The notes below the pieces were generated by a model, which searched no databases, was not told the DNA's origin, and saw nothing but the letters and a program-made list of their open reading frames with translations. DNA of 64,000 nt from Heptranchias perlo (taxonomy: Eukaryota). The position numbers were made by a program, and so were the translations under genes. The stretch is taken from the NCBI RefSeq assembly GCF_035084215.1, contig NC_090359.1, forward strand, positions 20,832,001 to 20,896,000. Reading direction: 5' to 3'. This document shows positions 1-64,000 of the stretch, piece after piece; within the stretch, counting starts at the first letter, position 1, and the number at the start of each line of letters is the position of its first letter.

Positions 1-1401
1 ATGTGGAAAATTGCCCAGGTATGTCCTGTCCACAAAAAGCAGGACAAATCCAATCCGGCCAATTACCGCCCCATCAGTCTACTCTCAATCATCAGCAAAG
101 TGTCATCGACAGTGCTATCAAGCGGCACTTACTCGCCAATAACCTGCTCACCGATGCTCAGTTTGGGTTCTGCCAGGACCACTCGGCTCCAGACCTCATT
201 ACAGCCTTGGTCCAAACATGGACAAAAGAGCTGAATTCCAGAGGTGAGGTGAGAGTGACTGCCCTTGACATCAAGGCAGCATTTGACTGAGTGTGGCACC
301 AAGGAGCCCGAGTAAAATTGAAGTCAATGGGAATTAGGGGGAAAACTCTCCAGTGGCTGGAGTCATACCGAGGACAAAGGAAGATTGTAGTGGTTGTTAG
401 AGGCCAATCATCTCAGCCCCAGGACATTGCTGCAGGAGTTCCTCAGTGCAGTGTCCTAGGCCCAACCATATTCAGCTGCTTCATCAATGACCTTCCCTCC
501 ATCATAAGGTCAGAAATGAGGATGTTCGCTGATGATTGCACAGTGTTCAGTTCCATTCGCAACCCCTCAGATAATGAAGCAGTCCGAGCCCGCATGCAGC
601 AACACCTGGACAACATCCAGGCTTGGGCTGATATTTGGCAAGTAACATTCGCTCCAGACAAGGACCATCTCCAACAAGAGAGCATCTAACCACCTCCCCA
701 TGACATTCAACGGCATTACCATCGCTGAATCCCCCACCGTCAACATCCTGGGGATCATCATTGACCAGAAGCTTAACTGGACCAGCCATATAAATACTGT
801 GGCTACAAGAGCAGGTCAGAGGCTGGGTATTCTGTGGCGAGTGACTCACCTTGTGACTCTCCAGGGCATTGCCACCATGTACAAGGCACAAGTCAGGAGT
901 GTGATGGAATACTCTCCACTTGCCTGGATGAGTGCAGCTCCAACAACACTCAAGAAGCTCGACACCATCCAGGACAAAGCAGCCCGCTTAATTGGCACCC
1001 CATCCACCACCCTAAACATTCACGCCCTTCACCACCGACGCACAGTGGCTGCAGTGTGCACCATCCACAGGATGCACTGCAGCAACTCGCCAAGGCTTCT
1101 TCGACAGCACCTCCCGAACCTGCGACCTCTACCACCTGGAAGGACATGGGCAGCAGGCACATGGGAACAACACCACCTGCACGTTCCCCTCCAAGTCACA
1201 CACCATCCCGACTTGGAAATATATCGGCCGTTCCTTCATCATCGCTGGGTCAAAATCCAGGAACTCCCTTCCTAATAGCACTGTGGGAGAACCGTCACCA
1301 CACGGACTGCAGCGGTTCAAGAAGGCGGCTCACCACCACCTTCTCAAGGGCAATAAATGCCGGCCTTGCCAGCGATGCCCATGTCTCATGAACAAATAAA
1401 A
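1..1401 (+). mobile_element. Non-LTR retrotransposon (CR1/L2-group LINE), RT region to 3' end, decayed; truncated by the window edge
   Basis: RT motifs WKIAQVCPVHK, NYRPISLLS, VTALDIKAAFD, GVPQ(C/G)SVLGP and MFADD are split by a frameshift and an in-frame TGA (288-290). A-rich 3' end (aacaaataaaa). Near-identical to 15091-16491. Confidence 0.9.
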
Positions 1402-1725
1402 TGTTAAATTATGAGTACAGGCAACATTGACAAGGCTTTTATCCCCTTGTGCATAGAAGTTTAAGGGGTGATCTTGTCAAGACATTTAAAGGATTTGATG
1501 GGGTAGATATTGATTAAAAGTAGAGGCAGGCCGTTCAGGGGTGATGTCAGGAAGCACTTCTTCACACAAAGGGGAGTGGAAATCTGGAACTCTCCCAAAA
1601 GCTGGTGAAGGGGATTAATTGATAATTTCAAAACTGATCAATAGGCGTATGAAGAGAACCAAGGTGGGTCGATGGGGTTAAGAGATTAGCCATGATCTAA
1701 TTAAATGATAGAATATGATCCTATG
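1402..1725 (+). mobile_element. 3' part of the spacer CR1 element that the LINE inserted into
   Basis: Continues CR1 3' sequence (ttaaggggtgatctt...cttcacacaaaggg...tggaactctc). Homologous to 7780-8160. Confidence 0.75.
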
Positions 1726-2118
1726 ACAAGACCAGCAAATTAACACAAACCAATGTTTAAAATGCTCCCAATCACTAAGAACTTGGCACAGTTCAGTGGG
1801 ACTCAATATCCCCACGGTGAGACGATCAGGGAGCCTGTAGTCAGGCTGGTCAAACTCACACCACAGATACTCAAGACCAGGAGAACCCCTCAAGACCAAT
1901 AAACATTTCATTAACAATGAACGTGGAACATTTGTATAGCTAGTTATTACACTAGTTTTCAGTCAGTAACCAAATGAAATTCACTACAATGAGATTTGTT
2001 CCTCATTCAATCACTTTATTGATTATTTGATAACTGGCACTTATTGTCTGTCTCCAGCCCACACAACATCCAGTGACAAATGAGCAACCAGCCATTAGAA
2101 GATACAAGTAGTCACTGC

Positions 2119-2124
2119 TTTATT
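2119..2124 (-). terminator. Poly(A) signal AATAAA of ZP3 copy 1
   Basis: tttatt on + strand, 13 nt past the stop codon. Present in all four copies. Confidence 0.75.
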
Positions 2125-2137
2125 GGTCATTTGATAA

Positions 2138-4967
2138 CTAGTTGAACTGTGTTTGCTTGTGTTTCCTGTACAGGAACAAGGCGATCAAAGAAGCAGAGAT
2201 CAGAGAGACAGCGCTCACAGTCAGGGCCAAAATCAGGACCACCTCAGACTCCACACCTAAAAAGCAACAAGAAACCAATGGTTAGAGAAGGAAATACTGA
2301 GGGGAAAATGGAAACTAGCAGTCGGCCAACTCACCACCTGGAGACCTCTCCTGCATCCTTTGCTCAACCTCATTAAGGGGCTCAGTTGCCAGGTCTGTCA
2401 CATCAGGATCCAGAATGACCAGGGGTCCAAGTGAGGCCTCACCCTCCCACTTCAATTCAGCATCACTCTCTGCAATATCAAACATTCCAGTTAGAGAGGG
2501 TAAAGGGGGACCTCCAACATAGAGAGGATCAATGTCCTACCAGGTCCAGATACAAGATCCCTCCTTCCTCTGGAATCAAATCGGAATTCCCTCGTGACAC
2601 TGCAGTTGTCCAGATGACAACAGGCACATACATCATTGGTCGATTCTTCCAATGGGGTCCAGCTAAACCAGAGAATCAGTTTATCAACCAGGTTGTGCAT
2701 CACTTCACACAACACATCCCCGTGGGAGAAAGGGAACTTACACATTCTGCATCTTGTGGAAAGTACAAGCTTTGTTCATGGAATCTCTCCGATCCACTGC
2801 AGCAACTTTCAGGTGACAGGTGATGAAAATCTGAGGGACACATTCAATACAAGTTGTTATTCAGTGACTCCCCTCCCAACATGGGGAACCCAATGATCGG
2901 CTTCCTCTTACCAGGGAACGGTCATCTCCAAAGAAACGGAACGCATCCAGGTCAAACTGGAGTTTGTCCAGCTCACGTTCATCTCTGGGCAACACAAAGG
3001 TTGAAAAGGAGTCCTCGGCTTTGCTGTCCAGGAGGCAACTGAAGAGTCAAAAAAAAAGGGCCATGAAGTGAATCAAGTGAAGCCATTGAGAGGAGAGCAG
3101 CTGGAGAAAGCAGAGAGCTCCTTACCCATTGTAGTCAATGATGTTGTATCTTGGGGTGGAATCCTTGTCTGGGCTCAATGTAGCTGCACAGCTGTCAATG
3201 TAGAGCTTCAGGGGCATGTGGTTGGTCATTGAAACAGAGGCCTCAATGTGAATGAGGTCACCCAGGTAGTAGACAGTCGAGGTGCGCTCTGTAAGCCAAT
3301 CATCTGATGAACAAGAGTTGGAGTCAGTGGGTGTAACTCCCATTGGACAACGACAGGAAAGTCCTCCCCGTCCACCCATCACATACCATTCATTAGACGC
3401 AGTGAGAATGACAGAAGCCCTTCTCCAGACTTGGTCGAGCTGAATGGGATCCAGGTGGGCTTGATGGGGTTACTGCTCACATTGCCCTTCCTGGAAAGGA
3501 CAGTGGACTCATTTTAGGATAAGTTCAGAGAACTACAGCAGCTGTAGATCAGATTTGCGACAGAGTAAAGATTCTTACCTCAAATAGTGGCACTGGATGG
3601 GAATGACAGCTCCATTCGTTCTCACAATGACTGATCCACCAGCATTTGGGGTGTGGTTCAGGTGGGTGGTGTAGACCAGGAAATCTCCAGCCATCTGAAA
3701 GACATCAGGTGAAGGAATGAAGAGCTGGTCTCATTGGACAAAAGCTATTTCTGGTCATTTTCCTGCCCTGTTAAGCAGCAGTTTGAGGGGTTTCAGTTGC
3801 TCCCCAATGACACATAATTGAAGCAGCTCCACCATTGAGTGAAGTTGCCTGGAGCAGCCTCTGTTACTCTGCTCAGTCCACCTTCTATTACAGGGGACTT
3901 CAGGCCTGCAGTCAGAAACCCTGAAATGATTTGGCTCGGCCAGGTTAGATGAGAATTCTACCCTATATAGAATAGAGCTTCCACCGTAAGGGGCTTCAAT
4001 TGACCCCTGGGATGGAGCACTAAACACAACATCACTTTTAAACCTCATCTGTGTCCGTGGAATCACGGAGGGGGTCGGCAGGTCTAAGAACCAAAAGTGG
4101 AGTTCCCCTTTAATACATTGTAGCCCAATTATCCCACTAGTTTAGTCTTTCAAGAGAAGTCCCAACAGGTTCGACAACACTGAACATCCATTGACCTGAA
4201 GTTGAGGCAACAGACCAGAATATCCATGAGAAGGAAAAGGATAAATCTACAGAGGCACAAAAGGAAGGACTTGTTTGGGGAAATGTAGGTGAAGGTGCAA
4301 GGCCAATAGAATTGAAAATCAAAGTTAGAGAATAGGAAAGACCAGTTAAAGAAAGTTGTAGAGTCTTGGAGACAAATTAGAATCTTTTAAAGATAAAAGA
4401 AAAGAGACATGTTAACAAAGTAGTTTCACACAGGGCGATAGTTAACATTGCAAGAACCTGTACAGGGATTGGAGGAAGAGTTCAGGGATCTCCTCAAACT
4501 AAGTGGCTGGAGTTTCACCCGATGTTCATGAGTTCAGAGTGAGGAGTAATCTACACAGGGAAATTGGAGCAAGAGTTGAGGAATCACATTACCTGCAATC
4601 TGCTGCCACATTCATGGAGCCCATAGTCAAAGAGGACAGTGTGGTTCTGAGAGTAGATCCCAGTTGGCCGACAACCTGCTGTCCCCAGGGTCAGGTCAGC
4701 AGCTTTAATCAGGTGCCTGGTTCTAAATAAATCCATGTCTACCCTCACCAGGAGGTTCTGCTCTCCACACTGCACCATCACAGTCTGCAGTGGGGACAGA
4801 CTTCTCCCCTCAGACAGGCTGAAATGGGAACCAAAGGGAGGGGCAGGAGTGGCCTTCTCAATGTTCCATGGGAAGTCCCTGTTTCTAAACCGCTGCCAAG
4901 TATCAGAGCAACAAACAGCTCCGACCAAAACCAACAGAGAAACCAAACCCTTCACTAGTTGCCCCAT
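2138..4967 (-). CDS. ZP3: Zona pellucida sperm-binding protein 3-like, copy 1 (9 exons, 454 aa)
   Basis: GT-AG exons 4967-4593, 3694-3579, 3490-3387, 3303-3126, 3038-2912, 2830-2742, 2662-2541, 2469-2335 and 2256-2138 join in frame (1365 nt). Signal peptide; ZP-N (VMVQCGE...DLTLG..GC...LHECGS; IPIQCHY); linker [14 protein letters not shown]; ZP-C ([40 protein letters not shown]); furin site RGRR; external hydrophobic patch SLGPLVIL; TM helix; TAG. Confidence 0.95.
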
Positions 4968-5017
4968 AATACAAACTATTACAGCTCAACTGGGAACTGA
5001 AGGGAGTCACTGATCCC

Positions 5018-5071
5018 TTTTATACACAGCCTGTAGTCAGTCACCTGACACCAATTGGATAAACGACCAAT
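5018..5071 (-). promoter_or_regulatory. ZP3 proximal promoter: TATA box, E-box, CCAAT boxes (same in copies 2 and 3)
   Basis: TATAAAA 5018-5024 about 50 nt upstream of the ATG, CAGGTG 5042-5047, palindromic CCAATTGG 5051-5058, CCAAT 5067-5071. The first three are also conserved in the divergent copy-4 promoter. Confidence 0.75.
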
Positions 5072-5205
5072 AGACTAATCTCATGACATCTTCCAACAAT
5101 CTCACTCATTGGTTGGTCTCGCAAAAGATGTTCACACGGAGAGACTGGGTTAGTGATTGGGAGATGATCCAATGGAATTAGTCCAGGTTGCAGACAATCT
5201 GGGTC

Positions 5206-5612
5206 TCCTCTTCTTGTGTAACCATCATAAAACCCCCCCGAACAACCAATCTCAACTAAAGTGCCCCCTTCTGAGAGGGGCACAAACGATAATCACCCAA
5301 ATCATAAAAAAACAAAGGAAACTTATCAAATTCAATCATAATACTGAACGATAGGGGCTCCGGTCCCTTTCGGTGCCCACCGGTCACGGAAAGCCTCGAG
5401 CGTACCGGCAAACACCGCGTGCTCCCTCTCCAGGGGTCACCCGGGCGCGGAGAACGCCGCAGAAGAGAGGCAGACAGTCGGAGAGACCGTCCCCCCACGG
5501 GCCGCGTCCAACCTGGACCTGTGGATGGTCACCTTGGCCAGGCCCAGGAGCAGGCCCACGAGGAGATCCTTCGACCTGCCCGCCCCCCCCTTCCTCACTG
5601 GGTGGCCCCAAT
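5206..5612 (-). mobile_element. Tx1-clade LINE 3' end (ORF2 C-terminus + 3' UTR); repeated at ~11634-12040 and ~20353-20758
   Basis: Minus-strand peptides SKDLLVGLLLGLAKVTIHRSR and DCLPLFRGVLRARV resemble Tx1 ORF2 C-termini. Homologous to 28470-28620 (+). Confidence 0.7.
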
Positions 5613-5962
5613 CCAGAGACTTGAGCACATTATCCAGGCCGACACCCCCAGTGCCCGTACTGAGGGAGTGCTGCACTGTCGGAGGGGCCGCCTTTCCGTT
5701 GAGATGTTAAATGGAGGCCCCTCTCAGGTGGACATTAAAGATCCCACGCCCTCTATTTCGAAGAAGAGAGAGGAGTTCTCCCCGTGTCCTGGCCAATATT
5801 TATCCCTCAACCATCATCACTAAAACAGATGATCTGGTCATTATTTCATTGCTGTTTGTGGGATCTTGCTGTGCGCAAATTGGCTGCTGTGTTTTCCACA
5901 TTACAACAGTGACTGCACTTCAAAATGTACTTCATTGGCTGTAAAACGCTTTGGGACGTCCT
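5612..5962 (+). mobile_element. Deu-domain SINE (SacSINE1/AmnSINE1-like), 5'-truncated; repeated at ~12040-12390 and ~20758-21108
   Basis: Diagnostic core gggatcttgctgtgcgcaaattggctgc...cattacaacagtgac...cttcattggctgtaaa. Confidence 0.8.
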
Positions 5963-6069
5963 GTAGTTCGATCAAGTGACTGCTCCTCCTGTGCGATCGG
6001 AGACAGCAAGTGTCAGAAGGCTTGTCCCAGTCTGTATATCACCCCAAACCCCACCCTTAGTGTTTTGTT

Positions 6070-6225
6070 AAGTGTGGTCACTGTTGTAATGTAGGAAACG
6101 CAGCACCCAATTTGCGCACAGCAAGATCCCACAAACAGCAATGTGATAAATGACCAGATAATCTGGACACCAGGGAGAACTCCCCCGCTCTCCTTCAAAA
6201 TAGTGTCTGCAGGGGGTCTTGCTAT
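6070..6225 (-). mobile_element. Deu-domain SINE fragment, antisense; repeated at ~12497-12655 and ~21213-21370
   Basis: Reverse complement of the same SINE core (gtcactgttgtaatgtagg...aatttgcgcacagcaagatcccac). Confidence 0.75.
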
Positions 6226-6500
6226 GAGAAAATACAATGTGGATTGGTTCACATAAAAAATAGGAGAAGGAGTAGGCCATTCGGCCCAGATAACAGCTTC
6301 TATAATTCTGCGTATGTGTTGGAAGGCTGGAGAAGGCAGGTTATAAATGCACAGCCATCGTTTGTATGTTGTGCTCGAGACTTTGTGCAAACTCTCAGTA
6401 AACCCGGGTGAGACTGTCAGACTTTTCCTTTGTTGTCCCGGCGTCTCTCTGCATTCACAGTAATAAGTTAATATTCACAAGAGTTTGCATACAGGGGACA

Positions 6501-6650
6501 GTGACCGGGCAGTGCCCGGCTCCTGCGGTGACCGGGCAGTGCCCGGCTCCTGCCGTGACCGGGCAGTGCCCGGCTCCTGTAGTGACCGGGCAGTGCCCGG
6601 CTCCTGTAGTGACCGGGCAGTGCCCAGCTCCTGTGGTGACCGGGCAGTCC
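6501..6650. repeat. 27-bp minisatellite, 6 units (last partial)
   Basis: Unit gtgaccgggcagtgcccggctcctgta, containing the inverted repeat ccgggca-g-tgcccgg. Confidence 0.95.
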
Positions 6651-6727
6651 CACTAGGGGGACAAGGACGTGCTCATTATAATTGGTGTGGGTGCTGTGCC
6701 ACCTGCTGTTGGAGACCCAGTACTGTA
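6650..6727. promoter_or_regulatory. Convergent pair of CTCF-like motifs, spacer 1
   Basis: + core CCACTAGGGGGACA 6650-6663. - core ACAGCAGGTGGCAC 6696-6709 with upstream TACAGTACT 9 nt away. Motif match only. Confidence 0.55.
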
Positions 6728-6954
6728 ACTGAATCACAATTGGGCCCCGTCTGTTTCGTGGGTCGTTTGCTCTTTTTATATAAAAGATGTAGATTCCACA
6801 CTGATGTCACATCGAGATGTTTAGCAACTCAAGGGGATGCCTCCTTCGCAGGGGCACTTTTTATTGGAGATACGATTCCTCAGGAATTGTCCCCTTGGAT
6901 TGGAAAATTGCCAATGTCAATCCATTATTGGGAGGAGAGATAATGAGAGACATT

Positions 6955-8160
6955 AATCGACTGGAATCTGTTGTCAGGGGCAGTGACTGAGCACTTGGAT
7001 AAAGATGGAGCCAGCATGGATTGTAAAGGATAAGTCATGTTTAACAAACCCAGTTAAATTTGTTGAGGTCACTAACGGGGTCGATGAGGGAATATCCATG
7101 GATGTTATTTATGTGGAATTCCAGGAGGCATTCGATAGCGTTCCACATAAGAGACTAGTCACAAAAATGAGAAATATCTGGAATTGGAGGCAACCTATTG
7201 ATGAGGGTAGAGAATTGGTTAGGAGACAGGGTGGGGATAATGGGTCCGTACTCAAATTGGCAGGATGTGACCAGTGGTGACCCCCAGGGATCTGTACTGG
7301 GGGCCTCAGCTTTTCACTCTATTTATAACGGACTTGGATGAAGGAATAGAGAGCTGTATGTCCAAGTTTGCTGATGACACTAAGTGAGGTGACACAATAA
7401 TTAGTGTAGACGGGAGCAGAAAGTTTCAAAGGGACATTGATAGATTAAGTGAGTGGGCAAAACCGTGGCAGGTGGAGTTCACCATGGGGGGAGGGTGAGG
7501 TCACCCACTTTACACCCAAGAAAGATCAGAGTATTTTCAAAATGGTGAGAAGCTCGGAACTGTGGAGGAGCAGAGAGATTGAGGGGTCCCTGTACAGGAA
7601 TCACTAAAAGCTAGTGGACAGGTACCAAAAATAATTTAGCAGGCTAAAGGAATGTTGGTCTTTATCTCAAGAGGGATGGAAGTTATGCTACAGTTATATA
7701 AAGCTCTGGTCAGACCCCATTTAAATACTGCGTTCAGTTCTGGGTAGCGAAGCTCAGGAAGGATACTGGAGCTAAAAGGGTTAAGTTATGAGGACAGGTT
7801 GCACAAACTAGGCTTGTATTCCCTTGTCTGCAGAAGGTAAAGGGGTGATTTAATTGAGATGTTTAAGATGATTGAAGGATTTGATGGGGATGAGAGAGAG
7901 AAACTATTCAGACTGGTCAGGAGAGTCCGGAACAAAGGCGCATAACCTTAAAATTAGAACTAGGAAGCACTTCACACAAAGGGGAGTGGAAATCTCGAAT
8001 TTTCTCCCAAAAGCTGGTGAAGGGGATTAATTGAGAATTTCAAAACTGAACAATGGGTGTGTGTTAGGTAAGGGTATTGAGGGTTTATGGAACCAAGGTG
8101 GGTCGATGGGGGTTGACAGATTAGCCATGATCTAATTGAATGGTAGAACATGATCCTATG
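6955..8160 (+). mobile_element. Decayed CR1 LINE 3' region, short-spacer form
   Basis: Remnant RT peptides KSCLTN, DVIYVEFQEAFDSVPHKRL, GSVLG, ISKFADDTK, and CR1 3' tail. Confidence 0.85.
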
Positions 8161-8550
8161 ACAAGACCAGCAAATTAACATCAATTTACAAAATGCTCCC
8201 AATCACTGAGAACTTGGCACAGTTCAGTGGGACTCAACATCCCCACGGTCAGAGGATCAGGGAGACGACAGTCAGGCTGGTCAAACTCACACCACAGATA
8301 CTCAAGACCAGGAGAACCCCTCAAGACCAATAAACATTTCATTAACAATGAACATGGAACATTTGTATAGCTAGTTATTACACTAGTCTTCAGTCAGTAA
8401 CCAAATCAAATTCACTGCAATGAGATTTGTTCCTCATTCAATCACTTTATTGATTATTTGATAACTGGCACTTATTGTCTGTCTCCAGCCCACACAACAT
8501 CCAGTGACAAATGAGCAACCAGCCATTAGAAGATACAAGTAGTCACTGCT

Positions 8551-11395
8551 TTATTGGTCATTTGATAACGAGTTGGACTGGGTTTGCTTGTGTTTCCTGT
8601 ACAGGAACAAGGCGATCAAAGAAGCAGAGATCAGAGAGACAGCGGTCACAGTCAGGGCCAAGATCAGGACCACCTCAGACTCCACACCTAAAAAGCAACA
8701 AGAAACCAATGGTTAGAGAAGGAAATACTGAGGGGAAAATGGAAACGAGCAGTCGGCCAACTCACCACCTGGAGACCTCTCCTGCATCCTTTGCTCAACC
8801 TCATTCAGGGGCTCAGTTGCCAGGTCTGTCACATCAGGATCCAGAATGACCAGGGGTCCAAGTGAGGCCTCACCCTCCCACTTCAATTCAGCATCACTCT
8901 CTGCAATATCAAACATTCCAGTTAGAGGGGGTAAAGGGGGACCTCCAACATAGAGAGGATCAATGTCCTACCAGGTCCAGATACAAGATCCCTCCTTCCT
9001 CTGGAATCAAATCGGAATTCCCTCGTGACACCGCAGTTGCCCAGATGACAACAGGCACATATGTCATTGGTCGATTCTTCCAATGGGATCCAGCTAAACC
9101 AGAGAATCAGTTTATCAACCAGGTTGTGCATCACTTCACACAACACATCCCCGTGGGAGAAAGGGAACTTACACATTCTGCATCTTGTGGAAAGTACAAG
9201 CTTTGTTCATGGAATCTCTCCGATCCACTGCAGCAACTTTCAGGTGACAGGTGATGAAAATCTGAGGGACACATTCAATACAAGTTGTTATTCAGTGACT
9301 CCCCTCCCAACATGGGGAACCCAATGATTGGCTTCCTCTTACCAAGGAACGGTCATCTCCAAAGAAACGGAACGCATCCAGGTCAAACTGGAGTTTGTCC
9401 AGCTCACGTTCATCTCTGGGCAACACAAAGGTTGAAAAGGAGTCCTCGGCTTTGCTGTCCAGGAGGCAACTGAAGATTAAAAAAAAGGGCCATGAAGTGA
9501 ATCAAGTGAAGCCATTGAGAGGAGAGCAGCTGGAGAAAGCAGAGAGCTCCTTACCCATGGTAGTCAATGATGTTGTATCTTGGGGTGGAATCCTTGTCTG
9601 GGCTCAATGTAGCTGCACAGCTGTCAATGTAGAGCTTCAGGGGCATGTGGTTGGTCATTGAAACAGAGGCCTCAATGTGAATGAGGTCACCCAGGTAGTA
9701 GACAGTCGAGGTGCGCTCTGTAAGCCAATCATCTGATGAACAAGAGTTGGAGTCAGTGGGTGTAACTCCCATTGGACAACGACAGGAAAGCCCTCCCCGT
9801 CCACCCATCACATACCATTCATTAGACGCAGTGAGAATGACAGAAGCCCTTCTCCAGACTTGGTCGAGCTGAAGGGGATCCAAGTGGGCTTGATGGGGTT
9901 ACTGCTCACATTGCCCTTCCTGGAAAGGACAGTGGACTCATTTTAGGACAAGTTCAGAGCACTACAGCAGCAGATGATCAGATTTGCAACAGAGTAAAGA
10001 TTCTTACCTCAAATAGTGGCACTGGATGGGAATGACAGCTCCATTAGTTCTCACAATGACTGATCCACCAGCATTTGGGGTGTGGTTCAGGTGGGTGGTG
10101 TAGACCAGGAAATCTCCAGCCATCTGAAAGACATCAGGTGAAGGAATGAAGAGCTGGTCTCATTGGACAAAAGCTATTTCTGGTCATTTTCCTGCCCTGT
10201 TAAGCAGCAGTTTGAGGTGTTTCAGTTGCTCCCCAATGACACATGATTGAAGCAGCTCCACCATTGAGCAAAGTTGCCTGGAGCAGCCTCTGTTACTCTG
10301 CTCAGTCCACCTTCTATTACAGGGGACTTCAGGCCTGCAGTCAGAAACCCTGAAATGATTTGGCTCGGCCAGGTTAGATGAGAATTCTACCCTATATAGA
10401 ATAGAGCTTCCACCGTAAGGGGCTTCAGTTGACCCCTGGGATGGAGCACCAAACACAACATCACTTTTAAACCTCATCTGTGTCCGTGGAATCATGGAGG
10501 GCGTCGGCAGGTCTAAGAACCAAAAGTGGAGTTCCCTTTAATACATTGTAGACCAATTATCCCACTAGTTTAGTCTTTCAAGAGAAGTCCCAACAGGTTC
10601 GACAACACTGAACATCCATTGACCTGAAGTTGAGGCAACAGACCAGAATATCCATGAGAAGGAAAAGGATAAATCTGCAGAGGAACAAAAGGAAGGACTT
10701 GTTTGGGGAAATGTAGGTGAAGGTGCAAGGCCAATAGAATTGAAAATCAAAGTTAGAGAATGGGAAAGACTGGTTAAAGAAAGTTGTAGAGTCTTGGAGA
10801 CAAATTAGAATCTTTTAAAAATAAAAGATAAGAGACATGTCAACAAAGTAGTTTCACACAGGGTGATAGTTAACATGTCAAGAACCTGTACAGGGATTGG
10901 AGGAAGAGTTCAGGGATCTCCTCAAACTAAGTGGCTGGAGTTTCACCCAATGTGAATGAGTTCAGAGTGAGGAGTAATCTACACAGGGAAATTGGAGCAA
11001 GAGTTGAGGAATCACATTACCTGCAATCTGCTGCCACATTCATGGAGCCCATAGTCAAAGAGGACGGTGTGGTTCTGAGAGTAGATCCCAGTTGGCCGAC
11101 AACCTGCTGTCCCCAGGGTCAGGTCAGCAGCTTTAATCAGGTGCCTGGTTCTAAATAAATCCATGTCTACCCTCACCAGCAGGTTCTGCTCTCCACACTG
11201 CACCATCACAGTCTGCAGTGGGGACAGACTTCTCCCCTCAGACAGGCTGAAATGGGAACCAAAGGGAGGGGCAGGAGTGGCCTTCTCAATGTTCCATGGG
11301 AAGTCCCTGTTTCTAAACCGCTGCCAAGTATCAGAGCAACAAACAGCTCCGACCAAAACCAACAGAGAAACCAAACCCTTCACTAGTTGCCCCAT
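8551..11395 (-). CDS. ZP3: ZP3-like, copy 2 (9 exons, 460 aa; stop-loss extension)
   Basis: Exons 11395-11021, 10123-10008, 9919-9816, 9732-9555, 9469-9343, 9261-9173, 9093-8972, 8900-8766, 8687-8551. The usual TAG is TCG (8569-8571), so the ORF reads on to TAA at 8551-8553. Confidence 0.92.
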
Positions 11396-12909
11396 AATAC
11401 AAACTATTACAGCTCAACTGGGAACTGAAGGGAGTCACTGATCCCTTTTATACACAGCCTGTAGTCAGTCACCTGACACCAATTGGATAAACGACCAATA
11501 GACTAATCTCATGACATCTTCCAACAATCTCACTCATTGGTTGGTCTCGCAAAAGATCTTCACACGGAGAGACTGGGTTAGTGATTGGGAGATGATCCAA
11601 TGGAATTAGTCCAGGTTGCAGACAATCTGGGTCTCCTCTTCTTGTGTAACCATCATAAAAACCCCCCGAACAACCAATCTCAACTAAAGTGCCCCCTCCT
11701 GAGAGGGGCTCAAACGATAATCACCCAAATCATAAAAAAACAAAGGAAACTTATCAAATTCAATCATAATACTGAACGATAGGCGCTCCGGTCCCTGCGG
11801 TGCCCACCGGCCGCGGAAAGCCTCGAGCGTACCGGCAAACACCGCGTGCTCCCTCTCCAGGGGTCACCCGGGCGCAGAGAACGCCGCGGAAGAGAGGCAG
11901 ACAGTCGGAGAGACCGTCCCCCCACGGGCCGCGTCCAACCTGGACCTGTGGATGGTCACCTTGGCCAGGCCCAGGAGCAGGCCCACGAGGAGATCCTTCG
12001 ACCTGCCCGCCCCCCCCCTTCCTCACTGGGTGGCCCCAATCCAGAGACTTGAGCACATTATCCAGGCTGACACCCCCAGTGCCCGTACTGAGGGAGTGCT
12101 GCACTGTCGGAGGGGCCGTCTTTCAGTTGAGATGTTAAACGGAGGCCCCTCTCAGGTGGACGTAAAAGATCCCACGCCCTCTATTTCGAAGAAGAGAGAG
12201 GAGTTCTCCCCGTGTCCTGGGCCAATATTTATCACTCAACCATCATCACTAAAACAGATGATCTGGTCATTATCTCATTGCTGTTTGTGGGATCTTGCTG
12301 TGCGCAAATTGGCTGCTGCGTTTCCCACATTACAACAGTGACTGCACTTCAAAATGTACTTCATTGGCTGTAAAACGCTTTGGGAAGCCCTGTAGTTTGA
12401 TCAAGTGACTGCTCCTCCTGTGCGATCGGAGACAGCAAGTGTCAGAAGGCTTGTCCCAGTCTGTATATCCCCCCACACCCCACCCTTAGTATTTTGTTAA
12501 GTGTAGTCACTGTTGTAATGTAGGAAACGCAGCACCCAATTTGCGCACAGCAAGATCCCACAAACAGCAATGTGATAAATGACCAGATAATCTGGACACC
12601 AGAGAGAACTCCCCCGCTCTCCTTCGAAATAGTGTCTGCAGGGGGTCTTGCTGTGAGAAAATACAATGTCGATTGGTTTACATAGAAAATAGGAGCAGGA
12701 GTAGGCCATTCGGCCCAGATAACAGCTTCTATAATTCTGCGTACGTATTGGGAGGCTGGAGAAGGCAGGTTATAAATGCACAGCCATCGTTTGTATGTTG
12801 TGCTCGAGACTTTGTGCAAACTCTCAGTAAACCCGGGTGAGACTGTCAGACTTTTCCTTTGTTGTCCCGGCGTCTCTCTGTATTCACAAGAGTTTTCACA
12901 CAGGGGACA

Positions 12910-13112
12910 GTGCCCAGACAGTGCCCAGCTCCTGTATTGACCGGGCAGTGCCCGGCTCCTGCAGTGACCGGGCAGTGCCCAGCTCGTGTATTGACCGGGC
13001 AGTGCCCAGCTCCTGTAGTGACCGGGCAGTGCCCGGCTCCAGCAGTGACCGGGCAGTGTCCGGCTCCAGCAGTGACCGGGCAGTGCCCGGCTCCTGCAGT
13101 GACCGGGCAGTG
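12910..13112. repeat. 27-bp minisatellite, 8 units
   Basis: Same unit as 6501-6650. Confidence 0.95.
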
Positions 13113-13190
13113 CCACTAGGGGGACAAGGACGTGCTCATTATAATTGGTGTGGGTGCTGTGCCACCTGCTGTTGGTGACCCAGTACTGCA
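13095..13190. promoter_or_regulatory. Convergent pair of CTCF-like motifs with upstream motifs, spacer 2
   Basis: + TGCAGTGAC-9nt-CCACTAGGGGGACA (13095-13126). - TGCAGTACT-9nt-ACAGCAGGTGGCAC (13190-13159). Confidence 0.6.
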
Positions 13191-13417
13191 ACTGAATCAC
13201 AATTGGGCCCCGGCTGTTCAGTGGGTCGTTTGCTCTTTTTATATAAAAGATGTAGATTCTACACTGATGTCACATCGAGATGTTCAGCAACTCAAGGGGG
13301 TGCCTCCTTCCCAGGGGCACTTTTTATTGGAGATAAGATTCCTCAGGAATTGTCCCCTTGGATTGGAAAATTGCCAAAGTCACTCCATTATTGGGAGGAG
13401 AGATAATGAGAGACATT

Positions 13418-14243
13418 AATCGACTGGAATCTGTTGTCAGGGGCAGTGACTGAGCACTTGGATAAAGATGGAGCCAGCATGGATTGTAAAGGATAAGTCA
13501 TGTTTAACAAACCCAGTTAAATTTGTTGAGGTCACTAACGGGGTCGATGAGGGAATATCCATGGATGTTATTTATGTGGAATTCCAGGAGGCATTCGATA
13601 GCGTTCCACATAAGAGACGAGTCACAAAAATGAGAAATATCTGGAATTTGAGGCAACCTATTGATGAGGGTAGAGAATTGGTTAGGAGACAGGGTGGGGA
13701 TAATGGGTCTGTACTCAAATTGGCAGGATGTGACCAGTGGTGTCCCCCAGGGATCTGTACTGGGGCCTCAGCTTTTCACTCTATAACAGACTTGGATGAA
13801 GGAATAGAGAGCTGTATATCCAAGTTTGCTGATGACACTAAGTGAGGTGACACAATAATTAGTGTAGACGGGAGCAGAACGTTTCAAAGGGACATTGATA
13901 GATTAAGTGAGTGGGCAAAACCGTGGCAGGTGGAGTTCACCATGGGGGGAGGGGGAGGTCACCCACTTTACACCCAAGAAAGATCAGAGTATTTTCAAAA
14001 TGGGGAGAAGCTCGGAACTGTGGAGGAGCAGAGAGATTGAGGGGTCCAAGTACAGGAATCACTAAAAGCTAGTGAACAGGTACAAAAATAATTTAGCAGG
14101 CTAAAGGAATGTTGGTCTTTATCTCAAGAAGGCTGGATGTTATGCTACAGTTATATAAAGCTCTGGTCAGTTCTGGGCAGCGAACCTCAGGAAGGATATA
14201 TCGGTCTTGGAGGGGGTGCAGCACAGATTCACCAGAATGATAC
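13418..14243 (+). mobile_element. Decayed CR1 LINE, 5' part (long-spacer form, interrupted by the LINE insertion)
   Basis: Homologous to 6955-7770. Breaks at cagattcaccagaatgatac and resumes at ~16492. Confidence 0.85.
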
Positions 14244-16491
14244 TGTCCATGGCAGTATTGGTAGGAGTGACCACCGCACAGTCCTCGTGGAGACGAAGTC
14301 CTGTCTTCGCACTGAGGACACCATCCAACGTGTTGTGTGGCACTACCGCCGTGCTAAATGGGATAGATTCAGAACAGATCTAGCAGCTCAAAACTGGGCA
14401 TCCATGAGGCGCTGTGGGCCATCAGCAGCAGCAGAATTGTATTCCAGCACAATCTGTAACCTCATGGCCCGTCATATTCCTCATTCTACCATTACCAACA
14501 AGCCAAGGGATCAACCCTGGTTCAATAAGGAGTGTAGAAGAGCATGCCAGGAGCAGCACCAGGCGTACCTAAAAATGAGGTGCCAACCTGGTGAAGCTAC
14601 AACTCAGGACTACATGCATGCTAAACAGCGGAAGCAACATGCTATAGACAGAGCTAAGTGATTCCACAACCAACGGATCAGATCAAAGCTCTGCAGTCCT
14701 GCCACATCCAGTCGTGAATGGTGGTGGACAATTAAACAACTAACAGAAGGAGGAGGCTCTGTAAACATCCCCATCCTCAATGATGGCGGAGTCCAGCACG
14801 TGAGTGCAAAAGACAAGGCTGAAGCATTTGCAACCATCTTCAGCCAGAAGTGTCGAGTGGATAATCCATCTCAGCCTCCTCCCGAGATCCCCACCATCAC
14901 AGAAGCCAGACTTCAGCCAATTCGATTCACTCCACGTGATAACAAGAAACGGCTGAGTGCACTGGATACAGCAAAGTCTATGGGCCCCGACAACATCCCG
15001 GCTGTAGTGCTGAAGACTTGTGCTCCAGAACTAGCCACGCCTCTAACCAATCTGTTCCAGTACAGCTACAACACTGGCATCCACCCGACAATGTGGAAAA
15101 TTGCCCAGGTATGTCCTGTCCACAAAAAGCAGGACAAATCCAATCCGGCCAATTACCGCCCCATCAGTCTACTCTCAATCATCAGCAAAGTGTCATCGAC
15201 AGTGCTATCAAGCGGCACTTACTCGCCAATAACCTGCTCACCGATGCTCAGTTTGGGTTCTGCCAGGACCACTCGGCTCCAGACCTCATTACAGCCGTGG
15301 TCCAAACATGGACAAAAGAGCTGAATTCCAGAGGTGAGGTGAGAGTGACTGCCCTTGACATCAAGGCAGCATTTGACTGAGTGTGGCACCAAGGAGCCCG
15401 AGTAAAATTGAAGTCAATGGGAATTAGGGGGAAAACTCTCCAGTGGCTGGAGTCATACCTAGCACAAAGGAAGATGGTAGTGGTTGTTAGAGGCCAATCA
15501 TCTCAGCCCCAGGACATTGCTGCAGGAGTTCCTCAGGGCAGTGTCCTAGGCCCAACCATATTCAGCTGCTTCATCAATGACCTTCCCTCCATCATAAGGT
15601 CAGAAATGAGGATGTTCGCTGATGATTGCACAGTGTTCAGTTCCATTTGCAACCCCTCAGATAATGAAGCAGTCCGAGCCCGCATGCAGCAAGATCTGGA
15701 CAACATCCAGGCTTGGGCTGATATTTGGCAAGTAACATTCGCTCCAGACAAGGACCATCTCCAACAAGAGAGCATCTAACCACCTCCCCATGACATTCAA
15801 CGGCATTACCATCGCTGAATCCCCCACCGTCAACATCCTGGGGATCATCATTGACCAGAAGCTTAACTGGACCAGCCATATAAATACTGTGGCGACAAGA
15901 GCAGGTCAGAGGCTGGGTATTCTGCGGCGAGTGACTCACCTTGTGACTCTCCAGGGCATTGCCACCATGTACAAGGCACAAGTCAGGAGTGTGATGGAAT
16001 ACTCTCCACTTGCCTGGATGAGTGCAGCTCCAACAACAATCAAGAAGCTCGACACCATCCAGGACAAAGCAGCCCGCTTAATTGGCACCCCATCCACCAC
16101 CCTAAACATTCACTCCCTTCACCACCAGTGCACTGTGGCTGCAGTGTGTACCATCCACAGGATGCACTGCAGCAAATCGGCAGGGGTTCTTCGACAGCAC
16201 CTCCCGAACCCGCGACCTCTACCACCTGGAAGGACATGGGCAGCAGGCACATGGGAACAACACCACCTGCACGTTCCCCTCCAAGTCACACACCATCCTG
16301 ACTTGGAAATATATCGGCTGTTCCTTCATCGTCGCTGGGTCAAAATCCTGGAACTCCCTTCCTAACAGCACTGTGGGAGAACCGTCACCACACGGACTGC
16401 AGCGGTTCAAGAAGGCGGCTCACCACCACCTTCTCAAGGGCAATAAATGCTGGCCTTGCCAGTGATGCCCATGTCTCATGAACAAATAAAA
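14244..16491 (+). mobile_element. 5'-truncated CR1/L2-group LINE (end of APE + RT), ~2.25 kb, nested in CR1
   Basis: GRSDHRTVLV (APE C-terminal SDH motif), PWFN, KSMGPDNIP, GVPQGSVLGP, MFADD. Same lesions as 1-1401. Confidence 0.9.
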
Positions 16492-16875
16492 TGTTAAATT
16501 ATGAGTACAGGCAACATTGACCAGGCTTTTATCCCCTTGTGCGTAGAAAATTAAGGGGTGATCTTGTCAAGACGTCTAAAGGATTTGATGGGGTAGATAT
16601 TTCCTCTGGTGGGGGGAGTCCAGACCAAGGGGGCATAACCTTACAATTAGAGCTAGGCCATTCAGGGGTGATGTCAGGAAGCACTTCTTCACACAAAGGG
16701 GAGTGGAAATCTGGAACTCTCCCAAAAGCTGGTGAAGGGGATTAATTGACAATTTCAAAACTGATCAATAGGTGTGTGTTAGGTAAGGGTATTAAGGGTT
16801 TATGGAACCATGGTGGGTCGATGGGGGTTAAGAGATTAGCCATGATCTAATTGAATGGTAGAACATGATCCTATG
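16492..16875 (+). mobile_element. 3' part of the interrupted CR1
   Basis: gttaaattatgag...ttaaggggtgatctt...ggggcataaccttac...cttcacacaaaggg. Confidence 0.75.
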
Positions 16876-17287
16876 ACAAGACCAGCAAATGAACACAAAC
16901 CAATGATTAAAATGCTCCCAATCACAGAACTTGGCACAGTTCAATGGGACTCAATATCCCCACGGTTAAACGATCAGGGAGCCTGTAGTCAGGCTGGTCA
17001 AACTCACACCACACAGATACTCAAGACCAGGAGAACCCCTCAAGACCAATAAACATTTCATTAACAATGAACATGAAATATTTGTATAGCTAGTTATTAC
17101 ACTAGTCTTAAACAGTAACCAAATGAAATTCACTACAATGAGATTTGTTCCTCATTCAATCACTTTATTGATTATTTGATAACTGGCACTTATTGTCTGT
17201 CTCCAGCCCACACAACATCCAGTGGACAAATGAGCAACCAGCCATTAGAAGATACAAGTAGTCACTGCTTTATTGGTCATTTGATAA

Positions 17288-20114
17288 CTAGTTGAACTGG
17301 GTTTGCTTGTGTTTCCTGTACAGGAACAAGGCGATCAAAGAAGCAGAGATCAGAGAGACAGCGCTCACACTCAGGGCCAGGATCAAGACCACCTCAGACT
17401 CCACACCTAAAAAGCAACAAGTAACCAATGGTTAGAGAAGGAAATACTGAGGGGAAAATGGAAACTAGCAGTCAGCCAACTCACCACCTGGAGACCTCTC
17501 CTGCATCCTTTGCTCAACCTCATTAAGGGGCTCAGTTGCCAGGTCTGTCACATCAGGATCCAGAATGACCAGGGGTCCAAGTGAGGCCTCACCCTCCCAC
17601 TTCAATTCAGCATCACTCTCTGCAATATCAAACATTCCAGTTAGAGAGGGTAAAGGGGGACCTCCAACATAGAGAGGATCAATGTCCTACCAGGTCCAGA
17701 TACAAGATCCCTCCTTCCTCTGGAATCAGGTCGGAATTCCCTCGTGGCACCGCAGTCGTCCAGATGACAACAGGCACATATGTCATTGGTCGATTCTTCC
17801 AATGGGGTCCAGCTAAACCAGAGAATCAGTTTATCAACCAGGTTGTGCATCACTTCACACAACACATCCCCGTGGGAGAAAGGGAACTTACACATTCTGC
17901 ATCTTGTGGAAAGTACAAGCTTTGTTCATGGAATCTCTCCGATCCACTGCAGCAACTTTCAGGTGACAGGTGATGAAAATCTGAGGGACACATTCAATAC
18001 AAGTTGTTATTCAGTGACTCCCCTCCCAACATGGGGAACCCAATGATCGGCTTCCTCTTACCAGGGAACGGTCATCTCCAAAGAAACGGAACGCATCCAG
18101 GTCAAACTGGAGTTTGTCCAGCTCACGTTCATCTCTGGGCAACACAAAGGTTGAAAAGGAGTCCTCGGCTTTGCTGTCCAGGAGGCAACTGAAGATTCAA
18201 AAAAAAGGGCCATGAAGTGAATCAAGTGAAGCCATTGAGAGGAGAGCAGCTGGAGAAAGCAGAGAGCTCCTTACCCATGGTAGTCAATGATGTTGTATCT
18301 TGGGGTGGAATCCTTGTCTGGGCTCAATGTAGCTGCACAGTTGTCAATGTAGAGCTTCAGGGGCATGTGGTTGGTCATTGAAACAGAGGCCTCAATGTGA
18401 ATGAGGTCACCCAGGTAGTAGACAGTCGAGGTGCGCTCTGTAAGCCAGTCATCTGAAGAACAAGAGTTGGAGACAGTGGGTGTAACTCCCATTGGGCAAA
18501 GACAGGAAAGCCCTCCCCGTCCACCCATCACATACCATTCATTAGACGCAGTGAGAATGACAGAAGCCCTTCTCCAGACTTGGTCGAGCTGAATGGGATC
18601 CAGGTGGGCTTGATGGGGTCACTGCTCACATTGCCCTTCCTGGAAAGGACAGTGGAGTCATTTTAGGACAAGTTCAGAGAACGACAGCAGCCGTAGATCA
18701 GATTTGCAACAGAGTAAAGATTCTTACCTCAAATAGTGGCACTGGATGGGAATGACAGCTCCATTAGTTCTCACAATGACTGATCTACCAGCATTTGGGG
18801 TGTGGTTCAGGTGGGTGGTGTAGACCAGGAAATCTCCAGCCATCTGAAAGACATCAGGTGAAGGAATGAAGAGCTGGTCTCATTGGACAAAAGCTATTTC
18901 TGGTCATTTTCCTGCCCTGTTAAGCAGCAGTTTGAGGGGTTTCAGTTGCTCCCCAATGACACATGATTGAAGCAGCTCCACCATTGAGTGAAGTTGCCTG
19001 GAGCAGCCTCTGTTACTCTGCTCAGTCCACCTTCTATTACAGGGGACTTCAGGCCTGCAGTCACAAACCCGGAAATGATTTGGCTCAGCCAGGTTAGATG
19101 AGAATTCTACCCTTTATAGAATAGAGCTTCCACCGTAAGGGGCTTCAATTGACCCCTGGGATGGAGCACTAAACACCACATCACTTTTAAACCTCATTTG
19201 TGTCCGTGGAATCACGGAGGGGGTCGGCAGGTCTAAGAACCAAGTGGAGTTCCCCTTTAATACATTGTAGCCCAATTATCCCACGAGTTTAGTCTTTCAA
19301 GAGAAGTCCCAACAGGTTCGACAACACTGAACATCCATTGACCTGAAGTTGAGGCAACAGACCAGAATATCCATGAGAAGGAAAAGGATAAATCTGCAGA
19401 GGAACAAAAGGAAGGACTTGTTTGGGGAAATGTAGGTGAAGGTGCAAGGCCAATAGAATTGAAAATCAAAGTTAGAGAATGGGAAAGACCAGTTAAAGAA
19501 AGTTGTAGAGTCTTGGAGACAAATTAGAATCTTTTAAAAATAAAAGATAAGAGACATATCAACAAAGTCATTTCACACTGGGTGATAGTTAACATGTCAA
19601 GAACCTGTACAGGGATTGGAGGCAGAGTTCAGGGATCTCCTCAAACTAAGTGGCTGGAGTTTCACCCAATGTGAATGAGTTCAGAGTGAGGAGTAATCTA
19701 CACAGTGAAATTGGAGCAAGAGTTGAGGAATCACATTACCTGCAATCTGCTGCCACATTCATGGAGCCCATAGTCAAAGAGGACACTGTGGTTCTGAGAG
19801 TAGATCCCAGTTGGCCGACAACCTGCTGTCCCCAGGGTCAGGTCAGCAGCTTTAATCAGGTGCCTGGTTCTAAATAAATCCATGTCCACCCTCACCAGGA
19901 GGTTCTGCTCTCCACACTGCACCATCACAGTCTGCAGTGGGGACAGACTTCTCCCCTCAGACAGGCTGAAATGGGAACCAAAGGGAGGGGCAGGAGTGGC
20001 CTTCTCAATGTTCCATGGGAAGTCCCTGTTTCTAAACCGCTGCCAAGTATCAGAGCAACAAACAGCTCCGACCAAAACCAACAGAGAAACCAAACCCTTC
20101 ACTAGTTGCCCCAT
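17288..20114 (-). CDS. ZP3: ZP3-like, copy 3 (9 exons, 454 aa)
   Basis: Exons 20114-19740, 18843-18728, 18639-18536, 18452-18275, 18188-18062, 17980-17892, 17812-17691, 17619-17485, 17406-17288. Splice sites intact, no visible frameshift. Confidence 0.93.
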
Positions 20115-21645
20115 AATACAAACTATTACAGCTCAACTGGGAACTGAAGGGAGTCACTGGTCCCTTTTATACACAACCTGTAGTCAGTCACCTGACACCA
20201 ATTGGATAAACGACCAATAGACTAATCTCATGACATCTTCCAACAATCTCACTCATTGGTTGGTCTCGCAAAAGATCTTCACACGGAGAGACTGGGTTAG
20301 TGATTGGGAGATGATCCAATGGAATTAGTCCAGGTTGCAGACAATCTGGGTCTCCTCTTCTTGTGTAACCATCATAAAAACCCCCCGAACAACCAATCTC
20401 AACTAAAGTGCCCCCTCCTGAGAGGGGCTCAAACGATAATCACCCAAATCATAAAAAAACAAAGGAAACTTATCAAATTCAATCATAATACTGAACGATA
20501 GGCGCTCCGATCCCTGCGGTGCCCACCGGCCGCGGAAAGCCTCGAGCGTACTGGCAAACACCGCGTGCTCCCTCTCCAGGGGTCACCCGGGCGCGGAGAA
20601 CGCCGCGGAAGAGAGGCAGACAGTCGGAGAGACCGTCACCCCACGGGCCGCGTCCAACCTGGACCTGTGGATGGTCACCTTGGCCAGGCCCAGGAGCAGG
20701 CCCACGAGGAGATCCTTCGACCTGCCCACCCCCCCCTTCCTCACTGGGTGGCCCCAATCCAGAGACTTGAGCACATTATCCAGGCTGACACCCCCAGTGC
20801 CTGTACTGAGGGAGTGCTGCACTGTCGGAGGGGCCGTCTTTCTGTTGAGATGTTAAACGGAGGCCCCTCTCAGGTGGACGTAAAAGATCCCACGCCCTCT
20901 ATTTCGAAGAAGAGAGAGGAGTTCTCCCCGTGTCCTGGTCAATATTTATCCCTCAACCATTATCACTAAAACAGATGATCTGGTCATTATCTCATTCTGT
21001 TTGTGGGATCTTGCTGTGCGCAAATTGGCTGCTGCGCTTCCCACATTACAACAGTGACTACACTTCAAAAAGTACTTCATTGGCTGTAAAACGCTTTGGG
21101 AAGTCCTGTAGTTCGATCAAGTGACTGCTCCTCCTGTGCGATCGGAGACAGCAAGTGTCAGAAGGCTTGTCCCAGTCTGTATATCCCCCCACACCCCACC
21201 CTTAGTGTTTTGTTAAGTGTGGTCACTGTTGTAATGTAGGAAACGCAGCACCCAATTTGCGCACAGCAAGATCCCACAAACAGCAATGTGATAAATGACC
21301 AGATAATCTGGACACCAGGGAGAACTCCCCCGCTCTCCTTCAAAATAGTGTCTGCAGGGGGTCTTGCTATGAGAAAATACAATGTGGATTGGTTTACATA
21401 GAAAATAGGAGCAGGGGTAGGCCATTCAGCCCAGATAACAGCTTCTATAATTCTGCGTATGTATTGGGAGGCTGGAGAAGGCAGGTTATAAATGCACAGC
21501 CACCGTTTGTATGTTGTGCTCGAGACTTTGTGCAAACTCTCAGTAAACCCGGGTGAGACTGTCAGACTTTTCCTTTGTTGTCCCGGCGTCTCTCTGTATT
21601 CACGGCAATAAGTTAATATTCACAAGAGTTTTCACACAGGGGACA

Positions 21646-22064
21646 GTGACCGGGCAGTGCCCGGCTCCTGCGGTGACCGGGCGGTGTCCAGCTCCAGTAG
21701 TGACCGGGCAGTGCCCGGCTCCTGTATTGATCGGGCAGTGCCCGGCTCCTGTATTGACCGGGCAGTGCCCAGCTCCTGTAGTGACCGGGCAGTGCCCAGC
21801 TCCTGTAGTGACCGGGCAGTGCCCAGTTCCTGTAGTGACCGGGCAGTGCCCAGCTCCTGTAGTGACCGGGCAGTGCCCAGCTCCTGTAGTGACCGGGCAG
21901 TGCCCAGTTCCTGTAGTGACTGGGCAGTGCCCAGCTCTTGTGGTGACTGGGCAGTGCCCAGTTCCTGTAGTGACCGGGCAGTGCCTGGCTCCAGTAGTGA
22001 CCGGGCAGTGCCCGGCTCCTGTAGTGACCGGGCAGTGCCCAGTTCCTGTAGTGACCGGGCAGTG
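21646..22064. repeat. 27-bp minisatellite, 16 units
   Basis: Same unit; (22051-21646)/27 = 15 intervals. Confidence 0.95.
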
Positions 22065-22142
22065 CCACTCGGGGGACAAGGATGTGCTCATTATAATTGG
22101 TGTGGGTGCTGTGCCACCTGCTGTTGGTGACCCAGTACTGTA
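22065..22142. promoter_or_regulatory. CTCF-like pair, spacer 3 (+ core mutated A>C)
   Basis: + CCACTCGGGGGACA 22065-22078. - ACAGCAGGTGGCAC 22111-22124 with TACAGTACT. Confidence 0.5.
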
Positions 22143-22359
22143 ACTGAATCACAATTGGGCCCCGGCTGTTCAGTGGGTCGTTTGCTCTTTTTATATAAAA
22201 GTTGTAGAATCTACACTGATGTCACATCGAGATGTTTAACAACTCAAGGGGGTGCCTCCTTCCCAGGGGCACTTTTTATTGGAGATAAGATTCCTCAGGA
22301 ATTGTCCCCTTGGATTGGAAAATTGCCAATGTCACTCCATTATTGGGAGGAGAGATAAT

Positions 22360-23575
22360 GAGAGACATTAATCGACTGGAATCTGTTGTCAGGGGCAGGG
22401 ACTGAGCTCTTGGATAAAGATGGAGCCAGCATGGATTGTAAAGGATAAGTCATGTTTAACAAACCCAGTTAAATTTGTTGAGGTCACTAACGGGTCGATG
22501 AGGGAATATCCATGGATGTTATTTATGTGGAATTCCAGGAGGCATTCGATAGCGTTCCACATAAGAGACTAGTCACAAAAATTAGAAATATCTGGAATTT
22601 GAGGCAACCTATTGATGAGGGTAGAGAATTGGTTAGGAGACAGGGTGGGGATAATGGGTCTGTACTCAAATTGGCAGGATGTGACCAGTGGTGTCCCCCA
22701 GGGATCTGTAGTGGGGCCTCAGCTTTTCACTCTATAACAGACTTGGATGAAGGAATAGAGAGCTGTATATCCAAGTTTGCTGATGACACTAAGTGAGGTG
22801 ACACAATAATTAGTGTAGACGGGAGCAGAACGTTTCAAAGGGACATTGATAGATTAAGTGAGTGGGCAAAACTGTGGCAGGTGGAGTTCACCATGGGGGG
22901 AGGGTGAGATCACCCACTTTACACCCAAGAAAGATCAGAGTATTTTCAAAATGGGGAGAAGCTCGGAACTGTGGAGGAGCAGAGAGATTGAGGGGTCCAA
23001 GTACAGGAATCACTAAAAGCTAGTGGACAGGTACCAAAAATAATTTAGCAGGCTAAAGGAATGTTGGTTTTTATCTCAAGAGGGATGGAAGTTATACTAC
23101 CGTTATATAAAGCTCTGGTTAGACCCCATTTAAATACTGCGTTCAGTTCTGGGCAGCGAAGCTCAGGAAGGATACTGGAGCTAAAAGGGTTAAGTTATGA
23201 GGACAGGTTGCACAGACTGGGCTTGTATTCCCTTGTCTGCAGAAGGTAAAGTGGTGATTTAATTGAGATGTTTAAGATGATTGAAGGATTTGATGGGGAT
23301 GAGAGAGAGAAATTATTCCTACTGGTCAGGAGTGTCCAGAACAAAGGCGCATAACCTTAAAATTAGAACTCGGAAGCAATTCACACAAAGGGGAGTGGAA
23401 ATCTCAAACTTTCTCCCAAAAGCTGGTGAAGGGGATTAATTGAGAATTTCAAAACTGATCAATAGATCCGTGTTAGGTAAGTGCATTAAGGGTTTATGGA
23501 ACCAAGGTGGGTCGATGGGGGTTAAGAGATCAGCCATGATTTAATTGAATGGTAGAACATGATCCTATGACAAGA
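22360..23575 (+). mobile_element. Decayed CR1 LINE, short-spacer form
   Basis: Near-identical to 6955-8160, including the same internal deletion. Confidence 0.85.
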
Positions 23576-23979
23576 CCAGCAAATTAACATCAATTTACAA
23601 AATGCTCCCAGTCATTGATAACTTGGCACAGTTCAGTGGGACTCAATATCCCCACGGTCAGAGGATCAGGGAGCCTGTAGTCAGGCTGGTCAAACTCACA
23701 CCACACAGATACTCAAGACCAGGAGAACCCCTCAAGACCAATAAACATTTCATTAACAATGAACATGGAACATTTGTATAGCTAGTTATTACACTAGTCT
23801 TCAGTCAGTAACCAAATGAAATTCACTACAATGAGATTTGTTCCTCATTCAATCACTTTATTGATGATTTGATAACTGGCACTTATTGTCTGTCTCCAGA
23901 CCACACAACATCCAGTGACAAATGAGCAACCAGCCATTAGAAGATACAAGTCATCACTGCTTTATTGGTCATTTGATAA

Positions 23980-26834
23980 CTAGTTGAACTGGGTTTGCTT
24001 GTGTTTCCTGTACAGGAACAAGGCGATCAAAGAAGCAGAGATCAGAGAGACAGCGGTCACAGTCAGGGCCAAGATCAGGACCACCTCAGACTCCACACCT
24101 AAAAAGCAACAAGAAACCAATGGTGAGTGAAGGAAATACTGAGGGGAAAATGGAAACGAGCAGTCGGCCAACTCACCACCCGGAGACCTCTCCTGCATCC
24201 TTTGCTCAACCTCATTAAGGGGCTCAGTTGCCAGGTCTGTCACATCAGGATCCAGAATGACCAGGGGTCCAAGTGAGGCCTCACCCTCCCACTTCAATTC
24301 AGCATCACTCTCTGCAATATCAAACATTCCAGTTAGAGGGGGTAAAGGGGGACCTCCAACATAGAGAGGATCAATGTCCTACCAGGTCCAGATACAAGAT
24401 CCCTCCTTCCTCTGGAACCAAATCGGAATTCCCTCGTGGCACTGCAGTTGCCCAGATGACAACAGGCACATATATCATTGGTCGATTCTTCCAATGGGGT
24501 CCAGCTAAACCAGAGAATCAGTTTATCAACCAGGTTGTGCATCACTTCACACAACACATCCCCGTGGGAGAAAGGGAACTTACACATTCTGCATCTTGTG
24601 GAAAGTACAAGCTTTGTTCATGGAATCTCTCCGATCCACTGCAGCAACTTTCAGGTGACAGGTGATGAAAATCTGAGGGACACATTCAATACAAGTTGTT
24701 ATTCAGTGACCTCCTCCCAACATGGGGAACCCAATGATCGGCTTCCTCTTACCAGGGAACGGTCATCTCCAAAGAAACGGAACGCATCCAGGTCAAACTG
24801 GAGTTTGTCCAGCTCACGTTCATCTCTGGGCAACACAAAGGTTGAAAAGGAGTCCTCGGCTTTGCTGTCCAGGAGGCAACTGAAGAGTCAAAAAAAAGGG
24901 CCATGAAGTGAATCAAGTGAAGCCATTGAGAGGAGAGCAGCTGGAGAAAGCAGAGAGCTCCTTACCCATGGTAGTCAATGATGTTGTATCTTGGGGTGGA
25001 ATCCTTGTCTGGGCTCAATGTAGCTGCACAGCTGTCAATGTAGAGCTTCAGGGGCATGTGGTTGGTCATTGAAACAGAGGCCTCAATGTGAATGAGGTCA
25101 CCCAGGTAGTAGACAGTCGAGGTGCGCTCTGTAAGCCAATCATCTGAAGAACAAGAGTTGGAGTCAGTGGGTGTAACTCCCATTGGGCAACGACAGGAAA
25201 GCCCTCCCCGTCCACCCATCACATACCATTCATTAGACGCAGTGAGAATGACAGAAGCCCTTCTCCAGACTTGGTCGAGCTGAATGGGATCCAGGTGGGC
25301 TTGATGGGGTTACTGCTCACATTGCCCTTCCTGGAAAGGACAGTGGAGTCATTTTAGGACAAGTTCAGAGAATGACAGCAGCCGTAGATCAGATTTGCGA
25401 CAGAGTAAAGATTCTTACCTCAAATAGTGGCACTGGATGGGAATGACAGCTCCATTAGTTCTCACAATAACTGATCCACCAGCATTTGGGGTGTGGTTCA
25501 GGTGGGTGGTGTAGACCAGGAAATCTCCAGCCATCTGAAAGACATCAGGTGAAGGAATGAAGAGCTGGTCTCATTGGACAAAAGCTATTTCTGGTCATTT
25601 TCCTGCCCTGTTAAGCAGCAGTTTGAGGGGTTTCAGTTGCTCCCCAATGACACATGATTGAAGCAGCTCCACCATTGAGTGAAGTTGCCTGGAGCAGCCT
25701 CTGTTACTCTGCTCAGTCCACCTTCTATTACAGGGGACTTCAGGCCTGCAGTCAGAAACCCTGAAATGATTTGGCTCGGCCAGGTTAGATGAGAATTCTA
25801 CCCTATATAGAATGGATCTTCCACCGTAAGGGGCTTCAATTGACCCCTGGGATGGAGCACTAAACACAACATCACTTTTAAACCTCATCTGTGTCCGTGG
25901 AATCATGGAGGGGGTCGGCAGGTCTAAGAACCAAAAGTAGAGTTCCCTTTAATACATTGTAGCCCAATTATCCCACGAGTTTAGTCTTTCAAGAGAAGTC
26001 CCAACAGGTTCGACAACACTGAACATCCATTGACCTGAAGTTAAGGCAACAGACCAGAATATCCATGAGAAGGAAAAGGATAAATCTACAGAGGCACAAA
26101 AGGAAGGACTTGTTTGGGGAAATGTAGGTGAAGGTGCAAGGCCAATAGAATTGAAAATCAAAGTTAGAGAATGGGAAAGACCAGTTAAAAGAAAGTTGTA
26201 GTGTCCAGGAGACAAATTAGAATCTTTGTTAAATAAAAGATAAGAGACATGTTAACAAAGTAGTTTCACACTGGGTGTGAGTTAACATGTCAAGAACCTG
26301 TACAGGGATTGGAGGAAGAGTTCAGGGATCTCCTCAAACTAAGTGGCTGGAGTTTCACCCAATGTTAATGAGCTCAGAGTGAGGAGTAATCTACACAGGG
26401 AAATTGGAGCAAGAGTTGAGGAATCACATTACCTGCAATCTGCTGCCACATTCATGGAGCCCATAGTCAAAGAGGACGGTGTGGTTCTGAGAGTAGATCC
26501 CAGTTGGCCGACAACCTGCTGTCCCCAGGGTCAGGTCAGCAGCTTTAATCAGGTGCCTGGTTCCAAATAAATCCATGTCTACCCTCACCAGGAGGTTCTG
26601 CTCTCCACACTGCACCATCACAGTCTGCAGTGGGGACAGACTTCTCCCCTCAGACAGGCTGAAATGGGAACCAGAGGGAGGCCCAGGGGGAGGGACTCTC
26701 TGAGGTCCAGGGGTGGGTTTTACTCTTCTCCATGGAAATCTCTGGTCTCTAAACTGTTGCCAAATATCAGAGCAACAAACAGATCCAACTAACAACAGCA
26801 CTGGGACTAAACCCCTCACCACACAATCCCCCAT
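23980..26834 (-). CDS. ZP3: ZP3-like, copy 4 (9 exons, 463 aa; divergent N-terminus)
   Basis: Exons 26834-26433, 25534-25419, 25330-25227, 25143-24966, 24879-24753, 24672-24584, 24504-24383, 24311-24177, 24098-23980. Starts [28 protein letters not shown]...[12 protein letters not shown]. Confidence 0.93.
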
Positions 26835-26878
26835 GATACCAAACAACTCAACTATCACTTTACTGACCAACCAGCACC

Positions 26879-26948
26879 TTTTATACACAACCTGCACTCA
26901 CCTGACTCCAATTGGACCAGATGAGGCTCAACGAGATCGATAGACTAA
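26879..26948 (-). promoter_or_regulatory. ZP3 copy-4 promoter (TATA, E-box, CCAAT)
   Basis: TATAAAA 26879-26885, CAGGTG 26899-26904, CCAATTGG 26908-26915. tagactaa (26941-26948) is shared with copies 1-3 despite divergent flanks. Confidence 0.75.
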
Positions 26949-27553
26949 CCTTACTTTTTAAAGGGGGCCTGAACACACAAAGAATAAACCTGCTTTTCCA
27001 TCCACACAAAAGAGAAAGAGATGTTGCCCTATTCTGGTGCAGGCATAACCTGACCTGACCTGACCTGACCTGACCAGACCATAAACCAACAACTGGGAAG
27101 GGGGGAAATGATCATCAACTGCAGGTGCTTCATAGCAACACCCAACAGAGGGAGAAAGAAGGTCGGGGGTTGTCATTCACTGGGGACTGTTGGAGGGTCG
27201 GGGGAGGAAAGAAGATCCCAGAAGGGTGGGGCTTTCCCTCCAGTGTCTGGCCCAGGATAGCTGGAGTTGCCTGGGTGAAGTTATTTCCTAGTTCAACCAT
27301 CTATAGAGGACTGAGCCTGGTCAGTTCCAGGTGTCCAGGGGAAGATATCTCCTCCCCACCCACTTTTGCAGCAACCCGACCATGCAGCTTCCCATCCTAC
27401 CATCATGTCCTCTCTCGCTCTCTTTTTTAAACATAGCAAGGAAGCCCCTCTCCCAGCAAACCACGAGAACTCGGGGGAGAGGCAGTTTCCTTTATTTCGG
27501 CCTTTGCTATTGGCGGGCCTGAGACTTGGGGTGAGTGTGGCTCTCGCTGGAGA

Positions 27554-28620
27554 ATGGTGACGCCATCTTTGCCGGCGCCGGGTCCCAGCAGGACGTATGC
27601 GGGCGTTGCCTCGGCTGCTGGGCCGGCAACTTTCCGCCTCATCACGAGGAGGCACGGGGTGAAGAGCTACGCCCACCCCAACATGACGATTGAGGCCTGC
27701 GTAAAGGCCACGGCCGAGGTTGTCGGCCCCTCGGCCATCGTCGCGGCCTCTAAAATGTACGGGAGGGCGGTGTTCTTCCTGAGGTCCGAGCGGGCGGTGT
27801 CCCTGGCCCTTAGTAAGGGGCTCACGGTTGGCGGGACCTTCCTGCCGGTGGACCCGCTGGAGGCCACCGCGCAGCGGCTCGTGTTATCCAACGTCCCGCC
27901 CTTTCTACCGGACGAGCTCCTCCTCCCCCACCTGCGTCAACTGGGGGAGGTGAGGTCGGGGGGTAACGCCGCTGCCGCTCGGGCTCAGGGAGAGCAGCCT
28001 CCGGCACGTTTACTCCTTCCGTCGCCAGGCCTTCGTCAAGCTGGCGCGGGAGGAGGTCACGGAGGGGGGCTTTCGTGCCCTGTACGAGGGGACCGCCTGC
28101 CGCGTCTTTTGGATGGCAGAGGGTGGGCGGTGCCATGCTTGTAAGGAGGTGGGGCACCCAAGAAAGAACCGCCCCGCCTCCCAGGCCGCCAAAACGGCCA
28201 AGGCTGTCTCCGCCTCCGCCTCCGCTGCCCCCGCGTCAGGAGAAGAAACTGCGCGGGCGGAGGTTGCTGTTAAGGCCTCCGCCGTTGGGGGGGGGGGGAA
28301 GGAGGGCACCCTCGTGGGAAAAAAGGCGCGGAGATAAAGAAACACCTCGAGGCCGGTCCCCGGGACGTTGCACACCGTCCTGAGCCCGGGTTATATCTCG
28401 CGGTCGTGTCAGAGCCCGGGCTCTTTACTGATGAGGAGGGAGCCGAGGAGGGGGCCCCAGCAGACATGGCCGCCCGGTGAGGAGGGGGACGTCCTGGTGG
28501 GTCCGCTCCTGGGCCTGTCCAAGGTGGCTATCCACAGGTCCAGGGAAGACGCGACCCGTGGGGGCGGTCGCTCCGACTGTCTGCCTCTCTTCTGCGGCAT
28601 TCTCCACCCCCGGGGGGGGG
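27554..28620 (+). mobile_element. Internally deleted Tx1-clade LINE: frameshifted ORF1 joined to the ORF2 C-terminal segment
   Basis: ITRRHGVK...AASKMYGRAVFFL...VLSNVPPFLPDE...LRHVYSFRRQAF, degenerate zinc knuckle CHACKEVGHPRKNRP, then LLGLSKVAIHRSR...DCLPLF. Confidence 0.8.
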
Positions 28621-28649
28621 GATGGAGGGGGAGAGGGGAAGACCCCAGT

Positions 28650-29345
28650 GCGCACAATTCTAAAAGGGGTACAGGAACGGGGCGATCTGAGGGTATATGT
28701 TCACAAATTATTGAAGGTGGCAGGGCAGGTTGAGAAAGCAAGCAGGATCCTGGGCTTTATAAATAGAGGCATGATGAACCTTTTATGAAACACTGGTTCG
28801 GCCACAACTGGAGTATTGTGTCCAGTTCTGGGCACCGCACTTTAGGAAAGATGTGAAGGCCTTAGAGAGGGTGCAGAAGAGATTTACTGGAATGATTCCA
28901 GGGATGAGGGACTTCAGTTACGTGGATAGACTGGAGAAGCTGGGGTTGTTCTCCTTGGAACAGAGACGGTTGCGAGGAGATTTGATAGAGGCCTTCAAAA
29001 TCATGAAGGGTCCAGACAGAGTAGATAGAGAGAAACTGTTCCCATTGGCGGAAGGGTCAAGAACCAGAGGACAGAGATTTAAGGTGATTGGCAAAAGAAC
29101 CAAAGGCGACATGAGGAAAAACTTTTTTTTACACAGCGAGTGGTTAGGATCTGGAATGCACTGCCCGAGGGGGTGGTGGAGGCAGATTCAATCATGGCCT
29201 TCGAAAGGGAACTGGATAAGTACTCGAAAGGAAAAAAATTTGCAGGGCTACGGGGAAAGGGCGGGGGAGTGGGACTCGCTGGATTGCTCTTCCACAGAGC
29301 CGGCACGGACTCGACGGGCCGAATGGCCTCCTTCCGTGCTGTCAC
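28650..29345 (+). mobile_element. CR1 LINE 3' end
   Basis: LVRPQLEYCVQFW, ALERVQKRFT, LGLFSLEQRRLRGDLIE, WNALP, and tail gggccgaatggcctccttc. Confidence 0.9.
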
Positions 29346-29373
29346 CTTTCCGTGGTTCGAGTTGTAACTCTGC

Positions 29374-29405
29374 TGCAGTACCAGAGCTCCGCCAACGGGA
29401 GGCAC
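29374..29405 (+). promoter_or_regulatory. CTCF-like site with upstream motif
   Basis: TGCAGTACC-9nt-CCAACGGGAGGCAC. Confidence 0.5.
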
Positions 29406-29434
29406 TAGCGCACCTTCCCAGCGACAGGATGAGC

Positions 29435-29890
29435 CAAAAATAAGCGCGGAAAGTTCCGGAAGCACTCCGCAGCTCGGGCAGCATCTGTAGAAAGAGAGAG
29501 ACTGCAGTGAATGTTTCAGGTCGGTGACCTTTCACTGGAAGTGAAAGGGGATGAACAGCTTTTAAGGAAGTGCGGAGCCTGGGAAAAGGGGAGGCAGGAA
29601 AAGAACAAAAAAGGGGAGAGGTTTGTGAGAGGGTGGCGGACGAGGGAACAGGAGCAGGCCATTCAGCCCCTCGAGCCTGTTCCGCCATTTAGTTGGATAA
29701 TGGCCGATCTTAATCTTAATCTCCGTCTCCCCGCCTTGGTTGCGTAATCCTTGCCGAACAAAAATCCATCCAAAGCAAAACACTGCGGATACTGGAAACC
29801 TGAAATTAAAACAGAAAATGCTGGAAAACACTCAAATGAGGCGGAATCTGTGGAGAAAGAAACAATTAACCTTACGTCAGAACTGGGAAA
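29435..29890. mobile_element. Penelope-like terminal repeat fragments mixed with an antisense CR1 3' end
   Basis: gcagcatctgt...gtttcaggtcggtgacctttc and acagaaaatgctggaaa...ctgtggagaaagaaac. Same family as 41590-41700 and 58945-59167. Confidence 0.55.
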
Positions 29891-30072
29891 TCTATCAATC
29901 TCAGTTTAGAAATTTTCAATTGACCCCCCAGCCTCAACTGCTTTTTTTTGGGGGCAGAGAGTTCCAGATTTCCACTCCCCTTTGTGTGAGGAAGTGCTTC
30001 CTGACGTCACCCCTGAATGGCCTGGCTCTAATTTTAAGGTTATGCCCCCTTGTTCTGGACTCCACCCCCACC

Positions 30073-30522
30073 GGGCTTCAAGGGTTAAGTTACGAGGAGA
30101 GATTACACAAATTGGGGTTGTATTCTCTAGAGTTTCGAAGATTAAGGGGCGATCTGATCGAAGTTTATAAGATATTAAGGGGAACGGATAGGGTGGATAG
30201 AGAGAAACTATTTCCGCTGGTTGGGGATTCTAGGAGTAGGGGGCACAGTCTAAAAATTAGAGCCAGACCTTTCAGGAGCGAGATTAGAAAACATTTCTAC
30301 ACACAAAGGGTGGTAGAAGTTTGGAACTCTCTTCCGCAAACGGCAATTGATAGTAGCTCGATTGCTAAATTTAAATCTGAGATAGATAGCTTTTTGGCAA
30401 CCAAAGGTATTAAGGGATATGGGCCAAAGGCAGGTTTCTGGAGTTAGATCACAGATCAGCCATGATCTTATCAAATGGCGGAGCAGGAATGAGGGGCTGA
30501 ATGGCCCACTCCTGTTCCTATG
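30073..30522 (+). mobile_element. CR1 3' end (young subfamily)
   Basis: GLSYEERLHKLGLYSLEFRRLRGDLIEVYKI...WNSLP, plus CR1 tail. Confidence 0.9.
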
Positions 30523-30794
30523 TTCCCCCACAACCAGAGGAAATAAGGTAGATAGTTTCTCTCTATCAACTCCTTGAAGCACCTCGACGAGATCACCCCC
30601 TTAATCTCCTGTGGTGCGATGTTGGCTGGAACACTGGACGCTCTCCCCACTCCTCTTCGAAGAGGACCCATGTGATACCATCGTGGATCCTCACTAGTGG
30701 CTTCCCAACACCACTGTCTGGTGCTTTGTATCGACGACTGAGCATTGAATCCAGCTAATCAGCTTACAATTACCTTCAAGAATCTCAAAAAGAA

Positions 30795-30985
30795 AGCCAA
30801 TGAAGTGCTTTTTGAAGTGTAGTCACCGTTGCAATGTAGGAAACGCGGCAGCCAATTTGCGCACAGCAAGATCCCACAAACAGCGACGTGGTAATGACCA
30901 GATCATCTGTTTTTAGTGATGTTGGTTGAGGGATGAATACCAGGGGAGAACTCGCCCTGTTCTTCTTCCAAATAGTGCCAAGGCC
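30795..30985 (-). mobile_element. Deu-domain SINE fragment
   Basis: Reverse complement of the SINE core. Confidence 0.75.
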
Positions 30986-31087
30986 GACATCAAAAGTCTT
31001 TGTGTGTGTGTATGTGTATGGAATCGTATCGAGCGTCCTCTGAGAGCCCAAGTACGTTGTACTATCCACACAGAGGTCTCACCCATT

Positions 31088-31375
31088 AGTCAACTGTGGC
31101 TCAGTGGGTTGCACTCTCATCTTGACGTCAGAAGGGTCTGGGTTCAAATCCCACTCCAGAGACTTAAGCCCTGTCATCCAGGCTGACACTCCCAGCGCCG
31201 GTACTGAGGGAGTGCAGCACTATCTGAGATGCCGTCTTTCGGATGAGATGTTAAAGCTCCCATCGCCACTATTTCAAAGAAGAGCAGGGGAGGTGTCCCA
31301 GTTGATATTTATCCCTCAGCCTGCAGATTATCTCATTGCTGTCATGTGGGATCTTGCTGTGTGCAAATTGGCTAC
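31088..31375 (+). mobile_element. tRNA-headed Deu-domain SINE
   Basis: A box tggctcagtgg and B box ggttcaaatcc, then SINE body. Interrupted by CR1; the tail resumes at ~31725-31845. Confidence 0.8.
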
Positions 31376-31722
31376 ATAGGAACAAGGAGTAGGCCATTCA
31401 GCCCCTCGTGCCTGCTCCGCCATTTGATAAGATCATGGCTGATCTGTGATCTAACTCCATATACCTGCCTTTGGCCCATATCCCTTAATACCTTTGGTTG
31501 CCAAAAAGCTATCTATCTCAGATTTAAGTTGAGCTAGTATCAATTGCCGTTTGCGGAAGAGAGTTCCAAACTTCTACCACCCTTTGTGTGTAGAAATGTT
31601 TTCTAATCTCACTCCTGAAAGTTCTGGCTCTAATTTTTAGACTGTGCCCCCTACTCCTAGAATCCCCAACCAGCAGAAATAGTTTCTCTCTATCCACCCT
31701 ATCCGTTCCCCTTAATATCTTA
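31375..31722 (-). mobile_element. CR1 3' end, antisense, same subfamily as 30073-30522
   Basis: Minus-strand peptide KILRGTDRVDREKLF...WNSLPQTAID matches the + copy. Confidence 0.9.
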
Positions 31723-32217
31723 TGAACTGCCGCGTTTCCTACATTACAACAGTGACTACACTTCAAAAAGTCCTTCGTCGGCTGTAAAGCGCTTTGGGAC
31801 GTCCTGAGATCGTGAAAGGCGCTATATAAATGCGGGTTCTTTCTTTAATTTGTTTTCTGCTCAAAAGAGTTCGAGGATAACTGAAGCTTGACCCAGTCAC
31901 TTCTAAATCCGTGCTCGCTCCCCGTCGTGGGCCGCTGTGCTCCTTGGATCGTCCCTTATCAGACTTGCAGCAATCTCCTCATGACAGACACCAGGCTAAC
32001 TGTGGCCCCGATCTTTCCCTGCGGTGGTGGGAAGCCCGTTCAGGGAACTGGGTGTGAGAGTTTACAATACTCAGCTGTCTGAGGCCGAAGACTTTGGCAG
32101 CGACTGACGGCAAGCAGCTGTGAGCTTGTTGCCATCGGTGACTCGGGCTGAACCTGTCCCTTCCACTGAGACGATAGGCCCCCTTTTATTTTTCTTCAGA
32201 CTTTGCAGCAAAGTAAT

Positions 32218-33641
32218 GCTGTCCCATCAAACACTCCCAGGGTCAGGTACAGGGTTAGATACAGAGTAAAGCTCCCTCTACACTGTCCCATCAAACACTC
32301 CCAGGGCAGGTACAGCACGGGTTAGATACAGAGTAAAGCTCCCTCTACACTGTCCCATCAAACACTCCCAGGGTCAGGTACAGGGTTAGATACAGAGTAA
32401 AGCTCCCTCTACACTGTCCCGTCAAACACTCCCAGGGCAGGTACAGGGTTAGATACAGAGTAAAGCTCCCTCTACACTGTCCCATCAAACACTCCCAGGG
32501 CAGGTACAGGGTTAGATACAGAGTAAAGCTCCCTCTACACTGTCCCATCAAACACTCCCAGGGCAGGTACAGGGTTAGATACAGAGTAAAGCTCCCTCTA
32601 CACTGTCCCATCAAACACTCCCAGGGTCAGGTACAGGGTTAGATACAGAGTAAAGCTCCCTCTACACTGTCCCATCAAACACTCCCAGGGTCAGGTACAG
32701 GGTTAGATACAGAGTAAAGCTCCCTCTACACTGTCCCATCAAACACTCCCAGGGTCAGGTACAGGGTTAGATACAGAGTAAAGCTCCCTCTACACTGTCC
32801 CATCAAACACTCCCAGGGTCAGGTACAGGGTTAGATACAGAGTAAAGCTCCCTCTACACTGTCCCATCAAACACTCCCAGGGTCAGGTACAGGGTTAGAT
32901 ACAGAGTAAAGCTCCCTCTACACTGTCCCATCAAACACTCCCAGGGCAGGTACAGGGTTAGATACAGAGTAAAGCTCCCTCTACACTGTCCCATCAAACA
33001 CTCCCAGGGCAGGTACAGGGTTAGATACAGAGTAAAGCTCCCTCTACACTGTCCCATCAAACACTCCCAGGGCAGGTACAGCACGGGTTAGATACAGAGT
33101 AAAGCGCCCTCTACACTGTCCCATCAAACACTCCCAGGGCAGGTACAGCATGGGTTAGATACAGAGTAAAGCTCCCTCTACAGTATCCTGTCAAACACTC
33201 CCAGGGCAGGTACAGCACGGGTTAGATACAGAGTAAAGCTCCCTCTACATTGTCCCATCAAACACTCCCAGGGCAGGTGCAGCATGGGTTAGATACAGAG
33301 TAAAGCTCCCTCTACACCGTCCCATCAAACACTCCCAGGGCAGGTACAGCATAGGTTCGATACAGAGTAAAGCTCCCTCCACAATGTCCCATCAAACACT
33401 CCCAGGGCAGGTACAGCACGGGTTACATACAGGGTAAAGCTCCCTCTACACTGTCCCATCAAACACTCCCAGGGCAGATACAGAATTGGGTTAGATACAG
33501 AGTAAAGCTCCCTCTACATTGTCCCATCAAACACTCCCAGGGCAGGTACAGAATTGGGTTAGACACAGAGTAAAGCTCCCTCTACACTGTCCCATCAAAC
33601 ACTCCCAGGGCAGGTACAGCACGGGTTAGATACAGAGTAAA
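32218..33641. repeat. 63/64/67-bp tandem repeat, ~22 units
   Basis: ctgtcccatcaaacactcccagggcaggtacag(cacg)ggttagatacagagtaaagctccctctaca. Confidence 0.95.
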
Positions 33642-33825
33642 GATTAATCCATGCATCCAAAGAGACCCTAATATCTCCTTCCCCAGTGTGGTATCCAGTT
33701 GTTTCTTAAATGATTCCAGGGTTTTGAAGTTTTCACTGAAAGGACAACAGTGAATCCGTAGGCACTGTATGTTTCAGCGGTCGGGTCTGGTGGGCGATGA
33801 CCCTCTGCGAAAATAGAGGCTCCAC

Positions 33826-34112
33826 TTGCCCTCTCGGGTGGATGTAAAAGATCCCACGGCCACTATTTCGAAGAACTGCAGGGGAGTTCTCCCCGGTGTC
33901 CTGGGCCCAATATTTATCCCTCAACCAACATCACTAAGAACAGATTATCTGGTGATTATCATATTGCTGTTTGTGGGATCTTGCTGTGCACAAAATGGCT
34001 GCCGCGTTTCCTACATTACAACAGTGACTACACTTCGAAAGTACTTAATTGGCTGTGAAGTGCTGTGGGACATCCTGAGGTCATGAATGGCGCTATATAA
34101 ATGCAAATCTTT
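33826..34112 (+). mobile_element. Deu-domain SINE 3' half
   Basis: SINE core plus tail ggcgctatataaatgcaa. Confidence 0.8.
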
Positions 34113-34224
34113 CATTTTTCTTTTAAATAGTCCGCGATCAGCGGATGAATATAAGTTTATTTTTGTGTACAAGATAGTAGCAGAATCGGGCAGAGAGAGA
34201 GAGACTTCAAAAACTCGCTGCAGA

Positions 34225-34256
34225 GCACCATCTACTGGCCAGAGCCTGCAACTGCA
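34225..34256 (-). promoter_or_regulatory. Strong CTCF-like site with upstream motif
   Basis: TGCAGTTGC-AGGCTCTGG-CCAGTAGATGGTGC on the minus strand. Confidence 0.65.
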
Positions 34257-34549
34257 GAGTTACAGGCAACTGTTTACATACAGGATTACCATTCTAATGT
34301 TTACATAGGCGGTTTCAATGTTATGGGTTGACTTGAAACTGTGACCAAAAACCATGACAGCAGGAAGTTGGGAGAGGGATTGCATGCCTACAAATGGTTC
34401 GGAATGATACACTAGTCAACCTCCCCTGACGTTGTAGATGGAGAGTCCAAGACCAAGCAGGGCTAGAAGGTGGGGGGAGAGTTGGACCGTTATGACCATT
34501 TTAAAGTCATAACTTCCAAACTTATTTTTAAATACCCCCAATATAAGCT

Positions 34550-34709
34550 CTTATGGCCACATTTGTAATGGGAACTGTCTATGTGAATTTGTCACGCTGT
34601 AATTACACACTCCAGCCAGTGGTGGCGCTGTGGCACCTATTCCTGATGAGGAGGTTTGCAGCGTGACGTGTTTACATAGGAAGATCCCATTATAAATGTG
34701 GACATAGGG
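34550..34709. mobile_element. MITE-like palindromic element with ~55-bp imperfect terminal inverted repeats; partial copy at ~37688-37768
   Basis: Left arm cttatggccacatttgtaatgggaac...gtcacgctg pairs with right arm cagcgtgac...cccattataaatgtggacatagg. Confidence 0.65.
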
Positions 34710-34939
34710 AATTAAAACAGAAAAGCTCACTCTACATCACCATGCAGAGGTAAGCTTATATAATATAGTTATATAGTGTATAGTGATGTAATAAGTTTAA
34801 AGTCTCCTCTTCAAATGTTCACCATCAATGGATGGACAATCAAGGCGGGGTGGCGGAGTAGGGGGAGTGGGCAGGGAGTCCACGATTGCCCTGGTGACTG
34901 GTCAGCGAGGTTTCCTGTTGGTGTCAAATGATACCAGAA

Positions 34940-35385
34940 AAGGATGATACCAGAACTGAGAGGACCAGGAAAGACTAAACAGGCTGGGGCTCTTTTTTCC
35001 AGAAAAGACAAGGCTGAGGGGTGACCTGATAGAGGTCCTTAAGATCATGAAGGGGTTCGATAGGGGAGACGTAGAGAAGATGTTTCCACTTGTGGGGGGG
35101 GGGAACCAGAACGAGGGGCCACAAATATAAAGATGGTCACTAATAAATCCAATCGGGAATTCAGGAGAAACTTCTTTACCCAGAGTGATGAGAATGTGGA
35201 ACTCGCTCCCACAAGGAGTAGCTGAGGCGAATAGCAGAGATACATTTAAAGGGAAACGAGATAGACACATGAGGGAGAAAGGAATAGAAGGATATGCTGA
35301 TAGGGTGAGATGAAGTAGGGAGGGAGGAGGCACGAGTGGACTAGTCGGGCCGAATGGCCTGTTCCTGTGCTGTACGTTCTATGTA
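34940..35385 (+). mobile_element. CR1 3' end
   Basis: aggctggggctctttt...gaggggtgacctgatagagg...tggaactcgctcccaca...gggccgaatggcct. Confidence 0.85.
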
Positions 35386-36099
35386 GTTCACTCTGCAAAT
35401 TGGCCCTATCATGTTTACTTTGTAGGCCAATTCCCACCCGCTGCTTAAATCTCCTCCCATATCTCGCAGTGAGAATAACCAGTGTGAGAGAGGGCAAAAA
35501 GGCCTGTTTTTTTTGTTTGTACACTGCCCTGGCTGCCTCCACGCTGCCAGAATTGATGTTAATAGCTTCTTTCCCACGATGACGCCCTCCTGGACCATTC
35601 CCAAGATTTCCCTTGTTTTTCCCGGATATGTGTTGACGATATAGGAAACATACTCAGCACACCGACACAAAGAAATGATAACTTTGGGCTCTTTATGTCT
35701 GTGTCGCTGAAATTGATGGTAAAATTGGCATTGGGGGAAGCTGGCACGTTTTACTGGAAGCTCAAACCTTCTGCATTACTGAACAGCCCAATGCCAATTC
35801 TCTCCTCTGATTTCTACACACACATTCTCTCAATGTGCGAGGGCACTTACCTTTGCACTTTAACTGCATTTAGGACACAGATCAGCCATTGAATGGTGGA
35901 ACAGGCTCGAGGGGCCGAATGGCACGGGGGAGGGGTGGGGGGTTGGCATTACTTTGGTTCAGCATTCCTGAGCTCAAGGGCGTGACGAAAATCAGCGAGG
36001 GCGCCTGCTCCTGATGGATATTTCGTGACCCTTTGATGTGTGAAGCTCGGATGAGCCTCCACCTTTATCCTGTCAACTCTCACTGCTTGGGGCTCGCGC

Positions 36100-36520
36100 A
36101 TGTCAGCTGTGGTTCAGCGTCCGCCCTCCCGCCTCTGAGTCACGAGGCTGTGGGCTCCAGAGACCGGAGCGTTAAAATCAAGGCCGACGTTCCCAGCGCC
36201 AGTACCCCGGGGGGAGCGCTGCACTGTGGGAGGTGCCGTCTTTCGGACGAGACGTTAAACCGAGGCCCCCCCACCCGTCTGCCCCTCGAAGGAGAGCAAG
36301 GGGGAGTTCGTCTCCCCCCACCCCCCCGGTGTCCTGGGCCGATATTTACCCCTCAACCAACTCCACTAAAAAAAAAAACCAGACGGTCATTTGTCTCGTT
36401 GCTGTTTGTGGGATCTTGCTGTGCGCAAATTGGCCGCCATGTTTCCCTACAGGGAGTGCACTTCATTGGCTGTGAAACACTTCGGGACATCGTGACAAGT
36501 GCTGAATAAAAGGCAAGTTC
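36100..36520 (+). mobile_element. Deu-domain SINE, diverged full-length copy
   Basis: Degenerate tRNA-like head, body and core. Confidence 0.7.
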
Positions 36521-36774
36521 GTTCGTCCCCACTTTTTTTAGATGATTCTGTTCTTCAGCCTCTTCCATATCAACCCCCTCCCAACTCCCCAATCCCTCTC
36601 ACGCTACAGCAGCTGATTCATGGCACCTTTGATCTCCTCCACGTTCTCTGAAAGTCCTACTCTCTGGAACTCCCTCCCCAAACCCGTCCCCCTCTCTCTA
36701 ATTCAGCCCCCCAGCCTTTATTAAAAACCCGTCTTTTCAACCGATCTTTCAGACGCCCAGTGTGGCTAGGTTGT

Positions 36775-37210
36775 CCACCTTGTCTTATGAGGAAAAGTTG
36801 GGCCTGTATACATTGGAGTTTAGAAGAATGAGAGGTGATCTTATTGAAATGTATAAGATCCTGAGGGGACTCGATGGGGTAGATGCTGAGAGGATGTTTC
36901 CCCTTGTGGGGGAGACTGGAACTAGGGACCACAGTTTAAAAATAAGGGGTCTCCCATTTAAGACAGAGATGAGGAGAATTTTTCTCTCTCAGTGAGTCTG
37001 AGGAACTCCCTTCCCCAGAGAACGGTGGAGGCAGGGTCATGGGATATTTTTAAGGCTGAGTTAGTTAGATTCCTGATTAACAAGGGAGTCAAAGGTCATA
37101 GGAGGTCGACGGGAAAGTAGGGTCGAGGTCACAATCAGATCAGCTATGATCTTATCAAATGGCAGAGCAGGCAAGAGGGGCCGAATGGCCTACTCCTGCA
37201 GTCAATTCGT
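36775..37210 (+). mobile_element. CR1 3' end
   Basis: LSYEEKLGLYTLEFRRMRGDLIEMYKI, plus tail. Confidence 0.85.
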
Positions 37211-37909
37211 ATGCTCGACCTATTTTTTTTGACATATATATGTAATTTTCCTCTCACTTAAAGCAATTTGGGATGTTTTGCTACTTTACAGGCACTGTGT
37301 TGCACAAACGCAAATGGTTGTTTATGATGTGGCAGACTATTCCACCACGGGAGGCATCGCAGCGGATCCTCCAATCCCGTCCTCACCCAACGTTCACACA
37401 TGCTCAGTGCACTCATCACGGGCGAACTGGCATTCGAAGTTCCCACAGGCCTCAGAATCCCTAGTCGTGTGCTGAGTGCGACACTCCCTTCATTCCTTCC
37501 CCCCTCAATATTGGTCCAAAGACAACTTACGTTGACCTCTCTGTGTGAATTCTGGAACATTCCCCCACCATCTCCCCATTACGTAGTCAACAATGTCATT
37601 CCAAGATGGCACTTTTAGTTCAGAGAGAAGACAGTGTGCGTTTTCCCCAATACACCGGCTATCTGAAATACATTTTAATGTTGTTTAGCACCTCCACTGG
37701 CGGGGAGGGTGTAATTACAGTGTGACACGTTTACATAGGCAGTTTCCATTATAAATGTGGTCATAAGGATTTGTAATGAAAAAAATTCACAGGAATTGTA
37801 CATAGATGTAAGAAAGAAAGAACTTGCATTTATATAGCGCCTTTCACATCCTCAGGTCGTCCCAAAGCGCTTCACAGCCAATGGAGTACTTTTCAAGTGT
37901 AGTTGGCGC

Positions 37910-38555
37910 CCACTTCTAATTCCATAACATCGTCCGTCTCCGCCCTGCCTCAGCTTATCTGCTGCTGAAACCCTCATCCATGCCTTTGTTATCTCCAGAC
38001 TCGATTAATCCAATGCTCTCCTGGCCGGCCTCCCGTCTCCCACCCTCCCTAAACTTGAGCTCATCCAAAACTCTGCTTTCCGTATCCTAACTCGCACCAA
38101 ATCCCGTTCTCCCATCACCCCACTGTGCTCGCTGACCTACATTGGCTCCCGGTCCACCAACATGTCAAATTTAAAGTTCTTATCCTTGTTTTCAAATCCC
38201 TCCGTGACTTCGCCCCCCCCCCCAATCTCTGAAGCCTCCTCCAGCTCTACAACCCTCCGAGAACTCTGGATTCTTCCAACTCTGGCCTCTTGTACATCCC
38301 CAATATTAACCGCTCCACCATTGGCGGCCGTGCCTTCAGCTGTCTAGGTCCTAAGCTCTGGAATTCCCTCCCTAAATCTCTCCGCCTTTCTGCCTCTCTC
38401 TTGTCATTAAAACCTACCTCTTTGACCAAGCTTATGGTCCCCTGTCTTAATATCTCCTTAAGTGGCTCGGTGTCAAATCTTGACTCATATCACTCCAGTG
38501 AAGCGCCTTGGGACATTTTACTATGTTAAAGGCGCTATATAAATGCAAGTTGAGG
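37910..38555 (+). mobile_element. L2 LINE 3' end
   Basis: tccatgcctttgtt..ctccagactcga, ctacattggctcccggt (LHWLP), GGRAFSCLGPKLWNSLP, and tail aggcgctatataaatgcaagt. Confidence 0.85.
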
Positions 38556-38629
38556 TTGTTGTAATGTAGGGAAACGCAGTAGCCAATTTTCACACAGCAA
38601 GATTGCACAAACAGTAATGTGACAACGAC

Positions 38630-39400
38630 CAACAATTTGCATTTATATAGCGCCTTTAACGTAGTAAAATGTCCCATGGTGCTTTACAGGAGCGATTATC
38701 AGACAAAATTTAACACCGAGCCATGTAAGGAGATATTGGGACGGGTGACCAAAAGCTTGGTCAAAGAGGCAGGTTTTAAGGAGCATCTTAAAGGAGGAGA
38801 GAGAGGCGGAGAGGTTTAGGGAGGGAATTCCAGAGTTTGGGGCCTAGACAGCTGAAGGCACGGCCGCCAATGGCGGAGCGATTAAAATCGGGGGATGCGC
38901 AAGAGGCCAGAATTGGAGGAGCGCAGAGATCTGGGAGGGTTGTAGGAGCTGGAGGAGGTTACAGAGATAGGGAGAGGGGGCGAGGCCATGGAGGGATTTG
39001 AACACAAGGATGAGAATTTTAAAATCGAGGCGTTCCCGGACCGGGAGCCAATGTAGGTCAGCGAGCACAGTGGGTGATGGGTGAACGGGACTCGGTGCGA
39101 GTTAGGATACGGGGCAGCAGAGCTTTGGATGAGCTGAAGTCTACGCTGGGTGGGAGGCCGGTCAGGAGAGCATTGGAATCAGTCGAGTCTGGAGGTAACA
39201 AAGGCACGGATGAGGGTTTCAGCAGCAGATGAGCTGAGGCAGGGGGCGGAGACGGGCGATATTACGGAGGTGGGAGTAGACGGTCTTGGTGATGGAGAGG
39301 ACATGTGGTCAGAAGTTCATCTCGGGGTCAAATCGGACGCCAAGATTGCGAACGGTCTGGTTCAGCCTCAGAGAATGGCCAAGGAGGGGGACGGAGTCAG
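38630..39400 (-). mobile_element. L2 LINE 3' end, antisense
   Basis: Minus-strand LADLHWLPVRERLDFKILILVFKSLHGLAP and VRNLGVRFDPE. Confidence 0.85.
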
Positions 39401-39600
39401 ATGATCTGTTTTTCAGTGATGTTGGTTGAGGGATAAATAGCGCCCAGGACATCAGCGGAAACTCCTCTGCTCTTCTTCCAATAGCGGCAACGGGATCTTT
39501 GACGTCCACCGGAGAGGGGCAGACGGGGCATTGGTTTGACGTCTCATCTGAAAGACGGCGCCTCCGACAGTGTAGCACTCCCTCAGCACTGCACTGTCGT
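39400..39600 (-). mobile_element. Deu-domain SINE fragment
   Basis: Reverse complement of the SINE body (cagtgctgagggagtgc...gtggacgtcaaagatccc). Confidence 0.7.
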
Positions 39601-40879
39601 GTCTCCTTCCCTCTCTATCAATCAGAGCGAGACAAACTACACTTAATATATCGGTTGACATATCTAATTGCTGTTTTAATTTGTCGCAATTAAATTGCAG
39701 GTTGCACGAGTTGTTACGATCTGGAATGCGCTGCCTGAAAGGGCGGTGGAAGCAGATTCAATAGTAACTTTCGAAAGGGGAACTGGACAAATACTTAAAA
39801 AAGGGAGAAAGATTTGCAGGGCTGTGAGGAAGAGCAGGAGTGGGACTAATTGGATAGCTCTTTCAAAGAGCCTGCACAGACACGACGGGCCGAGTCGCCT
39901 CCGTCCGCACTGTGTGATTTTTCAAAGACCACGGGCGAAATTGTTTCCAGGAGAAATTTTCTGCTTTGCCTTTGACTGCGAAGGAAAATTGAATCCGTAT
40001 TTTTTGACCTGGAATTTGACGCAGCAGGGTCCAGGTCAGAACGAAATTCCTTTCTAAAGCAGTTACCGAGGGAAACAGCCTGTGACAGGGGTCCCTTATC
40101 ATCCAGTAACGACAGAGGCCATTCACGGTGGATGAGTAAGAGGCGGGAGGGCCAGGAGGCCGGCCACTGAGAGCGCTGGGGTCAGCGTGCATCATCCCAA
40201 AGCCAAGTGCCGACACAATACATGGGGACCGCGCTCCAGAGGCCTCGTTTCCCATCTGACGCTCGAGGGAGTTACACCCAGGTCGAAACAGGAAGTGCCA
40301 GAACAATGACCATCCTGAGACTACACAATGAGATTTATTTTTTTTGGAGTGGGGGGGGGGGGAGTGGGGGGTTGGAATGTTTAATAAACCTGGTGCGAGG
40401 CCCACACCAGAAAAGGGACAACGAGAAAAGACGAGGAGAGGATTCACGCACTGCGTGCGAGCGAGCGTGTGCGCGGGCCGCGGACATCTGTTGGCGTGTT
40501 TGCAACATCTGGCCGTTACGCTTCCCCTGTGATCTTTGGAGATCAAACTCCTCTCGGTGCCAACTCACGATTCCACCCGTCCCGGTACCCCGGCCCCAAT
40601 TCCCTCCCTCCCCAGCTCTCCGCGCGGGCCTTGTTGGCCGGCTATTCCACTGTGAGGGGCATCGCCGCCGAGCCCAATCCTGCCACTCCCCCACCCCCCC
40701 CAACCAACCAAAGCTCACACACGCAGACGCACGCATTTTCCTGCAGGGGTCGCTGGTTAGCAATCTAGGGCAGGGAACCCTGGTCGACTTTCCCCACCCC
40801 CCCTCCACCCAATCATAGACCCCCCTTTCGGTGCAACATGTGCCAACCCATTGGGCCAACGACAACTTGCTTTTATGTA

Positions 40880-41180
40880 ATACCTCCGCTGACTCACCCT
40901 CGTCTCTGCGCTCCTCCAATTCTGCCCTCTCGCCGACTTCCTTCGCCCCACCGTTGGCGGCCGTGCCTTCAGCCGTCGAGGCCCCAAGCTCTGGAATTCC
41001 CTCCCTAAACCTCTCCGCCTCTCCCTCCTCCTTTAAGACGCTCCTTAAAACCTACCTCACCTGTCCTAATATCTCCTCATGTGGCTCGGGGTCAAATTTT
41101 GTCTGATAATCGCTCCTGTGAAGCACGTTGGAGACATTTTACTATGTCAAAGGCGCTATATAAATGCAGGTGGTTGTTGT
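40880..41180 (+). mobile_element. L2 3' end
   Basis: ttggcggccgtgccttcagc...ctctggaattccctccct...aggcgctatataaatgca. Confidence 0.8.
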
Positions 41181-41225
41181 AAGTATGGAGAGGCACTATA
41201 ATTGGTCCCAGTGTCACTGGACCAT

Positions 41226-41546
41226 GGGAGGGGGAGGGAGGAGAGAGGGAGGGGGAGGGGAGAGGGAGGGGGAGGGGAGATGGAGGAGGGGGAGGGGAGA
41301 GGGGATGGGGAGAAGGGGAGGGGAGATGGGGGAGGGGGAGGGGAGATGGGGAGAAGGGGAGGGGAGATGGGGAGAAGGGGAGGGGAGATGGGGGGGAGGC
41401 GAGATGTGGAGATGGGGAGAAGGGGAGGGGAGATGGGAGAAGGGGAGGGGAGGGGAGATGGGGAGAAGGGGAGGGGAGAGGGGAGAGGGGGAGGGGAGAA
41501 GGGGAGGCGAGAAGGGGAGGGGGAGGGGAGAGGGGGAGGGGAGGAA
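41226..41546 (+). repeat. G-rich polypurine low-complexity tract
   Basis: Almost entirely G/A, with (ggggagatggggagaaggggga)-like subunits. Confidence 0.95.
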
Positions 41547-41649
41547 ATGAGTCCCTCTCTGTTCTTAGTCACGATGTTTTTTTTATATGAAAACAGAAAA
41601 ACCCGGAAACGCTCAGCAGGTCGGGCAGCATCTGTGGAGAGAGAAACAG

Positions 41650-41686
41650 AGTTAATGTTTCAGGTCGATGACCTTTCGTCAGAACT
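41650..41686 (-). ncRNA. Minimal type-I hammerhead ribozyme-like motif in a Penelope-like terminus (one stem III mismatch)
   Basis: Minus strand AGUU-CUGACGA-A-AGGUC-AUC-GACCU-GAAA-CAUU-AACU: catalytic boxes, stem II and stem I (AGUU/AACU) all present. Confidence 0.55.
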
Positions 41687-41883
41687 GGAAGAAGTTTAAG
41701 ATTAAAACAGCAATAAAGCAAATACAGAGCCGGGGGACAAAGGGGGGGGGGGGGAGTGGGGCGGGGGGGACAGGGAATGGAGAAAGGGGAGAGGTCTCTG
41801 ATCGGGCGGAGGGCATAAGAGATTAAATGACAAATGGGATGATGGCGCGAGGTAATCCCGCTGGATGACCGAAACCTCCTCCA

Positions 41884-44800
41884 TATAGTGTGGAGACCCT
41901 CTCTATTACCCCAAATCTCCCCCTATAGTGTGGAGACCCTCTCTATTACCCCAAATCTCCCCCTATAGTGTGGAGACCCTCTCTATTACCCCAAATCTCC
42001 CCCTATAGTGTGGAGACCCTCTCTATTACCCCAAATCTCCCCCTATAGTGTGGAGACCCTCTCTATTACCCCAAATCTCCCCCTACAGTGTGGAGACCCT
42101 CTCAATTGCATTAAACCTCCTCCTATAGAATGGAGACCCTCTCTATTACCCAAACCTCCTCCTATAGTGTGGAGACCCTCTCTATTACCCAAACCTCCTC
42201 CGATAGTGTGGAGACCCTCTCTATTACCCAAACCTCCCCCCTATAGAGTGGAGACCCTCTCTATTACCCAAACCTCCTCCCTATAGTGTGGAGACCCTCT
42301 CGATTACCCCAAATCTCCCTCTATAGTGTGGAGACCCTCTCTATTGCCCAAACCTCCTCCCTATAGTGTGGAGACCCTCTCTATTACCCAAACCACCTCC
42401 TATAGTGTGGAGACCCTCTCTATTGTCCAAACCTCCTCCCTATAGTGGGGAGACCCTCTCCATTACCCAAACCTCCTGCGAAAGTGTGGAGACCCTCTCT
42501 AATACCCAAACCTCCTCCTATAGAGTGGAGACCCTCTCTATTACCCAAACCTCCCCCCTATAGTGTGGAGACCCTCTCTATTACCCAAACCTCCCCCCTA
42601 TAGAGTGGAGACCCTCTCTATTACCCAAACCTCCTCCCCATAGTGTGGAGACCCTCTCTATTACCCAAACCTCCTCCTATCGTGTGGAGACCCTCTCTAT
42701 TACCCAAACCTCCTCCTATAGCGTGGAGACCCTCTCTATTACCCAAACCTCCTCCCCATAGTGTGGAGACCCTCTCTATTACCCAAACCTCCTCCTATCG
42801 TGTGGAGACCCTCTCTATTACCCAAACCTCCTCCTATCGTGTGGAGACCCTCTCTATTACTCCAAATCTCCCCCTATAGTGTGGAGACCCTCTCAATTGC
42901 ATTAAACCTCCTCCTATAGCGTGGAGACCCTCTCTATTACCCAAACCTCCCCCTATAGTGTGGAGACCCTCTCTATTACCCAAACCTCCTCCTATAGTGT
43001 GGAGACCCTCTCGATCACCCAAACCTCCCCCCTATAGAGTGGAGACCCTCTCTATTACCCAAACCTCCTCCGATAGAGTGGAGACCCTCTCTATTACCCA
43101 AACCTCCTCCTATAGAGTGGAGACCCTCTCTATTACCCAAACGTCCTCCTATAGTGTGGAGACCCTCTCTATTACCCAAACCTCCCCCCTATAGAGTGGA
43201 GACCCTCTCTATTACCCAAACCTCCCCCCTATAGAGTGGAGACCCTCTCTATTACCCAAACCTCCCCCCTATAGAGTGGAGACCCTCTCTATTACCCAAA
43301 CCTCCTCCGATAGAGTGGAGACCCTCTCTATTACCCAAACCTCCTCCTATAGAGTGGAGACCCTCTCTATTACCCAAACGTCCTCCTATAGTGTGGAGAC
43401 CCTCTTTATTACCCAAACCTCCCCCCTATAGAGTGGAGACCCTCTCTATTACCCAAACCTCCACCGATAGAGTGGAGACCCTCTCTATTACCCAAACCTC
43501 CTCCTATAGAGTGGAGACCCTCTCTATTACCCAAACGTCCTCCTATAGTGTGGAGACCCTCTCTATTACCCAAACCTCCCCCCTATAGAGTGGAGACCCT
43601 CTCTATTACCCAAACCTCCCCCCTATAGAGTGGAGACCCTCTCTATTACCCAAACCTCCCCCCTATAGAGTGGAGACCCTCTCTATTACACAAACCTCCT
43701 CCGATAGAGTGGAGACCCTCTCTATTACCCAAACCTCCTCCTATAGAGTGGAGACCCTCTCTATTATCCAAGCCTCCTGCTACAGTTTTGAGACCCTCTC
43801 TATTACCCAAACCTCCTGCTATAGTGTGGAGACCCTCTCTATTACCCAAACCTCCCCCCGATAGAGTGGAGACTCTCTCTATTACCCAAACCTCCTCCGA
43901 TAGTGTGGAGACCCTCTCTATTACACAAACCTCCTCCTACAGAGTGGAGACCCTCTCTATTACCCAAACCTCCTCCCTATAGAGTGGAGACCCTCTCTAT
44001 TACCCAAACCTCCTGCTATAGTGTGGAGACCCTCTCTATTATCCAAACCACCTCCTATAGTGTGGAGACCCTCTCTATTACCCAAACCACCTCCTATAGT
44101 GTGGAGACCCTCTCTATTGCCCAAACCTCCTCCTATAGTGTGGAGACCCTCTCTATTACCCAAACCTCCCCCTATAGTGTGGAGACCCTCTCTATTACCC
44201 AAACCTCCTCCCTATAGTGTGGAGACCCTCTCTATTACCCAAACCTCCTCCTATAGTGTGGAGACCCTCTCTATTACCCAAACCTCCCCCCTATAGAGTG
44301 GAGACCCTCTCTATTACCCAAACCTCCTCCCGATAGTGTGGAGACCCTCTCTATTACCCAAACCTCCCCCTATAGTGTGGAGACCCTCTCTATTACACAA
44401 ACCTCCCCCTATAGTGTGGAGACCCTCTCTATTACCCAAACCACCTCCTATAATGTGGAGACCCTCTCTATTACCCAAACCTCCCCCTATAGTGTGGAGA
44501 CCCTCTCTATTACCCAAACCTCCCCCTATAGTGTGGAGACCCTCTCTATTACCCAAACCACCTCCTATAATGTGGAGACCCTCTCTATTGCCCAAACCTC
44601 CTCCCCATAGTGTGGAGACCCTCTCTATTACCCAAACCTCCCCCGATAGTGTGGAGACCCTCTCTATTACCCAAACCTCCCCCTATAGTGTGGAGACCCT
44701 CTCAATTGCATTAAACCTCCTCCTATAGAGTGGAGACCCTCTCTATTACCCAAACCTCCTCCTATAGTGTGGAGACCCTCTCTATTACCCAAACCTCCTC

Positions 44801-47800
44801 CTATAGTGTGGAGACCCTCTCTATTACCCAAACCTCCTCCCCATAGTGTGGAGACCCTCTTTATTACCCAAACCTCCTCCTATAGAGTGGAGACCCTCTC
44901 TATTACCCAAACCTCCTCCGATAGAGTGGAGACCCTCTCTATTACCCAAACCTCCTCCTATAGAGTGGAGACCCTCTCTATTACCCAAACCTTCTCCCTA
45001 TAATGTGGAGACCCTCTCTATTACACAAACCTCCTCCTATAGAGTGGATACCCTCTCTATTACCCAAACCTTCTCCCTATAATGTGGAGACCCTCTCTAT
45101 TACCCAAACCTCCTCCTATAGAGTGGAGACCCTCTCTATTACCCAAACCTCCTCCTATAGTGTGGAGACCCTCTCTATTACCCAAACCTTCTCCCTATAA
45201 TGTGGAGACCCTCTCTATTACCCAAACCTCCTCCTATAGTGTGGAGACCCTCTCTATTACCCAAACTTCCTCCTATAGTGTGGAGACCCTCTCTATTACC
45301 CAAACTTCCCCCTATAGTGTGGAGACCCTCTCTATTACCCAAACTTCCTCCTATAGTGTGGAGACCCTCTCTATTACCCAAACTTCCTCCTATAGTGTGG
45401 AGACCCTCTCTATTACCCAAACCTCCTCCTATAGTGTGGAGACCCTGTCTATTACCCAAACCTCCTCCTATAGTGTGGAGACCCTCTCTATTACCCAAAC
45501 CTCCTCCTATAGAGTGGAGACCCTCTCTATTACCCAAACCTCCTCCTATAGAGTGGAGACCCTCTCTATTACCCAAACCTCCCCCTATAGAGTGGAGACC
45601 CTCTCTATTACCCAAACCTCCTCCTATAGAGTGGAGACCCTCTCTATTACCCAAACCTCCCCCTATAGAGTGGAGACCCTCTCTATTACCCAAACCTCCT
45701 CCTATAGTGTGGAGACCCTCTCTATTACCCAAACCTCCTCCTATAGAGTGGAGACCCTCTCTATTACCCAAACCTCCCCCTATAGAGTGGAGACCCTCTC
45801 TATTACCCAAACCTCCTCCTATAGAGTGGAGACCCTCTCTATTACCCAAACCTTCTGCCTATAGTGTGGAGACCCTCTCTATTAACCCAACCTCCTCCTA
45901 TAGCGTGGAGACCCTCTCTATTACCCAAACCTCCTCCTATAGAGTGGAGACCCTCTCTATTACCCAAACCTCCTCCTGTAGAGTGGAGACCCTCTCTATT
46001 ACCCAAAACTCGTCCGATAGATTGGAGACCCTCTCTATTACCCAAGCCTCCTGCTACAGTGTGGAGACCCTCTCTATTACCCAAACCTCCCCCCTTTACA
46101 GTGGAGACCCTCTCTATTACCCAAACCTCCCCCTATAGAGTGGAGACCCTCTCTATTACCCAAACCTCCTCCTATAGAATGGAGACCCTCTCTATTACCC
46201 AAAACTCCTCCTATAGTGTGGAGACCCTCTCTATTACCCAAACCTCCTGCTATAGTGTGGAGACCCTCTCTATTACCCAAACCTCCCCCTATAGAGTGGA
46301 GACCCTCTCTATTACCCAAACCTCCTCCTATAGAGTGGAGACCCTCTCTATTATCCAAGCCTCCTGCTACAGTGTTGAGACCCTCTCTATTACCCAAACC
46401 TCCTGCTTTAGTGTGGAGACCCTCTCTATTACCCAAACCTCCCCCCTATAGAGTGGAGACCCTCTCTATTACCCAAACCTCCTGCTTTAGTGTGGAGACC
46501 CTCTCTATTACCCAAACCTCCCCCTATAGAGTGGAGACCCTCTCTATTACCCAAACCTCCTCCCTATAGAGTGGAGACCCTCTCTATTACCCAAACCTCC
46601 TGCTATAGTGTGGAGACCCTCTCTATTACCCAAACCTCCCCCTATAGAGTGGAGACCCTCTCTATTACCCAAACCTCCTCCCTATAGTGTGGAGACCCTC
46701 TCTATTACCCAAACCTCCTGCTATAGTGTGGAGACCCTCTCTATTACCCAAACCACCTCCTATAGTGTGGAGACCCTCTCTATTACCCAAACCTCCTCCC
46801 GATAGTGTGGAGACCCTCTCTATTACCCAAACCACCTCCTATAATGTGGAGACCCTCTCTATTGCCCAAACCTCCTCCCCATAGTGTGGAGACCCTCTCT
46901 ATTACCCAAAGCTCCCCCTATAGTGTGGAGACCCTCTCAATTGCATTAAACCTCCTCCTATAGTGTGGAGACCCTCTCTATTACCCAAACATCCTCCTAT
47001 AGTGTGGAGACCCTCTCTATTACCCAAACCTCCTCCTATAGAGTGGAGACCCTCTCTATTACCCAAACCTCCTCCTATAGAGTGGAGACCCTCTCTATTA
47101 CCCAAACCTCCCCCTATAGTGTGGAGACCCTCTCTATTACCCAAACCTCCTCCTATAGAGTGGAGACCCTCTCTATTACCCAAACCTCCTCCTATAGAGT
47201 GGAGACCCTCTCTATTACCCAAACCTCCTCCCCATAGTGTGGAGACCCTCTCTATTACCCAAACCTCCTCCTATAGAGTGGAGACCCTCTCTATTACCCA
47301 AACCTCCTCCTATAGAGTGGAGACCCTCTCTATTACCCAAACCACCTCCTATAGAGTGGAGACCCTCTCTATTACCCAAACCTCCTGCTATAGAGTGGAG
47401 ACCCTCTCTATGACCCAAACCTCCTCCTATAGTGTGGAGACCCTCTCTATGACCCAAACCTCCTCCCCATAGTGTGGAGACCCTCTCTATTACCCAAATT
47501 TCCTCCTCTAGTGTGGAGACCCTCTCTATTACCCAAACCTCCTCCTATAGTGTGGAGACCCTCTCTATTACCCAAACCTCCTCCTATAGAGTGGAGACCC
47601 TCTCTATTACCCAAACCTCCCCCGATAGTGTGGAGACCCTCTCTATTACCCAAACCTCCTCCTATAGAGTGGAGACCCTCTCTATTACCCAAACCTTCTG
47701 CCTATAGTGTGGAGACCCTCTCTATTAACCAAACCTCCTCCTATAGCGTGGAGACCCTCTCTATTACCCAAACCTCCTCCTATAGATGTGGAGACCCTCT

Positions 47801-50800
47801 CTATTACCCAAACCTTCTGCCTATAGCGTGGAGACCCTCTCTATTACCCAAACCTCCTCCTATAGTGTGGAGACCCTCTCTATTACCCAAACCTCCTCCT
47901 ATAGAGTGGAGACCCTCTCTATTACCCAAACCTCCCCCTATAGTGTGGAGACCCTCTCTATTACCCAAACCTCCTCCTATAGAGTGGAGACCCTCTCTAT
48001 TACCCAAACCTCCTCCTATAGAGTGGAGACCCTCTCTATTACCCAAACCTCCTCCCCATAGTGTGGAGACCCTCTCTATTACCCAAACCTCCTCCTATAG
48101 AGTGGAGACCCTCTCTATTACCCAAACCTCCTCCTATAGAGTGGAGACCCTCTCTATTACCCAAACCACCTCCTATAGAGTGGAGACCCTCTCTATTACC
48201 CAAACCTCCTGCTATAGAGTGGAGACCCTCTCTATGACCCAAACCTCCTCCTATAGTGTGGAGACCCTCTCTATGACCCAAACCTCCTCCCCATAGTGTG
48301 GAGACCCTCTCTATTACCCAAATTTCCTCCTCTAGTGTGGAGACCCTCTCTATTACCCAAACCTCCTCCTATAGTGTGGAGACCCTCTCTATTACCCAAA
48401 CCTCCTCCTATAGAGTGGAGACCCTCTCTATTACCCAAACCTCCCCCGATAGTGTGGAGACCCTCTCTATTACCCAAACCTCCTCCTATAGAGTGGAGAC
48501 CCTCTCTATTACCCAAACCTTCTGCCTATAGTGTGGAGACCCTCTCTATTAACCAAACCTCCTCCTATAGCGTGGAGACCCTCTCTATTACCCAAACCTC
48601 CTCCTATAGAGTGGAGACCCTCTCTATTACCCAAACCTTCTGCCTATAGTGTGGAGACCCTCTCTATTAACCAAACCTCCTCCTATAGCGTGGAGACCCT
48701 CTCTATTACCCAAACCTCCTCCCTATAGTGTGGAGACCCTCTCTATTACCCCAAACCTCCCCCTATAGTGTGGAGACCCTCTCAATTGCCTTAAACCGCG
48801 TCCTATAGTGTGGAGACCCTCTCTATTACCCAAACCTCCCCCCTATACAGTGGAGACCCTCTCTATTACCCAAACGTCCTCCTATAGTGTGGAGACCCTC
48901 TCTATTACCCAAACCTCCCCCCTATAGAGTGGAGACCCTCTCTATTACCCAAACGTCCTCCTATAGTGTGGAGACCCTCTCTATTACCCAAACCTCCCCC
49001 CTATAGAGTGGAGACCCTCTCTATTACCCAAACCTCCTCCTATAGTGTGGAGACCCTCTCTATTACCCAAACCTCGTCCGATAGAGTGGAGACCCTCTCT
49101 ATTACCCAAACCTCCTCCTACAGAGTGGAGACACTCTCTATTACCCAAGCCTCCTGCTACAGTGTGGAGACCCTCTCTATTACCCAAACCTCCCCCTATA
49201 GAGTGGAGACCCTCTCTATTACCCAAACCTCCTCCTATAGAATGGAGACCCTCTCTATTACCCAAACCTCCTGCTATAGTGTGGAGACCCTCTCTATTAC
49301 CCAAACCTCCCCCTATAGAGTGGAGACCCTCTCTATTACCCAAACCTCCTCCTATAGAGTGGAGACCCTCTCTATTACCCAAACCTCCTCCTACAGAGTG
49401 GAGACCCTCTCTATTATCCAAGCCTCCTGCTACAGTGTTGAGACCCTCTCTATTACCCAAACCTCCCCCCTATAGAGTGGAGACCCTCTCTATTACCCAA
49501 ACCTCCTCCTATAGTGTGGAGACCCTGTCTATTACCCAAACCTCCTCCTATAGTGTGGAGACCCTCTCTATTACCCAAACCTCCCCCTATAGTGTGGAGA
49601 CCCTCTCTATTACCCAAACCTCCTCCTATAGAGTGGAGACCCTCTCTATTACCCAAACCTTCTGCCTATAGTGTGGAGACCCTCTCTATTAACCAAACCT
49701 CCTCCTATAGCGTGGAGACCCTCTCTATTACCCAAACCTCCTCCCTATAGTGTGGAGACCCTCTCTATTACCCCAAACCTCCCCCTATAGTGTGGAGACT
49801 CTCTCAATTGCCTTAAACCGCGTCCTATAGTGTGGAGACCCTCTCTATTACCCAAACCTCCCCCCTATACAGTGGAGACCCTCTCTATTACCCAAACCTC
49901 CTCCTATAGAGTGGAGACCCTCTCTATTACCCAAACCTCCTGCTATAGAGTGGAGACCCTCTCTATTACCCAAACTTCCTGCTGTAGTGTGGAGACCCTC
50001 TCTATTACCCAAACCTCGTCCTACAGAGTGGAGACCCTCTCTATTACCCAAGCCTCCTGCTACAGTGTGGAGACCCTCTCTATTACCCAAACCTCCCCCA
50101 AAAGAGTGGAGACCCTCTCTATTACCCAAACCTCCTGCTATAGTGTGGAGACCCTCTCTATTACCCAAACCTCCTCCGATAGAGTTGAGACCCTCTCTAT
50201 TACCCAAACCTCCTCCCTATAGTGTGGAGACCCTTTCTATTACCCAAACCACCTCCTATAATGTGGAGACCCTCTCTATTGCCCAAACCTCCTCCCCATA
50301 GTGTGGAGACCCTCTCTATTACCCCAAATCTTCCCCTATAGTGTGGAGGCCCTCTCAATTGCATTAAACCTCCTCCTATAGAGTGGAGACCCTCTCTATT
50401 ACCCAAACCTCCCTCCTATAGAGTGGAGACCCTCTCTATTACACAAACCTCCTCCTATAGAGTGGAGACCCTCTCTATTACACAAACCTCCTCCTATAGT
50501 GTGGAGACCCTCTCTATTACACAAACCTCCTCCTATAGAGTGGAGACCCTCTCTATTACACAAACCTCCTCCTATAGAGTGGAGACCCTCTCTATTACAC
50601 AAACCTCCTCCTATAGTGTGGAGACCCTCTCTATTACCCGAACCTCCTCCGATAGTGTGGAGACCCTCTCTATTACCCAAACCTCCTCCCTATAGTGTGG
50701 AGACCCTCTCTATTACCCAAACCTCCTCCCTATAGTGTGGAGACCCTCTCTATTACCCGAACGTCCTCCGATAGTGTGGAGACCCTCTCTATTACCCAAA

Positions 50801-52862
50801 CCTCCTCCTATAGAGTGGAGACCCTCTCTATTACACAAACCTCCTCCTATAGAGTGGAGACCCTCTCTATTACCCAAACCTCCTCCCCATCGTGTGGAGA
50901 CCCTCTCGATTACCCAAACCTCCTCCTATAGTGTGGAGACCCTCTCTATTACCCAAACCTCCTCCCGATAGTGTGGAGACCCTCTCTATTACCCAAACCT
51001 CCTCCCCATCGTGTGGAGACCCTCTCGATTACCCCAAATCTCCCCCTATAGTTTGGAGACCCTCTCAATTGCATTAAACCTCCCCCTTATAGAGTGGAGA
51101 CCCTCTCTATTACCCAAACCTCCTCCTATAGTGTGGAGACCCTCTCTATTACCCAAACCTCCTCCTATAGAGTGGAGACCCTCTCTATTACCCAAACCAC
51201 CTCCTATAGAGTGGAGACCCTCTCTATTACCCAAACCTCCTCCCTATAGTGTGGAGACCCTCTCTATTACCCGAACGTCCTCCGATAGTGTGGAGACCCT
51301 CTCTATTACCCAAACCTCCTCCTATAGAGTGGAGACCCTCTCTATTACACAAACCTCCTCCTATAGAGTGGAGACCCTCTCTATTACCCAAACCTCCTCC
51401 CCATCGTGTGGAGACCCTCTCGATTACCCAAACCTCCTCCTATAGTGTGGAGACCCTCTCTATTACCCAAACCTCCTCCCCATCGTGTGGAGACCCTCTC
51501 GATTACCCAAACCACCTCCTATAGAGTGGAGACCCTCTCTATTACCCAAACCTCCTCCTATAGTGTGGAGACCCTCTCTATTACCCAAACCTCCTCCTAT
51601 AGTGTGGAGACCCTCTCTATTACCCAAACCACCTCCTATAGAGTGGAGACCCTCTCTATTACCCAAACCACCTCCTATAGTGTGGAGACCCTCTCTATTA
51701 ACCAAACCTCCTCCTATAGCGTGGAGACCCTCTCTATTACCCAAACCTCCTCCCTATGGTGTGGAGACCCTCTCTATTACCCCAAACCTCCCCCTATAGA
51801 GTGGAGACCCTCTCAATTGCCTTAAACCGCGTCCTATAGTGTGGAGACCCTCTCTATTACCCAAACCTCCTCCTATAGAGTGGAGACCCTCTCTATTACC
51901 CAAACCTCCTCCCTATAGAGTGGACACCCTCTCAATCGACCAAACTTCCTCCCTATAGTGTGGAGACCCTCTCAATTGCCTTAAACCTCCTCCTATAGTG
52001 TGGAGACCATCTCCATTACTCAAACCTCCTCCTATAGAGTGGAGACCCTCTCTATTACCCAAACCTCCTCCCCATAGTGTGGAGACCCTCTCAATTACCC
52101 CAAATCTCCCCCTATAGTGTGGAGACCCTCTCAATTACCCCAAACCTCCTCCTATAGTGTGGAGACCCTCTCTATTACCCAAACCTCCTCCCTATAGTGT
52201 GGAGACCCTCTCTATTACCCAAACCTCCTCCCTATAGTGTGGAGACCCCCTCAATTGCCTTAAACCTCCTCCTATAGAGTGGAGACCCTCTCTTTTACCC
52301 AAACCACCTCCTATAGTGTGGAGACCCTCTCTATTACCCAAACCTCCTCCGATAGAGTGGAGACCCTCTCAATTGCCTTAAACCTCCCCCTATAGTGTGG
52401 AGACCCTCTCTATTACCTAAACCTCCTCCTATAGTGTGGAGACCCTCTCTATTACCCAAACCTCCTCCTATAGAGTGGAGACCCTCTCTATTACCCAAAC
52501 CTCCTCCTATAGAGTGGAGACCCTCTCTATTACCCAAACGTCCTCCTATAGTGTGGAGACCCTCTCTATTACCCAAACCTCCTCCTATAGAGTGGAGACC
52601 CTCTCTATTACCCAAACCTCCTCCTATAGAGTGGAGACCCTCTCTATTACCCAAACCTCCTCCTATAGAGTGGAGACCCTCTCTATTACCCAAACCTCCT
52701 CCCGATAGTGTGGAGACCCTCTCTATTACCCAAACCTCCTCCTATAGTGTGGAGACCCTCTCTATTACCCAAACCTCGCCCTATAGAGTGGAGACCCTCT
52801 CTATTACTCAAACCTCCTCCCTATAGAGTGGAGACCCTCTCTATTGCCCAAACCTCCCCCCT
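41884..52862. repeat. 39-41 bp minisatellite, ~11 kb (~280 units)
   Basis: Unit tatagWgtggagaccctctctattacccaaacctcctcc. Confidence 0.98.
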
Positions 52863-52932
52863 CTCGCATTTTCAGAAGCCGCTTGTCCCTCCCTGCGGTC
52901 ACGTCTCTTCAGGGTTGGGCTTGGGGGTGTCG

Positions 52933-52946
52933 CCGCCAGAGGGCGC
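52933..52946 (+). promoter_or_regulatory. CTCF core consensus match
   Basis: CCGCCAGAGGGCGC in CpG-rich unique DNA, about 70 bp after the minisatellite. Confidence 0.6.
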
Positions 52947-53612
52947 GGGTTCTCCACGGCCACAAAAGGACATCTTTTCCCCGGCAGCGAGTCGGTGCTG
53001 GCTGGGTGTAATCTTCGAATCTGTTGTGTGCGAAACAAGGCGACGCTCTGAACGACCCTCTTTTTTTTGGCAGGTTCGAGGCGCATTCACCATGTGCAGG
53101 AGAACAAAGGCGTTGGATTAGGAGCAGGAAAGGAATTTTATTTTGGAGGGGTGGGAAACACTTTTTTAAAAACTGGGGAGAAGAGCAAATGCAAAAGACA
53201 GTGAGAAAGATCTGCAATATGATCTCTCCATTCTCAAATCATCCCTTTAATACAAGTGCAAAAAGAAAAGATTTTGAAAATTAGACCCTCAAAAAGTTTA
53301 CCTGAAATTTATTAGGATATAAAATTATTGCCACAAATTCACCCGAAGAGGAATTTTTCTCCCTAAAATTAAACATTTATGAAGGGGAAAAATTTGCAGA
53401 GTGATTGGGGAGGGGTGAACTCAATTAGATTGCTCTTTCACAAAGGGCCAGCACAGGCACGATGGGCCAAATGGCCTCTTTCTGTGCCAGATTTAATAAG
53501 TGCAGTCATTATTTCATTTGATGTTTGCTGAAATGTCTTTTTTTGGGAGTGGGGTGGGGGGAGAAAAAAAGTTTTAAACAAGTTTGGGGGTGGGGTTTAA
53601 ACGAGCTGGCTG

Positions 53613-53655
53613 TGATTGACAGCCCGGTGGACCAATTGGAGCGGGGAGGGGGCGG
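53613..53655 (+). promoter_or_regulatory. Promoter: PBX-PREP/MEIS decamer + CCAAT + GC box
   Basis: TGATTGACAG 53613-53622, CCAATTGG 53632-53639 (9 nt apart), GGGGGCGG 53648-53655, about 200 nt upstream of a Kozak-context ATG. Confidence 0.65.
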
Positions 53656-53829
53656 CTCCAGTCAGTTTCAGCCTCCAGCTGCTGGGGAAGTTTTGTGGCA
53701 AAGTTTTTTTCTCTTGTTGGCGGAGGTTTGGAAAGTTTGCGGAGGGTCCGGGATGCGCTGATCGCAGGGAGAGACCGGTTCGTACCCACCCCCCCAGTCT
53801 CACCCCCTGCCCCGGAGGAAAGGGCAACC

Positions 53830-53881
53830 ATGAGTCGCTGGCTGCTTTGCTGCTTGCTCCCTGCTGCACTGGCTGTGGAAG
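53830..53881 (+). CDS. First coding exon (signal peptide) of a probable EphB receptor, EPHB4-like; rest of gene outside the window
   Basis: gcaaccATG, MSRWLLCCLLPAALAVE + G, then a GAAG|gtgggt phase-1 donor. 17 codons + 1 nt, ending AVE-E, is the exon-1 layout of EphB genes (human EPHB4 MELRVLLCWASLAAALE|E). Identity is inferred from a short exon. Confidence 0.6.
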
Positions 53882-53910
53882 GTGGGTTTTGATCTGCTTA
53901 TTCCGCGGTA

Positions 53911-53947
53911 GAGAGACAGAGACAGAGACAGAGAGAGAGAGAGAGAG
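53911..53947 (+). repeat. (GA)n/(GAGACA)n microsatellite
   Basis: gagagacagagacagagacagagagagagagagagag. Confidence 0.9.
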
Positions 53948-54044
53948 CAATGTGCAGGGTCCAGAGCGGCTTTGTGAGGCTTGGGATGGGTTTGGGGAGA
54001 GAGAGGAGCCCCGGAGTCCTCACTGGAAGCTGCATTGGATGCAA

Positions 54045-54918
54045 GGGTTTGGAGAGGGGGTTGATGATGGGGTTTGATGATGGGGAGGATGGAGGGTTTG
54101 ATGAGGGGGAGGATAGAGGGGTTTGATGAGGGGGAGGATGGAGGGGTTTGATGAGGGGGAGGATGGAGGGGTTTGATGAGGGGGTGGATGGAGGGGTTTG
54201 ATGAGGGGGTGGATGGAGGGTTTGATGAGGGGGTAGATTCAGGGTTTGATGAGGGGGAGGATGGAGGGTTTGATGAGGGGGTGGATGGAGGGTTTGATGA
54301 GGGGGTAGATTCAGGGTTTGATGAGGGGGAGGATGGAGGGTTTGATGAGGGGGTGGATGGAGGGTTTGATGAGGGGGAGGATAGAGGGGTTTGATGAGGG
54401 GGTGGATGGAGGGGTTTGATGAGGGGGTGGATGGAGGGTTTGATGAGGGGGTGGATGGAGGGGTTTGATGAGGGGGTGGATGGAGGGGTTTGATGAGGGG
54501 GTGGATGGAGGGTTTGATGAGGGGGTGGATGGAGGGTTTGATGAGGGGGTGGATGGAGGGTTTGATGAGGGGGTGGATGGAGGGTTTGATGAGGGGGTGG
54601 ATGGAGGGTTTGATGAGGGGGTGGATGGAGGGTTTGATGAGGGGGTGGATGGAGGGTTTGATGAGGGGGTGGATGGAGGGTTTGATGAGGGGGTGGATGG
54701 AGGGTTTGATGAGGGGGTGGATGGAGGGTTTGATGAGGGGGTGGATGGAGGGTTTGATGAGGGGGTGGATGGAGGGTTTGATGAGGGGGTGGATGGAGGG
54801 TTTGATGAGGGGGTGGATGGAGGGTTTGGAGAGGGGGTGGATGGAGGGTTTGATGAGGGGGTGGATGGAGGGTTTGGAGAGGGGGTGGATGCAGGGGTTT
54901 GATGAGGGGGTAGATGGT
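54045..54918 (+). repeat. 24/25-bp G-rich minisatellite
   Basis: gggtttgatgagggggtggatgga, with perfect copies from ~54490 to 54825. Confidence 0.97.
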
Positions 54919-55525
54919 GGGTTTGGAGAGGAGGGGGGGCAGATACAGGGTTTGGAGATAGAGGGGGGGCAGATACAGGGTTTGGAGTGAGGGGGGGGCA
55001 GACACAGGGTTTGGAGAGGGGGGGTGCAGACACAGGGTTTGGAGAGAGGGGGTGCAGATACAGGGTTTGGAGAGAGGGGGTGCAGATACAGGGTTTGGAG
55101 AGAGGTGGGGGCAGATACAGGGTTTGGAGAGGGGGGGGCAGATACAGGGTTTGGAGAGGAGAGGGGGCAGATACAGGGTTTGGAGAGAGAGGGGGGGCAG
55201 ATACAGGGTTTGGAGAGAGGGGGGGCAGATACAGGGTTTGGAGAGAGGGGGGGGCAGATACAGGGTTTGGAGAGAGGGGGGGCAGATACAGGGTTTGGAG
55301 AGAGGTGGGGGCAGATACAGGGTTTGGAGAGAGGTGGGGGCAGATACAGGGTTTGGAGAGGAGGGGGGGGCAGATACAGGGTTTGGAGAGGAGAGGGGGC
55401 AGATACAGGGTTTGGAGAGGAGAGGGGGCAGATACAGGGTTTGGAGAGGAGAGGGGGCAGATACAGGGTTTGGAGAGGAGAGGGGGCAGATACAGGGTTT
55501 GGAGAGAGGTGGAGGGGCAGATACC
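54919..55525 (+). repeat. 28-32 bp G-rich minisatellite
   Basis: gggtttggagaga(g)ggggggcagataca. Confidence 0.97.
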
Positions 55526-55849
55526 CAGTGCACGGAGATGCAGCTGAGAACATAGAACCATTTTAAGAGAGCTCCCGTTAAATTTGGGCGTGTGAGGAGG
55601 CGGGGGGAAAGGTAGTTTGGGACTGAGCCTGTCGGTCGTCGTTGGCTGCTTGTTCTCTGGCTGATCGTGTAATCGGAGCCAGCTGAATAGTTCTCACATA
55701 AAGTCAGTGTGCTGTACCTTTCTTCTTCCAATGGGCTGCCGTGCTTTGCTGTTGAAAGGGAGGCTGCGGAGTCAAACCATTGTCTGCCTGTTTCCTTTTC
55801 TATATATAATCTCGGGGGGGGGAAAAAAATGCATTTTAAGGAGGCGCTC

Positions 55850-56240
55850 AGGATTTAATAGAGGGGTACAAAATTCCGAGGGGGCTTTTGCTGGAGTAAA
55901 TAAGGAGAAACTCTTTCCACTGGCAGAATCGTCGGCTAACCAGAGGACACAGGTTTAAGATAACTGGCAAAAGAACCAGAGAGGGGGAGAATTTTTTATT
56001 TAACGCAGTGAGTTGTTCTGATCTGGAACGCGCTGCCTGAAAGGGCGGTGGAAGCAGATTCAATAGTGACCTTCGAAAGGGAATTGGATAAATACTTGAA
56101 AAGGAAAAATAATTGCAGGGCTGACGGGGTAAATGGGTTTGGGTGAGGGAGGTTTTGAGAGAGAGAGAGAGAGAGACCGATTCGGACGGCTCTTTCAAAG
56201 GGCAGGCACGAGGGGCCGAGTGGCCTCTTTCCGAGTGCTG
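55850..56240 (+). mobile_element. CR1 3' end
   Basis: gagaaactctttccactggc...tctggaacgcgctgcctg...ggccgagtggcctc. Confidence 0.8.
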
Positions 56241-56664
56241 TGTGTGTTTCAGTTTCCTGAAAAGAATCGGAGACAGGAAAGGGTGGGAGAGAGTGAAGAT
56301 TCCCAGAACAATAGGGAGGAGGGGCGTCTTGTACCTGGAGTGTGGGGTGCATGCGGATGGTGGGGGGGGGTGGTTGGAAGGTTTTGGAGAGACCTGGTGT
56401 GGGTCATCGCATGCGAGGCTGCTTCTAAGATGGCGGGAGGCTGGGTCACGGATTTACGCTCTGGGGGTATTGGTGTCGTAAACGGTCAATCTGTTCCCGA
56501 GGAAACCGTCCGCCTGTTCTCGTCAGGGAGACGGTAGATTAGGAGTATTTGGATGGCGGACATTCTGACCTCGTTCTGCTGGCCTGTGTTGGGGGAAAAA
56601 AGCCCCCTTTTTCTTCCCTCTACCCTCCCCTTCCTCGACCCGCGTTTTTGTTATTCCCAGGGAG

Positions 56665-57210
56665 ACACAGGAATAGGAGGAGGCCGTTCAGCCCCTCGGG
56701 CCTGTTCCGCCATTCAGTTAGATCGCGGGCTGACCTGTACCTCAACTCCATTTGCCCGCCTTTGCTCCACATCCCTCGATCCCCTCACCCAACAAAAGTC
56801 TATCCATCTCGGTCTTGAAATCTCCAATTGACCCCCAGCATCCAGGGCCCTTTTTGGGGGGAGAGAGTTCGAGATTTCCACTCCCCTTTGTGTGAGGAAG
56901 TGCTTCCTGACATCACCCCTGAACGGCCTGGCTCTAATTTTAAGGTTATGCCCCCCTTGTTCTGGACTCCCCCCACCAGAGGAAATAGTTTCTCTCTATC
57001 CACCTTATCAAATTATTTCACCCCTCAATCCTCTAAACTTGAGGGAATACAGGCCTAGTCTGTGCAACCTGTCCTCGTAATTTAACTCTCTAAGCCCTGG
57101 TATCATTCTGCTGAATCTGCTCGGCACCCCCTCCAAGGCCAATATATCCTTCCTGAGGTGCGGTGCCCAGAACTGAACGCAGTGCTCCAGATGGGGGTCT
57201 GACCAGGGTT
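56665..57210 (-). mobile_element. CR1 3' end, antisense
   Basis: Reverse complement of cagttctgggcaccgcacctcagg...REKLFPL...CR1 tail. Confidence 0.85.
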
Positions 57211-57704
57211 CTGATCACCAGTGACTTGGGAGCTCATGAGACACTAGTCTTGACACTGATACTGGGTTGGTCAGTGAGGCCGGAGACAATGGGTGTGGAT
57301 TAGACAAACTCTGTCGCGGCCTCCCATTTGAAAAATGTGTAGGGCTGTGGGGGATGGAGTGGGACCAATCAGCTAGCTCCCTCAAAGAGCTGTCACAGGC
57401 GCAAAGGGCTGAATGGCCTCCTTTGCTCCATGATTCAACTCCATTGCCTTTTCTGATCGATGCAAGCCTGGTTTCCAATATAAGACGGTCTCTTTCAGCA
57501 CTTGTAACATTATCATGGGGGTGGGGGATGCGGAAAGACCCCTAGGGGGAAACACGCAGCGTCTGAAAGGGTGTTGGTCCTTCGTCAGAACTGAGAAAAA
57601 AGAGACAAGAGGCAGCCAGATGAGATGTTTTCGCCACTCCCCGTTCCTTTCAGTCTCGAGACTGTTTTGTTATGACGGCTGCTTAGAGCCCCTCCCTTGT
57701 AGGT

Positions 57705-57975
57705 GTCGGCCGTGGATCAGTGGGTAGCACTCGCTCGCCTCTGAGTCAGAAGGTCGTGGGTTCAAGTCCCCCTCCAGAGACTTAAGCCCCGTATTCTAGG
57801 CCGACACGCCCCAGTGCCAGTGCTGAGGGAGTGCTGCACTGTCGGAGGTGCCACCTTTGGGATGAGACGTTAAACCGAGGGGCCCCCCCCTGCGTGTAAA
57901 AGATCCCACGGCCACTGTTCGGAAGAAGAGCAGGGGGAGTTCTCCCCGGTGTCCTGGACCAATATTTATCCCTCA
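57705..57975 (+). mobile_element. tRNA-headed Deu-domain SINE 5' part, followed by an L2 fragment (~57980-58160)
   Basis: A box tggatcagtgg, B box ggttcaagtcc. Confidence 0.8.
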
Positions 57976-58944
57976 CCCTTGCCTTCAAATCCTTCCATGG
58001 CCCTTGCCCCTCCACTCCCCTATCTCTGTAACCTCCTCAAGCCCCCACAGCCCTTTCCGAGATCTCTGCGCTCCTCCGGTTCTGGCCTCCCCGATTTCCT
58101 TCGCCCCGCCATTGGCGGCCGTGCCTTCAGCCGCCCAGGCCCCAACCGCTGGAATTCCTAAATTGTCTTTCGTTCTGCAACGCCTGTTAAAACCTAATGT
58201 CGGTGACTTTCCCGCCGTGCCATGGGCGAGTCTGAATATCTTGGTGTGAAAAATAATTTGTTCAACTATCGGTGAATTCTAAAGGGAAGGTGGTCACCCA
58301 GACAAGGCTGGACAAGGGACTGTCTCCTCTACAATGACTCGGTGAACTGGATTGATGATTTAATGGCGGTCTTTCTTTTTTGGCGAAGTTTGTTGGAATA
58401 GAGGAGACCGCAAGGCTGAGTTTTCAAGAGCGGTGAACTGATTTGGTTTGACCGTTGAAGTAAGAGGGGATGTCGGGGGAAACTTTCGTCCTGAGGGCAA
58501 TTGAATTGCCAGGGAAGGATATTGAGGTCGGCAGTGTGAATTGAGTCAAGAGGCAACTGGATGGGTCTCTGGGGAGAGGAGGGATTGAGGGATCTGGTCA
58601 GAAGATGGGGCTGAACCACCCAGTGGTGACTTAGCTGTTCTGAAGATTTCTTGTGTTCACACACGTCCCTTGTTTAGACCCATGTGTACTTGTGGGAGTT
58701 TATTGGGGATATGGTGAGCCCAGAAGGGCCCCCTTTTGCTCTACGTACTTGTTCTCGGGCTGCGGGCGACGCTGGCAAGGCCTCGTTCATCGCCCTCCTA
58801 ATGCCCTCTGACGTTGCAAATAGAACTGAAGCAGGCATTAAGACTCAAGCACGTAGCGCGGAGCCGAAGTCACACGTAAGGCCACCCCCACCCCGAGACC
58901 GACAGATCAGTAGGTGAGCCGGTAACAAAATACCGCGGCGGGGG

Positions 58945-59167
58945 GGCGCTGGAAACCTGAAACAAAATACCGGAAAGTGCCGGAAACTCTCAGCGGGTTG
59001 GGCGGCGTCCGCGGAGAGAGAAAGAAACCAGAGTTAACGTTTCAGGGCGATGACCTTTTCGTTGGTTCCGTTCCAAAATGGCATCCTCCTGAAACGTTAC
59101 CTCTTGTTTCTCTCTCTCCTCAGATGCTGACTCTTTCCACAATTTTCTGGTGTTTTCTAAAATTTCA
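58945..59167. mobile_element. Inverted pair of Penelope-like termini with degenerate hammerhead cores
   Basis: gagttaacgtttcagg on the left arm faces cctgaaacgttacctc on the right arm. Confidence 0.55.
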
Positions 59168-59469
59168 TTAGGGAGCCAGTTGGGGTTTTTTTTTGGCGAC
59201 AAATCAAAAAACATGCTTTTTTTTTCCCTCACGATCAATTTTGTATCCTGCTAATTTACCGGATTTAGATTCCCAACTGGCTGTGGTGGGATTTGAACCC
59301 AATGCGGTACCAGGCCAGCAATCCTTGGAGGTAACCATGAGGCTACCTGACATAGGGAGAGGGCCTTGGGCTTCCAGTGATGGTGTTTTCTCCCTTTTTT
59401 AACGGAGAATTTAATTGCCGTGTGTCCTAATTTAATCAAAAAGGATAGAGAGGACACCTGGAGAAGGTA

Positions 59470-59952
59470 CAAAATTCATTAACAAGGATGATACCAGAAC
59501 TGAGAGGTTACAACCGTCAGGAAAGATTGAACAGGCTGGGGCTCTTTTCTCTGGAAAGGAGAAGACTGAGGGGTGACCTGATCGAGGTCTTTAAGATTAC
59601 GAAGGGGTTTGATAGGGTAGACATGGAGAAGATGTTTCCACTTGTGGGGGAGACCAAAACTAGGGGCCATAAATATAAGATAGTCACCAATAAATCCAAT
59701 CGGGAATTCAGGAGAAACTTCTTTACCCAGAGAGTGGTGAGAATGTGGAACTCGCTCCCACAAGGAGTAGTTGAGGCGAATAGTGTAGATACATTTAAGG
59801 GGGAGTTGGATAAATAGATGACGGGGAAAGGAATAGAAGGATATGCTGATAGGGTGAGATGAAGTAGGGAGGGAGGAGGCCCGTTTGGAGCATAAACACC
59901 GGGATAGACCAGTTGGGCCGAATGGCCTGTTTCTGTGCTGTGCGTTCTATGT
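59470..59952 (+). mobile_element. CR1 3' end
   Basis: MIPELRG...RLGLFSLERRRLRGDLIEVFKI...WNSLP, plus tail. Confidence 0.9.
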
Positions 59953-60297
59953 ACATGGACTGAATAAACTAGTATTATTGTGAAACATTACACTGGCACT
60001 ATCCTTCCCTCAACACACAACAAGAAACATCAAAGACTATCAGTTACTCAGTGGCTGATAAGATGTGAAGATTGAGGCATGCTTGAGTCAAACATAGGAT
60101 TACAATTTATCTTTTGTACTGAAGACTGGATTTGCAGATGAACTTCAAAGCCAGCTGGCAAGGCTGTCAAGTGACTGAACTCTGTACTTAATCTTCACAC
60201 TGCTCTGCAGCAGATATGGGAGCATAATTGGACTGCATTCAATTTCCTTTTTAAGTAGACAATATCTACAGTGATCCTGGGCAGTCGCAAGGACTTG

Positions 60298-63200
60298 GCT
60301 GTGTTTACACTGTATCTGGAGTGAGTCCGGGTCCCAGTCAGGGCCGTGTTTACACTGTATCTGGAGTGAGTCCGGGTCCCAGTCAGGGCCGTGTTTACAC
60401 TGTATCTGGAGTGAGTCTGGGTCCCAGTCAGGGCTGTGTTTACAGTGTATCTGGAGTGAGTCCGGGTCCCAGTCAGGGCCGTGTTTACACTGTATCTGGA
60501 GTGAGTCCGGGTCCCAGTCAGGGCCGTGTTTACACTGTATCTGGAGTGAGTCTGGGTCCCAGTCAGGGCCGTGTTTACACTGTATCTGGAGTGAGTCCGG
60601 GTCCCGTTCAGGGCTGTGTTTACAGTGTATCTGGAGTGAGTCCGGGTCCCAGTCAGGGCTGTGTTTACACTGTATCTGGAGTGATCTGGGTCCCAGTCAG
60701 GGCTGTGTTTACACTGTATCTGGAGTGAGTCTGGGTCCCAGTCAGAGCCGTGTTTACACTGTATCTGGAGTGAGTCCGGGTCCCAGTCAGGGCTGTGTTT
60801 ACACTGTATCTGGAGTGACTCTGGGTCCCAGTCAGAGCTTGTTTACAGTGTATCTGGAGTGAGTCTGGGTCCCAGTCAGGGCTGTGTTTACACTGTATCT
60901 GGAGTGAGTCTGGGTCCCAGTCAGGGCTGTGTTTACACTGTATCTGGAGTGAGTCCGGGTCCCAGTCAGGGCCGTGTTTACACTGTATCTGGAGTGAGTC
61001 CGGGTCCCAGTCAGGGCCGTGTTTACACTGTATCTGGAGTGAGTCTGGGTCCCAGTCAGGGCTGTGTTTACAGTGTATCTGGAGTGAGTCCGGGTCCCAG
61101 TCAGGGCCGTGTTTACACTGTATCTGGAGTGAGTCCGGGTCCCAGTCAGGGCCGTGTTTACACTGTATCTGGAGTGAGTCTGGGTCCCAGTCAGGGCCGT
61201 GTTTACACTGTATCTGGAGTGAGTCCGGGTCCCGTTCAGGGCTGTGTTTACAGTGTATCTGGAGTGAGTCCGGGTCCCAGTCAGGGCCGTGTTTACACTG
61301 TATCTGGAGTGATCTGGGTCCCAGTCAGGGCTGTGTTTACACTGTATCTGGAGTGAGTCTGGGTCCCAGTCAGAGCCGTGTTTACACTGTATCTGGAGTG
61401 AGTCCGGGTCCCAGTCAGGGCTGTGTTTACACTGTATCTGGAGTGACTCTGGGTCCCAGTCAGGGCTGTGTTTACACTGTATCTGGAGTGACTCTGGGTC
61501 CCAGTCAGAGCTTGTTTACAGTGTATCTGGAGTGAGTCTGGGTCCCAGTCAGGGCTGTGTTTACACTGTATCTGGAGTGAGTCTGGGTCCCAGTCAGGGC
61601 TGTGTTTACAGTGTATCTGGAGTGAGTCCGGGTCCCAGTCAGGGCCGTGTTTACACTGTATCTGGAGTGAGTCCGGGTCCCAGTCAGGGCCGTGTTTACA
61701 CTGTATCTGGAGTGAGTCTGGGTCCCAGTCAGGGCCGTGTTTACACTGTATCTGGAGTGAGTCCGGGTCCCGTTCAGGGCTGTGTTTACAGTGTATCTGG
61801 AGTGAGTCCGGGTCCCAGTCAGGGCTGTGTTTACACTGTATCTGGAGTGATCTGGGTCCCAGTCAGGGCTGTGTTTACACTGTATCTGGAGTGAGTCTGG
61901 GTCCCAGTCAGAGCCGTGTTTACACTGTATCTGGAGTGAGTCCGGGTCCCAGTCAGGGCTGTGTTTACACTGTATCTGGAGTGAGTCCGGGTCCCGTTCA
62001 GGGCTGTGTTTACAGTGTATCTGGAGTGAGTCCTGGTCCCAGTCAGGGCCGTGTTTACACTGTATCTGGAGTGAGTCCGGGTCCCAGTCAGGGCCGTGTT
62101 TACACTGTATCTGGAGTGAGTCCGGGTCCCAGTCAGGGCCGTGTTTACACTGTATCTGGAGTGAGTCCGGGTCCCAGTCAGGGCCGTGTTTACACTGTAT
62201 CTGGAGTGAGTCTGGGTCCCAGTCAGGGCTGTGTTTACAGTGTATCTGGAGTGAGTCCGGGTCCCAGTCAGGGCCGTGTTTACACTGTATCTGGAGTGAG
62301 TCCGGGTCCCAGTCAGGGCCGTGTTTACACTGTATCTGGAGTGAGTCTGGGTCCCAGTCAGGGCCGTGTTTACACTGTATCTGGAGTGAGTCCGGGTCCC
62401 GTTCAGGGCTGTGTTTACAGTGTATCTGGAGTGAGTCCGGGTCCCAGTCAGGGCTGTGTTTACACTGTATCTGGAGTGATCTGGGTCCCAGTCAGGGCTG
62501 TGTTTACACTGTATCTGGAGTGAGTCTGGGTCCCAGTCAGAGCCGTATTTACACTGTATCTGGAGTGAGTCCGGGTCCCAGTCAGGGCTGTGTTTACACT
62601 GTATCTGGAGTGACTCTGGGTCCCAGTCAGGGCTGTGTTTACACTGTATCTGGAGTGACTCTGGGTCCCAGTCAGAGCTTGTTTACAGTGTATCTGGAGT
62701 GAGTCTGGGTCCCAGTCAGGGCTGTGTTTACACTGTATCTGGAGTGAGTCTGGGTCCCAGTCAGGGCTGTGTTTACACTGTATCTGGAGTGAGTCCGGGT
62801 CCCAGTCAGGGCCGTGTTTACACTGTATCTGGAGTGAGTCCGGGTCCCAGTCAGGGCCGTGTTTACACTGTATCTGGAGTGAGTCTGGGTCCCAGTCAGG
62901 GCTGTGTTTACAGTGTATCTGGAGTGAGTCCGGGTCCCAGTCAGGGCCGTGTTTACACTGTATCTGGAGTGAGTCCGGGTCCCAGTCAGGGCCGTGTTTA
63001 CACTGTATCTGGAGTGAGTCTGGGTCCCAGTCAGGGCCGTGTTTACACTGTATCTGGAGTGAGTCCGGGTCCCGTTCAGGGCTGTGTTTACAGTGTATCT
63101 GGAGTGAGTCCGGGTCCCAGTCAGGGCTGTGTTTACACTGTATCTGGAGTGATCTGGGTCCCAGTCAGGGCTGTGTTTACACTGTATCTGGAGTGAGTCT

Positions 63201-64000
63201 GGGTCCCAGTCAGAGCCGTGTTTACACTGTATCTGGAGTGAGTCCGGGTCCCAGTCAGGGCTGTGTTTACACTGTATCTGGAGTGACTCTGGGTCCCAGT
63301 CAGGGCTGTGTTTACACTGTATCTGGAGTGACTCTGGGTCCCAGTCAGAGCTTGTTTACAGTGTATCTGGAGTGAGTCTGGGTCCCAGTCAGGGCTGTGT
63401 TTACACTGTATCTGGAGTGAGTCTGGGTCCCAGTCAGGGCTGTGTTTACACTGCATCTGGAGTGAGTCCAGGTCCTAGTCAGGGCTGTGTTTACACTGTA
63501 TCTGGAGTGAGTCCGGGTCCCAGTCAGGGCTGTGTTTACACTGTATCTGGAGTGAGTCCAGGTCCTAGTCAGGGCTGTGTTTACACTGTATCTGGAGTGA
63601 GTCTGAGTCCCAGTCAGAGCTTGTTTACACTGTATCTGGAGTGAGTCCGGGTCCCAGTCAGAGCTGTGTTTACACTGTATCTGGAGTGAGTCCGGGTCCC
63701 AGTCAGAGCTTTTTTTACACTGTATCTGGAGTGAGTCTGGGTTCCAGTCAGGGCTGTGTTTACACTGTATCTGGAGTGAGTCCTGGTCCCAGTCAGGGCC
63801 GTGTTTACACTGTATCTGGAGTGAGTCCGGGTCCCAGTCAGGGCTGTGTTTACAGTGTATCTGGAGTGAGTCCGGGTCCCAGTCAGGGCCGTGTTTACAC
63901 TGTATCTGGAGTGAGTCCGGGTCCCAGTCAGGGCCGTGTTTACACTGTATCTGGAGTGAGTCCGGGTCCCAGTCAGGGCCGTGTTTACACTGTATCTGGA
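60298..64000. repeat. 45-bp minisatellite (~82 units), running off the window end
   Basis: gtgtttacactgtatctggagtgagtccgggtcccagtcagggcY. Confidence 0.98.

Follow-up and report, generated by a model that had tools for sequence, protein, structure and literature searches.

The window analysed here is a 64,000-nucleotide stretch of the Heptranchias perlo genome, and it contains four ZP3-like genes in tandem, all with frames found open in a frame check. The closest named proteins come from sharks, with Heptranchias perlo ranked first, and the unit of duplication measures 6.4-8.7 kb. The genes and the promoter used as reference are located as follows.

2141..4967, minus strand: ZP3-like gene copy 1 (tblastn with P0001/P0004, frame check; open frame)
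8572..11395, minus strand: ZP3-like gene copy 2 (tblastn, frame check, Pfam ZP-N and ZP-C)
11395..11690, minus strand: promoter of copy 2 (motif scan; same layout in copies 1 and 3)
17291..20114, minus strand: ZP3-like gene copy 3 (tblastn, frame check)
23983..26834, minus strand: ZP3-like gene copy 4 (tblastn, frame check, motif scan; intact)

The gene model of copy 1, with 9 exons, is patterned on that of copy 2. In the promoters of copies 1-3 the motif scan places a TATA box at -57 and an E-box CAGGTG at -80 relative to the ATG, and five CCAAT-type boxes between -91 and -283; elements of all three types have a role in egg-coat promoters. Copy 4 diverges from the other copies in the 5' end of exon 1 and in the promoter, and upstream of it, in a different 5' flank, neither the minisatellite array nor the CTCF-like pair described below was found.

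In every one of the three spacers (3/3), as the first-pass annotation had claimed, a core on the plus strand is followed by a core on the minus strand, with 32 bp between the 14-mers and 28 bp between the 19-mer cores. The plus 14-mers begin at 6650, 13113 and 22065, and the minus 14-mers occupy 6696-6709, 13159-13172 and 22111-22124; the A>C change reported earlier is found in the plus 14-mer of spacer 3. The 9-nt distance to an upstream motif, described for both sites and also for those at 29374 and 34256, holds at all of them and corresponds to a 6-bp linker ahead of a 19-bp core. Upstream motifs in the list below were graded by counting mismatches to the published 10-base consensus, and the bit scores and p values, here and throughout, rest on a CTCF core matrix that was not supplied by a tool.

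6631..6665, plus strand: two-part CTCF-like site of spacer 1, weak (core 6.1 bits, p 2.8e-4; upstream 6/10)
6694..6728, minus strand: two-part CTCF-like site of spacer 1, good (core 15.5 bits; upstream 6/10; CpG-free)
13094..13128, plus strand: two-part CTCF-like site of spacer 2 (core 9.2 bits, p 7.2e-5; upstream 8/10)
13157..13191, minus strand: two-part CTCF-like site of spacer 2, good (core 15.5 bits; upstream 7/10; CpG-free)
22046..22080, plus strand: two-part CTCF-like site of spacer 3, decayed (core 3.3 bits, p 8.3e-4; upstream 7/10)
22109..22143, minus strand: two-part CTCF-like site of spacer 3, good (core 15.5 bits; upstream 6/10; CpG-free)
29373..29407, plus strand: unpaired two-part CTCF-like site lying 2.5 kb upstream of copy 4 (core 12.1 bits; upstream 9/10)
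34223..34257, minus strand: two-part CTCF-like site, the strongest in the window (core 19.1 bits; upstream 9/10), a member of a local repeat family

The pair is unequal, the minus site being good and the plus site weak. The minus core reaches p 2.6e-6 with the same sequence in 3/3 spacers, and the plus core passes p<1e-4 in one of the three, spacer 2 alone. The plus core is mismatched at positions 15-17, with an additional G>C at core position 3 in spacer 1, and in spacer 3 the A>C change generates a CpG. At the minus site the TGCAG form of the upstream motif is limited to spacer 2, with TACAG in spacers 1 and 3, and it is TACAG that the contigs of 4/4 public DNA runs (one study, one sample) carry. 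These 4 belong to 7 public runs listed, among which a ChIP or ATAC library is not on record. In 6/6 spacer sites the upstream motif matches at 6-8 of 10 bases with a 6-bp linker and at 0-4 with linkers of 4, 5 or 7 bp; the sites at 29389 and 34223 likewise have their best upstream match at 6 bp.

The plus site adjoins a tandem array in each spacer.

6490..6651, no strand assigned: 27-bp palindromic minisatellite of spacer 1 (edge unit and 5 full units)
12899..13114, no strand assigned: 27-bp palindromic minisatellite of spacer 2 (edge unit and 7 full units)
21635..22066, no strand assigned: 27-bp palindromic minisatellite of spacer 3 (edge unit and 15 full units)
6490..6505, plus strand (also 12899-12914 and 21635-21650): left-edge core-like direct repeat (best matrix scores 6.3, 2.0 and 2.0 bits)

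TRF reports a 27-bp unit in 5.5, 7.7 and 15.6 copies in spacers 1-3, which when phased give the same 6, 8 and 16 blocks as counted before. The units lie head-to-tail with 88-95% matches and interspersed variants, as is characteristic of a minisatellite (VNTR). Their palindromic nature was recovered in imperfect form (10/13 arm positions), and array 2 folds with z=-4.95, an energy equally low in 0/200 shuffles. The last unit provides not just the upstream motif and linker of the plus site, as had been noticed, but its first five core bases as well, and the terminal unit variant is indeed a different one in each spacer (TGTGGTGAC, TGCAGTGAC and TGTAGTGAC). Two features are newly noted. On either side of the array stands a core-like repeat, and the two are related: the left edge matches the flank of the plus core at the right end at 9-10 of 13 bases, versus 3-4 of 13 for internal units. 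Moreover, the 10-bp upstream segment has 11 variants among 27 units, and these variants (CG/TG/CA/TA) follow CpG decay: 27 of the 47 non-majority bases in the units are transitions at three CG-capable positions. Internal units were ruled out as CTCF sites (best core score 1.4 bits), and inspection ruled out the unit centre as a p53 half-site, since it is one base too long.

Under an order-3 Markov null, core plus upstream motif of the minus site is expected 0.03 times in its common form and 0.002 times in its spacer 2 form per 128,000 positions. A composite two-part pattern, written after the sites had been seen, has 6 matches (4 independent sites) versus 0.04 expected, and 0 matches when the linker is set to 5 bp. 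A partner equal to the plus site would occur by chance at most 100 bp from a fixed site with a probability of 0.9%, 0.007% and 0.5% for spacers 1-3, where the thresholds, as in all these chance tests, were taken from the observed sites. By the core alone, 128,000 positions should yield 78 matches at 6.1 bits and 23 at 9.2 bits; neighbours of 9.2 and 6.1 bits stood beside 35/583 and 127/583 simulated strong sites, respectively, and each unit holds unrelated core-only matches that outscore the plus core (10.9 and 11.9 bits). Because spacers 1-3 are 96.9-98.2% identical pairwise, the three pairs count as one observation and are not independent. The CTCF-like pair exceeds chance, and its two-part CTCF geometry is genuine.

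The pair belongs to the duplicated ZP3 unit, in agreement with the earlier statement that it was amplified together with the gene copies, for spacers 1-3 and with copy 4 lacking it. Among the three paralogues 0/19 positions vary in the minus core (P 0.43) and 2/19 in the plus core (P 0.20), with a background of 46/1062; excess conservation of the motifs was not detected among the three spacers by this low-powered test (19 columns, 4.3% background). In contigs from at most one sample, with rare variants dropped, no difference is listed within either core over the stretch compared (13089-13480, starting at the last repeat unit), a result compatible with both cores being conserved in the majority of copies. 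Contig depth is tens to hundreds over the pair versus >60,000 over the neighbouring retroelement piece, a contrast that rules out a high-copy repeat at 85% likeness. Within the window nhmmer found no further copy of the pair beyond the spacers. A dispersed transposon or MITE was rejected on the low contig depth, the lack of an extra window copy and a non-significant self-palindrome, and a degenerate palindromic element on a score of 22 versus a shuffle mean of 21.3 (p 0.42). Membership in the 34-38 kb repeat family was likewise dismissed, the family profile having no match at the pair. Rfam on 5000-41800 gave no match at the pair; its one match, MIR5048 over inverted SINE pieces (43.5 bits versus a gathering threshold of 160), was rejected as a hairpin artefact.

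Paired CTCF sites are a class already known, and the shark pair is a motif-level observation with close precedents. In Pugacheva et al. 2015 (PMC4562119), 2xCTS are CTCF motif pairs tens of bp apart, defined in mammals by ChIP and double EMSA shifts and linked to BORIS co-binding and promoters; spacings of 30-40 and 33-58 bp have been reported for clustered CTCF sites, and the 28 bp between the shark 19-mers come close to these. The shark motifs similarly lie a few tens of bp apart, so that they would form one peak, and their palindromic arrangement is of the kind described for the TP53 promoter (PMC4562119). In contrast to 2xCTS at promoters, the pair is intergenic, 1.7-2.0 kb from the ATG, and is known from sequence. 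A 2xCTS is defined by two or more motifs that each reach p<1e-4 and lie no more than 100 bp from a summit; the motif part of this definition applies to spacer 2, whereas in spacers 1 and 3 the second motif falls short. A BORIS-driven promoter was rejected, as the testis bias of CTCFL in sharks (PMC7471279) makes it a poor fit for an egg-coat locus. The CTCF of sharks comprises eleven fingers (PMC7471279), and the two-part CTCF motif is conserved as far as lamprey.

The human IL3 insulator (Bowers and Cockerill 2026, PMC12885311) also combines a core with an upstream motif read by fingers 9-11 and has two sites per element, and the first 12 bases of the plus core are the same as in the IL3 core. 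The two systems differ in the linker (5 bp in IL3, 6 bp in the shark sites), in site separation (about 1.3 kb versus 32 bp), in that the IL3 sites are conserved across mammals with activity shown, and in that the upstream motif of the shark plus site lies within a minisatellite. The IL3 upstream motif is required for enhancer blocking and alters binding about 3-fold (PMC12885311). Kilobase units each with a CTCF site are described for the human 1q23.3 tRNA VNTR (PMC4041453) and for DXZ4/Dxz4, where an internal VNTR of the mouse Dxz4 monomer holds the site (PMC3491370). There the whole site lies inside the repeat (a 900-bp VNTR in 1-3 copies), and no other non-genic sequence is conserved (PMC3491370, PMC4041453), unlike the shark array, whose 27-bp unit repeats just the upstream half and five core bases.

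Regarding its origin, the array resembles the GC-rich minisatellites that, according to Haber and Louis in 1998, reportedly arise between short direct repeats: it is bracketed by related short repeats, its variants are interspersed and its copy number changes fast (6, 8, 16). What sets it apart from them is a bracketing repeat that falls on a CTCF-like core.

The explanation that we prefer, and to which we give an even chance of being right, is that of an asymmetric clustered double CTCF site, passively copied with the ZP3 unit, in which a minisatellite grew from the upstream half of the weaker site. The ancestral spacer would already have held the double site, and each duplication of the ZP3 unit, itself shown, would have carried it along, presumably passively. 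The minus site would be the main one, facing the neighbouring promoter 1.7-2.0 kb away, and is probably bound constitutively because it has a good core, an upstream motif at the 6-bp linker and no CpG; the plus site would be its weaker partner. At the upstream half of this partner the minisatellite may have originated between the two short core-like direct repeats seen in the present anatomy, its length expanding and contracting, as we infer, because the unit is a hairpin-forming palindrome. Zinc fingers 9-11 could be served by the last unit only. Terminal variants would be mainly products of CpG decay and of exchange between units, and therefore differences in strength between copies would be a by-product and not a selected dial. 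The predicted effect in somatic cells is local nucleosome positioning and weak insulation, with little role for the pair in the growing oocyte.

A possible, less probable reading is that the minus site alone is real and the plus motif is a degenerate minisatellite edge, an older G-rich unit type kept at both ends. Aligned in the frame of the repeat itself, the left edge is related to the right flank; the weak plus core has mismatches at positions 15-17 and is altered in 2/3 spacers, and core matches of its strength are expected by the dozen (78 and 23, as above). However, a correct-linker upstream match and nearness to a good site are jointly improbable (0.007-0.9%), in 5 human regions that were tested binding extended to a weak second motif, and the plus core has the 12-base identity with IL3. 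It is rather doubtful, though compatible with the other readings, that the sites are what is left of an old family of CTCF-bearing repeats, which would also be the source of those at 29389, 34223, 34552-34706 and 37690-37780. The minus site and 29389 have 30/44 bases in common (shuffle p 0.003), including 8/11 upstream of the known motif (P 0.001), and 29389 is the best non-self nhmmer match of the minus site (E 0.07); lamprey CTCF sites, moreover, were seeded by repeats. Against this stand the profile of four 34-38 kb arms, without a match at the pair, the non-significant self-palindrome (p 0.42) and the contig depth, too low for a high-copy repeat at 85% likeness.

The reading with which the first-pass annotation began, that of a selected insulator or loop anchor per gene copy whose zinc-finger 9-11 module is exchanged as the minisatellite turns over, so that insulation and expression are tuned for each copy separately, seems to us unlikely. 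The IL3 upstream motif is needed for enhancer blocking and shifts binding about 3-fold, terminal units differ in 3/3 spacers, a gene is enclosed, in convergent orientation, by the plus site of a spacer and the minus site of the following one, and the human 1q23.3 tandem array conserves CTCF in each unit. Yet no constraint was seen, whole-unit duplication accounts for the recurrence, and copy 4 is intact without the pair. As for tuning, decay of the plus core in spacers 1 and 3 is independent of the repeat, the variants agree with CpG decay, and array copy number cannot matter because internal units are without a core (best 1.4 bits). Two convergent sites with 32 bp between them do not by themselves make a loop, and both N-terminal, cohesin-facing sides are presumably directed into this one gap; boundary motifs diverge, pointing into flanking domains, and skate insulation minima tend toward divergent CTCF sites, the opposite of this arrangement. 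Chicken lampbrush-stage domains in the oocyte are CTCF-independent, which is relevant if these genes are oocyte-expressed. Equally improbable in our estimate is that neither motif is bound in vivo, both being inert relics in methylated, repeat-rich heterochromatin: the pattern of CpG decay points to an array methylated in the germline, retroelement debris makes up most of the spacer, and in Hox clusters a motif scan by itself was a poor predictor of CTCF sites, but the minus site is CpG-free with a statistically strong two-part match, and its core is unchanged in 3/3 spacers and in the contigs. We hold just as little confidence in the idea that the minisatellite is a reservoir of zinc-finger 9-11 modules, multimerised from the upstream half of a CTCF site; that rewriting of the last unit by exchange and CpG decay toggles the plus site between weak and strong, letting single copies of the egg-coat gene gain or lose a two-sided insulator at the pace of repeat turnover, is a similarly speculative extension.

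If bound, the double site would count as a clustered CTCF site from a cartilaginous fish that was spread by whole-unit gene duplication. Its three terminal units, two core changes and two upstream forms of the minus site would then make a natural variant set, which would gauge the share of the upstream motif in binding and insulation. Tuning, if true, would tie minisatellite turnover to chromatin boundaries within a reproductive gene array, and the reservoir reading, if true, would provide a naturally occurring allelic series on upstream-motif function, and this in a lineage whose CTCF grammar is conserved.

Finally, a metagenome scan for ZP3 relatives with flanks gave 0 confirmed cases among 274 pattern matches. 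The spacers also differ by a transposable element.

14190..16490, plus strand: broken LINE-type insertion (reverse transcriptase piece), which lengthens spacer 2

The alternation of tandem units with and without this insertion is suggestive of a higher-order dimer; however, spacers 1 and 3 are not grouped by pairwise identity (96.9% versus 97.3-98.2% for the other pairs). The 3' part of the insertion is found again at window positions 1-1400.

The first 27 kb of the window are occupied by four minus-strand genes in tandem, and the following features of this region and its surroundings are considered here.

2141..4967, 8572..11395, 17291..20114 and 23983..26834, minus strand: ZP3-like gene copies 1 to 4
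6490..6651, 12899..13114 and 21635..22066: 27-bp palindromic minisatellite of spacers 1 to 3 (6, 8 and 16 blocks)
6631..6665, 13094..13128 and 22046..22080, plus strand: two-part CTCF-like site (19-bp core and upstream motif) ending each minisatellite, the plus site
6694..6728, 13157..13191 and 22109..22143, minus strand: second two-part site of each spacer, the minus site, 32 bp from the plus site
29373..29407, plus strand, and 34223..34257, minus strand: further two-part sites, 29389 and 34223

In self-comparison of the window, the blocks of the gene array are 92-96% identical, with indels, over 3.5-6.7 kb. A protein search with exon 1 of copy 2 matched 75 proteins among 317 candidates, nearly all of them named zona pellucida sperm-binding protein 3-like and originating from sharks and rays. 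Heptranchias perlo supplied the best match, at 86% over 98% of the query, with partial models at 97-100%, so that the DNA probably comes from this species or a close relation; Pfam detects ZP-N and ZP-C in the ZP3-like protein. One exon model yields an open frame throughout in all four copies, with four of nine exon ends off by 1-2 bases and the errors compensating. Among copies 1-3, 31 of 1370 exon columns and 55 of 1457 intron columns are variable. A shark-like ZP3 protein (P0008) assigned to Salmonella enterica, from a contig of 1.4 kb, is probably contamination.

The same order is observed in all three spacers: promoter, retroelement and SINE-like pieces, minisatellite, motif pair, retroelement piece, and the 3' end of the next gene. 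The retroelement and SINE-like pieces are multi-copy within the window by self-comparison. Copy 4 has a different 5' flank, lacking both minisatellite and pair. It is a mosaic at 26620-26916, where exon 1 hardly differs from that of the other copies over its 3' half and the signal-peptide region and promoter are divergent, the latter still having a TATA box, an E-box and one CCAAT box; this suggests gene conversion or an array breakpoint within exon 1. One broken LINE insertion recurs (1-1400; 14190-16490) 3' of copies 1 and 3 and is absent 3' of copies 2 and 4. This hints at a higher-order repeat that spans two genes and about 15.1 kb, of which pairwise identities gave no confirmation. In every spacer an inverted second SINE-like piece beside the first forms a hairpin with arms of about 100 bp (88-92%; 5826-6165, 12255-12594, 20972-21310), and that of spacer 2 matches an Rfam miRNA below threshold. 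Some 290 bp upstream of each ATG, a small G/C hairpin (5259-5290, 11687-11715, 20406-20435) scores 9.8-10.9 bits as a minus-strand CTCF core without an upstream motif.

The minus site is, judged by its sequence, a convincing motif. Scored with JASPAR MA0139.1 counts, its core reaches 15.5 bits (p 2.6e-6) in all three spacers; the plus cores of spacers 1, 2 and 3 reach 6.1, 9.2 and 3.3 bits (p 2.8e-4, 7.2e-5 and 8.3e-4). The first-pass annotation, whose coordinates, spacings and variants all proved right when the sequence was re-checked, had described a real feature accurately; the minus core passes p<1e-4 in all three spacers, the plus core in one. Matches to the 10-base upstream consensus printed in PMC12885311 number, at a 6-bp linker, 6, 7 and 6 of 10 for the minus sites and 6, 8 and 7 for the plus sites of spacers 1-3; with a linker of 4, 5 or 7 bp they drop to 0-4. 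Sites 29389 and 34223 match at 9 of 10. CpG is absent from the minus site and occurs once or twice in the plus site.

Per 128,000 positions, an order-3 Markov background (79 million positions) predicts 0.03 occurrences of the common minus site and 0.002 of that in spacer 2; for the plus sites it predicts 3.6 (spacer 1), 0.04 (spacer 2) and 1.9 (spacer 3). The chance of an equally good partner beside a fixed site is 0.9%, 0.007% and 0.5%, respectively; with cores alone, a simulated partner of 9.2 bits was found in 35 of 583 cases and one of 6.1 bits in 127 of 583. A composite two-part pattern, written after the sites were known and with post hoc thresholds, gave six matches with 0.04 expected, and none with a 5-bp linker. 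Given thresholds set post hoc, the pair is modestly to clearly above chance. A caution is that each ZP3 unit also has core-only matches of 10.9 and 11.9 bits, above the plus core.

Each 27-bp unit consists of 6 bases, a 10-base segment resembling the upstream motif, a linker of 6 bases and the five bases that begin the core; the core is completed nowhere but past the last unit. The repeat unit is imperfectly palindromic (10/13), and folding of array 2 gave z -4.95, with none of 200 shuffles as low. Internal units contain no core (best score 1.4 bits), so copy number cannot add sites. Minisatellites can arise between short direct repeats. At the left edge of each array, 9-10 of 13 bases agree with the flank on the right of the last unit, where the plus core lies; internal units agree with that flank at 3-4. 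Two related core-like repeats thus bracket the array, an arrangement that growth by slippage at the plus site's upstream half would produce. At the two variable bases of the upstream segment, 27 full units have TA (18), CA (4), TG (2), CG (2) and CC (1). Of 47 non-majority bases, 27 are accounted for by transitions at three CG-capable positions, the units not being independent. The variants conform to a pattern of methyl-CpG decay and unit exchange, in which the consensus-like TGCAG would be one product among several.

The pair resembles the clustered CTCF site (2xCTS), for which PMC4562119 gives motifs 30-58 bp apart, a palindromic case included, and is a candidate member of that class, both motifs passing the p<1e-4 of that work in one of the three spacers. 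Tandem arrays with CTCF in each unit are already known (PMC4041453), mouse Dxz4 has a CTCF site inside an internal VNTR (PMC3491370), and CTCF sites between tandem duplicates are the subject of PMC4046690. Among the titles and abstract openings covered, few of them from subscription papers, we found no description of a minisatellite built from a CTCF upstream half-site. The feature probably belongs to a known kind, with one unusual detail.

CTCF uses fingers 3-7 to contact the core and 9-11 to contact the upstream motif, over a linker that varies, and at IL3, whose core has 12 bases in common with the plus core, enhancer blocking needs the upstream motif (PMC12885311). Conservation of the two-part motif extends to lamprey (PMC5504073). 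In sharks, CTCF has eleven fingers and CTCFL shows a testis bias (PMC7471279). Skate domains obey the orientation code of CTCF, and their insulation minima tend to have divergent sites (PMC10115646); cohesin is located 3' of the CTCF motif (PMC5006368).

We lean, at about an even chance, to a predicted asymmetric double CTCF site that was passively copied. CTCF would be bound constitutively at the minus site, facing the adjacent promoter 1.7-2.0 kb off, and the plus site would give it variable help. The spacer flanks are 96.9-98.2% identical, so the three pairs represent one event; because the pair is convergent, the cohesin-facing sides of both sites point into one 32-bp gap. A single real site beside a look-alike repeat edge seems rather doubtful, given the partner chances at two-part sites. 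We consider it improbable that neither site is bound.

A selected insulator, predicted to be tuned for each gene, likewise receives little credence. A gene does lie between the plus site of one spacer and the minus site of the next, but the anchors are crossed. Variable columns among the three spacers number 46 of 1062 in the background, none of 19 in the minus core (P 0.43), 2 of 19 in the plus core (P 0.20) and 2 of 81 around the minus site (P 0.31), figures compatible with constraint and equally with its absence. Since chicken lampbrush oocyte domains are CTCF-independent (bioRxiv 10.1101/2025.01.27.635017), any effect of the pair would more likely be somatic, if the ZP3-like genes are oocyte-expressed.

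Contigs from four DNA runs, representing at most one sample and possibly the assembly's own source, were placed on 13089-13480. At 85% likeness the pair is no high-copy dispersed repeat: contig depth is tens to hundreds over it and exceeds 60,000 over the retroelement piece next to it. None of the four differences listed falls inside either core, which, rare variants being dropped in contigs, lends weak support to both cores being intact in most copies. The minus upstream motif has the TACAG form in all four runs, making the TGCAG form of spacer 2 a minority.

Elsewhere in the window, 29355-29407 (plus strand), upstream of copy 4, has 30 of 44 bases in common with the spacer minus site at 13157-13202 (minus strand), including 8 of 11 directly upstream of the known upstream motif, which may reflect common descent or a longer motif preference. 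A local repeat family (34223-34340, 34552-34706, 37686-37780) comprises four related arms, each roughly 90 bp long with a CTCF-like or degenerate two-part motif at its end; one contains the best CTCF-like site of the window (19.1 bits), and two are arranged as an inverted repeat (51-nt arms, 80%, spaced by 53 nt). Pairwise similarity reaches well past the motif, and the core of two arms is one base short; the family looks like an old CTCF-bearing MITE-like element. Large satellites lie at 41868-52857, 60297-64000, 32219-33642 and 54036-55524, and the satellite units are 39 bp (279 copies), 45 bp (at least 82, running off the window), 67 bp (22), 24 bp (37) and 29 bp (21). CTCF cores of 17.5 bits, without an upstream motif, and 15.5 bits are found at 52930, 70 bp right of the 39-bp array, and at 40737, 1.1 kb left of it. 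Finally, 53600-53885 (plus strand) resembles a promoter with CCAAT and GC boxes and, after it, a short first exon of signal-peptide-like character with a GT donor at its end.
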